In this document: piece after piece, positions 1 to 64,000 of the stretch | Numbering within the stretch: position 1 is the first letter of the stretch | How the letters are laid out: each line of letters opens with the position of its first letter | NCBI GenBank assembly: GCA_050944875.1 | Contig: JBMNRW010000004.1 | Coordinates: 1,304 to 65,303 of the forward strand | DNA: 64,000 nucleotides | Direction: 5' to 3' | From: Patescibacteria group bacterium | GTDB taxonomy: Bacteria > Patescibacteriota > UBA1384 > JACPKC01 | Position numbers and translations under genes: made by a program | Notes under the pieces: generated by a model | What the model saw: only the letters and a program-made list of their open reading frames with translations | Database searches by the model: none | What the model was told of the DNA's origin: nothing

Positions 1-1
1 G

Positions 2-139
2 GTTCCAACCATTGGCCAAGCCTTTGCCGATGAGATCTTCCGTGTCTTCGCCAATCAGCACCCAGAAATTGAGCTCATCCCGGAGAACGCCAACGAGCCG
101 GTCCAGTTCATGATTGGTCGGGTCAGGCAGTCGGAGTAG
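2..139 (+). CDS. 3' end of an upstream gene truncated by the window start (frame 2, ...VPTIGQAFADEIFRVFANQHPEIELIPENANEPVQFMIGRVRQSE*), product not identifiable
   Basis: Open frame from the window edge to TAG at 137-139; composition matches the genome. Confidence 0.3.
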   Translation, partial: VPTIGQAFADEIFRVFANQHPEIELIPENANEPVQFMIGRVRQSE

Positions 140-227
140 TCCAAAGAGCTGTCAAGTTCGTACTGCATGGCAGTATACGACACACCTTACGCGGATTTAT
201 CTACATAATTTACGGACGTACATTATA

Positions 228-259
228 TAATTGACAAACGCCGCATTCTGTGCTAGAGT
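228..259 (+). promoter_or_regulatory. Near-consensus sigma70-type promoter TTGACA-N17-TAGAGT (P1) preceded by an AT-rich UP-like tract
   Basis: ttgaca at 228-233, 17 nt spacer, tagagt at 254-259; the -10 plus about 70 nt downstream is paralogous to the promoter at 14572. Confidence 0.55.
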
Positions 260-896
260 GTTGCGTTTTCAAATGAGGAATGAACTAGCAGCGAGCAGCC
301 ACGTGGCCCCGCGTTTGCTTCGGCTAACGACGGGGTCGGTACCCTCTTTTGCTGGGCAGTAGCTTGCTGAACTTCAGCACGTTCTGCCCCGCGCAAGCGG
401 GAGCTTTGGAAGGGAGGTGCCTGCCATGCAGCGCACCTAGAACCCCGGCGTGGCCGTGGCTGGATCCGGCTCGTCAATCGGGCGCTCAGCTCGTTTCAGC
501 GGGCGTGCGTCGTCGACAGCTTCGAGTGGGACACCTCACTGAGGCAGTTCCGGCTCGAGGACTGGCCGGTGAGCCTGACCTTCTGGGAGGGTTACCACAT
601 GCTGTGGTTTGACGCTCGGCCGCCGACGGACCGGGACCTCGGTGAGCACCAGAAGGAGCTCGTCGAGACCGTACTTATCGCGGTCTTCGAGGGACTGGCC
701 TTGGCCCAAGGAGTAGTGCTCACCGCGTGAGCGCTGCACCGGGCCCAACTTCGCTCTGCTCTACAGCGGAGCGCCTGGCCGCGCGGTTGAGCAGTATGCT
801 CCCGCCCCAGGCACCCCGAGCCAGCTTGGCTCGGGGACTTACCTCTGATTTCAATCCACCAATTGAGGATAGAGGTAAGTTCTTAGAGCTCGCCAG
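260..896 (+). ncRNA. Candidate orphan transcript (about 640 nt, GC-rich) between promoter P1 and the terminator at 897-932. No ATG-initiated ORF. It contains a 119-codon ATG-less open frame (371-729) and a possible GTG-start 53-aa ORF (569-730)
   Basis: Promoter upstream, strong terminator downstream; six-frame ORFs are short and junk-like on both strands except the frame-2 reading …FEWDTSLRQFRLEDWPVSLTFWEGYHMLWFDARPPTDRDLGEHQKELVETVLIAVFEGLALAQGVVLTA. Confidence 0.3.
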
Positions 897-932
897 CATA
901 AAAGACCGCCTATGAAAGGCGGTCTTTTTGTA
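897..932. terminator. Bidirectional rho-independent terminator: 10-bp perfect stem (aaagaccgcc/ggcggtcttt), 7-nt loop, T-run on either strand
   Basis: Hairpin 901-927 followed by ttttg on the plus strand and by ttttatg on the minus strand. Confidence 0.7.
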
Positions 933-1092
933 TTCCGGATGAGTCGGCCGTTTTCGAATCCCTAGCGTCTCTCCATCGCTGGTATGCTCGATCGAAAATA
1001 AAGTTGTAGAATCGCTCGATGCGAGACTGCGCCTCCGGTGTTTCGTCAACCTGTCGATAGACGATTTTGAGTTTTCGCTTCCTTGTCATCAT
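910..1092 (-). CDS. Small basic protein (about 60 aa, MTRKRKLKIVYRQVDETPEAQSRIERFYNFIFDRAYQRWRDARDSK...), possible DNA-binding or antitoxin-like protein, divergent from the XRE gene
   Basis: Lys/Arg-rich, AT-rich codon usage unlike the genome; the internal Met-Met of ORF 910..1125 was chosen to avoid overlap with the XRE gene; the C-terminal tail runs into the terminator hairpin so the true stop is uncertain. Confidence 0.35.
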   Translation of the reverse strand: MMTRKRKLKIVYRQVDETPEAQSRIERFYNFIFDRAYQRWRDARDSKTADSSGIQKDRLS

Positions 1093-1156
1093 GCCTCCTA
1101 TGACCATGGTACTACCCGTAGCCACCCTGGGGATAACCTGCTATACTATCCACTGC

Positions 1157-1393
1157 ATGGCTAGTACAGAAAATAAATTAGAGACCAATGACTTGGGCAG
1201 TCAATTGAAGAGTGCTCGAGAAACGGTTAAACTCACCCAAGCAGAGGTGGCCTCTGCTGCAGGCATTCATGTAAATTTTTATGCCCGCATCGAGCGAAAT
1301 GAAGAAACACCGTCGATTGAGAATCTTCAAAAGATTATGAAGGTACTCAAAATCAAGACGCTGAATCTTACTGCTCCCGAAGATCGTGAGTAG
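1157..1393 (+). CDS. XRE-family (Cro/C1-type) helix-turn-helix transcriptional regulator
   Basis: Motif LSQLKSARETVKLTQAEVASAAGIHVNFYARIERNEETPSIENLQKIMKVL is a classic HTH_3; start moved to the internal Met of ORF 1067..1393. Confidence 0.7.
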   Translation: MASTENKLETNDLGSQLKSARETVKLTQAEVASAAGIHVNFYARIERNEETPSIENLQKIMKVLKIKTLNLTAPEDRE

Positions 1394-1528
1394 TTTCTCC
1401 ATCGGTATCGGTGTACGCGCGACGTAATTGGTCGAGCCAGCCTAGAAGCGGTTCGAATAAAAGTGCATCAAGGACCCCACTAAAACAGGGCACTGCACCA
1501 CCACCTACTTAGCGGAAAAGGACAAATT

Positions 1529-1735
1529 ATGTACGAATACCTTACGGAGCACCCGTTAGCACTGCTACTCTTTCTGGTCTGGAGTGCTTCATGGAAAGGA
1601 TTTGCCCTTTGGCGCGCAGCAAAGGCCGATAGTAGAGTATGGTTTATCGCTCTTTTTGTAATGAATACTGCTGGTATTCTTGAAATACTTTACCTGTTCC
1701 TTTTCTCGAAAACGACAAATACGAAAACGGCATAA
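1529..1735 (+). CDS. Small two-helix membrane protein resembling the DUF5652 family common in CPR/Patescibacteria
   Basis: 68 aa; ...WSASWKGFALWRAAKADSRVWFIALFVMNTAGILEILYLFLF; two hydrophobic helices; weak AAGGA upstream. Confidence 0.5.
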   Translation: MYEYLTEHPLALLLFLVWSASWKGFALWRAAKADSRVWFIALFVMNTAGILEILYLFLFSKTTNTKTA

Positions 1736-1770
1736 CAAAAGCAATAGCGACGGCGCTGTTCGTCGCACTT

Positions 1771-1847
1771 GCCCCTGTAGCTTAACTGGATAGAGCAGCG
1801 GGTTTCTACCCCGCAGGTTGGAGGTTCGAGTCCTCCCGGGGGCGCCA
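1771..1847 (+). tRNA. tRNA-Arg (anticodon TCT), CCA encoded
   Basis: Cloverleaf read manually: acceptor gcccctg/cgggggc, anticodon loop tttctac, T-arm ggagg-ttcgagt-cctcc. Confidence 0.85.
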
Positions 1848-1865
1848 TACTTAGGCACACAGCAA

Positions 1866-1900
1866 ACGCACGCACCATCACCGTGGCGCGTGCGTTTTTG
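1866..1900. terminator. Rho-independent terminator (8-bp stem acgcacgc/gcgtgcgt, T5 tail), also downstream of the minus-strand lipoprotein gene
   Basis: Hairpin followed by tttttgttt. Confidence 0.6.
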
Positions 1901-1904
1901 TTTC

Positions 1905-2336
1905 CTAGAGCGGGCTAACCCGCGTGCCAGTTACTAGGACAATCGGTCGCTGCGCCGGGTCAACGAGCGTCACAACCACATCCCATGAGCTGCTACGAAG
2001 AAGGAGCGTCGTATGGTCTTGCTGCACAATCTCTTCCACGCTCCAGCCAGGCAGTCCGTGCAGCGTTTCGGCGACAGCGACACGACTCCTGCCGGAGACA
2101 TACCGCAACTGAAAACCCTCAGCCGCAACAACAGCATCTTCAATCGTCAAGACATCGATCCGAAGCTCCATCGGCATAACGTCATACACTTCGTCCGTGG
2201 CAGCTGCGCGCTCCTCGCTCGTCATAGCACTTCGCTGTACCTGTGGCCCAAATGCGAACGGCAAGCGTACGGCGCCGCCATAGCACCCACTCAGTGTAAG
2301 TGCGATCAAAGAGATATAGATCAGGCGTTTTGCCAT
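1905..2336 (-). CDS. Hypothetical lipoprotein (signal MAKRLIYISLIALTLSGC)
   Basis: Lipobox L-S-G-C after a hydrophobic stretch; start set at the internal Met of ORF 1905..2405. Confidence 0.5.
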   Translation of the reverse strand: MAKRLIYISLIALTLSGCYGGAVRLPFAFGPQVQRSAMTSEERAAATDEVYDVMPMELRIDVLTIEDAVVAAEGFQLRYVSGRSRVAVAETLHGLPGWSVEEIVQQDHTTLLLRSSSWDVVVTLVDPAQRPIVLVTGTRVSPL

Positions 2337-2421
2337 GTGCTCACTATACCAGGATTCCTTGAACTCATCGCGCACTTCTGTTACCATCTCGGCGTCGCGC
2401 TGCACGTGCGTGTGCCTTACG

Positions 2422-2496
2422 GATCGCTAGCTCAATGGTAGAGCAGCTGCCTCTTAAGCAGTTGGTTCTGGGTTCGAGTCCCAGGCGGTCCACCAG
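2422..2496 (+). tRNA. tRNA-Lys (anticodon CTT), CCA encoded
   Basis: Manual cloverleaf: acceptor ggatcgc/gcggtcc, anticodon loop ctcttaa, T-loop ttcgagt. Confidence 0.85.
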
Positions 2497-2497
2497 G

Positions 2498-2572
2498 GCC
2501 CCATCGTCTAATGGTTAGGACACCACCCTTTCACGGTGGGAATCGGGGTTCGAATCCCCGTGGGGTCACCAG
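2498..2572 (+). tRNA. tRNA-Glu (anticodon TTC), CCA encoded, 1 nt after tRNA-Lys
   Basis: Acceptor ggcccca/tggggtc, anticodon loop ctttcac, T-loop ttcgaat. Confidence 0.85.
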
Positions 2573-2581
2573 AGTAAGTAC

Positions 2582-2609
2582 CTACCCGTTGACGGTAGGT
2601 TTATTTTTG
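2582..2609 (+). terminator. Rho-independent terminator after the tRNA-Lys/Glu pair
   Basis: cctaccc gttga cggtagg followed by tttattttt. Confidence 0.65.
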
Positions 2610-2650
2610 CCTCGAACTCACTATCGGCGCGTCCATGCTATACTGCACTC

Positions 2651-3304
2651 ATGTCCTCACTCGGCACCCCTGACAGTAAATCTATCCTACTTCTCGTTGG
2701 CGTCGTCGCAGTCGGCGCTGTATTTATCATCGCGATCGCACTCCTTTCGAATCGCCCCCAAAAAGCGGCAGTTATTACTGCGCTTCCGTACAGTGATCCG
2801 GAATCAGGCATCGTGTTCACTGCGCCCGCAACATGGTCAGTTGGAGCAGATAGCGGCGCGTTTCTTAAAATCCGTTCCGTGAAACTTGACTCGATTCAAA
2901 CGCAGCGAAGCACCTGTGCAAACTACAGCACAACGACATCAAAATCGATTCAGCTCGCCCTCAAGGATAACCTGAGCTCTGCATCGGAGACGTGGCGGAA
3001 AGAGTTCCCGGGCCTGCGTCACGCAGAAACCGTGCAGACAAAATCCGGTGTCGCACTCCTGGGTGTCGACACGTGCAATACATCACTGACACGCAAAACC
3101 CTCACGCTACGAGGACAAACCTATCGGAACAATACGGAGGTCCGATTCGAAGTAACACTGACTCCACCAACGACCGCCGAGAATACCTCCGAACCATCGA
3201 GCAGTATACTCAACGCGTTTGCTGATGACCTAATCCAAGGCGCCGGTGGCGAACAACAGGCGACGTTCACCGGTTTCGTGCAGACGCTGCGCTCAATCGA
3301 GTAG
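2651..3304 (+). CDS. Hypothetical membrane-anchored protein (N-terminal TM helix, Ser/Thr-rich ectodomain)
   Basis: 217 aa; LLLVGVVAVGAVFIIAIALL anchor; tatact -10-like element just upstream; no recognisable domain. Confidence 0.45.
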   Translation: MSSLGTPDSKSILLLVGVVAVGAVFIIAIALLSNRPQKAAVITALPYSDPESGIVFTAPATWSVGADSGAFLKIRSVKLDSIQTQRSTCANYSTTTSKSIQLALKDNLSSASETWRKEFPGLRHAETVQTKSGVALLGVDTCNTSLTRKTLTLRGQTYRNNTEVRFEVTLTPPTTAENTSEPSSSILNAFADDLIQGAGGEQQATFTGFVQTLRSIE

Positions 3305-4442
3305 GCGTTACGAACTCAGCGTGCAAATGCAACGCGTACGCGAGCGTTGCCTGTAGTGCGGCGATTCGAGCAGTGGGCACGCGGAGCCGCTGCAGCGACA
3401 GTACGCCCGGCGAAACCGCAAGATCGTGGACGAAGAGCTCACCGTCGGTAGTCGGCCGAAAATCGATCGTCAACTCACCGAGACCATGCACCCGCACGTC
3501 GAGCAGGCGGACGATCGCTTCGACGGTCGTATGGATGTGGTAGAGAAACGACTTCGTCCTGCTCTGTAGTTGCTCCTCGAGCACTCCCTCGAGTTCGTGG
3601 GCGAGCCCCGCCGTTGCATACCTCCCGCCTACCATCCCCTGCTGACCAAAGCGGAGGAGCATCGTGGGCGACTGCCAGGTTGCTCGCTCGCCGCGTTGCA
3701 TGAACACACGAACCATGAGCGGATGTCCCTCGATAAGCAACGGCTGTCGGTACGGCACGAGCATGGTCTCGCCGCACGTACTCTCGAGGTAGCTCCGGAC
3801 GCGCAGCAACGAGCGAAACGTCTGCTCCTCCGCATGCTCTCCGTACTCACGCCGACAGACCATTGCATCAGTCTGTCGGTTCAGCAGCACGAGCTCGTTC
3901 GCCTGGCCGCGGTACCGACTGAACGCCAGAAGCTGTGGCGCTGCCGCTGAGAGTGAGGCGATCGTCGCACTATCACGGAGGAGCGTCGCCTCCGAAATAA
4001 CCCGGGTAAGGGTTGGGGAGCTCCCGAGTACATGGAAGCTTCGCCACCGGTCGTTCGTCATTGCCTCGATCTCCGGGTGATTGAAGAACTGTACGCCACC
4101 CTCGTCTCGAAGCCAGGTCAATGCGTCGAGCTCCGCCTCTGAAAGAGTCGGCCGACGCACTACCGCCACGTGCGGAAGCACGCAGAACGCCCGCTCCCAG
4201 CTCCCATTTGACCGAGTCCAGCCCCAGATGAGGCGCCGCTGCTTCAAGAGATCCCGGTACGAGAACGCGTACGCCGTCCAGCCATCTGCCTGCGCGCGCT
4301 CGACTAAATCCCTCAAATACGTCGTGTACGAGCCGAAGACACCACCGCTCGACTCGGGCGCATGCGGCTGCGCGAGCACGGCGAAGACGCGTGACATCCC
4401 TCCAGCCCCCAGTAGCGGCGTACTTCCGACTTGCATGGTCAT
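3267..4442 (-). CDS. ATP-grasp protein of the YheC/YheD-like family (possible peptide ligase)
   Basis: N-terminal Rossmann-like part (…VFAVLAQPHAPESSGGVFGSYTTYLRDLVERAQADGWTAYAFSYRDL) and C-terminal motif GELTIDFRPTTDGELFVHDLAVSPG resembling the YheC/D signature; the start could be the Met at 4397. Confidence 0.5.
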   Translation of the reverse strand: MTMQVGSTPLLGAGGMSRVFAVLAQPHAPESSGGVFGSYTTYLRDLVERAQADGWTAYAFSYRDLLKQRRLIWGWTRSNGSWERAFCVLPHVAVVRRPTLSEAELDALTWLRDEGGVQFFNHPEIEAMTNDRWRSFHVLGSSPTLTRVISEATLLRDSATIASLSAAAPQLLAFSRYRGQANELVLLNRQTDAMVCRREYGEHAEEQTFRSLLRVRSYLESTCGETMLVPYRQPLLIEGHPLMVRVFMQRGERATWQSPTMLLRFGQQGMVGGRYATAGLAHELEGVLEEQLQSRTKSFLYHIHTTVEAIVRLLDVRVHGLGELTIDFRPTTDGELFVHDLAVSPGVLSLQRLRVPTARIAALQATLAYALHLHAEFVTPTRLSAASARNR

Positions 4443-4461
4443 TCGGTATAGTACACTCCTA

Positions 4462-6441
4462 ATGAACAGGGTCGCAACGCTTACGCTCGACGCGCCCTAC
4501 GCACCGGCCGGCGACCAGCCGCAAGCAATTGCAGCGCTCACCGAAGGCCTCAGGCGCGGGGACGAGCACCAGACGCTACTTGGTGTCACAGGCTCAGGAA
4601 AGACGTTCACGATCGCGAACGTCCTTGCGGCGTGCAACCGTCCAGCGCTCGTCATCGCGCACAATAAAACGTTGGCTGCCCAGCTGACGCAAGAGTTCCG
4701 GACGTTCTTCCCCAATAGCGCCGTCGAGTACTTCGTCAGCTACTACGACTACTACCAGCCAGAGGCGTACCTTCCAGGTTCGGACACGTACATCGAGAAA
4801 GAAGCGCAGATCAACGATGAGATCGACCGCTTACGCCACGCAGCGACGGCCGCTCTCCTGACGCGCCGTGACGTCATCGTCGTCGCCTCGGTGTCGGCAA
4901 TCTACGGCCTTGGTTCGCCAGCCGAGTACAAGCGGACGATGCTCGGCCTTCAGGTAGGTACCGAGATCGACCGCTCCGAGCTCCTCGCCCGGCTCATCGA
5001 CATGCAGTACCTCCGGAGCACCTCGTACGAACGCGGCACCTTCCACGCACGCGGCCCAGTCATCGACGTCGTCCTGGCGGGTGAAGAGCGGATCTACCGC
5101 ATCATGCTTGAAGGGAAAACCACCGCCCGCCTCGCCGTACTCGACCGCGTCTCGCGCCGCGTCCTTGAAGAAGTCGATACGCTCTATATCTTCCCCGCGA
5201 AGCACTTCGTCGTCGCCCCCGAGCTCATGGACGGCGCCCTCAAGAACATCCACGCTGAACTCGTGACTCAGGTCGAGCACCTACGCAAGCGGGGGAAGAT
5301 GCTCGAAGCGGAACGGCTTTGGCGCCGAACGAACCACGACCTCGCGCTCATTCGGGAAGTCGGCTACTGCAATGGCATTGAGAACTACTCGCGCCACCTC
5401 TCCGACCGCAAACCAGGCGAGGCGCCGTACACACTCCTCGACTACTTCCCCGACGACTTCGTCACTGTCATTGACGAGTCGCACGTCACCGTCCCACAGA
5501 TTGGCGGTATGTACGCCGGTGACCGGGCACGCAAGGAAACGCTCATCGAGTACGGGTTCCGCCTCCCGTCCGCGCTCGACAACCGGCCGCTCAACTTCAC
5601 GGAGTTCCTCCAGAAAACTGGCCAGAAACTCTACCTCTCGGCGACGCCCGGTCCGTACGAGCGCAAGGTGAGTACGCAGCTCGTCGAGCAGATCATCCGG
5701 CCGACCGGCCTCATCGATCCTGAGGCTGATATTCGCCCGATCGAGAACCAGGTCGACGACGCGATCCGGGAGATTGCCGCTGAAGTGGACGGTGGTAACC
5801 GCGTCCTCGTCACGACGCTCACGAAGAAAATGGCCGAAGACCTCTCCGAGCACCTCGAAAAGGCTGGCGTGAAGTCGACGTACCTCCACTCCGACGTGGA
5901 CACGATCGACCGGATCCGCATCCTCGAGAAGCTCCGCCGCGGCACGGTCGACGTGCTCGTCGGCGTCAACCTCTTGCGCGAGGGTCTCGACCTGCCCGAG
6001 GTCTCGCTCGTCCTCATCCTCGACGCAGATAAAGAAGGCTTCCTCCGTTCCGAAACCTCGCTCGTCCAGACGATCGGCCGTGCGGCGCGTAACGTCCGGG
6101 GACGCGTCGTGCTCTACGCCGACGCCGTAACTGGCTCCATGGAGCGGGCGCTCAAGGAAACCGAACGCCGGCGAACAAAGCAGCTCAAGTACAACGAAGA
6201 GCACGGTATCACGCCGGAGACGGTGAAGAAGAACATCCAGAGCATTATCCCCGAGGAAGACATCCTGCCGAGCGAAGACCTCGTGAAGCCGATCAACCTC
6301 GACGACCTGCCGAAGATGATCCGCGAAAAGGAGCGGCAGATGAAAGAGCTCTCGCACGGGCTCCGGTTCGAAGAAGCTGCCGTCGTCCGCGACGAGCTCA
6401 TCCAGCTCCGGAAGATGCACCGCACGCTGTCCGGGCGCTAA
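4462..6441 (+). CDS. uvrB: Excinuclease ABC subunit B
   Basis: DAPYAPAGDQPQAI, GVTGSGKTF Walker A, YYDYYQPEAY, DESHVT, and the C-terminal EEAAVVRDELIQLRKM (UvrB C-terminal motif); start chosen at MNRVATL (4462) to avoid overlapping the upstream gene. Confidence 0.95.
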   Translation: MNRVATLTLDAPYAPAGDQPQAIAALTEGLRRGDEHQTLLGVTGSGKTFTIANVLAACNRPALVIAHNKTLAAQLTQEFRTFFPNSAVEYFVSYYDYYQPEAYLPGSDTYIEKEAQINDEIDRLRHAATAALLTRRDVIVVASVSAIYGLGSPAEYKRTMLGLQVGTEIDRSELLARLIDMQYLRSTSYERGTFHARGPVIDVVLAGEERIYRIMLEGKTTARLAVLDRVSRRVLEEVDTLYIFPAKHFVVAPELMDGALKNIHAELVTQVEHLRKRGKMLEAERLWRRTNHDLALIREVGYCNGIENYSRHLSDRKPGEAPYTLLDYFPDDFVTVIDESHVTVPQIGGMYAGDRARKETLIEYGFRLPSALDNRPLNFTEFLQKTGQKLYLSATPGPYERKVSTQLVEQIIRPTGLIDPEADIRPIENQVDDAIREIAAEVDGGNRVLVTTLTKKMAEDLSEHLEKAGVKSTYLHSDVDTIDRIRILEKLRRGTVDVLVGVNLLREGLDLPEVSLVLILDADKEGFLRSETSLVQTIGRAARNVRGRVVLYADAVTGSMERALKETERRRTKQLKYNEEHGITPETVKKNIQSIIPEEDILPSEDLVKPINLDDLPKMIREKERQMKELSHGLRFEEAAVVRDELIQLRKMHRTLSGR

Positions 6442-6595
6442 CAGCCAACTAGTAGGCTTTCGTGTTTGGGTTCTGTTCGGTTCTGCCGTATACTAGTCTG
6501 GCGACAACTGCTGAACAGGTATCGCCACTACAGTGCAATGATATAGCGTAAGTACTTACTCGCCCCGTCTGCACCAGGGCACTTGGACTCAAGTC

Positions 6596-9429
<2,834 letters not shown>

Positions 9430-9430
<1 letters not shown>

Positions 9431-10671
9431 TGGCACGCGGCGCCGTCACGCCCCAAACCCGCAACCGTCTTCCGCGCGAGCCCGGCGTCTACTACTACCA
9501 GGACAGCACCGGGACGACGCTCTACGTCGGCAAGGCGACCAGTCTCCGTGACCGCGTCGGCTCATACTGGTCGCGCCCCTTAGACGCGCGCCTCACGGAG
9601 ATGCTCCCGAAGATCGCGCGCATCCGCTACCAGACGACCGACACCGCGCTCGAGGCCCTCATCCTCGAGGCAAACGAGATCCAGCGCCTGAACCCGCCGG
9701 TCAATATCCGCGGCAAGGACAACAAAACGTTCGCGCAGATCGCGCTCACGAGAGAGGACTTCCCACGACTCCTCATCGCCCGGCCGACGCAGAAGCTCGA
9801 CGTGCCCATCGACCGGACGTTTGGCCCGTACGTCTCCGCAATCGCTGCCCGCCAGGCGCTGAAGACGCTGGGCTCGATCTTCAAGTTCAACTGCAAGGGC
9901 AAGCCACTCTCTGGTCGGCCGTGCTTCTACTACCACTTGGGCTCTTGCCCCGGCGTCTGTGTCGGGAAGATCACGCCCGAGGAGTACCGCAAGCAGATCC
10001 GGAAAGTCGTCCAGTTCCTCGAAGGGAAGAAAGCGCGCGTCATCGCGACGACTCGTCGGCAGATGGAGGAGGCGGCGCGCGCCGAGCGGTTCGAGCAGGC
10101 CGCGCGACTGCGCAACGAGCTCTTCGCACTCACCCACATTCGCGACACCGCCTTCATGACCGACGACTCGACCGAGTTTCTCTCGCAGGCCTTCCCGCCA
10201 AGGCTCGAGGCCTACGACATCTCAAATATTGGCGCGACCGCCGCAGTGGCGAGTATGGTCGTCCTCGAGTACGGCCGGCCCAACCCCAACGAGTACAAGC
10301 AGTTTCGCATCCGTTCAACGCCCGGCCAGAACGACGTCGCAATGATCCGTGAGGTCGTGACGCGTCGCCTCAACCACCCCGAGTGGGGCACGCCCGACCT
10401 CATCCTCATCGACGGCGGCTTGGCGCAGGTAAATGCCGCGCGGGTCGCCGCCAAACGCGCCGGCCAACCTAACCTGCCGATCGCTGGCGTCGTCAAAGGC
10501 CCCCAGCGCAAGCTCGCCCGCCTAGTCTTAACGGACGCGGCACGTGACTGGCTGAATAACCACCGACTCACAACACAGCTCTTTGAGCCGGTCGCCCGCC
10601 TCGCCCGCGACGAAGCCCACCGCTTCGCCATTAAGTACCACCGAAAGGTGCGAAACAAACGACTATACTAA
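9430..10671 (+). CDS. uvrC: Excinuclease ABC subunit C, short form (GIY-YIG plus endonuclease domain; the C-terminal HhH2 domain is absent)
   Basis: GVYYYQDSTGTTLYVGKATSLRDRVGSYW GIY-YIG motif; ...DEAHRFAIKYHRK near the C-terminus; 413 aa versus about 600 typical; ATG overlaps the uvrA stop (TAATG). Confidence 0.88.
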
Positions 10672-10678
10672 ACTACAC

Positions 10679-12226
10679 CTACATCGCGGCCGGGTGGTAC
10701 TTAAGATCCTGCCGGGCGACGTGCTTCTCCGTCACGCGAAACCCGAGGTACTTCCCAAAGAGGAGTCGGGTCTGGGCGTCGACCGCCGGCAAGGACGAGA
10801 AGAGCAGGCATGAGATCGGTAAGAGGATCGGGGCGGTAATCCACTCGAGCGCGACGCTCGACGCCGAGGCGACCTGGCGATTCTTCGGTCGCGGCGGCAG
10901 GAGGAGCATCGAGATCATCTGTGTTACCGCCATACCGACGAGTGCGGTGGTGAGGATATTCCCGTAGAGCGGCGGGAAGGTGTACGCAATGACGGCGTTA
11001 CTGTACTGCCCACGCGCCAGCAAGGTCGGAAGCCAGCTGTACACCGCGAGAATGATCGAGGTCGTCCCCCACGAGAAGTGCCCTTCGACGAGCCGCCAGG
11101 CCTGGTACCACTTATCGAGCATCGGGAGGTGTGGGTTCTTCCACGTGTGGTAGAGCACGTACGGGATGTCCGAGCAGCCCCACGCCCACCGGCGCTTCTG
11201 CAGGTACTGCTCGCGGAACGTCGCCACGTACCCCTTCGGCGAAAGCACGGCGTCCTGGTAGACGGGTACGTTCAAGGGGATAACGTCGTGGCGGCCGTTG
11301 AACTTGAAGTAGCTGCGCCAGTACTGGTGGCCGTCCTCGACGATCGTCTTCGTCGACCAGTACTTCGTTGCGACGACTGCCTCGAAGCTCTGGGCGTGGG
11401 CAGAGAAGTTCCGCAGTCGGTACGGCCGGGTCGACTCGATCATCTGCCAGAACGAGCTCCCAAGCGCGATCGACCGGATCGGCATCGGAACCTCCCAGAT
11501 ATTATTAAAGAACATCGGGATCGGCTGGAACGAGGCGTGCACCGGGTCCGGGTGCTTGAGGTACGCGTACGCGAGCGCCGCGAAGTACTTCGCGTGGACG
11601 CGGTTGTCAGCGTCGAGCGTCGTCGTTACCACTCGGTCGTACGGGATATTCCGCCGGTCCAAAAGGCGCCGCGCGTGCTTCGCCGCCCAGCTAATGTTCG
11701 CGCCCTTCCCGATCACCTCACCCGGAATATCAGCCGGGTGCACAGTCGTAAGGAGCGCCGCAAAAGTCTTGCCATAGGACGCCTTCGCCGCCTTTGCGAC
11801 CGCTGCCCCGTTCTCGGCAAAGCGACCCTCAGTGGCTAAGACGACGATGATCCGGTCCTTCCGGTACCCCGCGCTCGCGATCGACTCGAGCGTCGACGCG
11901 ACGATGAGCGGATCCTCTTTCGAGACCGCCACGACGACCATGTGGTAGAGCGCGTCGACTGCGTCAGCCGGGAACCGGGTGTCGAGCTCCTTGAGCCAGT
12001 CCCGTCTGACGTCGCGGCGGTAGCGCAGGAACCCAACAACCAAGCGCGCACTCATCATGAGCGCGCGGGAGAGCCAGAGGACGGCGTAGACGATGAGCAG
12101 GTTCGCCGCGACCGTTGGCGCGAAAATCGTCAGTACCAGGAGTCCAATGAACGTTCCCCAGGTCAACAAGCCAGGCACAAGCTCAAGCCAAACCGGGTAC
12201 GGCGTGTCGTGGAGCCCGCCCCGCAT
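10679..12226 (-). CDS. Membrane-embedded family-2 glycosyltransferase (processive, cellulose/chitin-synthase-like)
   Basis: TLDADN (D,D), QYLQKRRWAWG (QxxRW), multiple TM helices on both sides; start set at MRGGLHD, overlapping the stop of the upstream small ORF (TAATG). Confidence 0.8.
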   Translation of the reverse strand: MRGGLHDTPYPVWLELVPGLLTWGTFIGLLVLTIFAPTVAANLLIVYAVLWLSRALMMSARLVVGFLRYRRDVRRDWLKELDTRFPADAVDALYHMVVVAVSKEDPLIVASTLESIASAGYRKDRIIVVLATEGRFAENGAAVAKAAKASYGKTFAALLTTVHPADIPGEVIGKGANISWAAKHARRLLDRRNIPYDRVVTTTLDADNRVHAKYFAALAYAYLKHPDPVHASFQPIPMFFNNIWEVPMPIRSIALGSSFWQMIESTRPYRLRNFSAHAQSFEAVVATKYWSTKTIVEDGHQYWRSYFKFNGRHDVIPLNVPVYQDAVLSPKGYVATFREQYLQKRRWAWGCSDIPYVLYHTWKNPHLPMLDKWYQAWRLVEGHFSWGTTSIILAVYSWLPTLLARGQYSNAVIAYTFPPLYGNILTTALVGMAVTQMISMLLLPPRPKNRQVASASSVALEWITAPILLPISCLLFSSLPAVDAQTRLLFGKYLGFRVTEKHVARQDLKYHPAAM

Positions 12227-12513
12227 TAGGACATGCTCCCATACACCATCGCGAACAGGATGAGAAACCCAACTTGCACGATCACGGCTGCCCCTCCTAA
12301 CACGTATCCTACGATAGGCTCTCGGCGAGCATACGTCCAGGTGATGAACGCGTTCGAAACCAAAAAGACGCTCGCGGCAAGCGGCGCCACTAGATCGTAC
12401 GTGACAAGCGACCGTAGCCACCAGACGAGGAGGTTACCGAGAACGGCAACTGCGAAGAGGAAGGTAGTGCTCCGGTCGACCCCGGCTGGCGGGGTGGGTG
12501 GGGTCGTGGTCAT
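12226..12513 (-). CDS. Small 2-TM membrane protein translationally coupled to the GT2 gene
   Basis: 95 aa, Pro/Thr-rich N-terminus then two hydrophobic helices; stop overlaps the GT2 start codon. Confidence 0.45.
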   Translation of the reverse strand: MTTTPPTPPAGVDRSTTFLFAVAVLGNLLVWWLRSLVTYDLVAPLAASVFLVSNAFITWTYARREPIVGYVLGGAAVIVQVGFLILFAMVYGSMS

Positions 12514-12529
12514 ACGGTAGTTGTTGAGC

Positions 12530-12604
12530 TGGAGCCGGTGGGCGGATTTGAACCGCCGACCTTTGCTTTACGAAAGCACTGCTCTACCACTGAGCTACAC
12601 CGGC
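12530..12604 (-). tRNA. tRNA-Thr (anticodon CGT), CCA encoded
   Basis: Manual fold of the reverse complement: acceptor gccggtg/caccggc, D-arm gctcagtggtagagc, anticodon loop ttcgtaa (one G-A mismatch at 27-43), T-arm ggcgg-ttcaaat-ccgcc. Confidence 0.75.
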
Positions 12605-12743
12605 GAGTGAACCAACGAGCGAATACTACTGGAATTCGCGAGAATGTGAACGAGCCTCGTAGCTACGAACGTAGCTACACCGGCACTTTTCCCTGTTACC
12701 TCGGTGGGCAGTGTAGCACGGCGACACACAGATTTCCAGCCTT

Positions 12744-13175
12744 TCACTGCAAGCCGAGATCCACCGGATCACCTACGGCAATACCGTGCTCGCGGACGAA
12801 GCCTGACCGGACTTCGAGTACGGCGTCGACAGCCGACGGAGCAGGGTACTGCTGCGCGCCATCATCAGTCGGCATTTCCCCTTCATACCCGACCACGGTG
12901 CCACCCTGAATCCAAATAAGATCGATCGGGAAGGTCACACCTTTCATCCAGAACGTCGGCCTGGTGGGCGAATCGTATGGGAAGAGCATCCCGTCTGAAG
13001 GCCCGAGCGGCGAGTGTCCCGCAAGGCCACGAACTTGCTCCTCCTCGGAGCGCGCGACCTCCGCCTGCACCGTGACGCGCTCGAACCGAACAGAAACCGT
13101 ACGCTTCGACGCACCGATCTGCCAGAGCACCATACTGATGATTCCAATCAGGAGAACGCCGCCCAGCCAGCGCAC
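12744..13175 (-). CDS. DUF192 (COG1430) family protein with N-terminal membrane anchor
   Basis: MLFPYDSPTRPTFWMKGVTFPIDLIWI matches the DUF192 core; N-terminal hydrophobic helix. Confidence 0.6.
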   Translation of the reverse strand: MRWLGGVLLIGIISMVLWQIGASKRTVSVRFERVTVQAEVARSEEEQVRGLAGHSPLGPSDGMLFPYDSPTRPTFWMKGVTFPIDLIWIQGGTVVGYEGEMPTDDGAQQYPAPSAVDAVLEVRSGFVREHGIAVGDPVDLGLQ

Positions 13176-14476
13176 TACGCTACCTGAAGCAGGCGCTTCG
13201 TCTCTACCTTGTACTTCTCGACTGCAGGCTGGTCGAATGGGTTCACGCCCAAGAGATGGCCGAGGTACATCATCTCGAGCATCTTGAGCTGCAAGAATGC
13301 GCCAATGCTCTCCTCATTCATAGCATCGAGCTCCAGCACCATGAACGGTCGCTCTGCCTTCTCGTACGCGATCATCGTCCCATCAAGAATAGCGTCCATA
13401 ATGGTTGCCATTGGCTTCCCGGCGATATCACCGACAAGCGCCCCAACCTCCGGCCGATTCGGGACCGTGAGCGCCGGCAGCGCCCGGACCCGAACAAACG
13501 TCGTCACCCGGTCGTTCGGCCCATCGAGGTAGAGCTGCACGACCGAGTGGAGGTCGGTCGACCCCATCGAGACGGTCGGCGTCATACCGGCGTGGACCAC
13601 CTCGCCCGCTCGGTTGTGCTCCTTCCCAATCGACTCACCCATGAGCTGACGATACCACTTCCCGACACTCTCAAGGTCCGACGCGAAGAGGAATGTATCG
13701 TGGATCGGTATGCCCGCCTGATTATGCGCGTAGAGCACTACCGCGCTCATCGCCGCCGGGTTCTCATCGAGCGAGGTTGCAAGGCACGCGTCGCGCATCG
13801 CCTTGGCACCCTTCACGAGTGCGCGGACGTCAATACCCGCGACGGCAAGGGGGAAGAGGCCAACCGCCGAGAACACGGAGTACCGCCCGCCGACCGTTTC
13901 GGGCATCCGAAGACACGGGATTCCCTGCTCCTGCCCGTACTGCCAGAGCTTCGAACCCTCGACCGTCGTTAAGACGACCGAATCCTTGGCGCTTCCGCCT
14001 GCCTGCTCCACGGCGTCGAGGAGCGCGAAGAAGTTCGCGGTCGTCTCGATCGTCCCACCCGACTTCGAGATTCCGTTCAAGAGCACGCGCTTCCCGTCCT
14101 TAGCGAACGTCTGCACCTGCTCAATAAGTCGCCCCATTGACAGCGCGTCTACCGTGTCAGCGTAGAACACCTGCGTGCCCGCGGCTTTACCCCCCAGTCG
14201 CCCCTGGATCGCCTCCTGCACTGCCATCGTCCCAAGGTTGGATCCCCCAATACCAATAACGACGAGCGCATCGACGTCCTGGTACCGTTCGGCAAGTGAT
14301 AACACCTCATCGAGGAGTGCCGAATCGTCGACGAGGTTCACGCTCGCCCGATCGTCCGCGTAGCCGCCAGCCTGCACGAGCTCCCGCATTCGAGTAATCT
14401 CGGGCGCTAGCTGCCCTGAAATCTCCGATAGTACGTCAGCTGCCACTCGACCCATCTGGCTCTCGAACCGCACCAT
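13175..14476 (-). CDS. pgi: Glucose-6-phosphate isomerase (short bacterial form)
   Basis: 433 aa; VVIGIGGSNLGTMAV, SKSGGTIETTANF, GGRYSVFSAVGLFP are the PGI signatures. Confidence 0.9.
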   Translation of the reverse strand: MVRFESQMGRVAADVLSEISGQLAPEITRMRELVQAGGYADDRASVNLVDDSALLDEVLSLAERYQDVDALVVIGIGGSNLGTMAVQEAIQGRLGGKAAGTQVFYADTVDALSMGRLIEQVQTFAKDGKRVLLNGISKSGGTIETTANFFALLDAVEQAGGSAKDSVVLTTVEGSKLWQYGQEQGIPCLRMPETVGGRYSVFSAVGLFPLAVAGIDVRALVKGAKAMRDACLATSLDENPAAMSAVVLYAHNQAGIPIHDTFLFASDLESVGKWYRQLMGESIGKEHNRAGEVVHAGMTPTVSMGSTDLHSVVQLYLDGPNDRVTTFVRVRALPALTVPNRPEVGALVGDIAGKPMATIMDAILDGTMIAYEKAERPFMVLELDAMNEESIGAFLQLKMLEMMYLGHLLGVNPFDQPAVEKYKVETKRLLQVA

Positions 14477-14571
14477 TGGACGCTCCTCTTCTTACCGATA
14501 TCCCCGCTATTCTCCGCATTTCCGGAATATCGCGCAACAGGTTCAAATCGTCTATTTATGGTATTAAACAC

Positions 14572-14600
14572 TTGACAAATGCGAAAGTATCTGGTAGAGT
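14572..14600 (+). promoter_or_regulatory. Near-consensus promoter TTGACA-N17-TAGAGT (P2), divergent from pgi, paralogous to P1
   Basis: ttgaca at 14572-14577, tagagt at 14595-14600; AT-rich upstream; downstream leader shares about 70% identity with the P1 leader. Confidence 0.55.
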
Positions 14601-15500
14601 ATCGCGTTGACAACAAGAAATGATGCCAGGTGCGAGCTGCGGCGATCGGTGTTCCCCTCCTCACCGTTCGCCACAAGTCTCACCTGAACGGGTGGGAAGT
14701 ACCAACCGAAACATCACGACGGCCTGTAGAGTAGAGTGTCCAGAAGCGCTCCGAACTGCGGAAACAGCCTCCTGCGCCATACCTATGTATGTAGGTGCGA
14801 CGCGGGGAGAACTGGGTCCACAGCGCTTCTACAGGCCTTTTGTATACGACAAGAAGCGCACCCAGCGAACGTTTCAAACGCGATGTGGCCACGGCAGCAG
14901 GAATTCCCCTGCCCGTCCAAACCCCGAGCACGGGGCGAAGACGTACCAGAGTGTGGCAACTGACGGTGGCTTGAAGGCCGACCCTGGGTCCCATCCGGGG
15001 CGCGATACCATGAACCGTCGGGTATAGCTGAACTGACATGAGCAAGCCGGTGCTACGGCGTTCGAGCTCATGTCCATTCACGCTGCACAGTCCGTTGCCG
15101 AGCCGGGGCCTTGTGCCTTACTCGGCGGCGGGTCGCATGCGGTGTCGAGATCCCCAAACATTTCGAGAAGGGTTCCAGCGCCACGACACCGTCTGCGATC
15201 CGCTCCACGCGGAAACCCGCTGAATTCCAGCGGTGTGGTCTACTCCGGAGGGGTAGCGCGACGCTTACAACATGCGTCAGCCTACGTTCCTTTCCCGAGC
15301 GTAGGCCACGCCGCTGCCAATGCAGCACATCACGATGACGCCGGTGGCAACGCCGTCTCCGCTCGGATAGAGCCGTCATCCCCCTCTGTAGCGTCGGGGA
15401 AGCTTGCCTGTAGTGGCAGCGCCGGGTCCACGCCCGCAACAGACGCACACAAATCAGTTGGCTTCTCGTGGAAAGAAGCTGACGAAGAAGGGAGGCGTCT
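14601..15500 (+). ncRNA. Candidate long non-coding transcript or decayed gene downstream of P2 (about 900 nt GC-rich, no credible ORF on either strand)
   Basis: Only overlapping junk-like ORFs on both strands (Arg/Ser/Pro-rich), typical of non-coding high-GC DNA; 5' region paralogous to the P1 transcript. Confidence 0.3.
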
Positions 15501-15503
15501 ACC

Positions 15504-15677
15504 ATGAGCGACCTCCTGAAATGGATATTGGCCGTGGGCGCGATCGGCCTCTTTTGTTGGGGTTACGTAGATGGGCTCGACCGTGATGAGCACGTCTACG
15601 TTGCGCCGGACCCGGCAGTCCGGCAGCAGAATATCGAAGCGCAGGGGGGGTTTCACTCCCAACGATACTGGGAGTGA
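15504..15677 (+). CDS. Small membrane protein (57 aa, MSDLLKWILAVGAIGLFCWGYVDGLDRDEHVYVAPDPAVRQQNIEAQGGFHSQRYWE), below the ORF-track cutoff
   Basis: Strong SD GAAGGGAGG 8 nt upstream of ATG; one TM helix; the 3' end overlaps a perfect 15-bp hairpin. Confidence 0.4.
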   Translation: MSDLLKWILAVGAIGLFCWGYVDGLDRDEHVYVAPDPAVRQQNIEAQGGFHSQRYWE

Positions 15678-15683
15678 AACCCC
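15647..15683 (+). other. Perfect 15-bp stem-loop (ggggtttcactccca / acgatac / tgggagtgaaacccc)
   Basis: Read directly; no U-tract follows, so not a canonical intrinsic terminator. Confidence 0.6.
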
Positions 15684-15698
15684 TAGGAGTTGCAGATA

Positions 15699-15815
15699 CT
15701 CCGTAAAAAACGCTGCCGGTTGAAGCTCTCCGTAAAAGCTTCGATCCTACGGCATGGAGGTAAAAATGCCGAATACAAAATAGCCCTGGACCCGGGGCGC
15801 TATAAAATGGGCATC
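15699..15815 (+). repeat. Direct repeats ctccgtaaaa (15699 and 15728, 29-bp spacing) plus phased A-tracts (ggtaaaaatgcc, atacaaaatagcc, ctataaaatgggc), iteron-like
   Basis: Read directly; AT-rich pocket in GC-rich surroundings. Confidence 0.4.
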
Positions 15816-16093
15816 GACCGCCGGGGTTGTCGGCGCGGTGGCCAAACGGCCGCAAGAAGATCGACGGAGCAACGGAGGGTCCGCCGGTAGTCAAGTGCAC
15901 AAGTACTTAGACTGCCCGCCGACCTGTCAATCCGTCGACGCCGCGTCACACCCGGCCTAAAAATCGATCCCGAAGTGGAATTCCTGTCGCTGACCGTGAG
16001 CATCACGCAGCATCAAATACAGGCTTCCGCTTCGGGATCTCCCCTTGCTCTTTGAGTTAACCTCAAAGGTTGAGGAGGAGAGCGAACCTTCTT

Positions 16094-16156
16094 ATGAATT
16101 ACCGCGCAGCACTCGTTGACTCGAGTTTTGCCGGTAATTTAGTAACAAGGAGGTGA
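16094..16156 (+). CDS. Micro-ORF 20 aa (MNYRAALVDSSFAGNLVTRR) with strong SD; its stop overlaps the SD of the next micro-ORF
   Basis: GAGGAGGAG 11 nt upstream of ATG. Confidence 0.2.
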   Translation: MNYRAALVDSSFAGNLVTRR

Positions 16157-16160
16157 AAAA

Positions 16161-16244
16161 ATGAGTAAAGAAGAAAAGCTCCTTCGGGAGCTTCAGACCA
16201 GGATTACCAAAAACGGCAGCCTACAGGTCCGCCTGCTGGGCTAA
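16161..16244 (+). CDS. Micro-ORF 27 aa (MSKEEKLLRELQTRITKNGSLQVRLLG) with consensus SD AAGGAGGTG
   Basis: AAGGAGGTGaaaaaATG; followed by a two-level hairpin (gcccgac...gtcgggc). Confidence 0.3.
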   Translation: MSKEEKLLRELQTRITKNGSLQVRLLG

Positions 16245-16403
16245 CCGTCCTCGCCCGACCTCTGCGCCACAAGCGCACGTCGGGCACTCCCTTCGCTTTT
16301 CGACGAGTCGAAAGACGAAATGGAGAGCGACACCTTCATCTTCCCGGTAGGACCTGAGTCGTTGAGTGATCAGCGCCTCAGGCCCTACATGGGAGGAAGG
16401 GAG

Positions 16404-16972
16404 GTGATAATCATCAGCAGCCTGAAGCTGCTCGGAGCGGTGCTCCTCACTCTGGTCGTCCTCGTGGCGGCTGGGTGTGGCGATCCCAACACCACCTTCA
16501 CGACCCCTGCGGGTGTGTTGGTGATGGAGAGCTACCGGCGGGCCGAGATCACCATCTCGACCGCACGGTGGAGCGCCGACTCCAGCGTGCAGATGGAGCT
16601 GCACAACTGGATGGTCATCCTGCACCCGCTCCAGGCGGACAAGGAAGGCTCGCGGTCTACGAGGCCGTGGTCACGCTCGGCCTGGAGCTGTGCCCCCACC
16701 TGCGCTTCACCTTAGAGGCGCCAGAGTGGGTACAGTTCTTGCCCTTACCGGTCGAGGTGGTCCGCTACCTCGACCACGACGCCATGGCCGAGGCGCTCAA
16801 CGAGCTCCTGGACTCGGAGTACTCGTTCGAGTGCATTTCGCCCGCGTGCGAGAGCATCGACCGCTGGGTCGATGCGAACGACGACGACACGCTCGTCGCC
16901 GTCCTCAAGCGGGCGAAGCAGATCGCTCGCGACTGCGAGGTGCTCGAGCACCTCGACGACCTCTTGAAGTAG
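16404..16972 (+). pseudogene. Lipoprotein gene with an apparent -1 frameshift near 16645-16655 (GTG start, signal IIISSLKLLGAVLLTLVVLVAAG-C); frame 3 then frame 2
   Basis: Frame-3 ORF 16320..16715 carries the lipobox signal and a credible N-terminal half; frame-2 ORF 16475..16972 carries a credible C-terminal half (...AVYEAVVTLGLELCPHLRF...DDLLK); a one-base insertion at ggc|tcg would fuse them; SD GGGAGGAAGGGAG before the GTG. Confidence 0.45.
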
Positions 16973-17052
16973 AGGTCGATTCCGCCTGGTCGCACGGCTC
17001 CCATCACGGTTGAGCCGCCCAGGCCACCCGGATCCTAAACAGATCCGGGCCT

Positions 17053-17092
17053 CTCTTCTCCGCTGGGATTTCCCAAATCAAGCGGAGAAGAG
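17053..17092 (+). promoter_or_regulatory. 11-bp hairpin (ctcttctccgc / gcggagaagag) whose 3' arm runs into the SD of the 17106 ORF
   Basis: Read directly; SD GGAGG at 17092-17096, ATG at 17106. Confidence 0.4.
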
Positions 17093-17105
17093 GAGGTGAA
17101 TCAAA

Positions 17106-17387
17106 ATGAAGGTGGAAGTCGACCGTGAGGTCCTTATCACCGGCCCCTTTGCGAACCGGTTCCTAGTTCGCAAGGAGAAAGATGACTTCGGCCGTGAGAA
17201 AGGCCGCGACCTGTCCGGCGCCGACCTGGTCGGCAAGATGGGCAAGGTCGTCGGCCTCAACTCGGCGAGCGCTACCATTGCGCTCGCCAAGGCCCTGAAG
17301 GGCGAGGAGTACGCGCCGTTCGCCTACGTAAAGGTGGATGGCGAGAAACTCGCCCTTCGTTTCTCGGAGTTCAGCGTGGTCCGCTAG
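17106..17387 (+). CDS. Hypothetical protein, 93 aa
   Basis: Strong SD GAGGAGGTG; MKVEVDREVLITGPFANRFLVRKEKDDFGREKGRDLSGADLVGKMGKVVGL...; no recognisable domain. Confidence 0.45.
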   Translation: MKVEVDREVLITGPFANRFLVRKEKDDFGREKGRDLSGADLVGKMGKVVGLNSASATIALAKALKGEEYAPFAYVKVDGEKLALRFSEFSVVR

Positions 17388-17490
17388 GAACAGGCTTAAC
17401 TTCCCATCACCCCGAGCAGCACTGCTGTTCGGGGCTTCCTCGCTGGGTTTGATCATATCGATCAAAATCTAACCCGGCGATGGAGGCAGT

Positions 17491-17721
17491 ATGAAGCTGT
17501 TCCGTCAAACGCTGGGGATCGCGCTGGAATACGCGCATCCCGGCAACGTCGCCCCCCCCCGCGAGATCGTGGGCCTGTTGGCCCTCGCGTCCGAGTTGGA
17601 CCGTGGAGCCTTATCCGAGGCGGCCCAACAGGGACTGGAGCATCTGGCACTCGTCCTCATGCAGGACGAGCAGTTCCAGCGGTTCCACCGCCACCACGTC
17701 GAGCGGATGCGGACGCCGTAG
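17491..17721 (+). CDS. Hypothetical protein, 76 aa
   Basis: SD GGAGG before ATG; palindromes (tttgatcatatcgatcaaa, ccccgagcagcactgctgttcgggg) in its upstream region. Confidence 0.4.
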   Translation: MKLFRQTLGIALEYAHPGNVAPPREIVGLLALASELDRGALSEAAQQGLEHLALVLMQDEQFQRFHRHHVERMRTP

Positions 17722-17957
17722 TCCGGTATCCGCTCGATCAACACCAACCGCCCCGGTTCGCGCCGGGGCACTCTCTCTGGCACTGATACATATCAGTGCT
17801 GAAGCTGAGTGTTAGATGAAGAACGCAACGTACACACTGGCCCGCTTCGGGTTGGGATGTGACGGCTAGTAGATTGATCGCATCAGCCGATTCGAGCAAT
17901 CCGCTTATCTGCCGTAGATCCCCTTCTGGACCCGGAGCGGACCAGTGCGTACAACCA

Positions 17958-17990
17958 AAGAGCCCTGCCAATTCGGCAGGGCTCTTTTTG
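17958..17990. terminator. Rho-independent terminator (12-bp stem aagagccctgcc / ggcagggctctt, T4)
   Basis: Hairpin plus ttttgtatt; sits between convergent small genes. Confidence 0.7.
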
Positions 17991-18004
17991 TATTGCCAAT
18001 GTTC

Positions 18005-18232
18005 CTATGCACGCGTCGCGAGATGCTCTTCGATCCGCGTCACCCGCTCATCGAGGCGCATAACGTCCTTGGCGATCGCGTGGACGTCTTCGGTCTCCAT
18101 TTCAATGAGACGGTCGATCTTCGCTTCGAGTGGCTGCAACCTATCCCTCACCATTGCCGAGGTATACGACCGTTCCTCTAGGAACAACTCTTTCAGTTGA
18201 TGAAGTTGCGTGGTCGTGAAGCCATCGTTCAT
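18005..18232 (-). CDS. Hypothetical coiled-coil protein, 75 aa
   Basis: MNDGFTTTQLHQLKELFLEERSYTSAMVRDRLQPLEAKIDRLIEMETEDVHAIAKDVMRLDERVTRIEEHLATRA; heptad-like pattern. Confidence 0.4.
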   Translation of the reverse strand: MNDGFTTTQLHQLKELFLEERSYTSAMVRDRLQPLEAKIDRLIEMETEDVHAIAKDVMRLDERVTRIEEHLATRA

Positions 18233-18303
18233 ACCTGCATCCTACCACAAACAACCGCCGCCCAACCTCGAAAGGCTGAGCGGCGGTTGGAGCAGTTTTC
18301 AAT

Positions 18304-18320
18304 TGGAGCGGGTAGCGAGA
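18304..18320 (-). other. tRNA-Gly-like 3' fragment (…ctcgctacccgctcca: acceptor 3' strand, discriminator and CCA) without the rest of a tRNA
   Basis: Complementary to the acceptor 5' strand of the fragment at 18467-18503 but separated from it by the complete tRNA-Gly. Confidence 0.35.
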
Positions 18321-18369
18321 ATACTTCGTGTCCCACGCCTTCGGCGCGTGATCGAACTCGTGCGGATCT

Positions 18370-18443
18370 TGGAGCGGGATACGAGAATCGAACTCGCGTC
18401 TCTTGCTTGGGAAGCAAGCGTACTGCCATTGTACTAATCCCGC
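18370..18443 (-). tRNA. tRNA-Gly (anticodon CCC), CCA encoded
   Basis: Manual fold: acceptor gcgggat/atcccgc, D-arm gtac-aatggca-gtac, anticodon arm cttgc-ttcccaa-gcaag, T-arm gcgag-ttcgatt-ctcgt; closely parallels E. coli tRNA-Gly architecture. Confidence 0.8.
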
Positions 18444-18466
18444 TCCCAGCTCCGCATTATTCATTA

Positions 18467-18503
18467 CTGGGAAGGTCGCGTTCTACCACTAAACTATACC
18501 CGC
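18467..18503 (-). other. tRNA-Gly-like 5' half (gcgggta-ta-gttt-agtggta-gaac-g-cgacc-ttcccag) lacking a 3' half
   Basis: Acceptor 5' strand, D-arm, anticodon 5' stem and loop with CCC, then unrelated AT-rich sequence. Confidence 0.4.
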
Positions 18504-18537
18504 AACGGGCATATTCTCGCACGAGCTCAGGGAGAAA

Positions 18538-19704
18538 TCAACGCTTCTGTTGATGGTCGGTGATCAATTCGGCGAGGTGCGCGAACGAGAGGTCTTCGTA
18601 GTGCGGGGTAACCAGGCTCGCGAGCGCGAGTTCGTCTGTCGTATGAACCCCAACGTCCAATGCGACCGGCACCATCCCCGCTTCCTTCGCCGCCAGGAGC
18701 CCACCGGGTGAGTCTTCGAACACAATGCACCGCTCTGGCGGCACGCCGAGCCGACGCGCTGCCTCTAAGAACATATCTGGTGCCGGCTTTGGAAGCTGAA
18801 CGTCCTCAATACCGACGAGTGCCGACATTCGCTCACGGATTCGCAGCCGGTCGAGCACCTGACGCGCCCGAAGAACGGGTGAGTTCGTACCAACCGCATT
18901 GCCCACACCTTGTCCTTCGAGTGACGCGAGGAATGCTGGAATCGCTTGGTACGGCAGAACACCAACGCGATCATGTACCTCTGATTCAATTTCGTTCACT
19001 AGCTCAGCAAAACGGTCGTGGTCAATACTTATCCCGATACCCTGAGAGACTAGTTCACAAAACCCGCGTAACGAGCGACCGACGTAGGCGGAGAGCAACG
19101 CCTCCGGCGGCCGAATGCCACTGAGGCGGTACGTCGCCTCTTCAAACACTGGCAGCAGGTGGAGCTTCGATGGGAAGAGCGTATCGTCCATATTCCAGAT
19201 CACAGCAAACGGCGCGTGCTTGAGCGCTTCGCGTCGCTCGAGGATGTGGCGGAACTCCGGCTGGAGGTGCGTCGCCGGATCAAGGAGCTCTTCGGGGTGT
19301 TTCCAGGCGATCTCCGATACCTCGCGCGGGTTGAGTTCGAAGTCGAAAACGGGGTTGCGAACCGTCGCCGTATAGCACTGGATCCAGCTGGCCCGCGCGT
19401 CCGGCGCACCCGGGTAGTGGAGCTCAAGGCCGCGCTGCACATCGCCCGGCGGACGGACGCCGATTTCCTCCTCTGTCTCGCGAACGAGCGTCGTTTGGTC
19501 GCTCTCACCCTCGTACTGGTGGCCGCCAGCACTCACCGTCCACGAGCCGTTGTGCCGCTCGCCAGCGCGCCGCTGGCAGAGCAGTTCACCGCGCTCGTTC
19601 TCGATCATGAGCGCAACGATACGGGGGAGCGGTGCTCGCTCCCCCTCCCGCCGTTCTGGTGTGCGTTGCGCCTCGAACCCCCGCGGCGCCGGCTCGAACT
19701 CCAT
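18538..19704 (-). CDS. Bifunctional-looking fusion: N-terminal NUDIX hydrolase, C-terminal HAD-superfamily hydrolase
   Basis: Nudix box GGHQYEGESDQTTLVRETEEEIGV; HAD motif I AVIWNMDDTLF and C-terminal IVFEDSPGGLLAAKEAG (motif IV-like). Confidence 0.7.
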   Translation of the reverse strand: MEFEPAPRGFEAQRTPERREGERAPLPRIVALMIENERGELLCQRRAGERHNGSWTVSAGGHQYEGESDQTTLVRETEEEIGVRPPGDVQRGLELHYPGAPDARASWIQCYTATVRNPVFDFELNPREVSEIAWKHPEELLDPATHLQPEFRHILERREALKHAPFAVIWNMDDTLFPSKLHLLPVFEEATYRLSGIRPPEALLSAYVGRSLRGFCELVSQGIGISIDHDRFAELVNEIESEVHDRVGVLPYQAIPAFLASLEGQGVGNAVGTNSPVLRARQVLDRLRIRERMSALVGIEDVQLPKPAPDMFLEAARRLGVPPERCIVFEDSPGGLLAAKEAGMVPVALDVGVHTTDELALASLVTPHYEDLSFAHLAELITDHQQKR

Positions 19705-19709
19705 ACGGA

Positions 19710-20126
19710 CTACGCGCGGTGGCGCATCTTCCGCCGCTCCGCCAGGCGGAGGCGGGCAATCGCGCGTTCAACCGCGGCGAGCGCTTCTGCCGTGTCGTGC
19801 TCGGTCGCCGCCGCCTCGCGCGCCCGAGTGGCACGGTCGAGCGCTTCCTGTGCCCTGCGCTCATCAACTTCCTCCTCGAGCTCAGCTGCGTCCGTCAGGA
19901 GCTTGACCTCGTTATTCGCGACCTCAACGAACCCGCCGTGGACCGCCATGTGGCGCCGCTCTGCTCCATGATGGAGTGCGACTTCACCGGACTGCAGGAG
20001 CGTCATGAGTGGCAGATGGTTCGGGAGCACCGTGAGCTCGCCGGTCACGCTCGGCAAGGTGAGGCCATCTGCCTCGCCTTCAAACACGATCCGCTCCGGC
20101 GTAATGATCCGCACGAGGAGTGGCAT
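19710..20126 (-). CDS. atpC: F0F1 ATP synthase subunit epsilon
   Basis: 138 aa; ITPERIVFEGEADGLTLPSVTGELTVLPNHLPLMTLL. Confidence 0.85.
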   Translation of the reverse strand: MPLLVRIITPERIVFEGEADGLTLPSVTGELTVLPNHLPLMTLLQSGEVALHHGAERRHMAVHGGFVEVANNEVKLLTDAAELEEEVDERRAQEALDRATRAREAAATEHDTAEALAAVERAIARLRLAERRKMRHRA

Positions 20127-22392
<2,266 letters not shown>

Positions 22393-22398
22393 CGCTAG

Positions 22399-23937
22399 CT
22401 ACTTCGCCTGCTCGTCAATCCAGGCCGTCGCCTTGAAGTCGTCGATGACGCGCTTCAGGTCGTCCTCGATCGCGTCGAGCTTCGGGTTCCCTGCGAACTG
22501 CTCGCGGACTGCGTCGAACTTCAACCGGAAGTGCTCGAGTAGCCGGTCAGAAAACTCCGTCACCCGCTCGACCGCGATATCATCGAGGTAACCGTTGTTC
22601 ACCGCGTAGAACGAGAGCACCTGGTCGGCAACCGCCATCGGGGAGAACTGCGCCTGCTTCAGGAGCTCGGTGACACGCTTGCCGCGCTCGAGCTGCTTGC
22701 GGGTCGCCTCGTCGAGGTCGCTCCCGAACTGCGCGAAGCTCTCGAGCTCGCGGTACTGCGCGAGGTCGAGGCGCACCTGGCCGGCCACCTTCTTCATCGC
22801 CTTCGTCTGTGCCGAGCCGCCGACGCGCGAGACCGAAAGACCGACGTTCAGCGCCGGGCGGATGCCGCGGTAGAACAGGTCGGACTCAAGGAAGATCTGT
22901 CCGTCCGTGATTGAGATGACGTTCGTCGGAATGTAGGCTGACACGTCGCCAGCTTGCGTCTCGATGATCGGGAGTGCGGTCAATGAGCCGCCGCCATGGT
23001 CGGCGTTCAGGCGCGCTGCCCGTTCGAGTAGGCGCGAGTGGAGGTAGAAGACGTCACCCGGGTACGCCTCGCGTCCCGGCGGGCGTCGCAGGAGAAGCGA
23101 CATCTCGCGGTACGCCCATGCGTGCTTAGAGAGATCGTCGTACACGATGAGCGCGTCGCGCCCGTTGTCGCGGAAGAACTCACCCATCGCAGCGCCGGCG
23201 TACGGCGCGAGGTACTGCATCGGCGCCGGGTCAGAGGCGCCAGCGGCGACGATGATTGTGTGCTCCATCGCGCCGTTGTCCTCGAGGACCTGCTTAAGGC
23301 GCGCGATCTTCGACTCTTTCTGGCCGATCGCGACGTAGATACAGATGACGCCGGTCCCCTTCTGATTCAGGATGGTGTCAATCGCGACCGCCGTCTTCCC
23401 GGTACCACGGTCACCGATGATGAGCTCGCGCTGGCCGCGGCCGACCGGGATGAGGCCGTCGATTGCCTTCAAGCCAGTCTGGAGCGGCGTGTCGACAGAC
23501 TGCCGGGTAATGACACCCGGGGCGATCTTCTCGACGAGGCCAGTCTTCGAGGTACCGAGCGGCCCCTTGTCGTCGATCGGGAGACCGAGTGGGTTCACGA
23601 CGCGGCCAACGAGCTCCTCGCCAACCGGCACTTCAAGGACAGCGCCAGTTCCCTTGACCGTGTCGCCTTCGGCAACCTCGGTATAGTCGCCGAGGATAAC
23701 GGCGCCGATCGTCGTCTCCTCGAGGTTCAGGGCAAGCGCAGCAACCGTGTCGCCGCCCTGGGTCTGGATTTCGAGCTTCTCCATCGACTGGACGTCGTCG
23801 AGGCCGGCGACCCGGGCAATGCCGTCACCGACTTCGAGGACTGTCCCGGTCCGAGCGCTCGCACTCGCGGGGGCGTACCCCTCGATGCGACGTCGGAGCG
23901 TCTCGACAATCGTCGTCGCGTCTTTCTCTGTGGCCAT
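22399..23937 (-). CDS. atpA: F0F1 ATP synthase subunit alpha
   Basis: [15 protein letters not shown] Walker A; 512 aa. Confidence 0.95.
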
Positions 23938-23951
23938 GTGTCTCCTTCTCC

Positions 23952-24437
23952 CTACGCTGTCGTGAGCGCTTGGCGGAGCGCTTGGGCGCGCGCCGCGAGC
24001 GAGTGGTCGACGGTTACGCCGCCAATAGTGATTCTCATCCCTCCGCCGATCCGCGCATCCTCACGGAACTCGGCGACCGCACGCTCGCCGAACGGGGCGA
24101 AGACAGCCTGCCGCTCAGCAACGCTGAGCGGCAGCGCAGTAACGACGCGGACCGCCGTCCCTACTCCGTCGTGCGCAGCTGCCGTGAGTGCGAGCGACGC
24201 GATCTCAGGGAGCTTCGCGAGGACGCGATCTTCCGCAAGAACGCCAAGGAAGCGAGCAATGGACACCGGCAGCGCGAACGCACTGACGAGGGTGTCTGCC
24301 CCGCCAGATGCGGCAACTCGACGCAGCGTCCGGGCAGCGCGCTTGTCCTCGAAGGCCATGAGCCAGCCGAGCTGTTCCGTCACCAGCATTTCAGCGGTCG
24401 TGGCGAGGTACGCCTTCGCGTACGCCGAAAGGTTCAT
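23952..24437 (-). CDS. atpH: F0F1 ATP synthase subunit delta (OSCP)
   Basis: 161 aa, position between the b and alpha subunits; helical OSCP-like. Confidence 0.75.
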
Positions 24438-25045
24438 ACGAGCGTCTCCTTCGCGCGCTCGACCGCACTGCGAACCGAGGCTGCATCGTAGCGTGCTGAT
24501 TCGCCCGCGAGCTTCTCCGCTGCAACAGCGACGAGCTCGCCGACGCGTGTCTCAACGTCCGTCAACAGCGCGGTCCGCTCCGCGTCGAGCTGCGCGCGCG
24601 TCCGCTCAAGGAGTGCTGCCGCTTCAGCGCTCGTCGTCGCCTTTACCTCGGCGGCGAGCTTATCCGCAGACTGTCGCGCCTGAGTAACGATCTCCTGCGC
24701 CTCTGCGCGAGCGCTACGAAGGAGTTCGGTAGTCTTCGCCTCGGCGTCTTTCGCCGCCCGCTCGCTCGCCTCTGCAGCGGCGACGCCTCGCTCAATCTTC
24801 TCGCGCCTGCCGTTGAGCATCGCGAGCATCGGGCGGTAGAGCGCCCACCTGAGGAGCGCGAAGAGAATGAGGAAGTTTACCGCCTGTACGAGGAGGAAGG
24901 CCGGGTCGACGCCGAGCACCGCCAAGCCGGACGGCTGGGCCGTTTCTTCCTGGACGACAGTTTCCTCGGTTAGCCCTTGGCGGACTGCCGGCTCACTTGT
25001 GCGCGCCGGTGTTGCCGCCAGTACTTCGATTCGAGCGAGTTGCAC
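24434..25045 (-). CDS. atpF: F0F1 ATP synthase subunit b
   Basis: Single TM helix then long Ala/Glu/Arg-rich helix; operon position. Confidence 0.75.
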   Translation of the reverse strand: MQLARIEVLAATPARTSEPAVRQGLTEETVVQEETAQPSGLAVLGVDPAFLLVQAVNFLILFALLRWALYRPMLAMLNGRREKIERGVAAAEASERAAKDAEAKTTELLRSARAEAQEIVTQARQSADKLAAEVKATTSAEAAALLERTRAQLDAERTALLTDVETRVGELVAVAAEKLAGESARYDAASVRSAVERAKETLV

Positions 25046-25077
25046 TGGAACTCCTCCGACCTACAGTCGGCTAGTAC

Positions 25078-25305
25078 TTAGACGAACTTCAGGATGAGCG
25101 CGACGACGAGCGCGTAAATGGCGATCGCTTCCGCGAACGCGAGCGGGAGTACCATTGCACCCTGCACCTTGCCAGCTGCTTCCGGGTTGCGACCGATCGC
25201 CTCCATGCTCTTCGAGCCGATCCAGCCGATCGAGATTGCCGGGGTAATAGTGCCGAGGGCGATGGCGATCGCCGGCGCGAGAAGCTTTACTGACTCTGCG
25301 TCCAT
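25078..25305 (-). CDS. atpE: F0F1 ATP synthase subunit c
   Basis: Hairpin of two TM helices with GRNPEAAGK...[17 protein letters not shown]; start at the internal Met. Confidence 0.85.
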
Positions 25306-25383
25306 ATAGGACTCCTTTCTATTGGTTGCTGACTCGTGTCGAGCGGCAACTCGGCCGCCCCGCACCAGGCAGAAACGCATACG

Positions 25384-26145
25384 CTAGCGATGCGCCTCCT
25401 CGGCGTGTAAGTCGGTCGTCGCGGCTGCCATAAACGAAAGTGTGAGCATCATAAAGACAAGTGCCTGCACAAAGCCAACAAAAAGCTCGAGCGCATAGAA
25501 CGGTACAGGCGCGACGTAGGGCACGAGATAGCTAATAACGATGAGGAGCACTTCGCCCGCAAAGATGTTGCCAAAGAGTCGAAACGTAAACGAGATGACG
25601 CGCGAGAACTCGCCAAGAACGTGGAGAAGGCCGACAAAGCAGTCGATAAGCCCGTCGAACGAAGGTCGAAATGAGAGATAGTGGCCAAAATGCCGGACAA
25701 AGCCGAGCGTCATAATGCCCATGATCTGCGTGCCCAGTACAGAAATGAGCGCAAGGGCGAGTGGCGTATTGAGGTCGGTGTTCGCGCTCCGGAAAAGCGG
25801 GGAGGGTCCGTGGCTCGTCTCGATCGTCAATCCGCCGAGAACACCAGGAATAAGCTCGAGCCAGTTCGCAATAAGGATAAAGAGAAAGAACGTCGCGAGG
25901 AACGGGAGGAACTGCTCGGCTTTCTTCCGACTCTGCGTCACCTGTTCGATGAGCCCGAGAAGTGCTTCGAGGATTCCCTCGAACACGTTCTGAAGCCCCT
26001 GCGGAATGAGCGCCATCTGGCGCGTCGCCAGAAACGCAAAGCTACCAATGAGCGCCATCACAATCCACGTCGTCAAGATGGTGTTCGTCACCGGGATCGG
26101 TCCCAGGTTGAAGAGCACAGAGCTCGCTAGGTGAATTTCAGGCAT
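25384..26145 (-). CDS. atpB: F0F1 ATP synthase subunit a
   Basis: 253 aa polytopic; ...RLFGNIFAGE... conserved-Arg region. Confidence 0.88.
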   Translation of the reverse strand: MPEIHLASSVLFNLGPIPVTNTILTTWIVMALIGSFAFLATRQMALIPQGLQNVFEGILEALLGLIEQVTQSRKKAEQFLPFLATFFLFILIANWLELIPGVLGGLTIETSHGPSPLFRSANTDLNTPLALALISVLGTQIMGIMTLGFVRHFGHYLSFRPSFDGLIDCFVGLLHVLGEFSRVISFTFRLFGNIFAGEVLLIVISYLVPYVAPVPFYALELFVGFVQALVFMMLTLSFMAAATTDLHAEEAHR

Positions 26146-26148
26146 ATC

Positions 26149-26376
26149 CTACTTCCTTGATTCGCTGTCCTGCAGTGCGATGAGTTGCCTCTGGAGCCGC
26201 CAGACCATCCGGGCCGACGACGCGATGGCGATCGCGAGCCCTAAGAGGATGAAGAGCGGGCTTGTCCCCCACGCGCGGTCGAGGTACGCGCCGCCGAATC
26301 CGAAGACTGCGGCCGGGACCGCAATTATGAACCCAATTTGACTCGCCAGTGACAAAAGGAAAAGGACCCCGCGCAT
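26149..26376 (-). CDS. atpZ: AtpZ/AtpI-like small membrane protein preceding atpB
   Basis: About 76 aa, two TM helices; start set at MRGVLFLL. Confidence 0.55.
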   Translation of the reverse strand: MRGVLFLLSLASQIGFIIAVPAAVFGFGGAYLDRAWGTSPLFILLGLAIAIASSARMVWRLQRQLIALQDSESRK

Positions 26377-26696
26377 TCCGTCCTTTCGCGGTAACACTAT
26401 AGGTACTTCTCCTGTTCGGTCAAGGGAGGATGTATTGACCACAAGGAGACAAAACGCGCCCGACATACCCGAATGCCGCTGCCCATCATTGCGCTGCATC
26501 CCTCTCGTACTGCGCGAGAAAGATGTCAAGCTGTAAACGACGCAGCACGAGGCACTCGCGCAAAATCGCTCAGAAGAATCTCAAAATGTACTTCCTGGAA
26601 ACACCAAGGCATTGTACGCCGGGATACTGAAATTAGAAGCTGGTCAGTGCTTGCAGATCCTCGGAGAAATTGCTATCGTCACTCCGTACAAATTAT

Positions 26697-26772
26697 GGGC
26701 CCGTAGTGTAGTGGTTATCACGCCTCCCTGTCACGGAGGAGATCGCCGGTTCGAGTCCGGTCGGGCCCGCCA
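26697..26772 (+). tRNA. tRNA-Asp (anticodon GTC), CCA encoded
   Basis: Acceptor gggcccg/cgggccc, anticodon arm cctcc-ctgtcac-ggagg, T-loop ttcgagt. Confidence 0.85.
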
Positions 26773-26810
26773 GATATAAAACACTCACCATTGGTGAGTG
26801 TTTTATATCT
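26772..26810 (+). terminator. Perfect 18-bp hairpin (agatataaaacactcacc / att / ggtgagtgttttatatct) immediately after tRNA-Asp
   Basis: Read directly; the U-run lies inside the 3' arm rather than after it. Confidence 0.55.
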
Positions 26811-26820
26811 GTGTGAGCAC

Positions 26821-26998
26821 TAAGCGGACTCGAACGGAAAGGGGGCCGGTGAAACGACGGGGAGTTTCCCTGCTTCTAGGTGACCGAAGCGAAGCGAGGA
26901 CAAGAGGGCCGACGGCCCTATTGAGCACAGACGAAGCCGAGCAGTAAGATGTCTGGTCGGGCCAGCCACGTAATTAACAGGCTTAGAGCCTGTTAATT
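26821..26998 (+). ncRNA. Candidate small RNA or structured intergenic element (GC-rich, ends in a 12-bp perfect hairpin aattaacaggct/agcctgttaatt at 26972-26998)
   Basis: No ORF; local similarity to RNA motifs (ggactcgaacgg like the tmRNA 5' element; gaccgaagcgaagc reminiscent of the SRP RNA domain IV core) but no complete match. Confidence 0.25.
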
Positions 26999-27012
26999 TG
27001 ATGGGTATGACC

Positions 27013-27041
27013 CTGACAAATACCCCATTCTATGATACTAT
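27013..27041 (+). promoter_or_regulatory. Promoter cTGACA-N17-TACTAT (P3) for the 27250 gene
   Basis: ctgaca at 27013-27018, tactat at 27036-27041. Confidence 0.5.
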
Positions 27042-27046
27042 TTGGC

Positions 27047-27249
27047 GTTTCGAAATTGAGGTAGTTTTTACCCATTTCGAAACCCTTTACAAAACAGAGT
27101 CAGTTCCACCTTGAGCATCGTTCAGCGATATTTTGTGGTGGAACTGACGTCAAGGCAAATGCTCTTTGGAGCTTGTGCTCCACCCCTCAGTTCCTCCAAT
27201 CGCCCATGACACTCAGTGTTATGGAGCTTAGGAAGGGGGGCATCGTTCT
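27047..27249 (+). promoter_or_regulatory. About 200-nt structured 5' leader (tttcgaaa repeats; 12-bp stem gtcagttccacc...ggtggaactgac at 27099-27148; small hairpin ggagcttgtgctcc)
   Basis: Read directly; candidate riboregulator. Confidence 0.4.
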
Positions 27250-28212
27250 ATGACGACGATGACCCAAGTAGCCAAACAAGCCGCGCGCCGCATCTGGTGC
27301 GCAATCTCCCGTGGGGTTAACCACCCCCAGGACTGCGCCCCGAGCGAGTGGCTCGTGGGTAAGATCGCCCAAGAGCGAAAGCCCAGCCGGGTCGCGGACG
27401 CGATCTGGCGGCTGTGGCAGCAGGTGGAGCGCACCTGCATGCTGCCGGGCTTCAGCCGACCGCTGGGGAGCTGCTACCACCCGAGAGTGGAACACCTCCT
27501 CGACATCGCCTACCACTACGGCGGGCAGGCCGGCGAGGCCTTCGGCCGCCTCAATCGGGCGGCGGCGATCCTGGCCACCACCCTCCGGGGTAAGTGGTCA
27601 TGGGTCGACGAGCGGGGCCGTTGCCAGCAGGAAGACAGGACGACGGGCATCGCGCTCGCGCCTGACCTCTGCTGGCAGTTGGCCGAGGCGATCCGGGCAG
27701 AAGCTGGGCCGGCCGTCGAGGCCATCGGTCCAGAATTCTTCCGACCCGGCTGGAACGAATATGTGGCGGCGGTGACGGCATTCCACGCCGAAACCGAGGC
27801 CAAGTTCGCCCCGCTCCTCGGCGCGGTTGCCGGGTTCGACAGGGAGCTCCTCGATCCGACCCGTCTCGCGCTCTGCGAGCGGATCGAAGAGGAGCCCGCC
27901 TGGGTCGGCGGAGCAGAGCGGACTGCCAGCAATGGTACCCGCTTCTACGAGCTCCTGACGGACGGGGAGACTCGGACTGTCAAGGAGGCTCCGACCGCGA
28001 GCCACCAGTTCGGGGAATATCACCCCGAGACTGGACCGGCCGAGGTGGTCGTCGCCGGCGGCACCTATATGGTGCAGCTGGTCGACGTTTGTTATCCCCG
28101 AGGTTGGCGCTGGGAGGTCGGCCAGGTCCTGGTCACCCCCAACGCCGATCCGGAGAAGCTGGCCAAGGCCCTGAAGCGCCTGGACGGCAGCTTCGGCCAC
28201 GGCTGGCACTAA
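27250..28212 (+). CDS. Hypothetical protein, 320 aa, Cys/Trp/His-rich, no recognisable domain
   Basis: Long ORF with genome-typical codon usage, own promoter and terminator. Confidence 0.55.
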   Translation: MTTMTQVAKQAARRIWCAISRGVNHPQDCAPSEWLVGKIAQERKPSRVADAIWRLWQQVERTCMLPGFSRPLGSCYHPRVEHLLDIAYHYGGQAGEAFGRLNRAAAILATTLRGKWSWVDERGRCQQEDRTTGIALAPDLCWQLAEAIRAEAGPAVEAIGPEFFRPGWNEYVAAVTAFHAETEAKFAPLLGAVAGFDRELLDPTRLALCERIEEEPAWVGGAERTASNGTRFYELLTDGETRTVKEAPTASHQFGEYHPETGPAEVVVAGGTYMVQLVDVCYPRGWRWEVGQVLVTPNADPEKLAKALKRLDGSFGHGWH

Positions 28213-28216
28213 GTAA

Positions 28217-28248
28217 GCGGCGGGCTAATACCCCGCCGTTCTTTTTAT
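28217..28248 (+). terminator. Rho-independent terminator (cggcggg / cccgccg, ttcttttta)
   Basis: Read directly. Confidence 0.7.
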
Positions 28249-28286
28249 CCCAAAAAAAATCAGAAAATTGACTTAACACATCTAAA

Positions 28287-28919
28287 TTGATGAATTTTCA
28301 ACGCTACGAGGCACTCAGCGTGTGCAATACTAGTATGCCTAACCAAATTCTTGCGACGCTCAGTAAGCCGCTTGAGTACTACCGGCGCTGGCAGTATCGC
28401 AATACCGCACTCCTCGTCGGCAGCATTGCCGTATTTGCACTCCTTGCCGGCACGCCAGCGGCACGCACGGCGCTCGAGCTCACCAGCTCATTCGGCTACC
28501 TGGGCGCGTTCATCGCTGGCGCATTCTTCGTCTCTGTCTTTACCATCGCCCCTGCCAGCCTCATCCTTTTTCAAATTGCCGAGACACACAACCACTTCCA
28601 CGTCGCACTTGCAGCAGGACTCGGCGCCGTCCTCGGCGACTACGTTGTCCTCAGGCTATTCACCGACACGGTCTTCCGTGAGATCGCACCGATCTTCAAG
28701 GTACTCCATACCTCGCGCTTCGGCGCATTCTTTCGCACACCCTACTTTGCCTGGCTCATGCCATTCATCGGCGCATTCATTATCGCCTCGCCACTACCGG
28801 ACGAACTCGGCGTTGGCGTCCTGGGTCTTACCTATCTGTCGCGTTGGCAGTTCCTCCTCGTGGCATTTGTCCTCAATGCCGTCGGAATTTTCTTCATCAT
28901 TACCGCCGCACGACTATAA
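28287..28919 (+). CDS. Polytopic membrane protein (DedA/YqaA-like?)
   Basis: 210 aa, 5-6 hydrophobic helices; family assignment weak. Confidence 0.45.
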   Translation: MMNFQRYEALSVCNTSMPNQILATLSKPLEYYRRWQYRNTALLVGSIAVFALLAGTPAARTALELTSSFGYLGAFIAGAFFVSVFTIAPASLILFQIAETHNHFHVALAAGLGAVLGDYVVLRLFTDTVFREIAPIFKVLHTSRFGAFFRTPYFAWLMPFIGAFIIASPLPDELGVGVLGLTYLSRWQFLLVAFVLNAVGIFFIITAARL

Positions 28920-29317
28920 CGCCTTCCCCGAGACAACCAGATGTGAGCTGCCACTGAACGCCCCAAACGATCCATTGCGAGCGTAGACATACGCAGGAAA
29001 ATCTCACGTTTCGGCGCCCATAAGCAGATGAGCAGATCAAATGTTTTGTATACTGCTCATTTTCTCTATCTCGATCCTACCGATTAACGTGCACGAAAAA
29101 GAAAGATGATACACATGGCACTCGGATGGCATAAGTAAGCATTGACGCACTACAAATACGAGCTCTGACAATGTCGCGAACAACCCGGAGCGCGTCCGGA
29201 ATGTAGAGCAGAAGATCGACGCGTTCTTCTTGCTCTCGATTGACATACAATAAATGGTGCGATATCCTTTCCGGTTCTGGTCTGCCGGAAACTAAGAAAG
29301 GGAGCGTTCTTTACCAA

Positions 29318-29881
29318 ATGAAAACGGTGCGACCGATCCAATGCTCACCCGTGGGAATTATATGCCTATACGGCGAATCGTCCCTGCGAACGACGATCGA
29401 AAGTACGGGATACGACGAGTACCTTCAAGGCTGCGCAGAGCAGATCATCCGTGAGGGCATTCGCACAGTTGTCCTCTGTGGCGGAAAACAAATTCATTCA
29501 GCGTGCTCGGATACGCGCTCGGTATGCCCGGCGCTCTGTCAGCACCTCACCCGTGCAGCGAAGACATCGCTCGACACCTACCGCATTGAGTTCGATGAGT
29601 CGAGTGTCAATATGCCGCAGAGCATCGCACACGGCCTGCGGTGGGTACAGATGTACGAGCCGTGGCGAAGAGAAATACACGTCTTCGTCGACAACGTGCG
29701 ATGGTTCCCGGGTTGGGTACTAACGCGCAACATCTGTAGCGGATACCGCACCCGTGTGCATAGTATTCCGCACCCCAACGCCTATTCCAGCAGCACACGT
29801 CGAGTGCAGATCTTGCGCGGATTGCACTACCTCATCTTCCCTCAGGCAATCGAGCTCGAGCTCGATGCCCCGACCGGATAA
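29318..29881 (+). CDS. Hypothetical protein, possibly YdcF/SanA-like (DUF218)
   Basis: SD GGGAG before MKTVRP; IICLYGESS...TVVLCGGKQ resembles DUF218 core motifs; preceded by a 400-nt AT-rich intergenic region. Confidence 0.35.
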   Translation: MKTVRPIQCSPVGIICLYGESSLRTTIESTGYDEYLQGCAEQIIREGIRTVVLCGGKQIHSACSDTRSVCPALCQHLTRAAKTSLDTYRIEFDESSVNMPQSIAHGLRWVQMYEPWRREIHVFVDNVRWFPGWVLTRNICSGYRTRVHSIPHPNAYSSSTRRVQILRGLHYLIFPQAIELELDAPTG

Positions 29882-30093
29882 CCCTTAAAGGACCTACGCC
29901 CAGCTGCGCAGGTCCTTTTGCATCGTGCTGGATGGTACAATTGCCCGGATTGTGCCGGAAAGATTCTCGAAGGCATAGGCTTGGTCGCCACAGACAAGCT
30001 CGTTAAGGTCGCCTCGATCAACTCCACGTCAAAGCAACTATGTTTGAACAAGGAAAGATCTCAGTCATTCACCCGAGATCCCCTTGACGAAGC

Positions 30094-31005
30094 TCACACC
30101 CTGAGATAAACGCTCGCGTGGTACTTGGCCTTTGCGTCAGCGAGCCAAGCGTCGAATGTTTGCTGGGCGGTTCCCTTCCTCTCTAAGAGCTCCACTAAGT
30201 GAAAACCGAACTCCGACTGGACCGACTCACCGATGAGACCAAGCGAATTCGTGAAGAGCGCACGCTCCATCGCCTCGGATTGCTGCCCCCGACTCACGAA
30301 GCCCATATCGCCACCGTTGTCTCGGCTCTCAAGATGCTCGGAAAACTCATGGGCGAGCGCAGTGAAATCGCCACCGCCCTTCAGCTGCTCAAGTACCTCT
30401 CGTGCTCGCGCTTCATCCCGCACAAGAATATGCCGGAAGCGCACCTGCTCAATCACCGAGCTTCGCACCTTATCTTCGAGGAGCTGGATACGGATCAAGC
30501 CGTGCAGCTGCGCCTGCGTCGAGCCGTAGAGCTCATTCAGGATGGTCCGCAACTCCTCCTGCGTTACCTCGCGCGGAGCATTACCTCCCTGTGCGACCAA
30601 GATATCGTCGTACGCATCGTTGACCTCGGCCTCGGTGACGCTCACGCCTTCTTCCTTCGCCGCGCGCTCGAGCACCTTATTCGACACGAGAAGCGTGATC
30701 ACTTGTCGGCCAAGCGGGGACTCAGTGGTAATGACGTCGGTCGACTGGTTCGTTCGCGCCATAAACGTCTCAATGAACGCCCGGTAGTCGAGGTACTCGC
30801 GCGCCCAGACAAGTTGCCCGCCCACGCGCGCCACTGGCACCGGGAGCCACCTCGCAAGTGCGCGGACCTGGATAGAGTCATTACCGCGCAACAAGAGGGC
30901 GCTCACAACCGCTGCAGCCAGAAAGTAGGCAAGCGCCACGCCAGCAATAGACCACGGAACCCACTTAGGGATCTTATTCTTCGGTACGCCTGGTGCATCC
31001 TTCAT
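30094..31005 (-). CDS. Parvulin-type peptidyl-prolyl cis-trans isomerase (PrsA/SurA-like) with N-terminal membrane anchor
   Basis: FRHILV...LKGGGDFTALAHEFSEHLESRDNGGDMGFVSRGQQSEAMERALF...FGFHLVEL is the PpiC signature; start at MKDAPG. Confidence 0.7.
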   Translation of the reverse strand: MKDAPGVPKNKIPKWVPWSIAGVALAYFLAAAVVSALLLRGNDSIQVRALARWLPVPVARVGGQLVWAREYLDYRAFIETFMARTNQSTDVITTESPLGRQVITLLVSNKVLERAAKEEGVSVTEAEVNDAYDDILVAQGGNAPREVTQEELRTILNELYGSTQAQLHGLIRIQLLEDKVRSSVIEQVRFRHILVRDEARAREVLEQLKGGGDFTALAHEFSEHLESRDNGGDMGFVSRGQQSEAMERALFTNSLGLIGESVQSEFGFHLVELLERKGTAQQTFDAWLADAKAKYHASVYLRV

Positions 31006-31012
31006 ACGCCTC

Positions 31013-31579
31013 CTACAGGCTAAACCAATCGGCCGTTCGAACAATTGCCCCCATAACCAACGCCGCAAGGCCGACAGATGGTAGCAGGGCCGCCCAAGAC
31101 AGCTTACCCGCCGCATGGAATGCAATCAGCTCGTAGCCGAGCAACCCGAGAATAGTCACGAGGAGCGCTCGCGAGGGGTAGTTGATCGGCCAAAAGAAGA
31201 GCGCGGCGAAGCCCTCGAGCAGGAGAATAGTGAGCGCCAGTGCGTACACCGTCGCTCGCAGCGGATCCCCACCGAGATACGGCTCAATTTGCCATCGGCT
31301 GACCGCAAATGCTGCGCACGCGAAGGCGAGAAAGACTGCAGCAACCGGCAGCGCACCCGAGAACCGGAACGAGAACGCGACCAGCGCCCAGACGAAGAGC
31401 GCCGGAATTGATCCGTGCCAGCGTTCTTCCGTCCGAAATGCCAGGACCGCGACGAGTGCGGCGAGCGCAGCAAACCCCCACATGAGCTCCGAGCTGGGAG
31501 CCGAAAACGGGAGAAGTACTGCGCCAAGTAGCGTAAGGAGCGCGCCTCCTGCGCGGTGCTGCCAGAGCGAGGCGAACAT
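31013..31579 (-). CDS. Polytopic membrane protein, hypothetical
   Basis: 188 aa, 5-6 TM helices. Confidence 0.45.
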   Translation of the reverse strand: MFASLWQHRAGGALLTLLGAVLLPFSAPSSELMWGFAALAALVAVLAFRTEERWHGSIPALFVWALVAFSFRFSGALPVAAVFLAFACAAFAVSRWQIEPYLGGDPLRATVYALALTILLLEGFAALFFWPINYPSRALLVTILGLLGYELIAFHAAGKLSWAALLPSVGLAALVMGAIVRTADWFSL

Positions 31580-32938
31580 CTACTCCGTCCCCTTGTACGA
31601 GCTTCCGAGAACAACGCGGAATTGCACGGTAGGCTCAGCATCAACTGGTCTGGTTGCCGGTGTCAACTGGGTGCTCAGTCGCTCGCTCAGTAGTCGGGCA
31701 GTGAACGGCGCCGCTCCGGCCGAGTAGTCGTAGATCGTCGTGGTCGTCACAGTTGGCGTGTTGTCGATATTCACAACATTGTACCCGCGGCTCTTCAAGT
31801 CGAGCTCGAGCTCGCGAGCGACGCCAACCATACCCGTGCCATTGAGCACCTCGATGCCTGCTGCCTCCTTCCGAATGTACGGGTCAGTGAACACACTGTG
31901 TGCAATCCGCTGCACTTCTTTGAAATCACCAGACTTCGGCACCAGGTAGTACCCACCATCATTTACTGTCTTCAGCGGACCATCTGCGCTATTGTCGATG
32001 ACGGTCGTCGTGACATCGTCTCGCCCAAGATCCTTGACGAGCGAGAAGAGCCGCTGGAGATCCTGCGCCGAGAGATCCATCCGAATATGGTCGCCGACGA
32101 CGTTCATAATACTCGTGAGCTTCTGCGGATTCGCGAGCACGTTGACCGAGAGTGCCTTCTGCTGAATCGCCAAGAGGATATCCTGCTGACGTGCGGCTCG
32201 GTCGAAATCCGATGTCGTCTGCCGCGAACGCGCGTAACGGAGCGCCGTGTCACCATCCATTTCCTGGACACCCGCCCGCACCGTGAATGGCTGGTAGCCC
32301 TCGAGACGATCATCTGGGTAGTACGGGTCATTGAGCGCTTTCTTCACGTCAACCGTGATGCCGCCCAGCGCGTCGATGAACTTCTCGAACCCATCGAAAT
32401 CGATGCGCACGTAGTAGTGGATTGGGAGATCGAGGATATCGGCAACCGTCTCCTTGAGTACCTTCGGCCCCGTTCCCTTCTCCTTGGCCTCACCGTACGA
32501 GTGCGCGCTATTGAGCTTGCCGTACCCGTTCCCCGCAATTGGCACCCTGAGGTCACGAGGCAGCGATAAGAGGGCAACCTGTTTATTCTGTGGGTCGATG
32601 CTCGCCACCATTACTGTATCTGCAAGGGCACCACCCTTATGGCTCGCACCGCCAATACCAATGAGCAGGACATTGATACGCCCATCACCTTCGCCTGCAA
32701 GCGCATTCGGGTCAACATCTCGCCCAAAGAACTGAAGAATTGGCGAGCTTCGATCAGACCCTTCACTAATTTTGTTGAATGCACGGGCGGCCGAGTAGCC
32801 AAACCAAACAACTCCTACGAGAACAAGGACGCCAAACGCCAGAAACACCAAACGCATGCGGCTCGGCGCTATCCGGAACCGATCGAGCTGCTTCCCGTGC
32901 TGTCGCCCACCGTCCTTAGCAGCTTGAGGCTGTCTCAT
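31580..32938 (-). CDS. LytR-CpsA-Psr (LCP) family protein with C-terminal LytR_C domain
   Basis: N-terminal TM anchor, INVLLIGIGG...ADTVMVASIDPQNKQVALLSLPRDL core; start may be the internal Met at 32857. Confidence 0.8.
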   Translation of the reverse strand: MRQPQAAKDGGRQHGKQLDRFRIAPSRMRLVFLAFGVLVLVGVVWFGYSAARAFNKISEGSDRSSPILQFFGRDVDPNALAGEGDGRINVLLIGIGGASHKGGALADTVMVASIDPQNKQVALLSLPRDLRVPIAGNGYGKLNSAHSYGEAKEKGTGPKVLKETVADILDLPIHYYVRIDFDGFEKFIDALGGITVDVKKALNDPYYPDDRLEGYQPFTVRAGVQEMDGDTALRYARSRQTTSDFDRAARQQDILLAIQQKALSVNVLANPQKLTSIMNVVGDHIRMDLSAQDLQRLFSLVKDLGRDDVTTTVIDNSADGPLKTVNDGGYYLVPKSGDFKEVQRIAHSVFTDPYIRKEAAGIEVLNGTGMVGVARELELDLKSRGYNVVNIDNTPTVTTTTIYDYSAGAAPFTARLLSERLSTQLTPATRPVDAEPTVQFRVVLGSSYKGTE

Positions 32939-33017
32939 AGTGTCCGTCTCCCACTCCTGCTACGAACTCCCCCGCCGAGAACGGGAAAAGCTGAAGGAAG
33001 TATACCACACCAGCCCG

Positions 33018-33359
33018 TCACTTCGCGGAGTTGAGCTCGGCGAGCAGGTCAGCGGGCGGGCGTTCAGTGAGAGACCTATCCTGTGGCAGCTCGGTGAACG
33101 GAACGCCGGAATACCAGGCCGCAGTCCGCAGGAGCGTCGTCATGACGCGTACCGACGTGTGACTGTGCGACACGGTCAGTCCACCAACCCGTGTGATCGA
33201 AGACCATTGCACGCCCTGGCGCCGAAGCCAAGCATCGATGAGTTCGGCTTCGGGACGCTCCTTGGCGTGTGCAGCAATGCACTCATCAACCACCCCTTCC
33301 GGCTTTACCAAGATAAGGCGAAGCATCGACCGATCACCGCCAGCAATGAGCTCATACAC
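33018..33359 (-). CDS. Hypothetical protein, 113 aa
   Basis: ATG overlaps the tsaE stop; no recognisable domain. Confidence 0.35.
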   Translation of the reverse strand: MYELIAGGDRSMLRLILVKPEGVVDECIAAHAKERPEAELIDAWLRRQGVQWSSITRVGGLTVSHSHTSVRVMTTLLRTAAWYSGVPFTELPQDRSLTERPPADLLAELNSAK

Positions 33360-33795
33360 GAATCACCTCCATCATCCGCTCCTTACCGTGATTTAACGCA
33401 AAACGGAGAAGGTATGTGGCGCGGCGACGAAGTACAGGAGCGTGTTCCATCCATTCGACGAAGTAGACCGCCTCAGGATCGTCGAATGTGAGGCCTAGGG
33501 CAGTAACGTCATCGTCGCTCTCGAGGCGATACAGATCACTGTGACACAGTCGGCGAATGCCCCGCACTGGCGCTGGTAGCTCGTACACCTGCTCGTAGAC
33601 GAAGGTTGGCGAAATGACATCCGCCACCACGCCCAAATAATTAGCTACATCTTTTACGAACGTTGTCTTACCAGCACCGAGCTCTCCCTCCAAGCCAATG
33701 AGGTCTCCCGACTTCACCTGCTCGATAAACTCGACCGCTACCTGGCGGAGTCTTGCTCGGTCAGTGATGTCGTAACGAGTGCTGCCCATATCCAT
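33352..33795 (-). CDS. tsaE: tRNA threonylcarbamoyladenosine biosynthesis protein TsaE (YjeE)
   Basis: GDLIGLEGELGAGKTTFVK...SPTFVYEQVYELP...HSDLYRL. Confidence 0.75.
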   Translation of the reverse strand: MDMGSTRYDITDRARLRQVAVEFIEQVKSGDLIGLEGELGAGKTTFVKDVANYLGVVADVISPTFVYEQVYELPAPVRGIRRLCHSDLYRLESDDDVTALGLTFDDPEAVYFVEWMEHAPVLRRRATYLLRFALNHGKERMMEVIRV

Positions 33796-34688
33796 TCAGC
33801 TCCCATCAAGGCGATCAGTGCTGTCGAGAGCATAGCAAAGAGGAGGCTAAAGGTAACTGCCGAACCCTGTCGCGACTCGGTCGCGGCATGAAACTCAACA
33901 GCGTTCAGCTGCTCCCGCTGTTCCTCCACGAGGCCTGCGAGCGAAAGGAGTGAGCTTGCTGCCGCTCCTACCTGGGAATCAATGCCGGATTTACCCGCCT
34001 CTACGCTGCGCTCAGGACCCATGTCATCGACTACGGAGAGAGCGCCCTGCTCCATTCGCCCCGCCTCCTGCGTAGCTTCACCTACTGCCGCCTCCTCGAC
34101 TTCCTCCACACTGCCAGACAGCAGGCGTACCACCGGAGAATCGACCTCGGTAACCACCCCGACGCCGTGGAGTACCGTACCTGCGCTCAGTGGCAGACGT
34201 AACTCCTGCGGAATAGATAAACGGATCAACTGACCAGCGACACGGAGAAATCGCTGCCGATCGACGAATTCTATAGTGCCGCTAAACGTCACGGTCTTGA
34301 GGAGCGAAAACGTTGTCTCTGCATCGATGCGTTGCACGTGAACCGCTTCCTGACCGTCCTCCTGCACGTCGCCCGCTGCAGCAACTCGGATCCGAGGCAC
34401 GTCAGCCGAGGACACTGCACCCAGCACAGTGACTCGCTGACCGACAACCTGCAGGACGTCAGTCGCACCAGCTGGGAGCACGACCTCAATCGTCGCATCG
34501 CCATCACTCAGCAAGGCGGTTCGCTCTGCGTACACTCCAACTGCCTGCGTAACGGTGCCACTCGTCCGAACCTTCGTGTTTGCCGCCAGTCGCTTCCCCG
34601 CTACATCGCTCAACGGGACGCTCGGCACTGGGTCTACACCGTTCATTCCTCCTGGCACTGGTCGCGCGATGGCTCTTTCATTGACCAC
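33738..34688 (-). CDS. Hypothetical protein with C-terminal TM anchor (316 aa)
   Basis: Val/Gly/Thr-rich beta-rich ectodomain, C-terminal helix TFSLLFAMLSTALIALMGAEWIW; overlaps the tsaE 5' end by about 58 nt. Confidence 0.4.
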   Translation of the reverse strand: MVNERAIARPVPGGMNGVDPVPSVPLSDVAGKRLAANTKVRTSGTVTQAVGVYAERTALLSDGDATIEVVLPAGATDVLQVVGQRVTVLGAVSSADVPRIRVAAAGDVQEDGQEAVHVQRIDAETTFSLLKTVTFSGTIEFVDRQRFLRVAGQLIRLSIPQELRLPLSAGTVLHGVGVVTEVDSPVVRLLSGSVEEVEEAAVGEATQEAGRMEQGALSVVDDMGPERSVEAGKSGIDSQVGAAASSLLSLAGLVEEQREQLNAVEFHAATESRQGSAVTFSLLFAMLSTALIALMGAEWIWAALVTTSLTEQDSAR

Positions 34689-34706
34689 ACCAGGCGTCGG
34701 CTCCGT

Positions 34707-35057
34707 CTATGCCCACTCTCCTCCCGGCAAGCGCGACCAACTCTCGCCCCGGCGGGCTGCTGGGACTTGTACCGTGTCGAGGATCTCGCCACTACCGTCA
34801 CGCAGCTCAAGAACCACGCCGTCATTGCGCAGCACAAACGAACTCGGCAAGGCAATCTGCCTGTAACCGGCTGGGGGAACAATTGTACTCGCAAAGCTGT
34901 GCCGCTGGGGTTGAGTACCTCCTACTTCGACGAGCTCCCAGCCAAAGAGGTCAACCGGCTCGTTGCTGTCGTTCGTGAATTCGACAAACTCTCTGCCCCC
35001 TTCAGCTGGTGCCGTCAGTACCTCTGAAACACGTACCTCGCGTGCAGCTTGCGTCAT
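34707..35057 (-). CDS. Lamin-tail-domain (LTD) protein
   Basis: VSEVLTAPAEGGREFVEFTNDSNEPVDLFGWEL matches the LTD signature (ISEV...EFIEL.N.S...VDLSGW.L). Confidence 0.6.
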   Translation of the reverse strand: MTQAAREVRVSEVLTAPAEGGREFVEFTNDSNEPVDLFGWELVEVGGTQPQRHSFASTIVPPAGYRQIALPSSFVLRNDGVVLELRDGSGEILDTVQVPAARRGESWSRLPGGEWA

Positions 35058-35266
35058 GTGACAGGTGAGATAGTTACAGCTGAAAGCCCGTTCCCTGCCC
35101 GGGCAACCACAGGCAATAGTACATCACTCATCTGCGCTGGCCGCAGAACGTTCAGGCGGTACGCGCCGTCCTCCTGCCGTTCAAGCGGGGTAGCGTCTTC
35201 ATGCTCCAGCGATGCGTCCACGGCGCCAGGCGCCCAGGTTACGGCAAGGGTGAACTCACGCTGCAT
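35054..35266 (-). CDS. Small hypothetical protein (70 aa) translationally coupled (ATGA overlap) to the LTD gene
   Basis: Stop overlaps the downstream start. Confidence 0.3.
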   Translation of the reverse strand: MQREFTLAVTWAPGAVDASLEHEDATPLERQEDGAYRLNVLRPAQMSDVLLPVVARAGNGLSAVTISPVT

Positions 35267-35374
35267 CTCTCCCGGTTGCCAGGAAATCGCGCACGCTGGG
35301 AGCGAGAAATGAGGCGCACCGGAATTCGTCGGCGTTCCCAGATCTGGACGACCAGGATCAAAGCCCTGCTGCTC

Positions 35375-35908
35375 TCATGCTTCGACCCAGGCGCGCGGAT
35401 CGCTCCCAGGCAGCAGCGGATCGAAGGTACGAACGAGCGCCGCGGGCGGCAGCGAGTTACTGTATGGGGGCAATCCGCCACTCCCTACTCGATCTGCAAT
35501 GCTACCGTCTGGACGACGAAGCTCGAGTGCGAACGCCGTATTACTGAGCCCGAGCGCTGAGCTAATGACGTCGGGCTGCACAGCGAGGGCTGACGGACCG
35601 GTCGTAAACATATGTTCCGGGCCGTTATTTGCAATCAAGAAGTATCCGCCCGGCGCAATACTACCCTCCTCAATACGCACAAGGAGGATCGGCTCAGCAG
35701 CGACGTTCCAGAGCTCCCAACCCTCAAGCGACACGATGTCGGCCGAGAGATTTCGGAGCTCCACCCACTCATCAGCCGCCGAAATACTTGAGCCCGCCCA
35801 GGCGAGTTCACTCACGACCACAGGTATCTCGACAGCCTCCGCCACGCTAGCCACCCCGCCTATCGCCCAGGCGCAGAGCAACACCCCAATCAGCCCCCCC
35901 TTTGCCAC
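35375..35908 (-). CDS. Secreted LTD-domain protein (GTG start, signal AKGGLIGVLLCAWAIGGVASVAEA)
   Basis: VSELAWAGSSISAADEWVELRNLSADIVSLEGWEL LTD motif; SD GGAGG 6 nt before the GTG. Confidence 0.55.
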   Translation of the reverse strand: MAKGGLIGVLLCAWAIGGVASVAEAVEIPVVVSELAWAGSSISAADEWVELRNLSADIVSLEGWELWNVAAEPILLVRIEEGSIAPGGYFLIANNGPEHMFTTGPSALAVQPDVISSALGLSNTAFALELRRPDGSIADRVGSGGLPPYSNSLPPAALVRTFDPLLPGSDPRAWVEA

Positions 35909-35921
35909 ATACAACCTCCTT

Positions 35922-36728
35922 CTAGAGTTCAATGATTTGCCCCTCTTCAAGCTCTCCGGTGTTTGCCACGATCCGACTAGTCTGGGGTAAGCGATTCGGC
36001 GATGGCTTCGGCTGCACCGAGGATGGTGCCGCTGTTGGCGGCGGTGGCGACACGAGCAAGTGCTCACGGAGGTGTTCGTGGCGGTACCCAGTCGGCTGGG
36101 CCATACTGCGCATCCCCTGTTCGTCAATACGTTGCGCTGCGTGCTGCGCCATAGCTTGAGTTCCATTCGGTCGCGCTGCAAGCTTATCGTGCAAAAGGAG
36201 AATAGTATTTGCGACGACGTACGGCCGGGGTACGTTCTTTAACGTAAAGCTCGGAGCATCACTTGCCGATTCCACAACTACAGTGCCGTACCGCAATAGT
36301 GTCTGCACATACCCCCGCATGTGTGCCGTAACATCCTGGACACGAGCAAGCGGTAGTTCCACTACCTTGCGACTAAATAGTCCTACCTGCTCAATAATAA
36401 TTAACCTCTCCGAGGTTAATACACCGACGTCCAAATAATGCTCGATCCAGGCGGTAATAAACACTGCGTTTGTAATAAGTAAATGCATGCTGCCAATTAG
36501 TAGCAATACAATGAATACAGTGCTATTTGAAAGGTCTAATATCTGAAAACGAAAGATTAGGTAGCCAACAACCAGTGGAATGAGCACCATAAAGCCAAGG
36601 ATGAGCATCCAAGGCGCAAATGCCATCCAATGACGGCGAATAAATATAAGTACCTCTTCATCCTGGAGTTGCCCCGGAAACAATTCGCTCGGTCGGCCAG
36701 TAACAATGTTGCGACGAAACGTATTCAT
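35922..36728 (-). CDS. Bacterial PH-domain membrane protein (YdbT/YdbS-like, bPH_2)
   Basis: Two N-terminal TM helices then ...LDVGVLTSERLIIIEQVGLFSRKVVELPLARVQDV... Confidence 0.6.
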   Translation of the reverse strand: MNTFRRNIVTGRPSELFPGQLQDEEVLIFIRRHWMAFAPWMLILGFMVLIPLVVGYLIFRFQILDLSNSTVFIVLLLIGSMHLLITNAVFITAWIEHYLDVGVLTSERLIIIEQVGLFSRKVVELPLARVQDVTAHMRGYVQTLLRYGTVVVESASDAPSFTLKNVPRPYVVANTILLLHDKLAARPNGTQAMAQHAAQRIDEQGMRSMAQPTGYRHEHLREHLLVSPPPPTAAPSSVQPKPSPNRLPQTSRIVANTGELEEGQIIEL

Positions 36729-36732
36729 ACCT

Positions 36733-36933
36733 TCACCCTATAATTGCGTAAAGAATCAACACAGCCGTTAAAAATAGCACTGTGCCAGCACAGCCAACGT
36801 AAAGACGCAATACCTGCTGCGAGGCATCGCCGGAGTATCCATACTCATTCAAATGATGAATGACATATGTCGAGTATAAGCCGTAACCCAGGAGAAAAAG
36901 GAGGTAGACGAGGGTGACGGCGAGCAGCATCAC
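36733..36933 (-). CDS. Small 2-TM membrane protein (66 aa)
   Basis: Hydrophobic; stop adjacent to the PH-protein start. Confidence 0.35.
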
Positions 36934-37949
36934 CAGCCTCCGTCAGCTCCCCTGAGGAGTTCGAGACCGCGCACGGTAATCTGGCGACCGCGCGGCGTTC
37001 GCTCGAGCAACCCTTCACGGATGAGGAATGGCTCATAAACATCCTCGAGCGTGTCAGCATCCTCGCCGAGCGCCGCCGCGAGCGTACCAAGGCCAACCGG
37101 CCCACCACTGAACTGCTCACCAATCATCGTGAGGATAGCGCGATCGATCTTGTCGAGTCCGAATGGGTCAATACGGAGCAGCTTCAACGCCTCGTCGGCA
37201 ACAGAAGCGGTAATGAGCTCAGCCCGATGGACCTGCGCGTAATCTCGCACGCGTCGCAGTAGGCGGTTTGCGATACGCGGCGTCCGACGAGCTCGTCCCG
37301 CAATCTCACGAGCACCCGAGCGATCAAGTGGCGCGTCAATGAGCGCGGCCGACCGCAGCACGATCTCTTCTACCTCCTCGGGCTCATAGAAATCGAGGTG
37401 GAAGTGGCCGCCGAATCGGTCACGGAGTGGCGAAGAGAGTCGCCCAACCTTGGTCGTCGCACCAATGAGTGTGAATCGGGGCAGTTCGAGGCGAAGCGTC
37501 TTGGCTGATGGCCCCTTGCCGAGTACGAGGTCAAGTGCGAAATCTTCCATTGCGGGGTAGAGAATCTCTTCTACCGTGCGCTTGAGCTGATGGATCTCAT
37601 CGATGAAGAGGATGTCGCCGCTCTGGAGTCCCGAGAGAATAGACGCAACGTCACCTGGCCGTTCGAGTGCGGGGCCAGAGGTTACCCTGAGCGAGGTACC
37701 AAGCTCTTTCGCAACGACGTGCGCAAGACTCGTCTTCCCTAGGCCAGGAGGGCCGTAGAGCAGCAGGTGCTCGAGCGCCTGCCCACGCTCCTTCGTCGCT
37801 TGAATGAGGATCGCGAGGTTACGCTTCGTTGACTCCTGGCCGATAAACTCACCGAGCTGCTTCGGCCGGAGCGCCGCATCTTCACGCACCTCCTCCGGCT
37901 GCGCTACTGCTTCCGTAAGGACGGTGGTCCCAACCTGTTCGTTCGGCAT
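36930..37949 (-). CDS. ruvB: Holliday junction DNA helicase RuvB
   Basis: [20 protein letters not shown] Walker [11 protein letters not shown], sensor and winged-helix C-terminus. Confidence 0.93.
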
Positions 37950-38012
37950 AGTGCCTCGAGTATACCACGGCCGCCGGTTTCGCGGCGGCCGTGGCGCTAG
38001 TGCGAGCACTGC

Positions 38013-39236
38013 TTACGGGAGGTAACTCAGTGGATTTACCCGTGTCGAGTAGTCCCAGATCTCGAAGTGCAAGTGCGGCCCTGTCGACCAGCCAGTCGAA
38101 CCCATGTACCCGATCACCTGCCCACGACGGACTTCCTGCCCAGCAGAGACAGTGAAGCTCTGGAGGTGGGCGTAGAGCGAGCTATACCGAGCGTTGTGCC
38201 CGATCACAATGTAGTTCCCGTACGCGTACAATCGTCCGTTGTAGTACATCGACGTCGCCGTAGTGACTGTTCCACTTGACGCGGCGTAAATCGGAGTCCC
38301 CGATACATTTGCCAGGTCGAGACCGCCGTGGTTCCCACCTGGCTGGAATGGCGTCGAACCGCCGAAGTAGGTCGTGATTGCTCGGTAGTCCGTCGGCCAC
38401 TGGAAGCCGACCGCCGACGTACCACGATCACGTGCCTGGATAACGCCGGGACCCTTCGAGTTTAGGCGGGAGCGAAGCGCAGCCATCTGCGACTCAACTT
38501 GGCTATTGAGCTTTTTCGCCTCTTCTACCTGTGCCTCGTACGAGCGCTGCTCTTCTTTTGTTCGAACCAAGAGCGCATCCTTCCGCGCCTTCTGGTCCGC
38601 AAGACCGACGCGGTACGCCTCCTGCTGCGCCTTCATCCCAGTGAGCTCATCCCGCCGAGTCTTCAGCTCCGTTCGCTTCGCTTCGAGATCGCGCCTCAAG
38701 CCTTCGACTTCCGCGATCATCGCGTCGATCTGATCCTCGAGCGCCTCGAGGTACTGGGTGTGCTCAACGAACTCGGAGATTGACGTCGCGCCAGCAACGA
38801 GGAAGAGCGCATCTTCGCCGCCGGTCTCGTACAGCACGCGGAGCGTCTCGTCCTGGTTGCCTCGCTGCTCGTCGAGCTCGCGCTGCTTTACGACGATATC
38901 CGCTTCGACACGGGTAATCTCCGCCTCCGCTGCTGCGATCTGTCCAGCAACGTCGTTGATCTTCTGCTCCGTGTACTCAATGTCCCCTTCGATGCGGTCG
39001 ATCTGGCCAGTGAGCGCCTGCGCCTCTTTCTTCTTTTGCTCCGCTGCCGCCCGTGAATCCTGAATCTTCTTATTGAGCTCAGCGGACTGCTTCTGCAAGT
39101 CCTGGAGCGTGGCCGCGTGGCCAGTACCAGTGCCGGTCCAAAACGCGAACGGCGCTACGGCAAGCGCAGTAATGGCGCCCACGAGGAGCGCCCGACGAAC
39201 ACGTGTAGTAACGAATTGTGCGCTTCGATTTTCCAT
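38013..39236 (-). CDS. M23-family peptidase with N-terminal coiled coil (EnvC-like activator/hydrolase)
   Basis: GGLDLANVSGTPIYAASSGTV...GHNARYSSLYAHL...GSTGWSTGPHLHFEI (HxxxD / HxH M23 motifs); follows ftsEX. Confidence 0.85.
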   Translation of the reverse strand: MENRSAQFVTTRVRRALLVGAITALAVAPFAFWTGTGTGHAATLQDLQKQSAELNKKIQDSRAAAEQKKKEAQALTGQIDRIEGDIEYTEQKINDVAGQIAAAEAEITRVEADIVVKQRELDEQRGNQDETLRVLYETGGEDALFLVAGATSISEFVEHTQYLEALEDQIDAMIAEVEGLRRDLEAKRTELKTRRDELTGMKAQQEAYRVGLADQKARKDALLVRTKEEQRSYEAQVEEAKKLNSQVESQMAALRSRLNSKGPGVIQARDRGTSAVGFQWPTDYRAITTYFGGSTPFQPGGNHGGLDLANVSGTPIYAASSGTVTTATSMYYNGRLYAYGNYIVIGHNARYSSLYAHLQSFTVSAGQEVRRGQVIGYMGSTGWSTGPHLHFEIWDYSTRVNPLSYLP

Positions 39237-39292
39237 TTACCCTCCTGCGATACCCTTCCTCACTACACGACTTCCACCACCAATGCAAGCGT

Positions 39293-40213
39293 CTACAGCC
39301 GAACGAAGCGACGGACCGCCACGTAGCTCATAAGGACTGCGCTTCCAATCCCCACGCCGACAACCGTCACAACAATCCACACGATGTGCTGCCAGAAAAA
39401 CTGGAGCATGTCGGGCGCGAGGAATTTCGCGATCGACAGAAGTGGCGATGAGCTCGCCAGATCGTACTTGAGGAAGAAGTACGTCGCAACGAGCGCTGCG
39501 GCCGAGCCAAAGAACCCAACGATTGCCGCCTCAACGAGGAATGGCGAGCGGACGAACGCCGTCGTTGATCCGACGAGCCGCATAATCTCGATCTCGCTGG
39601 ACCGGGAGAGGATGACGATGCGAGTCGTGTTGTAGATGAGGATGAACGAGAGCAGGAAGAAGATTCCTGCGAGGATCCACCCGTTCTGGCGAACACTGCG
39701 CGCTGTCGCCACTAAGCTCTCGACGACCGTCTGGTTATCCTTGTAGCTCACCCGCCGGACTTTTCCTTCGTACTGCGACGACTCGAATACCTTCGCGAGA
39801 AGACCGAGGTTCGCCGGATCGTGCGCCTGAATAACAAGACTCCGGGGTAGTGGGTTGTCTTCGGGGGTGATTAGGCTTTTCACCCGCTCACTCGTGCGCC
39901 GCTCCTGCCACACTTGGAATGCCTGCTCCTTGGAGACATAGTTCACGCTCTTCACGTCTGGCCGATTCGCAAAGGTGCGCTGAATATCGAGGATCTCCTC
40001 TTCTGTTGCGTCGTCATTGAAGTACACGGAGAGGTCGAGCTTGTCCTGAATACCCTCGGTCGTATTCACGATAACGATGCCCTGAATAGCGAAGACGCCG
40101 ATAATGAAGAGCGTAATCGCGATGACGAGCGATGAGGCGAACGATAGCCAGCCGCTCCGGAAGAAATTCGCGATCCCGAACTTGAGTGCGCGAACCATTG
40201 AGAGCGTGCTCAT
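39293..40213 (-). CDS. ftsX: Cell division permease FtsX
   Basis: 306 aa, 4 TM with large extracytoplasmic loop; coupled to ftsE. Confidence 0.85.
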   Translation of the reverse strand: MSTLSMVRALKFGIANFFRSGWLSFASSLVIAITLFIIGVFAIQGIVIVNTTEGIQDKLDLSVYFNDDATEEEILDIQRTFANRPDVKSVNYVSKEQAFQVWQERRTSERVKSLITPEDNPLPRSLVIQAHDPANLGLLAKVFESSQYEGKVRRVSYKDNQTVVESLVATARSVRQNGWILAGIFFLLSFILIYNTTRIVILSRSSEIEIMRLVGSTTAFVRSPFLVEAAIVGFFGSAAALVATYFFLKYDLASSSPLLSIAKFLAPDMLQFFWQHIVWIVVTVVGVGIGSAVLMSYVAVRRFVRL

Positions 40214-40941
40214 TTGGTCCCCACGTGCTTCTTCGGATGCGTTGGTAGCTCGTATGTCCCAACTGCCTTATCCGAAACAATGTGGCCGTGCTCGACGACA
40301 ACGACGCGCCGCTTCAGGTAGTCGACGACTTCCTTGTTGTGCGTTGCGAGGATAACGGTCGTCCCGCTCCGGTTGATCCGCTCGAGGAGTTCCACGATCT
40401 CCATTGTCGTTGAGGGATCGAGGTTGCCGGTCGGCTCGTCGGCGAGAAGAATCTTCGGGTTGTGGATCATGGCGCGAGCGATGGCAACGCGCTGCTTCTC
40501 ACCACCCGAGAGCTCGTGCGGGTAGTTGTCACCTTTGTCAGCGAGGCCGACGAGGGTGAGGATCTTCGGAACGCGCTCCGCGATCTCCGCGTTCGAGACG
40601 TCAGAAACCTCGAGTGCGAAGGCGATGTTCTCAGCGACGGTCTTCCGTGGCAGGAGCTTAAAATCCTGGAACACGACACCCACTTTCCGCCGGTAGTAGG
40701 GCAGCTCGCGGTCTTGGAGCTTGGTGATGTCTCGGTTCGCGATAAGAATGCGGCCAGCGTCTAGCTTTTCCTCGGCGATGAGGAGGCGGATGAGCGTGCT
40801 CTTCCCCGCGCCCGACGGCCCAACCAAACTGACGAGCTCGCCCGCCTGAATGGTGAGCGAGATATTGTCGAGTGCAAGTGAGCGCTGGCGCGGGTTCGAG
40901 ACGCGCGCATACGACTTCGTAACCTGTTCGAGTTCGATCAT
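40210..40941 (-). CDS. ftsE: Cell division ATP-binding protein FtsE
   Basis: [40 protein letters not shown]. Confidence 0.92.
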
Positions 40942-41101
40942 ATCCCTCCTCGGGCCCCCGCACGGCCTGCTTGTCTACATGGTACCAGGGGCACGGGAGA
41001 TGAACAATGAACAGGCGAAAAACAAAAGCCGGGACGCAGGGTGGTGTTCGTATTACCCACACTGCGTTCCGGCTATAGCGTCACGAGGACGCACGAGCGA
41101 G

Positions 41102-41368
41102 TCAGTGGCTCGCGTTCTGGCGGATGCACTCCGCCACACACCCGCCTCGGCGGTAGATTTCAAGCAACTTGCGAGCCGGCGAAGCTGCTCCGTGATCGAT
41201 GAAGTGCAGCGGGTGCGCCTCATCGGGGACTCGACCCCGACAGAGTGCGACCGCCCGATGGGCGGCCAGATCAAGATCCACCGCAGCCAATCGGGGTTCG
41301 TGCTTTAGCCACTCGCGCTTGAGACGAGTGACTTCCTGCTCCCGCAGGCTCTGTACCTGTACGACCAA
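41102..41368 (-). CDS. Small Cys/His-containing hypothetical protein (88 aa, TTG start)
   Basis: SD GGAGGA 8 nt before the TTG; its own promoter TTGACA-N17-TACTCT at 41460-41488 (minus) overlapping the znuB stop. Confidence 0.4.
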   Translation of the reverse strand: MVVQVQSLREQEVTRLKREWLKHEPRLAAVDLDLAAHRAVALCRGRVPDEAHPLHFIDHGAASPARKLLEIYRRGGCVAECIRQNASH

Positions 41369-41484
41369 TTTTCATTCCTCCGACGTAAAGTATCACGATG
41401 GAACCCTCACGCTTTCCTGAAAAAGAAAAACGTCGTGCGAGTTCGCGTCGACGGCTCATAGAGTACGCGAAACGACCGGTTTTG

Positions 41485-42285
41485 TCAACGACTTGACGGT
41501 CGAAGAAGGAGCGCGATTCCAAAGCAGACTGCAGCGAGCAGGGCGATCGTCGGCCCTGTCGCCGTATCGAGTGCGACCGACAGCGCGACACCGCCGACTG
41601 CAGCCACGACGCCAACGAGCGCACTGCCGAGGACGAGCTCGCGCATCGATCGGGCGATGAGGTAGCTCGTTGCAGACGGAATGAGGAAGAGGCCAGACAG
41701 GAGAATGATGCCGATGAGCTTGATGCCGAGCGCAATCATGGTCGCGACGACGACCCCGAAGATGATGTCGTTGCGACGGGTTGGCACTCCTTCTACCTCG
41801 GCGAGATCCGGGTGGACAATCTCGAGGACAATCTGCTGGTGAATTGCCCAGAGTACAGCAAGCGAGAGTGTGGCAGCGGCAGTAATGAGCGCTACGTCAC
41901 CGTTTGAGAGCGCAAGCACATCGCCGAACAGTAATCCCATGAGGTCTACGCGAACATCTCGCAAGAACGTCAGGAGGAAGATCCCGAACGCCGCAACTGC
42001 GGCAAAGAGCACGCCGAGCACGGTATCAAAGGAGAGACGGGTTTGACGCCGGATCGCGAGCACGAGCATCCCGACGATGATCGCGAAGGCGACCGACGAC
42101 CAGCTCACGTTAATCCCGAAAAGGACGCCGAGCGCGACGCCAGTGAACGCAGAGTGTGCGATCGTGTCCGTGTAGAAGCTCATCCCGCGCATCTGGATGA
42201 AGCTCCCAATGACGCCACCGGCGACCGAGAGGATAAGCGCCGCGATGAGCGCACGAAGCATGAAGGGTTCAGTGAGTATGTCCAT
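41485..42285 (-). CDS. znuB: Metal (Zn/Mn) ABC transporter permease
   Basis: ABC-3 family, 8 TM. Confidence 0.85.
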   Translation of the reverse strand: MDILTEPFMLRALIAALILSVAGGVIGSFIQMRGMSFYTDTIAHSAFTGVALGVLFGINVSWSSVAFAIIVGMLVLAIRRQTRLSFDTVLGVLFAAVAAFGIFLLTFLRDVRVDLMGLLFGDVLALSNGDVALITAAATLSLAVLWAIHQQIVLEIVHPDLAEVEGVPTRRNDIIFGVVVATMIALGIKLIGIILLSGLFLIPSATSYLIARSMRELVLGSALVGVVAAVGGVALSVALDTATGPTIALLAAVCFGIALLLRPSSR

Positions 42286-42898
42286 GAGGGTCTCCGAGGC
42301 GAAGTTCGTGGAACTTCTTGCCAAGCCGCTTCTCGTACGTCGTAAGCTCAGCGTGGTCATGAGTCACGGTGATAATTGTTGTGTCGTGCTCCTTGAGGAG
42401 GTGGACGAGCAGCGAAGCGATCTCAGTCCGACCGAGCGCGTCGATTCCCGCGGACGCCTCGTCGAGCACGAGGAGCTTCGGTGAGCGGGCGAGCGCACGG
42501 GCGAGCACAACCCGCTGCAGCTCCCCGCCGGACAGCGTTGCAAGACTCGCGTCAAAGAGCTCTTGGATCTTGAGCTCACTGCAGAGCGCCCGCGTCGGTC
42601 GCCGGACGCTCGAGAGTCCGAAGAACTCTCGCACCGTGAGCGGAAGCGTTCCGGGAAAGTGGAACCGCTGCGGCACGTACCCCACATCAGCTGCCGGGAC
42701 GCGATCAACCGCCTTCCCCTCGTACAGGAACTCGCCTTCCGTCGCGTTTAAACCAAGAAGACCGCGGATGAACTGGGTTTTACCAGCACCGTTCGGCCCC
42801 GTGACGGCAAGCAATTCTCCGGCGCGGAGCGTGACGGCGAGCGGACCGACGAGCGTCCGACCGCCAACAAGCACGTGGTAGTTGCTGAGCGCAATCAT
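42269..42898 (-). CDS. znuC: Metal ABC transporter ATP-binding protein
   Basis: GPNGAGKTQFIRGL, LSGGELQRVVLARAL, LVLDEASAGID. Confidence 0.88.
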   Translation of the reverse strand: MIALSNYHVLVGGRTLVGPLAVTLRAGELLAVTGPNGAGKTQFIRGLLGLNATEGEFLYEGKAVDRVPAADVGYVPQRFHFPGTLPLTVREFFGLSSVRRPTRALCSELKIQELFDASLATLSGGELQRVVLARALARSPKLLVLDEASAGIDALGRTEIASLLVHLLKEHDTTIITVTHDHAELTTYEKRLGKKFHELRLGDPHGHTH

Positions 42899-42934
42899 TC
42901 CTGAACAGTATAGCGGATCACTTCGTGAACACCG

Positions 42935-43846
42935 TTAGCCGAGCACCGCCCGCAACGCCTCGAGGTTGCGCCGCATGCCGTCTACGTACGACTCGTCGAG
43001 CTCGTTCGTCTCGAGAGGGTCGAGCTCACGAACGGCAATGCCGAGATCGCGGGCGAGCTGATCCACGGTCGCCGGCGAGTACTGCGGCTCAGTGAAGAGC
43101 CCGCGCAACCGCTTCTCTTGCACGAGGGAGCGGATGCGGGCGAGCTCGGCCGGCCGGGGCGCCTCGCCGGGCGTCGCCTCAATGGTCGCAACTTGCTCCA
43201 GGCCGTAATCACGTGCGAGGTACGAAAACGCACTGTGGAAGGCAATGAACTCGCGATCCCGAAACGTCGCGATGCTCGCCCGGAACTCCTGGTCGAGCGA
43301 CGAGAGCTCGGCAATCAGTGCTGCTGCGTTCGACTCATACGTTTCGCGATTCATCTCATCTACCCGCACGAGCGCGTCACGGATGTACCCGGCAAGCAGA
43401 ATGGCGTTCTTCGGTGAGAGCCAGATGTGCGGGTCGGTGCCAGCTTCACCAGCCTCCTCATCGTCGGCCGAGAGTAGCTTCACATCCGCCTCGAGCATAG
43501 CTGCGAGCTCCAAGCGCGTGGCAAGTGAATCCGATGCCGTAAAAAGCGAATCCAGCCACTCATGCTCGAGCTCGGCTCCGTTCGAGATGACGAGTGTCGC
43601 GCTTCGAAGTGCAGCTAGGTTTGCTGGTGCCGCCTGGTAGTCATGTACTTCCTGACCGGCCGGCACAAGCTGTTCTACTCGCGCCACCGTACCCGCGATC
43701 GGCGCGGCGAGGGCAGTAATCGGGTAGAAGGTTGTCACGACCAGTGGTCGATCATCAGCCACAGGCCGCGTGCGCAAGTTGAGTACGACAGCCGCAATTC
43801 CTAGCACAACAAGCAGTCCAACAACGAATCCGATCCAACGATGCAT
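42935..43846 (-). CDS. znuA: Metal ABC transporter substrate-binding protein (ZnuA/TroA-like) with acidic/His loop
   Basis: ...TDPHIWLSP..., DDEEAGEAG loop, FHSAFSYLARDYGL; start at MHRWIGFVV. Confidence 0.85.
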   Translation of the reverse strand: MHRWIGFVVGLLVVLGIAAVVLNLRTRPVADDRPLVVTTFYPITALAAPIAGTVARVEQLVPAGQEVHDYQAAPANLAALRSATLVISNGAELEHEWLDSLFTASDSLATRLELAAMLEADVKLLSADDEEAGEAGTDPHIWLSPKNAILLAGYIRDALVRVDEMNRETYESNAAALIAELSSLDQEFRASIATFRDREFIAFHSAFSYLARDYGLEQVATIEATPGEAPRPAELARIRSLVQEKRLRGLFTEPQYSPATVDQLARDLGIAVRELDPLETNELDESYVDGMRRNLEALRAVLG

Positions 43847-43890
43847 GCGGGCACTCCTTTCTGTATTGTACCCACAGTACCATAGACAAG

Positions 43891-43920
43891 TTGACAAATG
43901 CAACTCTGTTGCATATAGTA
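43891..43920 (+). promoter_or_regulatory. zur promoter TTGACA-N17-TATAGT with embedded Fur-family box palindrome TGCAAC-tct-GTTGCA (43899-43913); also in the divergent znuA upstream region
   Basis: Read directly. Confidence 0.6.
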
Positions 43921-43925
43921 CTTTC

Positions 43926-44339
43926 ATGCAGTACGCAGCAAAACACCTGAGCGAGCGCGGCCTCCGCGTAACCGATGCCCGCGTTGCCTTACTGGAAATC
44001 CTCGCCGCGTCTCCTGAGCCAATGACCGCACCGTCACTCCACGCAGCACTGATCTTGCATGGCGTCTCGGCGAACAAGTCCACGGTGTACCGCGACCTCG
44101 ACCGCTTCGTCGAGGAGGAGCTCGTCGACGAGCTCGACTTCGGCGAGGGACAAAAACGGTACGAACAAACGACGACGCCACATCACCACGCCGTCTGCAC
44201 GGAGTGCAACCGAATCGCGCATATCGAGCTCCCCAGCCACCTCGCCACCGAAGAGGCATTTCTTATGGCCAGGTATAGCTTTCGCGTCGACTCACACGCC
44301 CTCGAGTTCTTTGGCACCTGCGCGGACTGCCAGCGATAA
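43926..44339 (+). CDS. zur: Fur-family metalloregulator (Zur)
   Basis: ...VTDARVALLEILAASPEPMTAPSLHAAL... winged helix; HHHAVCTECNRIAHIE and C..C metal sites. Confidence 0.8.
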   Translation: MQYAAKHLSERGLRVTDARVALLEILAASPEPMTAPSLHAALILHGVSANKSTVYRDLDRFVEEELVDELDFGEGQKRYEQTTTPHHHAVCTECNRIAHIELPSHLATEEAFLMARYSFRVDSHALEFFGTCADCQR

Positions 44340-44344
44340 CGGAA

Positions 44345-44375
44345 AACGCCTCCCCGAAGGGAGGCGTTCGTTATA
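44345..44375. terminator. Bidirectional terminator (aacgcctccc / gaag / ggaggcgtt)
   Basis: Read directly. Confidence 0.65.
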
Positions 44376-44380
44376 TCTCC

Positions 44381-45595
44381 TTACTGATCAATGAAGATCG
44401 AAGAAGAGCGAAGTTGTTTGCCGTTCGCAAGCTCAGCTTGCGCATAGATTGCCTTGACGCCCTGAGCACGGAGCGTATGAACGGTAAAGTCGTGACCGAA
44501 GTTCCGCTCGGTAGCACCGAAGCTGTGCGAACGAATCACACGGTCCTGCTCTGGTGACTGCCCCACCGAAACCAACACCATCTGACGGACCGCCACGGGC
44601 CCGGTCACGTCGGCATGGAGTAACAGCGAGTGGCCAGAGAGCGAGATTGTGTCGCCCATCAAAGCGACGGCATCGGTATCCTGGTCAAGCCAGCCGATCA
44701 GGCGAATCGCCATATCGCGATCCTCTGAGAAGCAGGTTCGCCGGGCGGCAAAAGCTTCGTACACCCCGTCCATGGAACGGTGTCGGACGAACGCAACTGT
44801 GTACGGTCCCGCCTTGTAGGGCATAAGATGCCGATCACTCGACCCGCAGGCCCCCGGCCGCCAACCTACTCGGATGAGCTGGCGGAATCCGGCCTCGTTT
44901 GAAGCCCGTATCCCCGCCGCCGGGTCACCGGGACCGTAGTACCCACGCGCGCCGTGGCTCGACAGCTCGCAGAGCGCCATCTGGCGGACGAGTACTTCGA
45001 GTGGCGGACGAGCAAAACCGCCAAACGTACTCTCCACCGCGTACCGTTCGGGGTGCGCGAACCCGCCAATGATCCACGGTCGCTGAGCAACAACGCCGAG
45101 GAGCTCAAAGAACTCCGAAGCAATAACCTCGGGTTCCCCACCCTGCAGGTGATGCCCAATGAGCTCGCTCGACCGGTAGATCAGGATATGACCGCCGCCC
45201 TGGATGTACGCCGGGTTGGCGAAGATACCCGGATCCCCTTCGTCCGGAATGCCGGTCCACTCAGTACCGGTGTCAAAGAGCAGCCCCTCAGCCTGAAGCT
45301 TGGTCGTCAGTCGTTGAAGCGACTGCGCCTCTTCAAGGGCTACTTGTTCGCCGTGGTCTGTGAGGATGAAGAAGTCCTGCGTCCGGAGCGCTGCCCGTGC
45401 AACCTCCTCGGGTGACGCTTGGATCCCCTTCGCATCAGAGAAGTCGGAGTGGGCATGTGGGTCGCCCCAGAGCGGACGAACGCCAGCTACACCAAACACC
45501 TCTTCGACAGTTGGAACAAACGCTGCGGAAACAGGAGTTACGATGGAATAGCAGAGCATGGTGAGAACTGCATAAGCGAAGAACATGGACCGCAT
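44381..45595 (-). CDS. Secreted PHP-domain metal-dependent phosphoesterase
   Basis: Signal peptide; GDPHAHSDFSDAKG PHP motif I; 404 aa. Confidence 0.55.
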   Translation of the reverse strand: MRSMFFAYAVLTMLCYSIVTPVSAAFVPTVEEVFGVAGVRPLWGDPHAHSDFSDAKGIQASPEEVARAALRTQDFFILTDHGEQVALEEAQSLQRLTTKLQAEGLLFDTGTEWTGIPDEGDPGIFANPAYIQGGGHILIYRSSELIGHHLQGGEPEVIASEFFELLGVVAQRPWIIGGFAHPERYAVESTFGGFARPPLEVLVRQMALCELSSHGARGYYGPGDPAAGIRASNEAGFRQLIRVGWRPGACGSSDRHLMPYKAGPYTVAFVRHRSMDGVYEAFAARRTCFSEDRDMAIRLIGWLDQDTDAVALMGDTISLSGHSLLLHADVTGPVAVRQMVLVSVGQSPEQDRVIRSHSFGATERNFGHDFTVHTLRAQGVKAIYAQAELANGKQLRSSSIFIDQ

Positions 45596-45677
45596 ACGTG
45601 ATACCCTCCAGTGCTGGAAATGTACGAACTGAGGCCGCCAAGGCGACCTCAGAGTGAACCACAGCCGGAGAACGGCG

Positions 45678-46517
45678 TCAAGCCGTGAGCGATCGGAGGA
45701 TCTCTATGTTCGGGGAGTCCGGCCCGTTCCCGTCTTTACCCGGCACCTCGAGAATCCAGGGGAGTTGGGCGAGGAGTGGGTGTGCAGCGAGGGCGCGGAA
45801 GCCGTCGAGACCAATGTACCCTTCTCCAAGATTCTCGTGCCGGTCTCTCCCCTCACCAAGCGCGAACTTCGAGTCGTTCGCGTGAATGACGACGAGGTTA
45901 CTCACACCAACCTCACGATCGAACTCCTCAAGCGTCTGCACAACCCCAGCTGACGACCGGATATCATACCCGGCCGCAAACGCATGGCAGGTGTCAAAGC
46001 ACACCTTCACGCGAGGCGATTTAACAGCGCGGAGCATCTCCCCGAGCTCACTAAATGCATCACCGAGCGTGCCACCGTACCCAGCCGCATTCTCAATGAT
46101 GAGCTGACTCTCGCCAGGTGCGCGGCGAAGGATCTCCCCCATTACACCCGCAACGTCACGGAGCGCCTCTGCCTGGTCGCGCGCCTTTCGTGAACCCGTG
46201 TGGTAGATCACACCCTGCGCGCCGATTCGATCGGCCACCTGAAGGGCGTAGCTCAGCGCGTCGATCGACTTCTCGCGGAGCTCGGCATTGTCCGTTGCGA
46301 GATTCACGAGGTAGAGGGCATGGATGAAGACCGGTCCGAGGCCACGCCCACTGACCGCTGCCCGAAACGCAGCGACCGACTCATCGGTGATTGTCGTCTT
46401 GCGCCAGCTTTGCGGTGGCGCGATGAAGAGCTGGATCGCTGTTCCGCCGATTGCCTCAATGTTCGTCGCGGCGTTTTGAATGCCCCCCGCAGCTGACACG
46501 TGCGCGCCGATAATCAC
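45678..46517 (-). CDS. nfo: Endonuclease IV (AP endonuclease)
   Basis: MIIGAHVSAAGG...IHALYLVNLA...VIYHTGS...IENAAG...CFDTCHAFAAGYD...VIHANDSK. Confidence 0.9.
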   Translation of the reverse strand: MIIGAHVSAAGGIQNAATNIEAIGGTAIQLFIAPPQSWRKTTITDESVAAFRAAVSGRGLGPVFIHALYLVNLATDNAELREKSIDALSYALQVADRIGAQGVIYHTGSRKARDQAEALRDVAGVMGEILRRAPGESQLIIENAAGYGGTLGDAFSELGEMLRAVKSPRVKVCFDTCHAFAAGYDIRSSAGVVQTLEEFDREVGVSNLVVIHANDSKFALGEGRDRHENLGEGYIGLDGFRALAAHPLLAQLPWILEVPGKDGNGPDSPNIEILRSLTA

Positions 46518-46518
46518 G

Positions 46519-47283
46519 CTACGCTCCCAAGAGCTTCAGGATGTCATTGTGGAGCCTGCCATTCGACGCGACGGCTGTTGACGTCGCGAGCTTCATCGGC
46601 TGCCCCTGCCAATCGGTGACTGTACCGCCTGCCTCTTCGACAATAAGCTTCGGCCCAACCCAGTCCCACGGCTTCAAATGGTGACCAACGAAGACATCGT
46701 GGATGCCGTGGGCGACCGCCATAAAGTTGAGCGCCGGGACGTCTCGATAGCTCAGCTGTCGAACGACCTTAGCTAGCTTCACCGCCGCGCTAATTGCCTG
46801 CTCCCTCGCTTCGATCGGCCCGAAGCCGCCGTACACGAATGCCTCAGTAAGGTTCGCCTCAGTGCGCGCGTGCATCTTCCGGTCCTGGTAGAACGCCCCG
46901 GCGCCCTTCGTTGCCCAGAACAGGTGTCGCCGCTCAGGCATAGAAACCGCGGCCACCGTCGGCTCACCATTCTCTACCCAAGTGACACTCGTGCCGTACT
47001 TATCGTTGCGGGTAGAGAAATTCCCCTCGCCGTTCAAGCCGTCAATGAGCCAGAACGACGTCGCGCTCCCGAGTTCACCACAGTTCCTTCCCCAGATCAC
47101 CTCGTTCGGGTAAATCTGCTTTAGGAAGATTAAGATCGTCTCGCGAGCAGCCACTTCGGCTGCAGCCGCATCGATTGCTGGACCACCGCTCTCCCAGAGC
47201 GCAAAGCGACGAGCGAGCTCATCTCCAGCAATGAAGGCTGCCTGCTTCGCGACCTGGAGTCGGGTTTGAAGGTTTGTTGCCAT
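46519..47283 (-). CDS. Inositol-monophosphatase-family phosphatase (SuhB/CysQ-like)
   Basis: WLIDGLNGEGNF (WxIDPxDGT-like), ...GPKLIVEEAGG...; start at MATNLQ. Confidence 0.72.
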   Translation of the reverse strand: MATNLQTRLQVAKQAAFIAGDELARRFALWESGGPAIDAAAAEVAARETILIFLKQIYPNEVIWGRNCGELGSATSFWLIDGLNGEGNFSTRNDKYGTSVTWVENGEPTVAAVSMPERRHLFWATKGAGAFYQDRKMHARTEANLTEAFVYGGFGPIEAREQAISAAVKLAKVVRQLSYRDVPALNFMAVAHGIHDVFVGHHLKPWDWVGPKLIVEEAGGTVTDWQGQPMKLATSTAVASNGRLHNDILKLLGA

Positions 47284-47296
47284 ACAGTCCTTTCTT

Positions 47297-47986
47297 CTAC
47301 GTAATACTACCACCACGACGCGTGAGGTGGTCATGCGACGAGCCATGGCGCTGCTCGTGCTCAGCTTGATAGTCAAAGGTACGAACACCTACTTCGACGT
47401 TGCCGAAGTACTTCACCTGCTCGAACAGCGGCTTCGTCTTCGCCTGCTCAGGTTCAGGATTCAGTGCAAGGAACGACCGGGTGAAGAGGAAGTATGAATC
47501 ACTCGACACACTGTTCTTGAGGAGGCGATGGGCGAGGATGACGTCCGACCCAACGAGCTTAACAAAGGGGCCGATCTCATTCACGACAAACTCACCAAAG
47601 TGAACGATGAACTTCATTGAGATACATTCGAGCACCTGGCTTTCGCTTGTCTCTGCCGCCTTGAGCTCCTCCATGGCGTGGTAAAACGCGTCGGCGTACG
47701 CCTCAAGCTGTTGAAGTGTGGCTCGGTACAGCGCCGCCCCCTCCTCGCCCGGCGCGTACACGAAGAGGGCGTCTCCTTCGATTTCATTGACGATGAACGC
47801 AGGCGTCGTCCCCCTGAATACCCGATCGGTAATGTGGTGGACGATCTTGGCGCTAAACTCCGCCTGCGCAGAGGTCAGGAGATCGGTGTACCCGGAAATA
47901 TCTGCCAGCAGGAGCACGCCCGAGGAGCGCCGTCCGACAAGCGCCTGCTGCCTCACTGCTGCCGCAGCACTGTCGTACTCAACCAC
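47297..47986 (-). CDS. Minimal class-III nucleotidyl-cyclase-like protein (resembles DUF2652)
   Basis: LLLADISGYT (FADIxGFT-like first metal Asp), NEIEGDALFVYAP (second Asp), KFIVHFGEFVV, KLVGSDVILAHRL (GDxVNxAxR-like but Asn replaced by Ile). Confidence 0.5.
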   Translation of the reverse strand: MVEYDSAAAAVRQQALVGRRSSGVLLLADISGYTDLLTSAQAEFSAKIVHHITDRVFRGTTPAFIVNEIEGDALFVYAPGEEGAALYRATLQQLEAYADAFYHAMEELKAAETSESQVLECISMKFIVHFGEFVVNEIGPFVKLVGSDVILAHRLLKNSVSSDSYFLFTRSFLALNPEPEQAKTKPLFEQVKYFGNVEVGVRTFDYQAEHEQRHGSSHDHLTRRGGSIT

Positions 47987-48617
47987 GCCGCCGCCTGCGT
48001 CCCCGCCGCCCCTTCCGTTCGCTCACGAGCTCGCGGTACGGGCCGTAGAACTTCGCCGCGACTTCGTTCTCGATGAGTACGGTTTCGTCGGCGGCTGCCT
48101 TGATGCCGCGATTGTATCGGGCTGCGAAGCCAAGGTACACGACCCTGACGCCTTTCTCTTTGGCGAGGTGAATGACCGGCTGGAAGTCCGAGTCCGAGCT
48201 GGCGAGAATGACGGTCGACACCTTACCTTCGTAGATATCTCGCAGAATTTCGACGGCGATCGAAACGTCAACGCCCTTCTCCTCAAACTGTACGTCTTCG
48301 CCACGACCCCGCGCCCTGACGGCGCCAGCGATGACGTACCGGAACCCTTGCACCTCAAGCTGCGCCTTGAGCGTCGCTTCACGGGCGACGAGCTCTTCGG
48401 ATTTCTCCACGGTTTCCTTGTGCGGAATAACACGGGCGAGGTAAATGCTCGCGAGACTGACGTCAACCTTTTGAAAGACATGGTTCAAGAGTCCCCAGAG
48501 ATCGTACTTCGTGAGATCGATCTCCTGGACGCCGCGCCGGCGAAGCACTTCGCGAATCCGGCGCACAAAGTTCTGGCCATCGATGTAGAGATGGGTGTGT
48601 TTACCCTGAGTGTGCAT
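47979..48617 (-). CDS. NYN-domain (LabA-like) putative ribonuclease
   Basis: LYIDGQNFVRR...KGVDVSIAVEIL...VILASSDSDFQPVIHLAKEKGVRVV; stop overlaps the cyclase-like start by 8 nt. Confidence 0.62.
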   Translation of the reverse strand: MHTQGKHTHLYIDGQNFVRRIREVLRRRGVQEIDLTKYDLWGLLNHVFQKVDVSLASIYLARVIPHKETVEKSEELVAREATLKAQLEVQGFRYVIAGAVRARGRGEDVQFEEKGVDVSIAVEILRDIYEGKVSTVILASSDSDFQPVIHLAKEKGVRVVYLGFAARYNRGIKAAADETVLIENEVAAKFYGPYRELVSERKGRRGRRRRRG

Positions 48618-48748
48618 GAGTCTATCTTACGCTCTTCCGCCAGGCAGCAGAACATACCTTAGCGATATGACAGGGAAGTATACCGCATTTCCTCATCCTA
48701 ATCAATGGCGTCGGTCGCAGTAGCGCGCATCCGAGCGAGATACCCCTT

Positions 48749-51367
48749 CTACTTCCCGTGGCACTTCTTGAACTTCTTGCCCGATCCACATGGACAGAGA
48801 TCGTTTCGGCCGACATGACCGTAGCCACTCGGTGCGACAACGCTCTGCATGGTTTCCGTCGTCGTCTTCCCACCCGATCGGACTGTCAACGTCACACCAC
48901 TTCCTGGCTCGCGTTGAGGCTGTGGCAGTGTATCGCGCACTTGGTCGAAACCGCCCGGGTTCGCTTCGCTCGGCCCCTGCAAGACTACCTGAGGTGACTG
49001 GACTGCTACCTCAGGCACAGCCTGTTTCACCTCGAGCCTGAGGAGCATCTCGACAACTTGGTTCTCGATCTCATCTTTGAGCGCCTGGAACAACCCGTAC
49101 GCCGTATCTTTGTACTCGACGAGCGGGTCCTTTTGCGCGTACCCGCGTAGTCCAATCCCGTCACGGAGGTGCTGCATTGTTGAGAGGTGCTCAACCCAGA
49201 GCGTGTCAATCGTACGGAGGTAGATGAGACGTTCGAGCTTGCGGAAGTTCACCTCACCGACCTCGCGAACTTTCGCGTCGAACGCCCCGTGCTCGTCCTC
49301 ATGGAGCAGGTCGCGGATTTCTTCGTGGAGCCACGTATCCTGTTCCGCATCGAGCTCGAGGATACGGTGCCGCTTCCGGTAGACAACTTCGCGCTGCGCG
49401 TTCATCACGTCGTCGTACTCGACGAGGTGCTTGCGAATGTCGAAGTTGTGGCCTTCGACGCGGCGCTGCGCCTGTTCAATGGAGTTCGAGACGATCTTGT
49501 GCTGGATCGGCTCGTCGTCAGGCAAGCCAAGGCGATCCATGACCGCTTTTAGTCGAGCGCCGCCGAAGATCCGCATGAGGTCGTCTTCCATTGAGATGTA
49601 GAACTGGGAGCTCCCCGGGTCACCTTGGCGGCCAGCGCGACCTCGGAGCTGGTTATCAATGCGTCGTGACTCGTGGCGCTCCGAGCCGATAACAGCCAGC
49701 CCACCCGCTTCAATTACCATCCGGTGCCGCTCCTCCCAAGCTGTGACATCGGCCTTCGTCGCGTCCGCTCCGGGTTTTCGTCCACCGAGGAGGATGTCGA
49801 CGCCGCGACCAGCCATATTCGTTGCAACGGTGACACGACCCGGCTCACCAGCAGCCTCGATAATCTTCGCCTCGCGCTCGTGCTGCTTGGCATTCAGTAC
49901 GTCGTGCGCAATCCCCTCTGCCTTAAGGAGCTTCGAGAGTTGTTCGGACTTCGCAATCGATGCCGTGCCGACGAGCACCGGTCGGCCGGCGTCACGGAGT
50001 CGGCGAACCTCCGCAGCAATCGCCCGGAACTTCGCGGCCTCAGTTTTGTAGATAACATCAGCGTGATCGACGCGAACAACTGGGCGGTGCGTCGGAATGG
50101 CGAGTACCTCGAGGTTGTAGATCTTCGCGAACTCCTCCGCTTCGGTCTCTGCTGTCCCGGTCATGCCGGCGAGCTTGCTATACATCCGGAAGAGGTTCTG
50201 GAAGGTGATCGTGGCCAGTGTCTTTGACTCCTGCTTAACGGGAACTCCCTCTTTCGCCTCAATTGCCTGGTGGAGTCCCTCGGAGTACCGTCGGCCAACC
50301 ATGAGCCTGCCGGTGAACTCGTCGACGATGACGACTTCGTCGTCGCGGACCACGTAGTCGCGGTCACGCTTGAACAGCGCTTTTGCCTTCAGCGCTTCCT
50401 CCAGGTGGTGGACGTACTGGACCGTGTTCGGGTCGTAGATGTTCTCGACGCCGAGCGCACGCTCCATCTTTGCCACTCCCTCGTCGGTCAAGCCAACGTG
50501 GCGCTCCTTCTCGTTTACCGTGTAGTCTTCGTCTTCACGGAGTTTACTCACGAACGCTGAGAACTTCGCGTAGAGCTCACCCGACTCCTCTGCGGCGCCA
50601 GAGATGATGAGTGGCGTCCGGGCTTCGTCAATGAGAATCGAATCGACCTCGTCGACGATCGCATAGTGGAGTGGGCGCTGCACCAGCTGCTCTGGTGTGA
50701 GCGCCATGTTGTCCCGAAGGTAATCGAAGCCGATTTCATTGTTCGTGCCATAGGTAATGTCGGCGGCGTACGCTGCCCGACGCGAAATCGGCACTAAGGT
50801 AGGCCAGTCTTCGTGGAGCGTAGCGCGGAGTTCGTCCGACTGCTCAGCGATCGGGACGTACTGCCAGCTCTGTCCTTGCTGGCCCATCGCTGCCGCCGTA
50901 AGGCCGAGCGCCGAGTAGATCGGGCCCATCCAAGTGAGTCCGACCTTTGCCAGGTACTCGTTCGGCGTGACGAGATGCGCGCCGCAACCAGCGAGCGCGT
51001 TCAAGACGAGCGGGAGCGTGGCGACGAGCGTCTTCCCCTCGCCCGTACGCATCTCCGCGATCATGCCACGGTGCAAGACGATACCACCGATGAGCTGCTC
51101 ATCGAAGTGACGCATGCCGAGCTGGCGTTGGGATACTTCTCTCACGATCGCAAATACTTCAGGCAGCAGCTCGTCGAGAAGCTGTGCTCGCCTCGGTTCG
51201 TCCGTCGACTGCACGCGCGCCTTGAGCGTACCGAAGCGACTACGAAGCGCGGCGTCATCAAGCGCTTCTAACTCCTGACCGATGGTTCCAATTTGGGCGA
51301 TCGTCGTGGAAAACTTTTGGATTTCCCGAGCATTCGGGTCGCCGAACAACCGAGTGAGAAAGCTCAT
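48749..51367 (-). CDS. secA: Preprotein translocase ATPase SecA
   Basis: 872 aa; MRTGEGKTLVATLP Walker A, DEAD-like and helical scaffold, C-terminal zinc finger CPCGSGKKFKKCHGK. Confidence 0.96.
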   Translation of the reverse strand: MSFLTRLFGDPNAREIQKFSTTIAQIGTIGQELEALDDAALRSRFGTLKARVQSTDEPRRAQLLDELLPEVFAIVREVSQRQLGMRHFDEQLIGGIVLHRGMIAEMRTGEGKTLVATLPLVLNALAGCGAHLVTPNEYLAKVGLTWMGPIYSALGLTAAAMGQQGQSWQYVPIAEQSDELRATLHEDWPTLVPISRRAAYAADITYGTNNEIGFDYLRDNMALTPEQLVQRPLHYAIVDEVDSILIDEARTPLIISGAAEESGELYAKFSAFVSKLREDEDYTVNEKERHVGLTDEGVAKMERALGVENIYDPNTVQYVHHLEEALKAKALFKRDRDYVVRDDEVVIVDEFTGRLMVGRRYSEGLHQAIEAKEGVPVKQESKTLATITFQNLFRMYSKLAGMTGTAETEAEEFAKIYNLEVLAIPTHRPVVRVDHADVIYKTEAAKFRAIAAEVRRLRDAGRPVLVGTASIAKSEQLSKLLKAEGIAHDVLNAKQHEREAKIIEAAGEPGRVTVATNMAGRGVDILLGGRKPGADATKADVTAWEERHRMVIEAGGLAVIGSERHESRRIDNQLRGRAGRQGDPGSSQFYISMEDDLMRIFGGARLKAVMDRLGLPDDEPIQHKIVSNSIEQAQRRVEGHNFDIRKHLVEYDDVMNAQREVVYRKRHRILELDAEQDTWLHEEIRDLLHEDEHGAFDAKVREVGEVNFRKLERLIYLRTIDTLWVEHLSTMQHLRDGIGLRGYAQKDPLVEYKDTAYGLFQALKDEIENQVVEMLLRLEVKQAVPEVAVQSPQVVLQGPSEANPGGFDQVRDTLPQPQREPGSGVTLTVRSGGKTTTETMQSVVAPSGYGHVGRNDLCPCGSGKKFKKCHGK

Positions 51368-51395
51368 GCGCACCTTTCGCTAGTAGAGACGTATA

Positions 51396-52104
51396 CTACG
51401 CAGCGCCATCAGTCCTGTCCAGGTGTACTTTGCCCAACTGCCACTCAGCGCTGCCGCATTCGTGGACAGCTTCGACGTGTTCGCAACTCCCATCATCAAT
51501 CTGAGAAGGAGCGTCAATGAGCTGATCCATGATCATGGCGTTCTCTGAGAGTCGGTCAAGAACGTACTGCTGGCGCCCATTGAGCACATCAGTCGCAGAT
51601 ACATCGCCTACTCGGAGCTGCTGCGTGCGCTCGACGCGCACCCCGTTACTCACTGTCCCCCGATCAACCGTGACGACGTAGTTCGACTGCATCCAGTTCG
51701 GGTTACGGATCCCGTAGCGAATTGACGTACTCACCGTGATACGCAGCCAAGAGAGCTGGCCAGAGGCATTGTGTCCGTGGGAGATGCACAGTCCCGTATG
51801 CGCCCGGCTCCGGCCGAGTCCACATCCCTGCTCCGTCCAGTCTGCCTCCGACTTACAGTCGCTCTCGAACGATGGGTCTGGCAAATGGATGTACGTCAGC
51901 GTACCGTCACGCCAATCGGTCGCCCAACTCGGCCGACGAGCTAACTGACTATGGTTGTACGACACTTCACTGTTCACCGCACCGAGCTCAAAGAGCGCGT
52001 CGAGGAAGCCATCGCATTGCGTGAGGAATGCTCGCACGCGCTCTCGCTGGACAGGCGACCACTCCCCCCCGTTTCCGCCCGTAGGGACGGAGGTGTTCCA
52101 TACC
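51396..52104 (-). CDS. Hypothetical protein, start unresolved (no in-frame ATG between the hpf stop and the first internal Met; GTG/TTG start or pseudogene)
   Basis: Open frame of ORF 51396..52217 fills the hpf-secA gap; the N-terminal part of the ORF overlaps hpf. Confidence 0.3.
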
Positions 52105-52521
52105 TTACTGCGATGGCCGACGACGGGGGAAGCGAAGGAGGCGCTTCGGGGCGGACAGCAAGGCAGAAATCCTGGCCGCAATACGCTCCTTCCGCTCAGC
52201 ACTTCGTGACCGCTCAATCAGTCGGTCGTGACGTTTGCGCAAGTATCGCTCCGCCTTATCGTAGAGGCGGTCGAGCGCCGTTCGAAAATCTTCTGCGGCG
52301 ACCTCAACATGGAAGGTCGTCGCTTCGTATGGGATAGCAACGGCAACGTGCGCGTAGTGTGTCCTCCCCTTACGGGCGCGGTGCACATGGTCAAGCCGGA
52401 GGTCGACGTGCGACGCGGCCGGTAGGTACCGCTCCAACTTCTGGAACTGTCGGAGCGCAGCCTCTTGGACTGACCGGTTTACCCTGTGCTGCTTATCGAG
52501 GATGCGGAGCTCAAGTTTCAT
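52105..52521 (-). CDS. hpf: Ribosome hibernation promoting factor / RaiA-family protein
   Basis: MKLELRILDKQHRVNRSVQEAALRQFQKLERYLPAASHVDLRL...YAHVAVAIPYEATTFHVEVAAEDFRTALDRLYDKAERYLRK. Confidence 0.75.
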   Translation of the reverse strand: MKLELRILDKQHRVNRSVQEAALRQFQKLERYLPAASHVDLRLDHVHRARKGRTHYAHVAVAIPYEATTFHVEVAAEDFRTALDRLYDKAERYLRKRHDRLIERSRSAERKERIAARISALLSAPKRLLRFPRRRPSQ

Positions 52522-52542
52522 GACCACCTCCTCGTGGTGCAA

Positions 52543-53820
52543 TTAGTGGGTTGATATTCGAGGTATGAGCACGTCGCGGCCAACGAAACGCTGGAGTAGC
52601 GCAGGTACCCGCACTGAGCCATCAGCCTGCTGGTAATTCTCGAGGAGCGCAATGAGGATCCGCGGAGACGCCACCACCGTATTGTTGAGCGTGTACACGT
52701 ACTGCTTCTCACCGGCACCGTCGACATACCTTATGCCGAGGCGACGCGCCTGCCAGTCACCGAGCATGGAACACGAATGCGTCTCGCCGTACCCATTTCT
52801 GCTCGGCATCCACGTCTCAATATCGTACTGGCGGACTTTGCCCGGTCCCATGTCGCCGGTAGCCAAATCAAGTACCCGGTACGGCAACTCAAGATCGGAG
52901 AGTAGCTGCTCAGCGACGCCGAGGAGCTCGTCGAAGCAGCGCTGCTGCTCGGCGTCATCCGCGGCGCACAGGACGACCTGCTCGACTTTCAGGAATTCGT
53001 GGATTCGGTAGAGCCCCCGGCTGTCCTTGCCGTAGCTCCCGATCTCACTGCGGTAGCACGGTGAGATTCCACAAAGCTTCACCGGGAGCTGTACAGCTCG
53101 AAGTGTCTGGTCGGCGTGGTACGCCAGTAAGGACGGCTCAGCCGTGCCGACGAGGTACTCCGCCTCCTTCTCACTCTCACCGCTCAACCTGGCGGCGTTT
53201 CCCACTTGGTACGTCTCGGCGCGAGCAGCGGGGAACTGCCCCGAGCCGATGAGCGCTGCCTCTTTGACCTTAGTCGGCGGAACCATGAGCGTGAATCCGC
53301 GGTCACGCATGCCCTCGAGCGCCAGCTGCATAAGTCCATAATGCAGGAGGACCGCCTCGTTCTTCAGGTAATACCCCCGGAATCCCGACACCTTCGCCCC
53401 CTGCTCCAAATCAAGGAGGTCAAGCGCTGTGCCGAGCGCAATGTGGTCCTTGTGTGGGAAGTCAAACCGTGTGGGCTCACCTACTCGCTTGATTTCTCGA
53501 TTCAACTCTTCGCCGCCAACCGGAGCATCGGGCGAGGGGAGTTGCGGCACCTTGAGCATGAGCTCATCGAACTCTGCTTGAGCCACTGCAAGCTTCGGCT
53601 CAAGGTCCGCAAGCTCAGCCTTCAGTACCGGACCTCGCGTTCTCGCTTCGTCAATGGCGAGCCGATTGCGCTCGGCAAGGAGATTGTCGCGCTGCGTCAC
53701 GAGTGATCGCCGCAGATCATCAAGCTCCAGGAGGTGCTGGACATCGAGATCGATCCGTTTCTTTACAACTGCATCAGCGACACGTTCGCGGTGCTCGCGA
53801 ATAAACTGGATGTCAAGCAT
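52543..53820 (-). CDS. serS: Seryl-tRNA synthetase
   Basis: N-terminal coiled coil, class II motifs (…FRSEIGSYGKDSRGLYRIHEF…, GTAEPSLLAY…). Confidence 0.93.
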   Translation of the reverse strand: MLDIQFIREHRERVADAVVKKRIDLDVQHLLELDDLRRSLVTQRDNLLAERNRLAIDEARTRGPVLKAELADLEPKLAVAQAEFDELMLKVPQLPSPDAPVGGEELNREIKRVGEPTRFDFPHKDHIALGTALDLLDLEQGAKVSGFRGYYLKNEAVLLHYGLMQLALEGMRDRGFTLMVPPTKVKEAALIGSGQFPAARAETYQVGNAARLSGESEKEAEYLVGTAEPSLLAYHADQTLRAVQLPVKLCGISPCYRSEIGSYGKDSRGLYRIHEFLKVEQVVLCAADDAEQQRCFDELLGVAEQLLSDLELPYRVLDLATGDMGPGKVRQYDIETWMPSRNGYGETHSCSMLGDWQARRLGIRYVDGAGEKQYVYTLNNTVVASPRILIALLENYQQADGSVRVPALLQRFVGRDVLIPRISTH

Positions 53821-55195
53821 AGGTAACCTCACTACCATTATCCTGGCGAGGCTTCATGTACGGGAATAGCATCGCCTCACGGAGCGACTCAGCGCCAGTC
53901 AGTACGGTCACGAGGCGGTCGATCCCCACGCCGAGCCCAGCGGCTGGCGGCATACCGTACTCCAATGCCTCGATGAAATCGGTATCGATGCGCTGCGCCT
54001 CGTCATTACCCGTTGCTCGTTCACGCTCTTGCTCGAGGAACCGTTCGCGCTGCTCTTCGTGATCATTGAGCTCAGAGTAGCCCTTTGCGAGCTCAACACC
54101 CGTAATGACGAGCTGGAACGACTCGACGACAGTAGGATCCGTGGCACTGCGCTTCGCGAGCGGAATGAGTTCTGCTGGGTGATTTGTCACGAACGTTGGC
54201 TGAATAATCTGCTTAACCCCCGACTTGAACGCTGCGTCGTCGCGGCCCCCGCCACTCACCTCGAGGAACGTCCGACGTGCGAAGGGCTGCGCAAAGTCGA
54301 TGGTGTGGCCAGCAATGGTGAGCGTCTCTGTGCCAAACGCCTCATTCACGACGCGTCGGATAAGCACCTCGAGGGACTGCATCATATCCTCGTAATCCCA
54401 GTACGCCGCATAGACCTCAATCTGGGTGAACTCTGGGTTGTGTGTCTGATCAGCCCCCTCGTTGCGGAAACACCGAGCAAACTCGAAGACCCGCTCAAAC
54501 CCACCGACGAGCAGTCGCTTCAGGTAGAGTTCGGGCGCGATCCGGAGATACACATCCGCGTCGTACGCGTGGTAGTGCGTCGTGAATGGCCGAGCAGACG
54601 CCCCACCTGGAATCGGCTGGAGGATCGGCGTATCAACCTCGAGGAAGCCGTGCTCGACGTAGTAGGCCCGGATCGCTTGGATAATCGCGCTGCGCTGACG
54701 GAACCGTTCAGCTACCTCATGGTTACTCAGTAGGTCCAGGTAGCGACGACGGAACCGCTCTTCGACGTTCTCCAGCTCTTGCCAGGATCGAGGAAGTGGT
54801 CGGATCGCCTTGGCTAACACGCGATAGTCGCGCACAAAGACCGTCGGCTCGCCAGACTTTGTCTCGCTGACTGTCCCGGTTGCAACGACGAAGTCGCCGG
54901 GATCAAGCAGTTTAAGTGTCGCGAACGACGTCTCGCCGAGTACGTCAGCCTTCCAGTAGACCTGCATCGTGCCGCTCTCGTCGGCGAGGTCGCCAAACAC
55001 AGACTTCCCGTGTTCCCGCAGAGATGTTAAGCGGCCGGCAACCGTGACCTCACGCTCCCGTTCCACTCGCGCAGCAGCGATTGTCGCCGACCGACCCGTG
55101 GTGGCAGGAAAAGGTGTCGAACCAAGCGCGCGCAACGCTGCGAGCTTCTCGCGCCGGTCGTTCAACATGTGGTCGAGTCGGGTACCTTCGCTCAT
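53813..55195 (-). CDS. lysS: Lysyl-tRNA synthetase (class II)
   Basis: OB-fold anticodon-binding N-domain, FLEVDTPILQ, ...FRNEGADQTHNPEFTQIE..., GLGVGIDRLV. Confidence 0.93.
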   Translation of the reverse strand: MSEGTRLDHMLNDRREKLAALRALGSTPFPATTGRSATIAAARVEREREVTVAGRLTSLREHGKSVFGDLADESGTMQVYWKADVLGETSFATLKLLDPGDFVVATGTVSETKSGEPTVFVRDYRVLAKAIRPLPRSWQELENVEERFRRRYLDLLSNHEVAERFRQRSAIIQAIRAYYVEHGFLEVDTPILQPIPGGASARPFTTHYHAYDADVYLRIAPELYLKRLLVGGFERVFEFARCFRNEGADQTHNPEFTQIEVYAAYWDYEDMMQSLEVLIRRVVNEAFGTETLTIAGHTIDFAQPFARRTFLEVSGGGRDDAAFKSGVKQIIQPTFVTNHPAELIPLAKRSATDPTVVESFQLVITGVELAKGYSELNDHEEQRERFLEQERERATGNDEAQRIDTDFIEALEYGMPPAAGLGVGIDRLVTVLTGAESLREAMLFPYMKPRQDNGSEVTYA

Positions 55196-55278
55196 TACAG
55201 GAGTAATCGTACCACAACACCGGGAGAGACAACAACGGAGGCGAGCAGTACGCTCGCCTCCGTGTCTGTGAGTACTAC

Positions 55279-55740
55279 TTACGCAACCTTGGTAATTGTG
55301 TAACTCGTCGTACCAGTCGGCGTTCGCACCTCGACGGTATCACCAGACGCGTGATTGAGGAGCGCCTTCCCAACAGGTGACTCGGCCGAGAGCTTCCCCT
55401 GGAGCGGATCGCCCTCATTCGCCCCAACAAGCTCGTACACCGTCGTTTTGCCCTTCGACTCAACGGTGACGGTCGAACCGATTTGCACTACGGCTGACCC
55501 TGCTTTCGGCGCCACAACTTCCGCGTGCCGGAGCATCGCCTCGAGCTCCCCAATTCGACCTTCGATGAACGCGAACTGCTCGCGGGCGTCTTGGTAGTCT
55601 GCGTTCTCCGAGAGATCCCCGAGCTCACGAGCTGCCGCCATCCGCTTCACGGTCTCTGGACGGTCTGCAGCCCTGAGCTTCTCGAGCTCCGCTTCGATCT
55701 TCTTCAAGCCCTCTTCAGTCACTTGGTGCTTCTGCGCCAT
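55279..55740 (-). CDS. greA: Transcription elongation factor GreA
   Basis: AARELGDLSENADYQDAREQ coiled-coil tip; C-terminal FKBP-like domain. Confidence 0.9.
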   Translation of the reverse strand: MAQKHQVTEEGLKKIEAELEKLRAADRPETVKRMAAARELGDLSENADYQDAREQFAFIEGRIGELEAMLRHAEVVAPKAGSAVVQIGSTVTVESKGKTTVYELVGANEGDPLQGKLSAESPVGKALLNHASGDTVEVRTPTGTTSYTITKVA

Positions 55741-55816
55741 AAGATCCTTTCGCGATTCACCCCTCGATTAAGAGGTGAGTATACGGACGCCTATCTTCGG
55801 GGTCAAGACGGAGAAA

Positions 55817-57676
55817 CTACTGGCGCAGCTCAGCAGGACGAGAGAAGTACCACTGCAGCACCTCCTCAGCGACTGGGACAGCGATCTCATTCCCTGCTCC
55901 ACTCCCTTCGAGCAAGACGGTCATTACCACCTCGGGCGACTCATACGGCGCAAAGCCCGTCCACCAGGCGTGCGTTTTCCCCTCAGCACCGAACTGCGCT
56001 GTCCCAGTCTTGCCGGCGCTCGTCACCGGGAGCGACTGCAAACGACGGGACGATCCGGTCAGCACCCCTTCGCGCATTCCTTCCCGCACCAGGTCGAGCG
56101 CTTCGCTCTTTACGTCGACCGGTGGAAGCTCAGCAGTCGCCCTACCTGCCACGAGCGTCGGTGTAACTGCTCGTCCGCGGTTCGCCACGGTTACGATAGA
56201 CTGGGCGATCTGGAGCGGCGTAACGAGGAAGTCGCCTTGGCCAATCGAGAGGTGGTACGTGTCGCCGAGATACCAAGGTTCTTTCTTCACCTCCTGCTTC
56301 CACTTCGGCGTGGGAACGAGTCCCCGTACCTCTCCGGGAAGGTCAATCCCCGTCCGCTCCCCGAATCCGAAGAGCTGGAGGTAGTGAATGAGGCGCTCGG
56401 CTCCGAGCCCACGGATGTGCTCCCAGCCGCCGCCAATCGCGTAAAAGAACACGTTGGACGATACCGCGATCGCCTTCTTCACGTCCGTGAGACCATGTAC
56501 CTTCCAGTCTGGGAAAACGAAGTCGCCAATTCGGATCTCACCCGGTGCCTGGATCGTCGTACTCCGAGTAATGACGTCGTCGTTTAGCGCCCCTGCAGCA
56601 ACAATTGGCTTCACCACTGAGCCAGACGGATACGTGCCGCCAATAACGCGGTTCGTGAACAGCGATCGTTCGTCACGGAGGAGCTCCTCGTACCGCTCGC
56701 GGCTCATCGGTGCCGTAAACTCATTCGCGGGGAAATCAGGCAGACTGACGAGCGCCAAGACCTCGCCAGTACTCGGTCGCTCGATGACTGCGGCACCGGC
56801 AGTTGACCCGAGCTCAGTAAGCTTCGCCGCAAGCACTTCGGCAAGTTTACGCTGGAGCGCTGCGTCGATCGTGAGCTTGAGGGTTTCACCTGGCATAGGC
56901 GGCTGGACGCCAATGACCCGCTGGAGGTAGCCGCGCGAATCCACTTCGAACTGCTCCACCCCGGGCGTACCGTACAGTACCGCTTCATACTGCTGCTCGA
57001 TGCCGGTGCGTCCTACCATGCTCGATGGAGCGTACGTATCGTTTTCCCGAAGCTCTGCTTCGTTCACTTTGCCGGTATACCCGAGAACATGCGAGAACCC
57101 TGCACCCTCTGGGTAGCGACGGCGGGCGCGATCGACAACGCGGACACTCGGTAAGTCGCGCACCTGCACCTTGTACAAGAGCGACTCCTCGTGCGAGAGG
57201 CCCGCCTTGAGAGCGATGGGTTCGAGCGAGAGGAGTCCGTTTGTCTCGACGCGAGCGACGATATCGGCCGACGAGAGGTTGACGAGCTCAGCAATCCGCG
57301 CGTAGGCAGCTTCCCGGTCCGCCTTCGCTCGCGGCAGGTCGGCAGGCGTAAGCTCAAGGACGAACTCGGGCGTGTTCGTCGCCAGCTCTTCACCGTACCG
57401 ATCAACGATCACACCTCGCGGCGGCAACAGCTCTCGGTTACGGATGCGATTCCCCTCGGCGAGCAGCTGATTGCTCGCGCCGTGCGTTACCTGGAGGGAG
57501 ATGAGTCGGTACCCAAGTACCCCAACCAGGACGAGGACGAGCGCAACAAAGGGAAAGAGTGAAACACGGGGCACCGATTCTTCAAGTACGGGTGCATCGT
57601 CACCCTCAGTCCACGTAAACGTTCGGTCCACGTGCTCGACCCTCCCCAGTGCCCCATCTGGTCCGAACAGCGACAT
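55817..57676 (-). CDS. mrdA: Penicillin-binding protein 2 (elongasome transpeptidase)
   Basis: N-terminal anchor, dimerisation domain, SGSVVKP (SxxK), SSN, KTGTAQ. Confidence 0.9.
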   Translation of the reverse strand: MSLFGPDGALGRVEHVDRTFTWTEGDDAPVLEESVPRVSLFPFVALVLVLVGVLGYRLISLQVTHGASNQLLAEGNRIRNRELLPPRGVIVDRYGEELATNTPEFVLELTPADLPRAKADREAAYARIAELVNLSSADIVARVETNGLLSLEPIALKAGLSHEESLLYKVQVRDLPSVRVVDRARRRYPEGAGFSHVLGYTGKVNEAELRENDTYAPSSMVGRTGIEQQYEAVLYGTPGVEQFEVDSRGYLQRVIGVQPPMPGETLKLTIDAALQRKLAEVLAAKLTELGSTAGAAVIERPSTGEVLALVSLPDFPANEFTAPMSRERYEELLRDERSLFTNRVIGGTYPSGSVVKPIVAAGALNDDVITRSTTIQAPGEIRIGDFVFPDWKVHGLTDVKKAIAVSSNVFFYAIGGGWEHIRGLGAERLIHYLQLFGFGERTGIDLPGEVRGLVPTPKWKQEVKKEPWYLGDTYHLSIGQGDFLVTPLQIAQSIVTVANRGRAVTPTLVAGRATAELPPVDVKSEALDLVREGMREGVLTGSSRRLQSLPVTSAGKTGTAQFGAEGKTHAWWTGFAPYESPEVVMTVLLEGSGAGNEIAVPVAEEVLQWYFSRPAELRQ

Positions 57677-57683
57677 CTCCCTC

Positions 57684-58151
57684 CTACAAGCGCAACCCGG
57701 CGCGCTTCGTACTCGTCGCGTGCGACACCGCTAGCACGGCGGGAAATACCAGAACTCCTGCAGCCACTGCGTCTCGAACCCACTGCCCCCACGCACTCAC
57801 ACGAAGAGCGATCACGGACTCCGCACACGCCACGAGTCCAGCCGCGAGCAACGCGTAGCCCCAGACTGGGACATCATGGATGACCCGCCGTAACGCGAGG
57901 ATGAGTCCGCCGTACCCGAAGAGCAGTGGTAGCGTCGTCATGCCGAAACGGACCGAGAGGAGGCCGTCCAGAACCAAGCCACCGGTTATGAGCCAGACAA
58001 GCCCGAGTTCGTACTTCTCGAGCATTGCAAAGACGATGAGCCCCGCGGCGATGAGGTGGGGTGTGCTGCCAAAAAACGGCCACGCTCCGAGTACCTGGAC
58101 CTGAATGGTAACTGTGGCAATCGCTAGGAGTGCGACGGCGAAGCGCACCAT
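57684..58151 (-). CDS. mreD: Rod shape-determining protein MreD
   Basis: 155 aa polytopic membrane protein between mreC and pbp2. Confidence 0.65.
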   Translation of the reverse strand: MVRFAVALLAIATVTIQVQVLGAWPFFGSTPHLIAAGLIVFAMLEKYELGLVWLITGGLVLDGLLSVRFGMTTLPLLFGYGGLILALRRVIHDVPVWGYALLAAGLVACAESVIALRVSAWGQWVRDAVAAGVLVFPAVLAVSHATSTKRAGLRL

Positions 58152-58927
58152 TACGGCGTCTCCTCGACCAATATGACCATGCGTTCAAGCATCCCGAATC
58201 GAATCGGACTCTGGACGACCGCCCGCTGCAAAATGTCAGAATCATCGGACGCGATCTCGCTCACAGTGCCCACTGGGATATCTGCTGGCACGATTCCCCC
58301 GAGCGCGCTCGTGAGCACCGCCTCACCGTGGAGCACCTTCACATCTGCCGGCAGGTCTCCGGCGACGATGCCCGCGAGGCCGCCTCGCAGAATACCCTGC
58401 GCCCGGGAGTCCGCGAGTACGACCGGTATAGCGGAAGACGCGTTGGAGAGCAGCGTCACTGTCGTCGTTCGTTCACCGACCTCGTTTGTCGTTCCAGCTA
58501 GGAATCCATCGACGAGGACCGCCAATCCGGGCCGCACCCCATCCTCCGCGCCAATGTCGAGCGTTAGCTCATCATGGAGCTTCGTTGGCGTCCTCAACAC
58601 CACGCGTCCTACCAGGAGCGTACCGCCATATGGCCGGGCAGCGTCGAACTGCTGCTTAGCCACCTCCTGCTGTCGCGCTTCCTCTCGGAGACGAAGTACC
58701 TCGCTCTCAAGCTCGCGATTCCTGGTCTCGAGCGAAATAACTGAACGGCGGAGATCCTGAATATCCCTCAGCGACCCAAAGAACCCCTTCGTCCGAACTG
58801 TCGCCGTCCCAACGCCCGCAGCCGTAGACTCTGTCGCCCGTAACCCATCCTTCAGCCAGAGCAGCCCGTCTGACCCGATCAGGAAGAGGATAACGACGAG
58901 GACGCCGAGCGCGTAGGCACGCCACAT
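58151..58927 (-). CDS. mreC: Rod shape-determining protein MreC
   Basis: TM anchor, coiled coil (LETRNRELESEVLRLREEARQQE), beta-rich C-domain. Confidence 0.85.
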   Translation of the reverse strand: MWRAYALGVLVVILFLIGSDGLLWLKDGLRATESTAAGVGTATVRTKGFFGSLRDIQDLRRSVISLETRNRELESEVLRLREEARQQEVAKQQFDAARPYGGTLLVGRVVLRTPTKLHDELTLDIGAEDGVRPGLAVLVDGFLAGTTNEVGERTTTVTLLSNASSAIPVVLADSRAQGILRGGLAGIVAGDLPADVKVLHGEAVLTSALGGIVPADIPVGTVSEIASDDSDILQRAVVQSPIRFGMLERMVILVEETP

Positions 58928-58930
58928 GGA

Positions 58931-60004
58931 CTACACCTCCTGAACCGACTGAACGAGCACAGGACGGAGCGCGTCGAGATCCTCAAGGACAACTCCGGTA
59001 CCACGCACCACCGCAGTGAGCGGGTCCTCGGTAATGTGGATCGCCGTCCCCGTATGCTGTTGGATTAATCGGTCCAATCCCCGCAAGAGTGCGCCACCGC
59101 CAGCCAGCGCAATACCACGCACCATAATATCGGCGACGAGCTCAGGCGGTGTCTCCTCGATCGTATCCTTGATCGCAGAGACGATCTGCAGCACTGACTT
59201 ACTCAGCGCCCGGCGGATCTGCTCGTCATTCACCATAAGCTCCCGCGGTAGACCGGATACCAGATCTCGACCGCGGATCGGTACGACCTCGGGCTTTGAG
59301 CTGTACTGGAGCGCAGAGCCGATCTGGAGCTTGATGTCTTCGGCCATGCGGTCCCCGATAAGGAGCTTGAGCTCGTCGCGGGCGAATGACTTAATGTCTT
59401 CATTGAGCTCATCGCCAGCGATGCGGAGTGATCGACTCGCGACAATACCGCCGAGCGAGATCACCGCGACCTCTGTCGTGCCGCCGCCAATATCGACGAT
59501 AAAGCTGCCGCTCGGCTCCTGAATCGGTAGGCGGGCGCCGATAGCCGCCGCTACGGGCTCCTCGATGAGGTACACCTCACGTGCGCCAGCGTTGAGCGCA
59601 GCTTCCTCCACCGCACGTCGCTCTACCTCAGTCACGCCGTACGGGATTCCAACGACAATGCGCGTCCGAGAGAGAAAGCGGAAGCCGTGATCGGCGTGCA
59701 CCTTCGCAATGAAGTACTTGAGCATCTGCTCCGTGACTTCGTAGTCCGACACGACACCGTCGACAAGCGGACGCACAGCCACGATATGGGCTGGCGTACG
59801 ACCAACCATCTTTCTTGCATCGTCGCCGATCGCAAGGATTTGCTTCGTCCGCTGGTTCACCGCAACAACAGAGGGCTCATTGATGAGAATCCCTTTGCCA
59901 CGGATGTACACCAAGGTATTCGCCGTCCCGAGGTCAATACCGATATCGTGCGTCCCCCAGGAAAATAGCTTGTTGAGCACGCCGCCTCCACTTCTCTGTC
60001 GCAC
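58931..60004 (-). CDS. mreB: Rod shape-determining actin homolog MreB
   Basis: DIGIDLGTANTLVY, ...IVDIGGGTTEVAVISLGG..., GIALAGGGALLRGLD. Confidence 0.94.
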   Translation of the reverse strand: MRQRSGGGVLNKLFSWGTHDIGIDLGTANTLVYIRGKGILINEPSVVAVNQRTKQILAIGDDARKMVGRTPAHIVAVRPLVDGVVSDYEVTEQMLKYFIAKVHADHGFRFLSRTRIVVGIPYGVTEVERRAVEEAALNAGAREVYLIEEPVAAAIGARLPIQEPSGSFIVDIGGGTTEVAVISLGGIVASRSLRIAGDELNEDIKSFARDELKLLIGDRMAEDIKLQIGSALQYSSKPEVVPIRGRDLVSGLPRELMVNDEQIRRALSKSVLQIVSAIKDTIEETPPELVADIMVRGIALAGGGALLRGLDRLIQQHTGTAIHITEDPLTAVVRGTGVVLEDLDALRPVLVQSVQEV

Positions 60005-60040
60005 TGGGGAGCGTACCAGATCTCAGGCGCACCTCAAGGG

Positions 60041-61090
60041 TTAGCGGAGGTACTGTCGTTTATTTGCCGCGTGCTCAGCAAGCGTCCGCGCGAAGTGCGT
60101 GCGACCACTACTATCGCTCAGGAAGTAGAGGTACTCGTGCTCGGCCGGAGCAGCGGCGGCCTGGAGCGACGCCAACCCGGGGTTCGCGATCGGGCGGGGC
60201 GGAAGCCCAGTGTTGCGGTACGTACTGAATGGCGAATCGACACCCTGGTAGTCTGCAACCGTGATCGTCGGCCACCACTGCACCGCCCCACAGCTGGAGC
60301 GAGTACCTGTAGCAACAAGGAGGCACGCGGCATTTGCCTGGTTCGCCTTCGCGTACTGCACCGTGGGATCAGCATCGAGCGACATACCTGCATCAATCCG
60401 GTTCTGGTACACCCCCGCGATGAGCGGCCGGTCCTCATCGAACCTCGCCTCCCGCTCAACGATCGAAGCGAGGATGACGGTATCATACGTCAGCGTGAGT
60501 CCATCCGTACGACGCAGGAAGTTGGCGACAAATCTCCCGACTACCTCTGTGGCCGAGGAATCCAGGGCGAAGCGGTACGTGTCTGGGAAGAGGAATCCGT
60601 CCACGTACTCAGTGCCCGCAAGCTGGAGTCGAGCGACCAGTGCCGGGTAGGCGGCAACACTCGAGACAGCGGCGCCGAATGTGGCGCGATCAGTAACAAC
60701 CTCTTCCTGCACGAGGCGGTCAGCGATTTCTTCAGCCCGCCACCCCTCGGGGATCGTGACGCTGTTCTCCGCCACTTCGCCGTCAGCGAGCATCGAGAGG
60801 AGCTCACTAGGCGCTTGTGACGCTCGGAGCGAGTAGGTTCCTGGTTTCGCGACCACTCCTTGCACCCGTCCGAGCACAGTGAACCAGAACACCGACGGGA
60901 TGAGTGACTGTGCGCGTAAGTCGGTCGCGATCGTCTGCAGGGCAGCACCTTGCTCAACTCGCACAAGCACAGGCGCCGTCTCTTCGGCACTTACTGGACG
61001 CGCCGTCCCCCACCATGCCCAGACGAGCATCGCTGCGACGAGGAGCGCGAGGGTGCCGAGGAGCGCGAGTACGGTCAGCATTCGTCTCAT
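60041..61090 (-). CDS. mltG: Endolytic murein transglycosylase MltG (YceG-like)
   Basis: TM anchor; ...ASIVEREA...AGVYQNRIDAGMSLDADPTVQYA... Confidence 0.85.
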   Translation of the reverse strand: MRRMLTVLALLGTLALLVAAMLVWAWWGTARPVSAEETAPVLVRVEQGAALQTIATDLRAQSLIPSVFWFTVLGRVQGVVAKPGTYSLRASQAPSELLSMLADGEVAENSVTIPEGWRAEEIADRLVQEEVVTDRATFGAAVSSVAAYPALVARLQLAGTEYVDGFLFPDTYRFALDSSATEVVGRFVANFLRRTDGLTLTYDTVILASIVEREARFDEDRPLIAGVYQNRIDAGMSLDADPTVQYAKANQANAACLLVATGTRSSCGAVQWWPTITVADYQGVDSPFSTYRNTGLPPRPIANPGLASLQAAAAPAEHEYLYFLSDSSGRTHFARTLAEHAANKRQYLR

Positions 61091-61455
61091 CGAACCTCCC
61101 GAATGTACTGCTCAAGGATCAGGCGCGCCGCCCGCGCATCGGTATCGCCGCCTTGACCCTCCTGCGCAAACTGTCGCTCGGCCTCCTTTGTCGTTAGTGC
61201 CTCATCAACGGCAAGGACAGGCACGCCTGCCGATGCCGTGAGCGCACTAAGGAGCGACGCGGTCTCTTGTGCGTACGTCGTGCCTACGAGAATGCGCTCA
61301 GCTTGGTACCGCCCGACGAGCTCACGCACTCTATCGAGCACCTGCGCAATGCCATCCGCACGAATCGTCGGGAGCTCAAGAACAAGCGCGCCACCAGTCG
61401 GATTGACGGCGGCCCCGATTCGCCTGACACCAAGATCGAGCGCGAGCATAACCAT
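61087..61455 (-). CDS. ruvX: Holliday-junction resolvase-like RuvX/YqgF
   Basis: MLALDLGVRRIGAAV..., 122 aa RNase H-like. Confidence 0.8.
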   Translation of the reverse strand: MVMLALDLGVRRIGAAVNPTGGALVLELPTIRADGIAQVLDRVRELVGRYQAERILVGTTYAQETASLLSALTASAGVPVLAVDEALTTKEAERQFAQEGQGGDTDARAARLILEQYIREVR

Positions 61456-61467
61456 GGCTGCACCTAC

Positions 61468-63093
61468 CTACTTCCGTTCGAGCACGAGGTCGATCTGGGA
61501 GTACTGACGAGGAACGCTCCGTCGGAAACTCGGCCGAAGTGAAACGCCAGCGGATCGAATACCAGGTTGCGTCTTGAGTATCGCCTCCGCCTCAAGCTGC
61601 CCCTTGCCCGCGACGAGCGCCTTGAGTGCTCCTTCGTCAACTCGCTGGACTGACTCCGCCTCAACGTTCGCTTCAAGCGTCAGCGTTCCCTCGGCGTAGT
61701 TGGCGCGACGGACCGTTGTCTTTAGAGCATCATTGCCACGGAGCAACAGCTGCCGACCCTCGCCGAGCCGATGTTCGACGAGCGAGGTAACCATAGCACG
61801 GTACGCATCTGGCTCTGCCGCGATTGTCCGAGCGCGAACAGTCGCAGACACCTCGAACACCTCTGCCTCATCACCCGGTGCACGAGATACCGCCGGGTCA
61901 ATCGCTTCAACCTCTACCGCCCCCTCAACGAAGAGCGCGTCCTTCGCAGCCCCCTTGAGCTCGGCAATGAGTTCTGCTTTTGGCCGATCGGCGAGCGCCT
62001 GCTTCGCTTTGGCGACGTCCTCTTCGGTAACTACCTTGACCGTGCGGCTCTCGCCGCCAGAGAACGCTGCCGTGTTTGCGCCTGTCACTTTTTCCTGCTT
62101 CGCCGTGGTGAGACTTGCGACGACAAACTGCCCCGGACCCACATTCGCAGCGTCGCCCGGTTCCGCAGCTTCCACCTTGACCTCTGCTGTTCCCGGCGTC
62201 ACAGCGACGTTCCCCTTACTGTCAATCGTCGCTGTCGCGGCGGGGACCGTGACCGGAGCCATCGAGCGGAAGCGCAATCCGCCTCGGGTCAGTTCCGTTC
62301 CGGCCGGGAGGCTAAGCGTTTCACCGAGCCGGTTCGTAATCCCAACTGTGCCCGACGCTTTCGTTCCGACGTCTTTCGAGCCAGTCGCTGGGAACTGCTC
62401 CTTCACTGCCCGCTCCGCCTGAAGCTTCTGGCCAGGTACGTGACCTGTCTCGGTATTCGGCTGCTCAATGTTATTGTCGGCAATCACCTCGACGGTTTCT
62501 CGTACTGGATCTGTGGCGACGCCGAGGACGATCGTTGCGCGCGGGTACACGAAGAAAAACCAAGCGCCCCCACCCACCAGCGCAGCCATTAGCGCCCCTG
62601 CCAGGAGCCGACGCGACCGGCGCGGTGGCTTTGCCGCTGGCGGCGGCGTAGTTGACTGAGAAGTACCTAGTGGCTGTGGCACTACGGGTGTGGACGACAC
62701 TGCGCCTTCACTGGCGTCGTACCGACGGACCGGCACAGGACTCTCCGAATCCGAGACACCTTCTTCTGGTCGACTATCAACCTCGATGACATCGTCGATA
62801 TCGGGCTTTGGTGAGGTCGACGGTGTAATGGGCTTCGAATCAGTGACCGAGGAATACACCGGGATACCAGCCTGTGTCGCCAGGTGGATTCCCGTCGCGT
62901 CTTGCGTGACAAACGCGATGCGCTTCTTTAGTCGCTCCGCCTCTCGCTTCAGCAGCTTCACGTTCACCGCGCTCTGGACGAGCTGTGCGTTCTTCGGTAG
63001 CACGAGCGACACCGCCCGCGCGTCAGCACGCTTCAGCTTATCGACAACTGAGGTGATTTCCTCGTCTGGCTCTAAGTAGAGTACGTCGTCCAT
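61468..63093 (-). CDS. Bitopic membrane protein (about 170-aa cytoplasmic N-domain, TM, large Ala/Val/Thr-rich ectodomain), partner of the upstream FtsA-like gene
   Basis: TM LLAGALMAALVGGGAWFFFV; no recognisable catalytic motif. Confidence 0.45.
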   Translation of the reverse strand: MDDVLYLEPDEEITSVVDKLKRADARAVSLVLPKNAQLVQSAVNVKLLKREAERLKKRIAFVTQDATGIHLATQAGIPVYSSVTDSKPITPSTSPKPDIDDVIEVDSRPEEGVSDSESPVPVRRYDASEGAVSSTPVVPQPLGTSQSTTPPPAAKPPRRSRRLLAGALMAALVGGGAWFFFVYPRATIVLGVATDPVRETVEVIADNNIEQPNTETGHVPGQKLQAERAVKEQFPATGSKDVGTKASGTVGITNRLGETLSLPAGTELTRGGLRFRSMAPVTVPAATATIDSKGNVAVTPGTAEVKVEAAEPGDAANVGPGQFVVASLTTAKQEKVTGANTAAFSGGESRTVKVVTEEDVAKAKQALADRPKAELIAELKGAAKDALFVEGAVEVEAIDPAVSRAPGDEAEVFEVSATVRARTIAAEPDAYRAMVTSLVEHRLGEGRQLLLRGNDALKTTVRRANYAEGTLTLEANVEAESVQRVDEGALKALVAGKGQLEAEAILKTQPGIRSAGVSLRPSFRRSVPRQYSQIDLVLERK

Positions 63094-63102
63094 ATACCTC
63101 CA

Positions 63103-64000
63103 CTATGCCCTGAGTGAGCCCAGAATGCGACCCATCAACCCGTCAGACACCGCCGATGGCCCAACAAGGTCGATCGCGAGGTTGGCCAGTGCCATTGGCG
63201 TAATGTCTTGCACGGTGTGGAGCTGATTCGTCGTGTCCCGAACCGTCACCACCTCCTCGGGCTTCAAGAAGTGTACGCTCGGCTTTCGGGCAAAGGGCAA
63301 CCCCTTGTACCAAGTCGATCCGTTCAAAGCCTCTGCGATGTCCGGTAAGTTACTGCCACCACCACAGAGAAGCACGCGCGACGGGAGGAGCTCGGCGTTC
63401 GTAAACTCAGAGAGTGTCAACTCGATGCCTGACAACCAAACGTCAATATCAGTCTCGAGCGTCTTCTTCACCTCGGCCGACTCACTCTTCGGCAACGTGC
63501 CGGCAGCGTACGCGAACTTTCGCTCCTCTGCCTCGGCAAACGAGAGGTCGAAACTCCCCATAATGCGCTTTGTGAACGCCCGACCGCCAAGCGCGAACAT
63601 CTTCGTCCCGACGAGCCCGCCGTTATTCACGACCGCCACATCTGACGTTCCGCCACCGATATCGATGAAAATCGCCGAGAACTCTGTCGACTCTTGCGGG
63701 CCGTTAATCCGGGCGACGGCGTACGGCTCAGCGGCGACGGAGAGTAGGTCGAGATCGAGCTCCTCGGCGATCGTCTGCAGGGCACCGAGGTGGACGATCG
63801 GGGCGAATGCCGAGTACACACCCACTTGCACTTCTCTTCCCTGGAACCCGAGCGGATTCGTAACTTTGTACCCGTCGATGCGGACATCGACGATCGCCGC
63901 ATTCACGAGGCGGACATCGATTTCAGCTTGGCCGGTCTCCCACGCCAAGAGGGAACGCGCCCGGTCGTGCGCACGACGCTGGACGTTCTCAATGATCTGC
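63103..64000 (-). CDS. FtsA/PilM-like actin-family ATPase, 5'-truncated by the window end
   Basis: AIFIDIGGGTSDVAVVNNGGLVGTKMFALGGRAFTKRI and VLLCGGGSNLPDIAEAL match FtsA 2A/2B motifs; about 110 N-terminal residues lie outside the window. Confidence 0.7.
   Translation of the reverse strand, partial: QIIENVQRRAHDRARSLLAWETGQAEIDVRLVNAAIVDVRIDGYKVTNPLGFQGREVQVGVYSAFAPIVHLGALQTIAEELDLDLLSVAAEPYAVARINGPQESTEFSAIFIDIGGGTSDVAVVNNGGLVGTKMFALGGRAFTKRIMGSFDLSFAEAEERKFAYAAGTLPKSESAEVKKTLETDIDVWLSGIELTLSEFTNAELLPSRVLLCGGGSNLPDIAEALNGSTWYKGLPFARKPSVHFLKPEEVVTVRDTTNQLHTVQDITPMALANLAIDLVGPSAVSDGLMGRILGSLRA

Follow-up and report, generated by a model that had tools for sequence, protein, structure and literature searches.

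Two promoters of the same design, P1 and P2, stand in a 64-kb stretch of a Patescibacteria MAG contig (a bacterium of the candidate phyla radiation; the whole stretch analysed is called the window below) and raise the question of whether the transcripts that they would head, at locus 1 and locus 2, are copies of one regulatory element. As judged from sequence comparison, P1 and P2 are copies of one predicted promoter-type element, with a third copy, P3, in the window; beyond this shared module, the predicted transcripts of locus 1 and locus 2 are unrelated. What the analysis adds is a putative new structured RNA or leader together with a family of promoter modules, the comparative evidence for locus 2 coming from one informative relative. 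The best explanation overall, to which we give about an even chance, is a single family of promoter cassettes that drives different accessory units, with a regulatory RNA domain at locus 2 and an orphan gene at locus 1.

The earlier note had described P1 and P2 as TTGACA-N17-TAGAGT with AT-rich DNA upstream, and this description is exact (231-259 and 14572-14600). By their hexamers both are of sigma-70 type, with 10 of 12 consensus matches, a 17-bp spacer and a TGn extended -10, P3 being CTGACA-17-TACTAT, and TAGAGT-N-T-N-GCGTT is found at P1 and at P2. A search for further copies, as the same note had suggested, yielded P3 (Table 1). The full pattern, with at most one mismatch, matched three times in a scan of the window versus 0.09 expected, and the relaxed pattern TGACAAA-N15-TANNNT-NTN-GCGTT three times versus 0.01 expected. 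In all three promoter pairs, 9-12 of 17 spacer positions (random mean 4.4) and 10-12 of the 20 positions from +1 to +20 (random mean 5.2) are identical; P3 and P1 share 27 of 40 in-register positions by a by-eye count, including 12 of 17 in the spacer. The P2 core is also partly kept in two relatives, L082 and L083 (with 22/29 and 22/27 of the -35 to -10 positions). Part of the module likeness would represent a lineage consensus, since the window has two unrelated promoter-like sites that also carry the -35 extension TTGACAAA. While the module shares with near-consensus sigma-70 promoters (TTGACA-17-TATAAT, TGn) the exact -35 hexamer, the 17-bp spacer, the TGn, a TAnnnT -10 and AT-rich upstream DNA, the predicted module differs from the generic consensus in the conserved T-N-GCGTT right after the -10 and in the spacer likeness among its three copies. 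We propose that P1, P2 and P3 represent one family of approximately 50-bp near-consensus sigma-70-type cassettes, composed of a -35 TTGACAAA, a 17-bp spacer with TGn, a TAnnnT -10 and T-N-GCGTT at the start-site region, and that every cassette may drive a different, non-homologous, lineage-specific accessory unit near a tRNA gene.

Table 1. Positions in the window of the promoter modules and of the predicted features downstream of them
Feature	Coordinates	Strand	Details
P1 promoter module	231-267	+	-35 TTGACA 231-236; spacer 17 nt; -10 TAGAGT 254-259; GTTGCGTT 260-267
Locus-1 5' leader	266-425	+	No coding signal; folding unremarkable (z -1.6)
SD and short ORF	412-440	+	SD GGGAGG 412-417; ATG 426-428; four codons; TAG 438-440
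Coding-like region	452-730	+	Frame pos%3=2; frame open 371-730
Three long tandem hairpins, locus-1 3' region	773-880	+	773-812, 814-836, 837-880
Bidirectional intrinsic-terminator hairpin	900-928	.	Perfect 12-bp stem, 100% complementary; A-tract and U-tract
P2 promoter module	14572-14608	+	-35 TTGACA 14572-14577; spacer 17 nt; -10 TAGAGT 14595-14600; ATCGCGTT 14601-14608
Structured 5' RNA domain of locus 2	14601-14846	+	70 predicted pairs, 8 helices; conserved
Invariant hairpin loop UUCCCCUCCU	14652-14661	+	Anti-Shine-Dalgarno-like; CCUCCU complementary to GGGAGG
Rest of non-coding stretch	14847-15503	+	Six frames without coding signal; moderate folding (z about -2.4)
SD and 57-aa ORF	15490-15677	+	SD GGGAGG 15490-95; ORF 15504-15677; hydrophobic N-terminus; coding signature
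Hairpin and structured non-coding stretch	15646-16160	+	Perfect 16-bp hairpin 15646-84, then about 480 nt
Rest of presumed P2 unit	16161-17987	+	Orphan ORFs of 27, 131, 101, 93 and 76 aa; broken frames; terminator 17957-17987
P3 promoter module, third copy	27013-27049	+	CTGACA-N17-TACTAT-TTGGCGTT
P3 unit	27050-28212	+	Leader of about 200 nt, then 320-aa orphan hairpin-dense ORF 27250-28212

With regard to locus 2, none of the six frames over 14477-15503 carried a coding signal, all having negative codon log-likelihoods, so that the claim that both transcripts are ORF-free stood for 14601-15503, but not for locus 1 (260-896), where a GTG-started 53-aa ORF (569-730) has a codon signature. The comparison of locus 2 with L083, the one informative relative, covers the first 280 nt of the RNA, as the L083 contig ends at about 14880. 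Over these 280 nt the two sequences are 82.7% identical (83% over the first 245 nt or so), which exceeds the neutral expectation from pgi third codon positions (38%, versus 78% and 86% at first and second positions) and from the adjacent pgi-P2 spacer, which is unalignable (39%). L083 has lost the ATG in this stretch and carries a 2-nt indel, arguing against an ORF here. After the closing stem of the predicted domain, GGCCUGUAGAG/CUUCUACAGGCC, comes a conserved UUUUGUAU; the folding z-scores are -6.4 (+ strand) and -4.3 (- strand), an asymmetry that, along with G-U pairs, favours the + strand for the RNA. The window and L083 both retain all of the 70 predicted pairs (4 compensatory, 4 one-sided, 0 broken) in a structure predicted from this same two-sequence alignment, and pairing falls to 37-47% when the 3' partners are slid. 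By our count on the L083 alignment, substitutions affect about 29% of unpaired versus about 9% of paired columns; the covariation observed in the two sequences was reached by 19 of 500 shuffles. Pairing of the loop UUCCCCUCCU with GGGAGG comes from inspection of the sequence by eye; the thermodynamic prediction did not return it. Overall, these data support the prediction that P2 heads a long, non-coding, structured and conserved RNA.

The sequence family, the lack of a coding signal, the conservation and the pattern of pairing are seen in the sequences themselves, while transcription, termination and any regulatory role at these loci are inferred. Locus 2 would open with a conserved, independently folding domain of approximately 245 nt, with a conserved U-tract after the closing stem, and this domain may work as a regulatory leader or attenuator, controlling whether transcription from the strong promoter reads through; the longer transcript would take in approximately 650 nt more of non-coding RNA and then the orphan ORFs further downstream, and short terminated transcripts may also build up as an sRNA of approximately 240 nt. 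Similar to riboswitch and attenuator leaders, locus 2 has a closed multi-helix domain at the promoter, a closing stem followed by a U-tract, alternative pairings (CAGGUG / CACCUG / CGGGUG) and downstream genes without a consensus-like promoter in the scan to 17000; unlike these leaders, it matches no known aptamer family, and the roughly 650 nt that separate its domain from the first ORF are unusually long for a leader. A plausible, though in our judgement unlikely, alternative is that the domain is a stand-alone, stable sRNA of about 240 nt that acts in trans (e.g., with its anti-SD-like loop on Shine-Dalgarno regions) and that the sequence downstream is separate. This alternative would account for closure of the domain by a 5' A-rich segment pairing with the 3' U-tract, both conserved, for the invariance of the C/U-rich loop, for the near-consensus P2 and for the weaker folding past 14850 (z about -2.4); however, a canonical terminator is absent, as about 95 nt lie within the closing stem, which the terminator scan did not flag, and some L083 conservation persists beyond column 248 of the alignment. 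In addition, a scan of the + strand downstream of P2 to 17000 found no consensus-like promoter of their own for the downstream ORFs, so read-through seems needed. Further along the presumed P2 unit, the 57-aa ORF is a singleton in the protein collection, and the non-coding stretch of approximately 480 nt that ends at 16160 has a folding z of -9.3 on the + strand and -4.8 on the - strand.

Comparisons with known RNA families, which the earlier note had recommended for both transcripts, matched neither to any Rfam family, even at E<=10. In the whole window only tRNAs attained the Rfam gathering threshold, and at E<=10 the best scores over 150-1000 and 14500-16300 were 13-24 bits versus thresholds of 35-80, mostly for generic hairpins such as the terminator. 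Candidates rejected because no covariance score came near the gathering threshold were 6S, tmRNA (also not found by ARAGORN), RNase P, SRP, T-box, OLE, GOLLD, ROOL, HEARO and raiA; the T-box-like string GGGUGG..UACC in locus 2 is not kept in L083, and Rfam gave no T-box match. Locus 2 resembles OLE, GOLLD, ROOL and raiA (PMC12286853, PMC5737381) as a long, structured, presumably non-coding RNA with a strong promoter, near tRNA and accessory genes, but differs from them in that it has no Rfam match and that conservation is shown for only about 245 nt; its relatives are known from one narrow Patescibacteria lineage only.

Another reading, which we consider improbable, concerns the module itself, which could be a roughly symmetric element with facing -35-like arms (TTGACAAAYGC ... 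GCGTTnnCAA), serving either as two promoters placed back to back, of which the antisense copy at P2 would drive pgi, or as a dyad operator that a common regulator would bind. Antisense promoter-like sites do lie in register (TTGAAA-16-CAGAAT, 272-245, at P1 and TTGTCA-16-GATACT, 14613-14586, at P2), AAACGC/GCGTTT, as read from the sequence, is a perfect inverted repeat in P1, pgi needs a promoter within a 95-nt spacer, and an XRE-family HTH gene adjoins locus 1; on the other hand, these antisense sites have weak hexamers (4/6 in the -10), which are poor at P3 and lost in L083, and neither P1 nor P3 has a gene that an antisense promoter could serve. According to the summary of Warman et al. 2021 in PMC10268837, bacterial bidirectional promoters arise from -10 symmetry and have start sites 7-25 bp apart, mostly 18 bp. 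The pseudo-symmetric module is similar to these in carrying promoter-like hexamers on both strands, but its -10-like hexamers are adjacent rather than overlapping and its predicted starts are about 28 bp apart; measured against that account, a bidirectional promoter of the -10-symmetry type was rejected, as the forward -10 is flanked, not overlapped, by the antisense hexamers.

Rather than a non-coding RNA of 640 nt, locus 1 seems to be an orphan gene for a small protein, preceded by a 5' leader and rich in hairpins at its 3' end; of the two natures that had been suggested for these loci, non-coding RNAs or decayed genes, the former held for locus 2, and the latter is a fair label for locus 1 only. 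A gene-like signature is found in one frame only, from about 450 to 730, with GC at codon positions 1/2/3 of.69/.49/.76 (housekeeping genes,.67/.44/.74) and a codon log-likelihood of +0.14 (+0.34 for 569-727) versus -0.4 to -0.9 in other frames. The earliest canonical start codon of the frame is GTG 569 (53 aa); ATG 599 (43 aa) follows. Only a weak GAGGA lies upstream of GTG 569; the strong SD and ATG 426, relative to which the coding-like frame is offset by -1, are out of frame and lead to a stop after four codons. The SD is predicted to be paired with 435-444 (P unpaired 0.05), and the leader also contains a weak terminator-like hairpin (332-345) followed by CTTTTGCTGG. NCBI and JGI annotate a hypothetical protein at this locus. 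A HMMER search of 1.84 billion representatives returned the 43-aa fragment of the ORF itself and three weak, fragmented matches (E 3e-7 to 8e-5; 4-7 matched stretches each), which were discounted as low-complexity; there was no match in Pfam, NCBIfam, PHROG or PDB, and the AlphaFold model is poor (pLDDT 55). The strong terminator said to end the locus is a real hairpin, common to locus 1 and a convergent 71-aa ORF (910-1125, -). Homology to relatives ends at window position 139 on one side and resumes at 1123 on the other, locus 1 being absent at the syntenic position. We propose that an orphan small-protein gene here would have a leader of approximately 160 nt, an SD and ATG, and a coding-like frame, no longer in register with this ATG, that extends to 730, and would end in the tandem hairpins and the bidirectional terminator, at a site that appears strain-variable. 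The gene that adjoins this locus encodes an XRE-family HTH protein.

Whether one regulatory 5' RNA element is nonetheless present at the two loci in paralogous copies, with a long non-coding RNA behind each, depends on how far their likeness reaches. The claim that it continues past the -10 is borne out only in part, the likeness there being weak: it holds over +1 to +41 (21/41 identical in register; p about 7e-4 versus random pairs), but not over +21 to +60 (14/40, not significant in register) or in a gapped local alignment of +1 to +85, which scored no better than shuffles; a third similarity quoted in its support, acgacggggtcggtaccc / aacgggtgggaagtacc, is not kept in L083. The module likeness is thus limited to the promoter spacer and the first 20 or so bases after the -10 (about 41 for P1 and P2). 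A covariance model of the locus-2 domain, run against locus 1 (200-1000, filters off), had no meaningful match, its best score of 6.4 bits falling on the terminator hairpin. The idea of one copied regulatory or 5' element therefore survives for the promoter module but fails for the leaders beyond about +20 to +41, and paralogous leader RNAs were rejected for want of sequence or structure homology running through the transcripts. Although both loci have the promoter with T-N-GCGTT and each region, taken whole, folds better than shuffles, the strong folding of whole locus 1 is due to its 3' hairpins (z -9.2 for 731-935), its leader folds ordinarily, and its codon signature and absence from relatives also argue against this reading, which we regard as very unlikely.

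Hairpins are abnormally dense in the orphan ORFs that follow P2 and P3, among them most of those in 16161-17987, and shuffling of synonymous codons indicated structure beyond the level imposed by the protein (z -4.6 to -6.9, versus about 0 in housekeeping genes). There is only a slight chance that both regions are decayed protein genes in a degenerating accessory island with incidental RNA structure, as the broken locus-1 frame, an in-frame TAA (16242-44) and a frame switch (near 16650-16715) in the P2 unit and the orphan status of every ORF of the units might suggest, since 14601-15503 retains no residual codon signature in any frame, the locus-2 region is conserved far above neutral sites with its pairing preserved, and the downstream ORFs are structured beyond protein constraint. 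RNA-virus coding regions with genome-scale ordered structure (PMC3338493) are similar in that synonymous sites build far more structure than in shuffled controls; unlike in these, the structure described here lies in DNA-encoded bacterial orphan genes and is confined to the accessory units that follow P2 and P3. In the P3 leader a hairpin lies at the 5' end (27047-83), and pairing is predicted between a C-rich stretch (27183-92) and the SD GGAAGGGGGG (27231-40).

The transcript region behind the promoter P2 (locus 2, 14601-15503) begins with a conserved, non-coding, structured domain. As the earlier note had claimed, the locus is non-coding; no codon signature was found from 14477 to 15503 in any frame on either strand. 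Two relatives were found for pgi (80% and 74% protein identity), on short contigs that hold 260 and 514 nt of its upstream flank; both retain the P2 core, and in one of them, L083, the transcript region is alignable for 280 nt. When the window and L083 were compared, codon positions 1, 2, and 3 of pgi were 78, 86, and 38% identical, respectively, which puts silent sites near saturation, and the pgi-P2 spacer was unalignable (39%); the locus 2 RNA was nevertheless 82.7% identical. A conserved ORF is excluded by L083, which lacks ATG 14620 and has an indel of 2 nt. RNAalifold identified a closed multi-helix domain in the first ~245 nt of locus 2, with 70 of 70 pairs formed in both sequences (four compensatory double changes, four one-sided G-U-compatible changes, and no broken pair), counts that come from two sequences only and from a structure predicted from that very alignment. 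In a control in which the 3' partners were slid by 1-3 columns, pairing was 37-47%, and by our own count from the alignment substitutions affect ~29% of unpaired and ~9% of paired columns. Eight pairs of the domain are G-U in at least one sequence and folding is better on the plus strand (z -6.4) than on the minus strand (z -4.3), which fits an RNA read from P2. Notable in the domain are a hairpin loop that is invariant (UUCCCCUCCU at 14652-61) and, after the closing stem (GGCCUGUAGAG/CUUCUACAGGCC), a conserved U-tract, UUUUGUAU, with which a 5' A-rich segment can pair. Patescibacteria genomes are tiny. The domain is conserved about as well as pgi codon positions 1 and 2, and this suggests that it has a function that repays its cost.

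Searches for homologues and known families place this domain as an undescribed structured RNA that is a member of no known family. Rfam, searched with both loci at the gathering threshold and at E<=10, returned tRNAs only, and a covariance model made from the domain gave no second copy, whether in the window at large, in the region behind P1 (locus 1), or across 1.37 Mb from other loci. A search of viral contigs with two conserved locus 2 motifs gave one 21-nt chance match only, phage and plasmid BLAST with locus 2 and with a 320-aa ORF behind the third promoter copy, P3, gave no match, and a six-frame concatenated pseudo-protein query, aimed at spurious ORFs called on RNA homologues, returned nothing. 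GGGUGG..UACC-like strings in both leaders had raised the possibility of a T-box, which was rejected on two grounds: L083 does not conserve the string, and Rfam gave no T-box match. Pairing of an anti-SD-like loop in locus 2 with the SD at 15490-95 seemed possible by eye and was absent from the thermodynamic prediction. To our knowledge, few regulatory RNAs have been described for Patescibacteria, and a literature search found no relevant paper on them; P2 is a near-consensus promoter heading ~0.9 kb of non-coding sequence in such a lineage.

With regard to mechanism, the domain is alike in setting both to riboswitch- or attenuator-type leaders and to large non-coding RNAs of unknown function. 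As a leader or attenuator, its closing stem and U-tract would gate read-through into the rest of the P2 unit (see table), on the plus strand of which a scan to 17000 found no consensus-like promoter past P2; alternatively or additionally, the domain may accumulate as a ~240-nt sRNA. Either way, confirmation would establish a new RNA family, whether leader/attenuator or sRNA. Further along the unit, reading frames look broken (16161-16244, 16320-16715, and 16667-16972): a 27-aa ORF that has a strong SD is cut off by an in-frame TAA at 16242-44 from the ORF that follows it in that frame, and near 16650-16715 the coding signal changes frame. The sequence is the same across these breaks in an independent Logan contig, L001, which is 100% identical to window 12560-20334.

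Promoter modules and features of the P2 unit (window coordinates)
Feature	Position	Strand	Remarks
P1	TTGACA 231-236, TAGAGT 254-259		17-nt spacer
P2	TTGACA 14572-14577, TAGAGT 14595-14600	+	17-nt spacer
Locus 2 structured domain	14601-14846	+	
Moderately structured non-coding sequence	~650 nt past the locus 2 domain	+	
57-aa ORF	SD and ATG 15504	+	coding signature, hydrophobic N-terminus
Perfect 16-bp hairpin	after the 57-aa ORF	+	
Very structured non-coding RNA, ~480 nt	after the 16-bp hairpin		z -9.3
Further orphan ORFs, then terminator	terminator at 17957-87	+	
P3, third module copy	27013-27049		CTGACAAATACCCCATTCTATGATACTATTTGGCGTT

The P1 and P2 promoters have the hexamers, spacers, and AT-rich upstream DNA that the earlier note had described, and a TGn precedes both -10s. 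The combined promoter pattern, with at most one mismatch, occurs three times in 64 kb against 0.09 expected, while TAGAGT-N-T-N-GCGTT occurs in the window at P1 and P2 only. A broader pattern, TGACAAA-N15-TANNNT-NTN-GCGTT, has three zero-mismatch matches in the window, with 0.01 expected even when two mismatches are allowed, and the third of these is P3. Compared in register, the three copies share 9-12 of 17 spacer positions (random mean 4.4) and 10-12 of the first 20 nt past the -10 (random mean 5.2); no in-register similarity was found upstream of the -35 or, with the exception of the P1/P2 pair, past ~+20. The likeness of P1 and P2 past the -10 was only partly borne out: it holds in register over +1 to +41 (21/41, p ~7e-4), a gapped local alignment of +1 to +85 was no better than shuffles, and blastn found no paralogous stretch, so that paralogous leaders are not supported. 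P1, P2, and P3 form a three-member family of putative promoter cassettes, the predicted transcripts of which are unrelated to one another past ~+20.

The promoters themselves are ordinary in kind. The -35 extension TTGACAAA recurs in the window at 43891 and, on the minus strand, at 41488, both promoter-like sites unrelated to the family, and is therefore lineage consensus; the family-specific part is the spacer similarity together with T-N-GCGTT. The cassettes would be strong sigma-70 promoters serving accessory units near tRNA genes, and tRNA-Arg (1771), tRNA-Gly (18370-443), and tRNA-Asp (26697-772) lie close to them; T-N-GCGTT could be a start-site or discriminator element. Alternatively, T-N-GCGTT could be a dyad arm, paired with the -35-proximal AAAYRC, of an operator or of an antisense -35 able to serve pgi at P2; this arrangement fails the definition of bacterial bidirectional promoters (PMC10268837). 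If confirmed, the cassette would offer a recognisable handle for finding accessory transcription units in uncultured Patescibacteria. A search of metagenome contigs with the module pattern returned five stretches, three of them distinct and all from unrelated organisms, with no likeness to the window and no Rfam matches. One is an unrelated soil-metagenome contig (L086/L087/L088) with the same pattern (TTGACAAAACCTATCAATGGAGCTAGAGTATGGCGTT) at L087 8787-8823, where GC-rich, hairpin-looking sequence lies downstream and a large ORF with the appearance of a transposase ends just upstream; this site has no Rfam match and no similarity to the window.

Locus 1 differs from the earlier description as ORF-free, as the frame pos%3=2 is open across 371-730. 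Under a model of codon usage learned from 18 housekeeping ORFs of the window, the log-likelihood is positive in this frame only, and the frame is gene-like over ~450-730 (GC at codon positions 1/2/3 of.69/.49/.76 vs.67/.44/.74 in the training set); NCBI and JGI annotate products of 43 and 53 aa, respectively. A very good SD (GGGAGG, 412-417) with ATG 426 lies in a different frame, which ends at TAG 438 after four codons; the coding-like frame is offset by -1 from this ATG and has GTG 569 as its first canonical start. Two readings of locus 1 follow: an indel has broken a gene of ~100 aa, or the gene encodes 53 aa and has a leader of ~300 nt. HMMER searches of its ORF against 1.84 billion representatives returned its own 43-aa fragment and three weak, fragmented matches, which were discounted as low-complexity; the ORF had no match in Pfam, NCBIfam, PHROG, or PDB, and its single-sequence AlphaFold model was poor (pLDDT 55). 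Folding is ordinary in both leader (z -1.6) and ORF (z -1.4); the z of -9.7 for the whole region is due to its 3' end (731-935, z -9.2), where three long hairpins lie together with a terminator of 12 bp. Homology ends at the DUF4325 stop codon (window 139) in three contigs that carry this upstream gene, and begins at 1123 in a contig with the downstream HTH gene (96% identity). Between the DUF4325 and XRE-type HTH genes, the whole of 140-1122 (P1, the orphan ORF, the hairpins, the terminator, and a 71-aa ORF convergent with them) is without a counterpart at either flank in four related contigs, which marks a variable spot. The locus 1 comparators L090-L093 came from a shorter, chimeric query that returned only DUF4325 homologues. 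Locus 1 is coding-like and strain-variable, an ordinary small gene that is an orphan and possibly broken.

P3 directly follows tRNA-Asp and heads a ~200-nt leader and then the 320-aa orphan ORF. In both the P1 and the P3 leader, folding predictions place the SD in paired sequence (P unpaired 0.03-0.05), which hints at translational control. ORFs in the P2 unit (16320-17387) and the P3 unit (27250-28212) consist of back-to-back local hairpins: against synonymous-codon shuffles, these orphan ORFs have z of -4.6 to -6.9, vs ~0 for housekeeping genes, GC3-rich uvrC included. Their plus strand is always more structured than the minus strand, and each is a singleton among 15 billion proteins of the collection searched. 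That synonymous sites build hairpins in these ORFs and not in housekeeping genes of the same contig is a separate, testable question. One of these ORFs, of 93 aa, is a real gene, as judged against the relative L095: 79 of 94 aligned positions (stop counted) are identical, and mismatches by codon position number 9/5/23. Its leader hairpin has compensatory changes, read by eye in the alignment, but 18 of 120 MFE pairs are broken. It seems to us improbable that the cassettes mark an undescribed kind of CPR accessory unit in which whole transcripts, from leaders and intergenic parts to the coding parts, are selected for dense local hairpins, with the 245-nt domain as common control element or functional core; were it so, the RNAs themselves would be the selected product and might be nuclease-resistant, packaged, exported, or scaffolds.

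The window, from a Patescibacteria (candidate phyla radiation) MAG contig, has a GC content of ~60% and holds no direct repeats, other repeats, or paralogous fragments; an integrated element with att repeats was rejected on the lack of direct repeats. Between locus 1 and locus 2 lie tRNA-Arg, -Lys, and -Glu, an ATP-grasp gene, uvrB, uvrA, and uvrC, which are contiguous, a glycosyltransferase gene, tRNA-Thr, and pgi. A contig search with UvrA for synteny found closest relatives at <=59% identity, unusable for comparison. UvrC (9430-10671) has just 413 aa, with GIY-YIG, UVR, and RNase-H-like domains and no Pfam match for the C-terminal helix-hairpin-helix part. On the minus strand, 18467-18503 (GCGGGTATAGTTTAGTGGTAGAACGCGACCTTCCCAG) duplicates, over 37 nt, the 5' half of a tRNA-Gly(CCC)-like gene; it lies 23 nt upstream of an intact tRNA-Gly (18370-18443) and may be a scar that integration or replacement left where the P2 island ends. 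A perfect palindrome (AATTAACAGGCTTAGAGCCTGTTAATT, 26972-26998) lies ~15 nt upstream of the P3 -35; its core, AACAGGYT, recurs upstream of P2 (14536-14545), where it is kept in the second pgi relative, L082 (CAACAGGTTCA), unlike the rest of that spacer, and may be a regulator site. Finally, the near-consensus promoter-like site at 43891-43919 (TTGACAAATGC...TATAGT) shares 11 nt with P2 and is without the GCGTT motif. Its spacer contains a palindrome (TTGCAACTCTGTTGCA), an ATG follows 12 nt past the -10, and the gene behind it looks by eye like one for a Fur-like regulator.

Follow-up and report, generated by a model that had tools for sequence, protein, structure and literature searches.

Results

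The window, the whole 64-kb stretch of DNA analysed here, comes from the genome of an uncultured member of the Patescibacteria. Between pgi on the left and a tRNA-Gly locus with tRNA fragments on the right, as already recognized in the initial annotation, lies a plus-strand unit of about 3.4 kb that runs from the pgi side to the tRNA-Gly side and whose genes are orphans or nearly so. A sigma-70-type promoter, TTGACA-17-(TG)GTAGAGT, with 10/12 matches and a TG extension, is found on the plus strand at 14572..14600 and is adjoined, back to back, by a minus-strand promoter-like site of pgi (14613-14586). The window has a single further copy of TTGACA-N17-TAGAGT, at 231-259 (chance expectation 0.04). 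The promoter is followed by an ORF-free folded segment of approximately 880–900 nt (14607..15487, plus strand; fold z -5.2, 200-nt windows down to z -5.8) with no codon-position G+C periodicity and no Rfam match. It contains a 118-nt hairpin (14721-14838) followed by TTTTGTAT, resembling the terminators of the units described here; this long hairpin with its TTTTGTAT tract (14721-14846) could end most transcripts early, and no second consensus promoter was found for the genes downstream of it. At the other end, the strong terminator reported previously was confirmed as an intrinsic terminator at 17957-17987, with a 13-bp stem and a T-run. From the one promoter and the one strong terminator it is assumed that the genes in between would be co-transcribed.

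The first of these genes (15504..15677, plus strand) encodes p57, a protein of 57 aa with an N-terminal transmembrane helix and a codon-position G+C of 0.67/0.40/0.71. Its Shine-Dalgarno (SD) site, GAAGGGAGG, is located at 15487-15495 (-11.6 kcal/mol), and its stop codon is overlapped by a perfect 15-bp hairpin (15647-15683). In clustering p57 is a singleton; its ribosome-binding site and N-terminus have paralogous counterparts in the gene at 16404 and in unit A (see below). An ORF-poor folded spacer follows at 15684..16160 on the plus strand, with hairpins at 15820-15957 and 15966-16040 and window z-scores of -3 to -8. The initial annotation had described an island of tiny ORFs, and small ORFs are indeed present, but a coding signal is absent over about 1.6 kb (14607-15490 and 15684-16160), and the 19-codon ORF at 16094-16156 (plus strand), preceded by a leader hairpin with GAGGAGGAG, is not credible as a gene, its codon-position G+C not being coding-like. 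The 27-aa ORF p27 (16161..16244, plus strand), with the best SD of the region, AAGGAGGTGA, is in frame with the next gene, a single TAA lying between them, and is possibly an ORF of the unit with putative coding status.

The lipoprotein proposed at 16404 retains its signal peptide, which ends in LVAAGC, but not a single reading frame: in the lipoprotein-like gene (16404..16972, plus strand) a frame-specific switch in GC3 shifts the coding signal to the -1 frame near 16640-16665. Judged from its sequence, which is identical in an independent Logan assembly, it would be a single gene with a frameshift or else a pair of overlapping ORFs (16404-16715 and 16667-16972). Its SD lies inside a leader hairpin of -50 kcal/mol. 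The p93 cassette (17049..17387, plus strand) consists of a leader hairpin at 17049-17096, with a CU-rich 5' arm and a GA-rich 3' arm bearing GAGGAGGTG, and an ORF of 93 aa at 17106-17387. Compared with the close relative L083, the sequence of p93 gives a dN/dS of 0.21 at a dS of 0.39, demonstrating purifying selection; its family has only three members worldwide, and the homologue from a distant lineage is 47% identical. The p76 cassette (17408..17747, plus strand) comprises a G+C-rich hairpin, an SD-bearing leader hairpin and an ORF at 17491-17721 that has a G+C pattern of 0.75/0.38/0.86 and forms a singleton cluster. The codon-position G+C signal is present in p57, p76 and the frame-broken lipoprotein-like gene. 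As to product classes, p57 and the lipoprotein-like protein are of the membrane or secreted type and p93 and p76 are soluble; any role of these proteins is putative. The ORFs have a GC3 of 0.82–0.93, above that of most core genes, a difference that may stem from selection for pairing or from another origin.

Downstream of p76, a cassette leader without an ORF (17748..17815, plus strand) is homologous to the leader of a 77-aa membrane ORF (x77) of L083. The last feature of the unit, at 17826..17992 on the plus strand, is a candidate small RNA or 3' stability element composed of a 124-nt rod-like hairpin (17830-17953) and the terminator; it has a fold z of -9.7 (window z -16.7), occurs as a single copy in the window and has no Rfam match. 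A possible extended -10 element, TGTTAGATG (17810-17818), lies upstream of it. The convergent gene p75m (18005..18232, minus strand) encodes a 75-aa coiled-coil orphan with a dN/dS of 0.11, whose own cluster was the sole match found. It falls within the coordinates first given for the island, yet outside the folded unit, its z-scores after synonymous-codon shuffling (-0.7 and -0.3) being as in core genes.

The main anomaly of the locus, overlooked in the initial annotation, is the extreme predicted folding of the whole unit. Between 14.6 and 18.0 kb, 200-nt windows have z-scores of -2 to -16.7, whereas core genes lie at about 0±1 and control windows at -0.5±1.4, and folding is stronger on the plus than on the minus strand (mean z difference -1.3). 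The excess persists when synonymous codons are shuffled, with z-scores of -2.7 and -5.5 for the lipoprotein-like gene (lipoC -5.5), -4.3 for p93 and -3.3 and -6.1 for unit C, as compared with 0.03±0.92 for 24 core-gene segments. It recurs in the relatives, unrelated ORFs included: the corresponding values are -3.5 for p93 and -4.6 for x77 of L083, and -3.9 and -4.9 for a 217-aa ORF and -7.8 for p86 of the distant relative L085. The same folding and leader architecture were seen on contigs of two other lineages, and no comparable multi-kb folded runs at four other Patescibacteria loci. Operator-like palindromes had been noted between the ORFs; palindromes are present there, but they are not limited to the gaps, since perfect hairpins with a stem of at least 8 bp occur at 3.5 per kb in the island, many of them within ORFs, versus 0.24 per kb elsewhere, a 15-fold difference.

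All the strong SD strings quoted previously are present, and the six ORFs bearing them, starting at 15504 (p57), 16094, 16161, 16404, 17106 and 17491, are on the plus strand, with predicted anti-SD duplex energies of -9.3 to -16.2 kcal/mol. As noted before, most core genes lack such sites, uvrA and uvrB among them, but SDs of the same strength precede 22–33% of 45 core ORFs, compared with 6/6 in the island: ten when the longest-ORF start is taken and 15 when the best start within the first 40 codons is allowed, among them pgi (AGAGGAGCG) and the ORF at 58151-58927 (AGGAGGTG). For the four credible island genes, all with a strong SD, P is about 0.01 at a background of p ~0.33, which indicates an enrichment and not a separate initiation regime. 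The SD is located in the 3' arm of a leader hairpin in 8/12 leaders. The leaders have a mean of -32.7 kcal/mol and a z of -3.6, versus -23.1 kcal/mol and -0.5 for core genes (Mann-Whitney p = 3e-5); that of p93 shows two compensatory base-pair changes relative to L083, and L085 has an identical leader architecture in unrelated sequence. The predicted unpaired probability of the SD is not lower than in core genes (0.09–0.41 versus 0.32±0.12), and pairing of the SD region in the minimum free energy (MFE) structures of island and core leaders gave p = 0.14.

By sequence, at least three paralogous units, the main one included, are present in the 64 kb. Unit A (231..935, plus strand; window z down to -7.8) has the same promoter and, over 79 nt of its 5' end, 68% identity to the main unit; it carries an GGAAGGGAGG ribosome-binding site, an ORF of ~100 codons whose frame is broken, the frameshift lying at the start, a leader module that lacks an ORF, and a terminator that ends in CTTTTTGTATT. 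An XRE-type HTH gene and a patch richer in AT adjoin it. Unit C (about 27014..28245, plus strand; window z -2 to -5), just downstream of tRNA-Asp, is related in promoter and 5' end; its leader hairpin contains AGGAAGGGGGG, its orphan ORF of 320 aa (27250-28212) has a soluble product, and it too has a terminator. All three folded units are within about 1 kb of tRNA genes.

Two relatives were available for comparison, the close L083 and a distant one, each on a contig of <1.7 kb. In L083 the p76 cassette is missing and the unrelated x77 takes its place, while the window retains only the leader of x77 (70% identity over 100 nt, E 2.5e-7), so that cassettes are seen to turn over between the two sequences. 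The rod hairpin/terminator element has 2 differences from L083 in about 160 nt (99% conserved), the flanking genes having a dS of 0.15–0.39. Covariation lends thin support: on the MFE structure of the window, 20/31 pairs affected by substitutions in L083 are broken, compared with 28.6 expected (P = 0.013). Between L084 and the window, non-coding sequence shows no detectable similarity.

The tRNA-Gly locus (18252..18503, minus strand) contains a terminator hairpin (18252-18289), a 20-nt copy of the tRNA 3' end from T-loop to CCA (18303-18322), an intact tRNA-Gly(CCC) (18370-18443) and the 5' half of a second tRNA-Gly(CCC) (18467-18503). In L083 a perfect 19-nt repeat of the tRNA-Gly 3' end flanks 42 nt. 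By their sequence these are integration-type scars beside the unit; the repeats in the window span just about 47 nt and do not flank the island. No tRNA-derived repeat was found at the pgi end, and no repeats bound units A and C. PHROG, PADLOC, Pfam and NCBIfam gave no matches for the island, and phage, plasmid and IMG/VR collections none by DNA or protein. Among the ORFs scanned in the 64 kb, no integrase, transposase, reverse transcriptase, replication or structural gene was found. No attC R''/R' boxes (RYYYAAC ... GTTRRRY) with paired inner arms are present, and an Rfam search with E up to 10 returned no family match. The G+C content and codon-position pattern of the island are host-like.

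Discussion

That the locus is an accessory small-protein module, as originally suggested, and a lineage-specific one, is supported by its orphan products, the absence of the p76 cassette in L083 and the scars at the adjoining tRNA-Gly. The further suggestion of an import from a donor whose initiation signals differ is unsupported, because strong SDs occur on 22–33% of the core genes, the codon-position G+C is that of the host, and units A and C share the promoter, leader and SD design. A phage or mobile-element origin found no positive evidence: there was no database match, no mobility gene among the ORFs scanned and no tRNA-derived repeat at the pgi end.

We tentatively prefer to regard the unit as a host-adapted, lineage-specific and fast-turning-over module specifying a tightly folded multi-cassette RNA; no evidence of a recent import was found. 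The promoter at 14572-14600 would drive a plus-strand RNA of up to 3.4 kb ending at 17957-17987, which would start with an untranslated fold of about 900 nt and continue as a string of cassettes, each made of a G+C-rich hairpin, a leader hairpin (CU-rich 5' arm, GA-rich 3' arm with the SD) and a small ORF, namely p57, the lipoprotein-like gene, p93, p76 and possibly p27. Selection would act for tight folding over the full length of the RNA, synonymous codon positions included, presumably yielding a long-lived, nuclease-resistant message in which a cistron may be translated only when its own leader hairpin opens. Since this hairpin must open, we propose that the 30S subunit can be captured only by an SD of unusual strength, and that strong SDs accompany these genes for this reason; they appear to be part of the unit's folding and not a sign of foreign origin. 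Because SD accessibility is not below that of core genes, translation gating remains a proposal. Cassettes would be gained, lost and degraded, plausibly via recombination between similar hairpin and CU-tract modules. Given the frame switch in the lipoprotein-like gene, the frameshift in unit A and the in-frame TAA after p27, the units could also be decaying relics and not functional operons.

A rather unlikely alternative is that the unit is what remains of at least one mobile element (an integrative island, satellite or defective prophage) inserted at a tRNA-Gly hotspot, from which the integrase and most of the genes have since disappeared. Its folding and strong SDs would then be inherited, perhaps from an element with a single-stranded DNA or RNA stage. 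The position 3' of a tRNA-Gly with a 20-nt duplicate and a half-tRNA, the 19-nt repeat at the same place in L083, the proximity of all three units to tRNA genes, the orphan genes with cassettes differing between relatives and some broken ORFs, and the HTH gene and AT-richer patch beside unit A would all fit such an origin. RNA and ssDNA viruses are known for pervasive folding of their whole genomes, which the folding of the unit may recall. However, the scanned ORFs of the 64 kb include no integrase, transposase, replication or structural gene, the PHROG, PADLOC, phage, plasmid and IMG/VR searches were negative, the tRNA repeats enclose about 47 nt with none at the pgi end or around units A and C, composition is host-like, and the promoter is common to two other loci and interleaved with the promoter region of pgi.

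It is less probable still that the unit is mainly one or more large structured non-coding RNAs resembling GOLLD and ROOL, with small ORFs that are secondary or dual-function. About 1.6 kb is strongly folded and has no coding signal, folding continues through the ORFs at synonymous sites, the rod hairpin is 99% conserved next to synonymous sites diverged by 15–39%, and GOLLD and ROOL are likewise large structured RNAs reported near tRNAs (PMC12286853). Against this, p93 evolves as a protein and has a homologue kept in a distant lineage, codon-position G+C periodicity is clear in four ORFs, no Rfam family matched, and no similarity could be detected between the non-coding parts of L084 and those of the window. 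Very doubtful is a type-I-toxin-like nature of the cassettes, in which small membrane proteins with a potential for harm (p57, the lipoprotein-like protein and x77 of L083) would be encoded by SD-sequestered messages that stay silent until processed. The products are small and hydrophobic, and the SDs lie in stable hairpins facing CU-rich, anti-SD-like tracts, which may resemble the dinQ mRNA, whose primary transcript is described as translationally inert until 5' processing (PMC5066626). Yet no antisense promoter or antisense RNA was identified in the sequence, the soluble proteins p93, p76 and that of unit C far exceed type I toxins in size, the unit has several cistrons and a length of 3.4 kb, versus about 0.4 kb, and the accessibility of its SDs is indistinguishable from that in core genes.

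None of the known systems is matched in full. With type I toxin mRNAs (hok, tisB, dinQ) the unit shares an upstream CU-rich segment that pairs with the SD and some small membrane products, but it is polycistronic and kilobase-scale, has no antisense RNA that could be found, and most of its products are not toxin-like. Like GOLLD and ROOL it would be a long, highly structured RNA close to tRNA genes (PMC12286853); unlike them it embeds real protein-coding cassettes, matches neither covariance model and lacks a prophage context. Islands and prophage remnants that target tRNAs similarly adjoin a tRNA 3' end with duplicated T-loop-to-CCA segments and contain variable orphan genes, but here the repeats span about 47 nt, no integrase was found, G+C is host-like and no viral or plasmid homologues were found. 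Integron cassette arrays and integrase-less attC clusters also have one-directional small orphan ORFs behind one upstream promoter, imperfect palindromes between the ORFs and a cassette content that varies among close relatives; the unit differs in that attC boxes are missing and the ORFs scanned in the window encode no IntI-type recombinase, in palindromes that stand upstream of each ORF and bear its SD, and in folding that runs through the ORFs. Unlike the ssRNA phages (Leviviricetes, MS2, Qbeta), the unit resides in chromosomal DNA amid housekeeping genes, has a sigma-70 promoter and an intrinsic terminator, and carries orphan ORFs of 27–190 codons in place of a replicase, maturation or coat-sized ORF. 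With these phages and other RNA viruses it has in common a plus-sense RNA, here of ~3.4 kb, that is predicted to fold far below shuffled controls from end to end, coding regions included, with ribosome-binding sites within hairpins and structured 5' and 3' ends.

Excess folding of the island

When the whole 64 kb was scanned in 200-nt windows against dinucleotide-preserving shuffles, the core genes (the housekeeping ORFs) gave fold-energy z-scores of about 0±1, negative values denoting tighter folding, and the windows from 14501 to 18301 gave z-scores of −1.2 to −16.7 with one exception at +0.5, the majority lying below −3. These windows cover the island, the plus-strand block of about 14.6–18.0 kb that lies between pgi and tRNA-Gly. 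Its plus strand folds better than the minus strand (mean z difference −1.3, 22 of 33 windows), which points to RNA and not to duplex-DNA symmetry. Furthermore, the excess reaches into the ORFs and is not confined to the spacers. With a synonymous-codon shuffle preserving both protein and codon usage, z-scores of −5.5 and −2.7 were obtained for the C- and N-terminal halves of the lipoprotein-like gene at 16404 and −4.3 for p93, the ORF at 17106, as compared with 0.03±0.92 for 24 core-gene segments. Perfect hairpins with a stem of at least 8 bp occur at 3.5 per kb in the island versus 0.24 per kb elsewhere, 8 of the 12 island hairpins being located inside ORFs. Hairpins with a CUUCGG tetraloop are not significantly enriched (4 on the plus strand versus about 2 expected). 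The pairing of the 5' and 3' ends in the full-length MFE fold was distrusted, being a single MFE prediction for a 3.4-kb RNA.

Four other Patescibacteria loci (84 kb) contained isolated structured windows only. On the contigs of the relatives, window z-scores were −2 to −9 and synonymous-shuffle z-scores −3.5 to −7.8, the unrelated x77 (a 77-aa membrane ORF of the close relative) and a 217-aa ORF of the distant relative included. Because unrelated ORFs in the relatives are equally folded, the folding belongs to the type of unit as a whole and not to a single gene family. The adjoining convergent minus-strand gene p75m is core-like in this respect (synonymous-shuffle z −0.3 and −0.7).

Setting and gene content

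The window has a G+C content of about 63% and carries, among other housekeeping genes, uvrB, uvrA and uvrC (4081–10671), pgi (13175–14476, minus strand), secA, mreBC, a NUDIX-HAD gene and the F-type ATP synthase operon. It starts (2–139) with the C-terminus of a DUF4325 (STAS-like) protein; a 580-aa minus-strand ORF beside uvrC (10679–12421) is without a Pfam domain, and a 549-aa plus-strand ORF (23038–24687) opposite atpA in the ATP synthase operon is probably an artefact. The island comprises locus tags ACOYBJ_02180–02205, every one annotated as 'hypothetical protein'. Since the Logan assembly of run SRR31066179 reproduces positions 12560–20334 with 100% identity, the junctions and the frame disruption are not specific to a single assembly, both assemblies possibly deriving from the same reads. 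The pgi gene is of the archaeal/CPR type and its top GTDB relatives are 54% identical, so that a close genome for synteny comparison is lacking; island homologues are absent from all 80 pgi-bearing loci retrieved. A minus-strand promoter-like site facing pgi (TTGTCA-16-GATACT, 14613–14586) overlaps the plus-strand promoter of the island (14572–14600), pgi and the island having divergent, interleaved control regions.

Genuine genes of this genome have GC1 of about 0.65, GC2 of about 0.44 and GC3 of about 0.7–0.9. Judged by codon-position G+C, p57, p93 and p76 (the ORF at 17491) are coding and p27 (the ORF at 16161) is possibly so; the 16094 micro-ORF was rejected as a gene, its profile not being coding-like. 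The stretches 14607–15490 and 15684–16160 are non-coding, the 135- and 145-codon ORFs inside them having flat profiles. A coding-like third-position G+C signal continues across the gap between p27 and the lipoprotein-like gene (16161–16404). No ORF with a coding signal above about 190 codons was found in the island. The 16404 ORF has a plausible signal peptide ending LVAAGC, and its third-position G+C signal shifts to the −1 frame near 16640–16665 and runs on to 16972; it would be one gene of about 190 codons with a frameshift, or else a pair of overlapping ORFs. As p27 and the 16404 gene lie in one frame with a single TAA (16242–16244) between them, the two could be one gene of about 270 codons with two lesions, the TAA and the frame switch near 16650. 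Comparison with L083, a contig of the sole close relative (Logan run SRR23967303), gave dN/dS of 0.21 (dS 0.39) for p93 and 0.11 (dS 0.15) for p75m, both of which are therefore real genes.

The island products gave no significant match to Pfam, PHROGs, PADLOC or NCBIfam, and a profile search against the PDB gave no match. In a set of about 15 billion proteins, p93 has two relatives only, the L083 copy (84% identical protein) and an 86-aa protein (47% identical, E 3.5e-12) encoded on two overlapping ENA contigs, L084 and L085, of a distant relative. The search with p75m matched only its own cluster, and the remaining products are singleton 90% clusters. Structure prediction, recommended as a check in the initial annotation, was carried out with AlphaFold2 for p93 (two-sequence alignment) and for the C-terminal half of the lipoprotein-like gene, and the models (pLDDT 40 and 43) were unusable.

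Shine-Dalgarno sites and leader hairpins

The Shine-Dalgarno (SD) strings quoted for the island in the initial annotation are all present. Predicted anti-SD duplex energies, calculated for the region −20 to −4 with a canonical anti-SD assumed, the 16S rRNA 3' end lying outside the window, are −11.6 kcal/mol for p57, −9.3 for the 16094 ORF, −15.5 for p27, −10.2 for the 16404 ORF, −16.2 for p93 and −9.3 for p76. The median of 45 core ORFs of at least 120 codons is −4.1 kcal/mol; 10 of them (22%) reach −8.6 kcal/mol or lower at the longest-ORF start and 15 (33%) at the best start within the first 40 codons, pgi (AGAGGAGCG), mreC and ftsE-like genes being among the strong ones. The statement that core genes mostly lack SD motifs thus applies to uvrA and uvrB and has to be qualified for these 10–15 ORFs, pgi included. 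The island is enriched (P ~0.01 with four credible island genes), and strong SDs are present in all nine ORFs once those of the paralogous units and relatives are included. The contrast with the core is a real enrichment but no categorical difference in host translation initiation. The suggested import from a donor with different initiation signals is not supported, the host itself having strong SDs on 10–15 of its 45 core ORFs.

In local folds, the leaders share one module order, with a G+C-rich hairpin, a CU-rich tract, a short hairpin and a GA-rich tract containing the SD; the GA-rich tract pairs back onto the CU tract, and the start codon follows 6–12 nt downstream. The short hairpin is often an AT-centred palindrome, such as TTTGATCATATCGATCAAA at 17450 and GCACTGATACATATCAGTGC at 17780, and these palindromes had been described as operator-like. 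The leaders of unit ORFs have a mean energy of −32.7 kcal/mol versus −23.1 kcal/mol for core ORFs, and z-scores of −3.6 versus −0.5 (Mann-Whitney p = 3e-5). Specific SD occlusion found no statistical support in this G+C-rich genome, accessibility and MFE pairing being indistinguishable from those of the core though the whole leaders are much more stable. Two compensatory double changes, U-A to C-G and C-G to U-A, distinguish the p93 leader from that in L083. The p93 homologue on L085 has a leader hairpin of the same design with unrelated sequence (CUCCUUUCUUUGGGGUAC ... GUACCCUAUAGGAAAGGAGG), and the unrelated 217-aa ORF upstream of it carries AGAGGAGGAAG behind a stable hairpin. Because the leader design recurs with compensatory changes and in unrelated sequence, the strong SDs are one arm of a conserved RNA element. 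As a caution, an unusually strong SD can be the arm of such a hairpin and need not mark horizontal transfer.

Paralogous units and distant relatives

Two further extended folded blocks, the paralogous units A and C, were found in the z-scan of the window, the island being unit B. Apart from the island, unit A (231–935) alone in the window carries a TTGACA-N17-TAGAGT promoter. Over 79 nt its 5' end shares 68% identity with that of the island (E 8e-6), and its RBS, GGAAGGGAGG, is similar to those of p57 and the lipoprotein-like gene. The coding frame of its ORF (about 100 codons, about 440–730) is out of register with the SD and the ATG at 426, which opens a 4-codon ORF (ATG CAG CGC ACC TAG); this would be either a frameshifted gene or an unusual start. 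Like the island, unit A contains an ORF-less leader module and a terminator ending CTTTTTGTATT. In an AT-richer patch between unit A and tRNA-Arg (within 910–1760) lie a 71-aa orphan on the minus strand, an XRE-type HTH protein (1157–1393) and a DUF5652 membrane protein (1529–1735).

Unit C (about 27014–28245) directly follows tRNA-Asp and its terminator. Its promoter and 5' end are related to those of the island, and it has the same leader design, with about 440 nt of folded leader sequence (in the span 26780–28245). Its 320-aa orphan ORF (27250–28212) gave synonymous-shuffle z-scores of −3.3 and −6.1, and the protein has no Pfam match and no relative in IMG/VR. The stretch after unit C (28250–29900) is AT-rich and contains a 210-aa membrane ORF (28287–28919) and a 213-aa ORF (29240–29881), both lower in G+C than core genes and without a Pfam match. 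Each of the three units lies within about 1 kb of tRNA genes, and among these neighbourhoods the tRNA-Gly locus alone has duplicated tRNA segments.

In the distant relative (L085 1–1246 and L084 923–1345) the p93 homologue stands after the 217-aa orphan and is followed by a stretch of at least 440 nt that is poor in ORFs, strongly folded and furnished with several CUUCGG hairpins; TAGAGT-type −10 boxes are located at 26–31 and 80–85 of L085. Since this layout matches, the unit design is present in a distant lineage whose p93 homologue is 47% identical. A metagenome scan with the shared promoter and 5' pattern returned a single unrelated organism, rejected as a chance sigma-70 match.

Cassette turnover, rod hairpin and tRNA-Gly locus

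Between the window and L083, p93 is about 86–88% identical. The segment 17408–17747 (hairpin, leader and p76) has no counterpart in L083, and 17748–17815 is 70% identical to the leader of x77, which encodes two membrane helices in L083 and is missing from the window. From about 17830 to about 18320 (to 18322) identity is about 98–99%. L083, a 1.3-kb contig ending short of pgi, shows replacement of cassettes, i.e. leader hairpins carrying an SD together with their small ORFs, within the block. Each of the two indel junctions coincides with one of the similar 'CCCCG...CGGGG + C + CU-tract' modules, a position which suggests recombination between modules.

Positions 17830–17953 form a 124-nt nearly perfect rod hairpin (plus-strand z −9.7), directly followed by the terminator. 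The rod segment differs from L083 at two positions over about 160 nt, while the flanking synonymous sites have diverged by 15–39%. It is preceded by TGTTAGATG (TGATAGATG in L083), resembling the extended −10 of the unit promoters (TGGTAGAGT, TGCTAGAGT), and may be a small RNA in its own right, about 167 nt long, or may stabilise the long transcript at its 3' end. The 167-nt rod-like element (17826–17992) is a concrete, testable candidate for a new small RNA. The rod hairpin has no match in Rfam or IMG/VR, and a MITE was rejected because it is single-copy in the window.

Both the terminator and the tRNA-Gly fragments listed in the initial annotation were confirmed. The tRNA-Gly locus (18303–18503) contains an intact tRNA-Gly(CCC) on the minus strand (18370–18443), a 20-nt copy of the tRNA-Gly 3' end from T-loop to CCA (18303–18322), a T-arm-like fragment, CGAGTTCGAT, at about 18349–18358 and the 5' half of a second tRNA-Gly(CCC) (18467–18503), whose acceptor arm GCGGGTA matches both the 3' fragment and the intact L083 tRNA. 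At 1270–1341, L083 has a perfect repeat of 19 nt on either side of just 42 nt. From its arrangement, the patchwork looks as if repeated rounds of integration and excision at the T-loop had left scars.

Proposed mechanism and origin

Tentatively, with confidence falling somewhat short of even, we propose a compact polycistronic RNA with SD-bearing leader hairpins, its folding being under selection and its cassettes recombining. A sigma-70 promoter would give rise to a long, compact, nuclease-resistant polycistronic RNA, from which each small cistron would be read by a strong SD in competition with its own leader hairpin; the folding would be kept by selection, synonymous sites included, and the cassettes would recombine and decay. 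The proposal joins the observed anatomy, excess folding, purifying selection, paralogy and turnover to presumed co-transcription, putative roles in stability and gating, and any role that the proteins may have. Its main internal weakness as a single-transcript model is a possible early stop, since a hairpin followed by TTTTGTAT at 14721–14846 could terminate many transcripts early.

A bolder reading, which we consider improbable, is that units A, B and C and the p93 contigs of two other lineages represent a new class of DNA-encoded, kilobase-scale Patescibacteria RNAs selected for genome-like compaction, a class that may be previously undescribed. If so, either the RNA would be a functional particle (for example exported, packaged or, in an episymbiont, serving as a long-lived and protected store) or the units would be copies, lodged in the chromosome, of an element that is single-stranded for part of its life cycle, and in both cases the small ORFs and hairpin-embedded strong SDs would be adapted to reading from such RNA. 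With Rfam 15 (GOLLD, ROOL, OLE, 6S, SRP and group I/II introns included) only tRNAs reach the gathering score in the window; nothing credible appeared in 14300–18400 at E up to 10, where matches were chance microRNA-like hairpins only, or in units A and C at E up to 1.

An accessory small-protein module, one of the origins initially suggested, is supported by the orphan products and the cassette flux relative to L083. The other, a phage or mobile element, is unsupported: DNA, protein and motif queries gave no match in the IMG/VR, phage and plasmid collections, and no mobility gene or recombinase occurs in Pfam scans of the window's long and most of its small ORFs (the atpA region being among the stretches left out). 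No evidence of import was found, the G+C and codon-position pattern being host-like and the promoter interleaved with the pgi promoter region. Island G+C is 0.53–0.65 versus about 0.60–0.67 in the flanks, with the lower values in non-coding parts, and the island ORFs have the host-type GC1/GC2/GC3 pattern. The block may yet be a mobile element of great age that has undergone heavy erosion; the scars identify the tRNA-Gly locus as a hotspot of integration, and the decay of ORFs and the flux of cassettes are in keeping with an accessory compartment. By computational inference from three lineages, the region is more unusual than initially proposed.

Comparison with known systems

The block differs from a tRNA-integrated island or prophage in that the repeats do not bound it, mobility genes are absent among the scanned ORFs and the composition is not atypical. 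The tRNA-Gly 3' segment occurs only at 18304–18322 and 18370–18388, 66 nt apart, and not near pgi; no att repeats were found at the pgi end or around units A and C. In an integron, IntI with attI and Pc adjoins the array (dispensable for CALIN), and here the scanned ORFs include no recombinase. A regex scan of both strands for attC sites (R'' RYYYAAC and R' GTTRRRY boxes 50–140 nt apart with complementary inner arms) gave three box pairs per strand in 64 kb, none with at least 8 of 12 inner positions complementary; the sole pair in the island (17467–17601) has 5 of 12. An integron cassette array or CALIN was thus rejected for absence of attC boxes. With regard to type I toxin-antitoxin systems, p57 has 57 aa and one transmembrane helix, and the SDs are predicted to lie in hairpin arms; the computed SD accessibility is no lower than that of core genes. 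No promoter was found for an overlapping or adjacent antisense RNA antitoxin, the only minus-strand site in a sequence scan of the island region being the pgi-facing one at 14613–14586.

An endogenous ssRNA phage genome is not supported, as replicase, maturation and coat genes are lacking and there is no Pfam or PHROG match. Excess mRNA folding on a kilobase scale, synonymous positions included, is a hallmark of RNA viruses and RNA phages, and we know of no description of it in chromosomal bacterial operons. Here it is tied to one promoter-leader-cassette design and accompanies unrelated orphans at three places in the 64 kb and in two further lineages, a recurrence which suggests a specific heritable way to package and control small-protein genes in a phylum with an almost wholly uncharacterised set of accessory genes.

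Follow-up and report, generated by a model that had tools for sequence, protein, structure and literature searches.

A NYN–DUF2652–IMPase-fold–endonuclease IV operon of Candidatus Berkelbacteria as a candidate housekeeping cluster with a facultative cyclase-like gene

The four-gene operon considered here, which lies entirely on the minus strand of the window (the whole 64,000-nucleotide stretch of DNA that was analysed), combines a NYN/LabA-like nuclease, a DUF2652 class-III nucleotidyl-cyclase-like protein, an IMPase-fold protein and endonuclease IV (Nfo). The bacterium itself is an uncultured member of the CPR. We lean, at somewhat better than even chances, towards reading the operon as a co-transcribed housekeeping cluster peculiar to one lineage, Candidatus Berkelbacteria (Patescibacteria/CPR), and not as a dedicated signalling or defence module. 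It most likely serves nucleic-acid processing or repair, with the cyclase-like gene as a facultative accessory. The argument turns on the existence of close relatives that have the other genes of the operon but not the cyclase-like one, and on the loss of catalytic residues from the IMPase-fold protein; together these point to a housekeeping cluster and away from the second-messenger or defence system envisaged in the original prediction. The most useful by-product of the analysis is a small IMPase-fold clade whose active site is degenerate throughout and whose members always occur with a NYN protein and endonuclease IV, which we present as a candidate pseudoenzyme/nuclease partnership.

Gene order, junctions and transcription signals

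The open reading frames of all four genes are found as first reported. The gene for the 212-aa NYN/LabA-like PIN-fold nuclease (47979-48617) runs by 8 nt into the GTG start of the gene for the 229-aa DUF2652 protein (47297-47986; junction sequence GTGGTTGA), and 13 nt separate the stop of the latter from the ATG, at 47283, of the gene for the 254-aa IMPase-fold protein (46519-47283). Both junctions had been read correctly in the original prediction, and the tight same-strand layout bears out its description of a compact operon. It erred at the third junction, where the IMPase stop was held to overlap the nfo start: a single nucleotide lies between the stop codon TAG (46521-46519) and the GTG (46517-46515) with which nfo (45678-46517; 279 aa) begins.

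At 82 nt downstream of nfo, and sharing its strand, lies a gene for a 404-aa PHP/CehA-McbA-like metallohydrolase with a hydrophobic N-terminus (44381-45595; NCBIfam NF038032, E 8e-13, below the cutoff of that model), which may be the last member of the transcription unit. By tblastn, homologues occupy the same position in two of the related lineages discussed below (L001, 48% identity; L003, 39%), and none was found at this position in L005, L093, L095, L097, L100 or L101. On the upstream side, the 131 nt that separate the secA stop from the NYN start contain a possible operon promoter, TTGATT-17-TATACT (48677-48705, minus strand); taken alone this site is weak because the consensus scan returned 2 sites against 1.1 expected. 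At the other end, a scan for terminator-like elements found a GC-rich perfect hairpin, AACGCCTCCC-GAAG-GGGAGGCGTT (44345-44368, unstranded), placed where the PHP-like and Fur genes converge, and it is likely to be a bidirectional terminator closing the unit. Rfam and tRNA scans detected no RNA elements within the operon. Its surroundings are of a housekeeping character (a PBP, two aminoacyl-tRNA synthetases, SecA, Fur and ZnuABC), with no signs of mobility or of a defence island.

The encoded proteins and their active sites

The DUF2652 protein is a soluble, single-domain protein that is readily recognized by its family profile (Pfam PF10851, 73.7 bits against a cutoff of 22.1, E 1.6e-20). The class-III cyclase metal-binding scaffold attributed to it in the original prediction holds up: ADISGYT, EIEGDA, HFG and VILAHRL are all found, and the metal-binding Asp pair, D29 and D72, is invariant across 30 sequences of the DUF2652 subfamily. 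In an HMM alignment, ADISGYT and EGDA align with FADIEGFT and KILGDC, the metal-Asp motifs of the C1 domain of AC5, and E68 occupies the Lys/Glu specificity position with a guanylyl-cyclase-like Glu. The N-x-A-x-R motif reads I150-L-A-H-R154, in agreement with the predicted replacement of the catalytic Asn by Ile, and R154 is invariant in the subfamily alignment. The AF2 model (pLDDT 90.2) retrieves only class III cyclases among its best 50 Foldseek matches in the PDB (E down to 1e-9, TM 0.5-0.77), with CyaC (1wc0), Cya2 (2w01), sGC, Rv1264 and Rv1900c (1ybt) in the lead; to such canonical enzymes the fold matches at prob 1.0 and TM ~0.6-0.77, with 13-19% sequence identity. The protein resembles the class III cyclases in fold and metal-Asp motifs but differs from them in this low identity, in carrying Ile where the transition-state Asn is expected and in lacking a match to Guanylate_cyc (PF00211) at E≤0.1; mammalian AC C1 domains were reached by the DUF2652 subfamily profile only at E ~0.03. 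It would probably be active, as a nucleotidyl cyclase or as a transferase.

The family to which this protein belongs is already described. DUF2652 proteins were predicted to be cyclase-like, with the Asn-to-Ile replacement in mycobacterial members, from a data set of Actinobacteria, Bacteroidetes and Proteobacteria, and it was pointed out that some active cyclases, Rv1900c among them, also lack the Asn (Ramakrishnan et al., 2016, Biol Direct 11:27, PMC4886424). The protein at hand has the metal Asp pair, the Arg, the Ile for Asn, the solubility and the class-III fold in common with those proteins, but it is a divergent CPR member from a very small CPR/DPANN branch outside the 2016 data set, a branch that accounts for just 3 of 1527 representatives at 50% identity (E≤1e-30). 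It is further set apart from other DUF2652 proteins by a conserved C-terminal extension of its own of ~60 aa and by the absence of their common C-terminal SRPBCC/polyketide-cyclase domain, and the Berkelbacteria-type members lack the CxCxxC insert of the sister sub-clades. Beyond the 2016 paper and a database listing, a literature search found nothing on PF10851 or on this gene combination.

The NYN protein matches PF01936 at 60 bits against a cutoff of 24.2 (E 5e-16), and its acidic residues D13 (YIDGQN), D117 (KGVDV) and D142 and D144 (SDSD), which match the NYN active-site pattern and by family would be catalytic, are invariant among 24 aligned sequences. Profile searches against solved structures gave spurious Rossmann-like matches only and a fold search was needed: the AF2 model (pLDDT 89.5), which consists of one domain with an Arg-rich C-terminal helix and an inserted long helix and hairpin, matches VPA0982 (2qip, E 1.6e-8) and the NYN domain of MARF1 (6fdl) in Foldseek. 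The protein shares the Pfam match, the fold and the invariant acidic pattern with LabA-like/NYN proteins but departs from them in the inserted elements, in the Arg-rich C-terminal helix, in lacking OST-HTH/LOTUS or other accessory domains and in forming a narrow clade, whose homologues amount to just 24 clusters, each at least 51% identical; a metagenome scan with the NYN profile contributed just two loci, and one of these had been found before. The original prediction had allowed this RNase-fold protein the role of a sensor; across Pfam, the AF2 model and Foldseek, however, no CARF, SAVED, cNMP-binding or other sensor domain was recognized. It is best pictured as a single-domain, PIN-like, putatively metal-dependent endonuclease with an intact acidic site and an Arg-rich tail that would bind nucleic acid. 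The assignment of nfo as endonuclease IV is secure (TIGR00587, 247.7 bits against a cutoff of 129.65; AP_endonuc_2, E 1.9e-45), and by family its product would be a repair enzyme that acts as an AP endonuclease and cleans 3' ends.

The IMPase-fold protein was proposed to be a phosphatase degrading the signal. Its family is not in doubt (PF00459, 112 bits against a cutoff of 27, E 4.7e-32), with full-length homology to bacterial IMPase/SuhB/HisN proteins at 29-34% identity (E. coli SuhB, 2qfl/6tqn; 5zhh; 2pcr), but the NCBIfam equivalog models for HisN, SuhB-type IMPase and CysQ score it at 35-108 bits against cutoffs of 229-493. In the alignment to solved IMPases, the catalytic EE has become R-N and DPxDGT has become DGLNGE, with the first Asp of the latter and the WD motif kept. 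The stretch WLIDGLNGEGNF, which had been offered as an IMPase signature, is indeed present, but it is a degenerate version of W-x-I-D-P-x-D-G-T-x-N-F, a point that was overlooked. In a motif census, the site is degenerate in 17/17 members of a Berkelbacteria-specific clade of 17 clusters, whereas of the 103 family matches that come next all have an intact EE and 101 have DPxDxT. Across this clade (R/K)-(G/N/...) stands where the EE would be, Asn takes the place of the second Asp of DPxDGT, and Ala, Glu or other residues take that of the Thr, while ortholog alignments show D81, part of the phosphate-/metal-binding pocket, and the WD motif to be kept.

Given the loss of three canonical residues of catalysis or metal binding (Glu, Asp and Thr) from EE and DPxDGT, this protein is unlikely to be a canonical phosphatase, and most likely it cannot run the standard two-/three-metal reaction. 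Asn is still able to ligate Mg2+; hence, a residual or altered phosphatase activity is conceivable and may be present. More plausibly, it would serve as a partner without catalytic function or bind phosphorylated ligands, comparable to E. coli SuhB, which has a structural role with Nus factors. Caution is therefore advised where annotation pipelines label such proteins 'inositol monophosphatase' or 'histidinol-phosphatase'.

Conservation of the cluster and competing interpretations

We compared ten Berkelbacteria-type lineages, namely those of the window and of L001, L003, L005/L006, L098, L093, L095, L097, L100 and L101. The first five have the order NYN-DUF2652-IMPase-nfo; the remaining five have NYN-IMPase-nfo with no DUF2652 gene in the block and intergenic gaps of 2-168 nt. 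The block is contiguous in all ten at just 45-65% protein identity, with flanks that vary between lineages on both sides. Its NYN and IMPase-like genes, each restricted to the clade (24 and 17 ortholog clusters, respectively), are adjacent in 10/10 lineages save for the intervening DUF2652, which, when in the block, always lies exactly between them. The two arrangements can be found in close relatives: L095 (no DUF2652) and L005 (with DUF2652) share downstream genes and are 90% identical in NYN, 85% in the IMPase-like protein and 85% in Nfo, and in a neighbour-joining tree the DUF2652-bearing L005 is nested in a DUF2652-lacking group. In NYN, IMPase and nfo, pN amounts to 0.07-0.18 while pS, at 0.69-0.85, is saturated, and the comparison includes a pair with both members lacking DUF2652; because of this saturation of synonymous sites, dN/dS gave a finite ratio in a few cases only, and selection is otherwise read from pN and pS. 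The NYN and IMPase-like genes are under strong purifying selection in the DUF2652-lacking lineages, and the IMPase-like protein is equally conserved in those genomes. The evolutionarily constant unit would thus be the triad of NYN nuclease, IMPase-fold protein and endonuclease IV. DUF2652 appears to have been repeatedly lost or gained with its neighbours unaffected, which argues for a facultative accessory and not an obligate signal generator.

Besides the window, at least four Berkelbacteria-type lineages show the four-gene order. NYN, IMPase or nfo occurs within ~8 kb at 0/79 other DUF2652 loci from GTDB species of bacteria and archaea. When ORFs within 4 kb on either side of these 79 loci were clustered, nothing recurred apart from the DUF2652 gene itself and its antisense ORF artefact, and a conserved family-wide partner of DUF2652 was thus rejected. 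A phage origin was likewise considered, and a scan of viral contigs with the DUF2652 subfamily profile returned no relative.

The conservation of the core triad is not fully separable from inherited gene order because all instances come from one narrow clade. On a reading of pure inherited synteny, the four genes would be functionally unlinked, and dense, small CPR genomes would simply keep runs of genes downstream of secA. Consistent with this, secA lies upstream in the window, L001, L003, L005, L100 and L101, and so it does in L007 and L014, which are more distantly related; unrelated neighbours on the same contigs overlap or abut by a few nucleotides in like manner (S30AE/SecA/NUDIX in L001, MazG/Cupin/Maf in L003); and in other Patescibacteria (L007, L011) DUF2652 and nfo are adjacent or near each other without NYN and IMPase. 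However, a block that remains unbroken in ten lineages at such divergence while both of its flanks change, and whose clade-restricted NYN and IMPase-like genes stay together in all ten, is not readily accounted for by inertia. The same may be said of the overlap between the NYN stop and the DUF2652 start, which is kept in 5/5 DUF2652-bearing lineages (8, 8, 8, 8 and 4 nt). We hence regard pure synteny as rather unlikely, though worth taking seriously. The overlap suggests translational coupling, and its persistence argues for co-expression, which also speaks against a reading in housekeeping terms only; possibly, NYN and DUF2652 are functionally linked wherever the latter exists.

Such a link could be taken in either of two directions. 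In the original prediction, DUF2652 would synthesize a messenger, NYN would be its effector or sensor and the IMPase its degrader, in a stress or anti-phage module; if true, this would provide the CPR bacteria, of which little is understood, with a new cyclic-nucleotide signalling/defence architecture. The cyclase fold with its metal Asp residues and Arg, the intact NYN catalytic residues, the coupling-type overlap and the recurrence of the four-gene order in five lineages all fit this proposal, as do PADLOC matches of NYN, albeit weak and generic to the domain (HEC-09, 2e-10; NYN, 1e-8). Yet in half of the lineages the supposed effector and degrader persist under purifying selection with the generator missing from the block, the degrader has lost the canonical catalytic residues, the effector has no sensor domain and the partners are missing from every other DUF2652 locus surveyed. 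PADLOC returned no match for the DUF2652 and IMPase-like proteins, and membership of a defence system was rejected on these results; the viral-contig scan, which gave no relatives, and the housekeeping context also speak against the parallel with anti-phage or stress signalling. We consider this module very improbable.

The other direction takes the NYN-IMPase-like-Nfo unit as basic and has DUF2652 tune nuclease or repair activity, with its signal sensed by a dead IMPase-fold receptor or acting on NYN. The invariable position of DUF2652 between NYN and the IMPase-like gene and the conserved overlap are compatible with this, as is the retention by the IMPase-like protein of the fold, D81 and the WD motif while its catalytic residues are gone; pseudoenzymes that have turned into ligand binders keep the fold and part of the pocket and lose the catalytic residues. 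However, the IMPase-like protein is conserved just as well where DUF2652 is lacking, and the wider DUF2652 family has no such partner, and this reading too strikes us as improbable. The same low expectation attaches to its more specific form, in which some Berkelbacteria would have a DUF2652 signal, coupled to NYN and read by the dead IMPase-fold receptor, as a regulatory layer on an undescribed NYN-pseudo-IMPase-endonuclease IV unit. We therefore return to the housekeeping cluster with a facultative cyclase-like gene as the interpretation that we favour.

Relationship to known cyclase–nuclease systems

The placement of a cyclase-fold gene beside a nuclease gene in one operon is a feature that the Berkelbacteria-type cluster has in common with Pycsar, CBASS and the ancillary nucleases of type III CRISPR systems. 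It differs from them in that its cyclase-like protein has no PADLOC match and its nuclease no sensor domain, and its surroundings are those of housekeeping genes, with neither mobility signs nor viral relatives. Where those systems call for obligatory co-inheritance of generator and effector, the cyclase gene here is missing from sister loci, 5 of the 10 lineages having the block without DUF2652. The likeness to these systems lies in the juxtaposition of a cyclase fold with a nuclease, and the constant element of the Berkelbacteria-type cluster would be the pairing of the nuclease with a degenerate IMPase-fold protein and a repair endonuclease.

Gene run and its boundaries

The gene run is best interpreted as a Berkelbacteria-specific operon, with a constant core comprising a NYN nuclease, a degenerate IMPase-fold protein and endonuclease IV. 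In the window, it is transcribed from the reverse strand and follows secA (48749-51373), with genes for a 212-aa NYN protein (47979-48617; Pfam NYN, 5e-16), a 229-aa DUF2652 protein (47297-47986; Pfam DUF2652, 1.6e-20), a 254-aa IMPase-family protein (46519-47283; Pfam Inositol_P, 4.7e-32) and endonuclease IV (nfo, 45678-46517; NCBIfam TIGR00587, 247.7 bits). The next gene on this strand, 82 nt 3' of nfo (44381-45595), encodes a PHP/CehA-McbA-like metallohydrolase of 404 aa whose N-terminus is hydrophobic and signal-like. The Pfam and NCBIfam matches lie far above chance and bear out the domain identities of the original prediction. Its 8-nt overlap between NYN and DUF2652 (GTGGTTGA) and 13-nt spacing between DUF2652 and the IMPase-like gene are likewise correct, but the stop of the latter does not overlap the nfo start, being separated from it by 1 nt.

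A promoter-like TTGATT-17-TATACT lies in the secA–NYN interval, and a perfect 10-bp GC-rich hairpin (AACGCCTCCC GAAG GGGAGGCGTT, 44345-44368), which probably terminates transcription from both sides, separates the PHP-like gene from the convergent Fur gene; a search for RNA elements across the operon found none. The neighbors are housekeeping genes (a PBP, two aminoacyl-tRNA synthetases, SecA, Fur and ZnuABC), and the closest named relatives are Candidatus Berkelbacteria. Between seryl-tRNA synthetase and secA sits a 273-aa reverse-strand ORF (51396-52217) with no Pfam match, in a slot that holds an S30AE ribosome hibernation factor of ~140 aa in five relatives (L001, L003, L005, L100 and L101); this long ORF could be spurious or could have replaced that gene in this lineage.

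Conservation with and without DUF2652

The Berkelbacteria-type contigs L001, L003, L005/L006 and L098 show the same order as the window, NYN–DUF2652–IMPase–nfo (DUF2652 identity 54-65%), and the NYN stop overlaps the DUF2652 start in every one of these DUF2652-bearing lineages, the window counted (8, 8, 8, 8 and 4 nt). The partnership does not extend beyond this clade: in a GTDB scan with one genome per species, which yielded 537 DUF2652 relatives, NYN, IMPase or nfo was found within ±8 kb in one of the best 80 loci, a Berkelbacteria contig already seen, and in none of the other 79, among which ORF clustering recovered no recurrent DUF2652 neighbor of any kind. In other Patescibacteria the order is EVE–DUF2652–nfo (L007) or EVE–glyoxalase–DUF2652–MurB, nfo then lying at a distance of 4 kb (L011, L014), and Aenigmarchaeota show methyltransferase–DUF2652. 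In the aenigmarchaeal contig L008, the genes after DUF2652 encode a protein of 369 aa that matches RelA_SpoT (nucleotidyltransferase) faintly (6697-7806) and a Metallophos phosphoesterase (7798-8508), which is only a hint of a further nucleotide-metabolism gene beside archaeal DUF2652; L010 has a BSP-family gene in place of the RelA_SpoT-like one.

Homologs of the NYN and IMPase-like proteins are narrowly distributed, with only 24 NYN clusters, each at least 51% identical, and 17 IMPase-like clusters before a steep fall to canonical IMPase/HisN at ~32% identity. On their contigs, five more lineages (L093, L095, L097, L100 and L101) carry NYN–IMPase–nfo but no DUF2652, with NYN–IMPase spacings of 2 to 168 nt. 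L095, lacking DUF2652, and L005, possessing it, share downstream genes and are 90%, 85% and 85% identical in NYN, IMPase and nfo; in a tree of these three proteins concatenated, L005 is nested within a DUF2652-lacking group, a placement that requires a minimum of two losses or gains. Since pN is low (0.07-0.18) against a saturated pS (0.69-0.85), even for a pair of genomes both lacking DUF2652, selection must be preserving NYN and the IMPase-like protein even where the supposed signal generator is missing.

Both flanks change among lineages, upstream (Maf, ASCH, an RHS giant protein, DUF4153, an HD protein, or secA directly) and downstream (PHP-like, pyruvate kinase, Fur, HopA1 or ZnuA), which suggests that the block itself is held together. 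The PHP-like gene keeps its position in L001 (48% identity) and L003 (39%), and one of the other downstream genes takes its place in further relatives. The HopA1-family gene (PF17914; L100 7656-8510, reverse strand), whose family is familiar from type III effectors of plant pathogens, lies immediately 3' of nfo on the opposite strand of a 161-kb Berkelbacteria contig. The slot between secA and NYN/DUF2652 in relatives (L001 3738-5283; L003 3961-5272; L005 3070-5509; L007 600-3515; L011 1492-4923; L100 4685-5314) repeatedly holds small nucleotide house-cleaning or nucleic-acid modification genes (NUDIX, Maf, MazG-like, Ham1p, HD/YfbR-like, His_Phos_1, ASCH, EVE, tRNA_edit and the PhdYeFM antitoxin); in the window, NYN directly follows secA, with no such genes.

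Component proteins

The AlphaFold model of the DUF2652 protein (pLDDT 90.2) has only class III adenylyl/guanylyl cyclases as top PDB matches (E down to 1e-9), including CyaC, Cya2, sGC, Rv1264 and Rv1900c. In a 30-sequence alignment of the subfamily, D29 (ADISGYT), E68/E70-G-D72 (EIEGDA), K125/H129/G131 and H153-R154 are invariant, and in a profile alignment D29 and D72 align with both metal-binding Asp residues of mammalian AC5 C1. The transition-state Asn position, located by its distance from the Arg, is occupied by Ile150, as originally noted. These cyclase-like features are not new, because DUF2652 has been a predicted class III cyclase-like family since 2016, with the conserved Asp pair and Arg and the Asn-to-Ile change already described (PMC4886424); our literature search found no experimental characterization of any member. 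What is particular to the window protein is its branch within the family: 1527 representatives at 50% identity match it, only three of them below 1e-30 (a Berkelbacteria type, another Patescibacteria type and a DPANN archaeal type). Non-Berkelbacteria sub-clades of this CPR/DPANN branch conserve a C-x-C-x-x-C cluster (e.g., CQCGAC, CKCEFC) within the long linker from helix to strand (alignment columns ~138-152, window residues ~111-119); this possible metal or redox site has been lost from Berkelbacteria-type proteins, the window's included.

Relative to solved IMPases, residue-level alignments show that the window protein retains the W-D motif but has Arg-Asn for Glu-Glu and D-G-L-N-G-E for D-P-x-D-G-T. 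Across its clade (EE to (R/K)(G/N/..); DPxDGT to D(G/P/S/A)L(N)G(A/E/..)), Glu-Glu is absent in all 17 members, the first position being Lys or Arg, and the second Asp is Asn in 15 of 17; the next 103 homologs outside the clade have EE without exception and DPxDxT in 101. The NCBIfam equivalogs HisN, IMPase and CysQ all score the window protein far below their cutoffs. In the established IMPase mechanism, the residues at the degenerate positions (E70, D93 and T95 of the human enzyme) serve in catalytic metal binding and activation of the nucleophilic water. With these residues lost, the canonical phosphatase reaction is unlikely, and so is the proposed role as a signal degrader. The clade likely comprises pseudoenzymes, which more plausibly bind ligands or serve in some other non-catalytic way. 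Public labels for this protein and its orthologs (in L001, L003, L005, L093, L095, L097, L100 and L101) nonetheless read 'inositol monophosphatase family protein', 'myo-inositol...' and, in two cases, 'hypothetical protein'.

The NYN protein is modeled (pLDDT 89.5) as one domain whose C-terminal helix is rich in Arg; among solved structures, it resembles LabA-like VPA0982 and the NYN domain of MARF1. Its acidic residues D13, D117, D142 and D144 are invariant, and it bears no CARF, SAVED, cNMP-binding or other sensor module. PADLOC gave weak generic NYN-domain matches and none for the cyclase-like or IMPase-like protein, and we found no DUF2652-subfamily relative on viral contigs.

Competing readings of the operon

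The original prediction of a generator/effector/degrader module thus fails: DUF2652, the supposed generator, is dispensable, since five lineages keep the core without it; its link to the other genes is confined to one clade; the would-be degrader has a degenerate site and the would-be effector no sensor. The retention of the block against changing flanks, together with its co-restricted phyletic distribution, argues instead for a functional link within the core, which would probably constitute a nucleic-acid processing or repair unit, with DUF2652 as a facultative accessory, presumably co-translated with NYN in the lineages that have it. A serious rival to such a link is pure inherited synteny, as all the evidence is drawn from one clade. 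A regulatory connection between DUF2652 and the triad is possible, given the conserved start/stop overlap, but of low probability.

Among known systems, E. coli SuhB, an IMPase-family protein described in the cited accounts as having a structural part, alongside Nus factors, in transcribing and maturing rRNA (PMC4807359, PMC6614797, PMC6614801), offers a parallel for the IMPase-like clade, by analogy only. Nothing in the operon is far from known kinds, and its modest novelty lies in one point, a pseudo-IMPase clade always paired with NYN and nfo.
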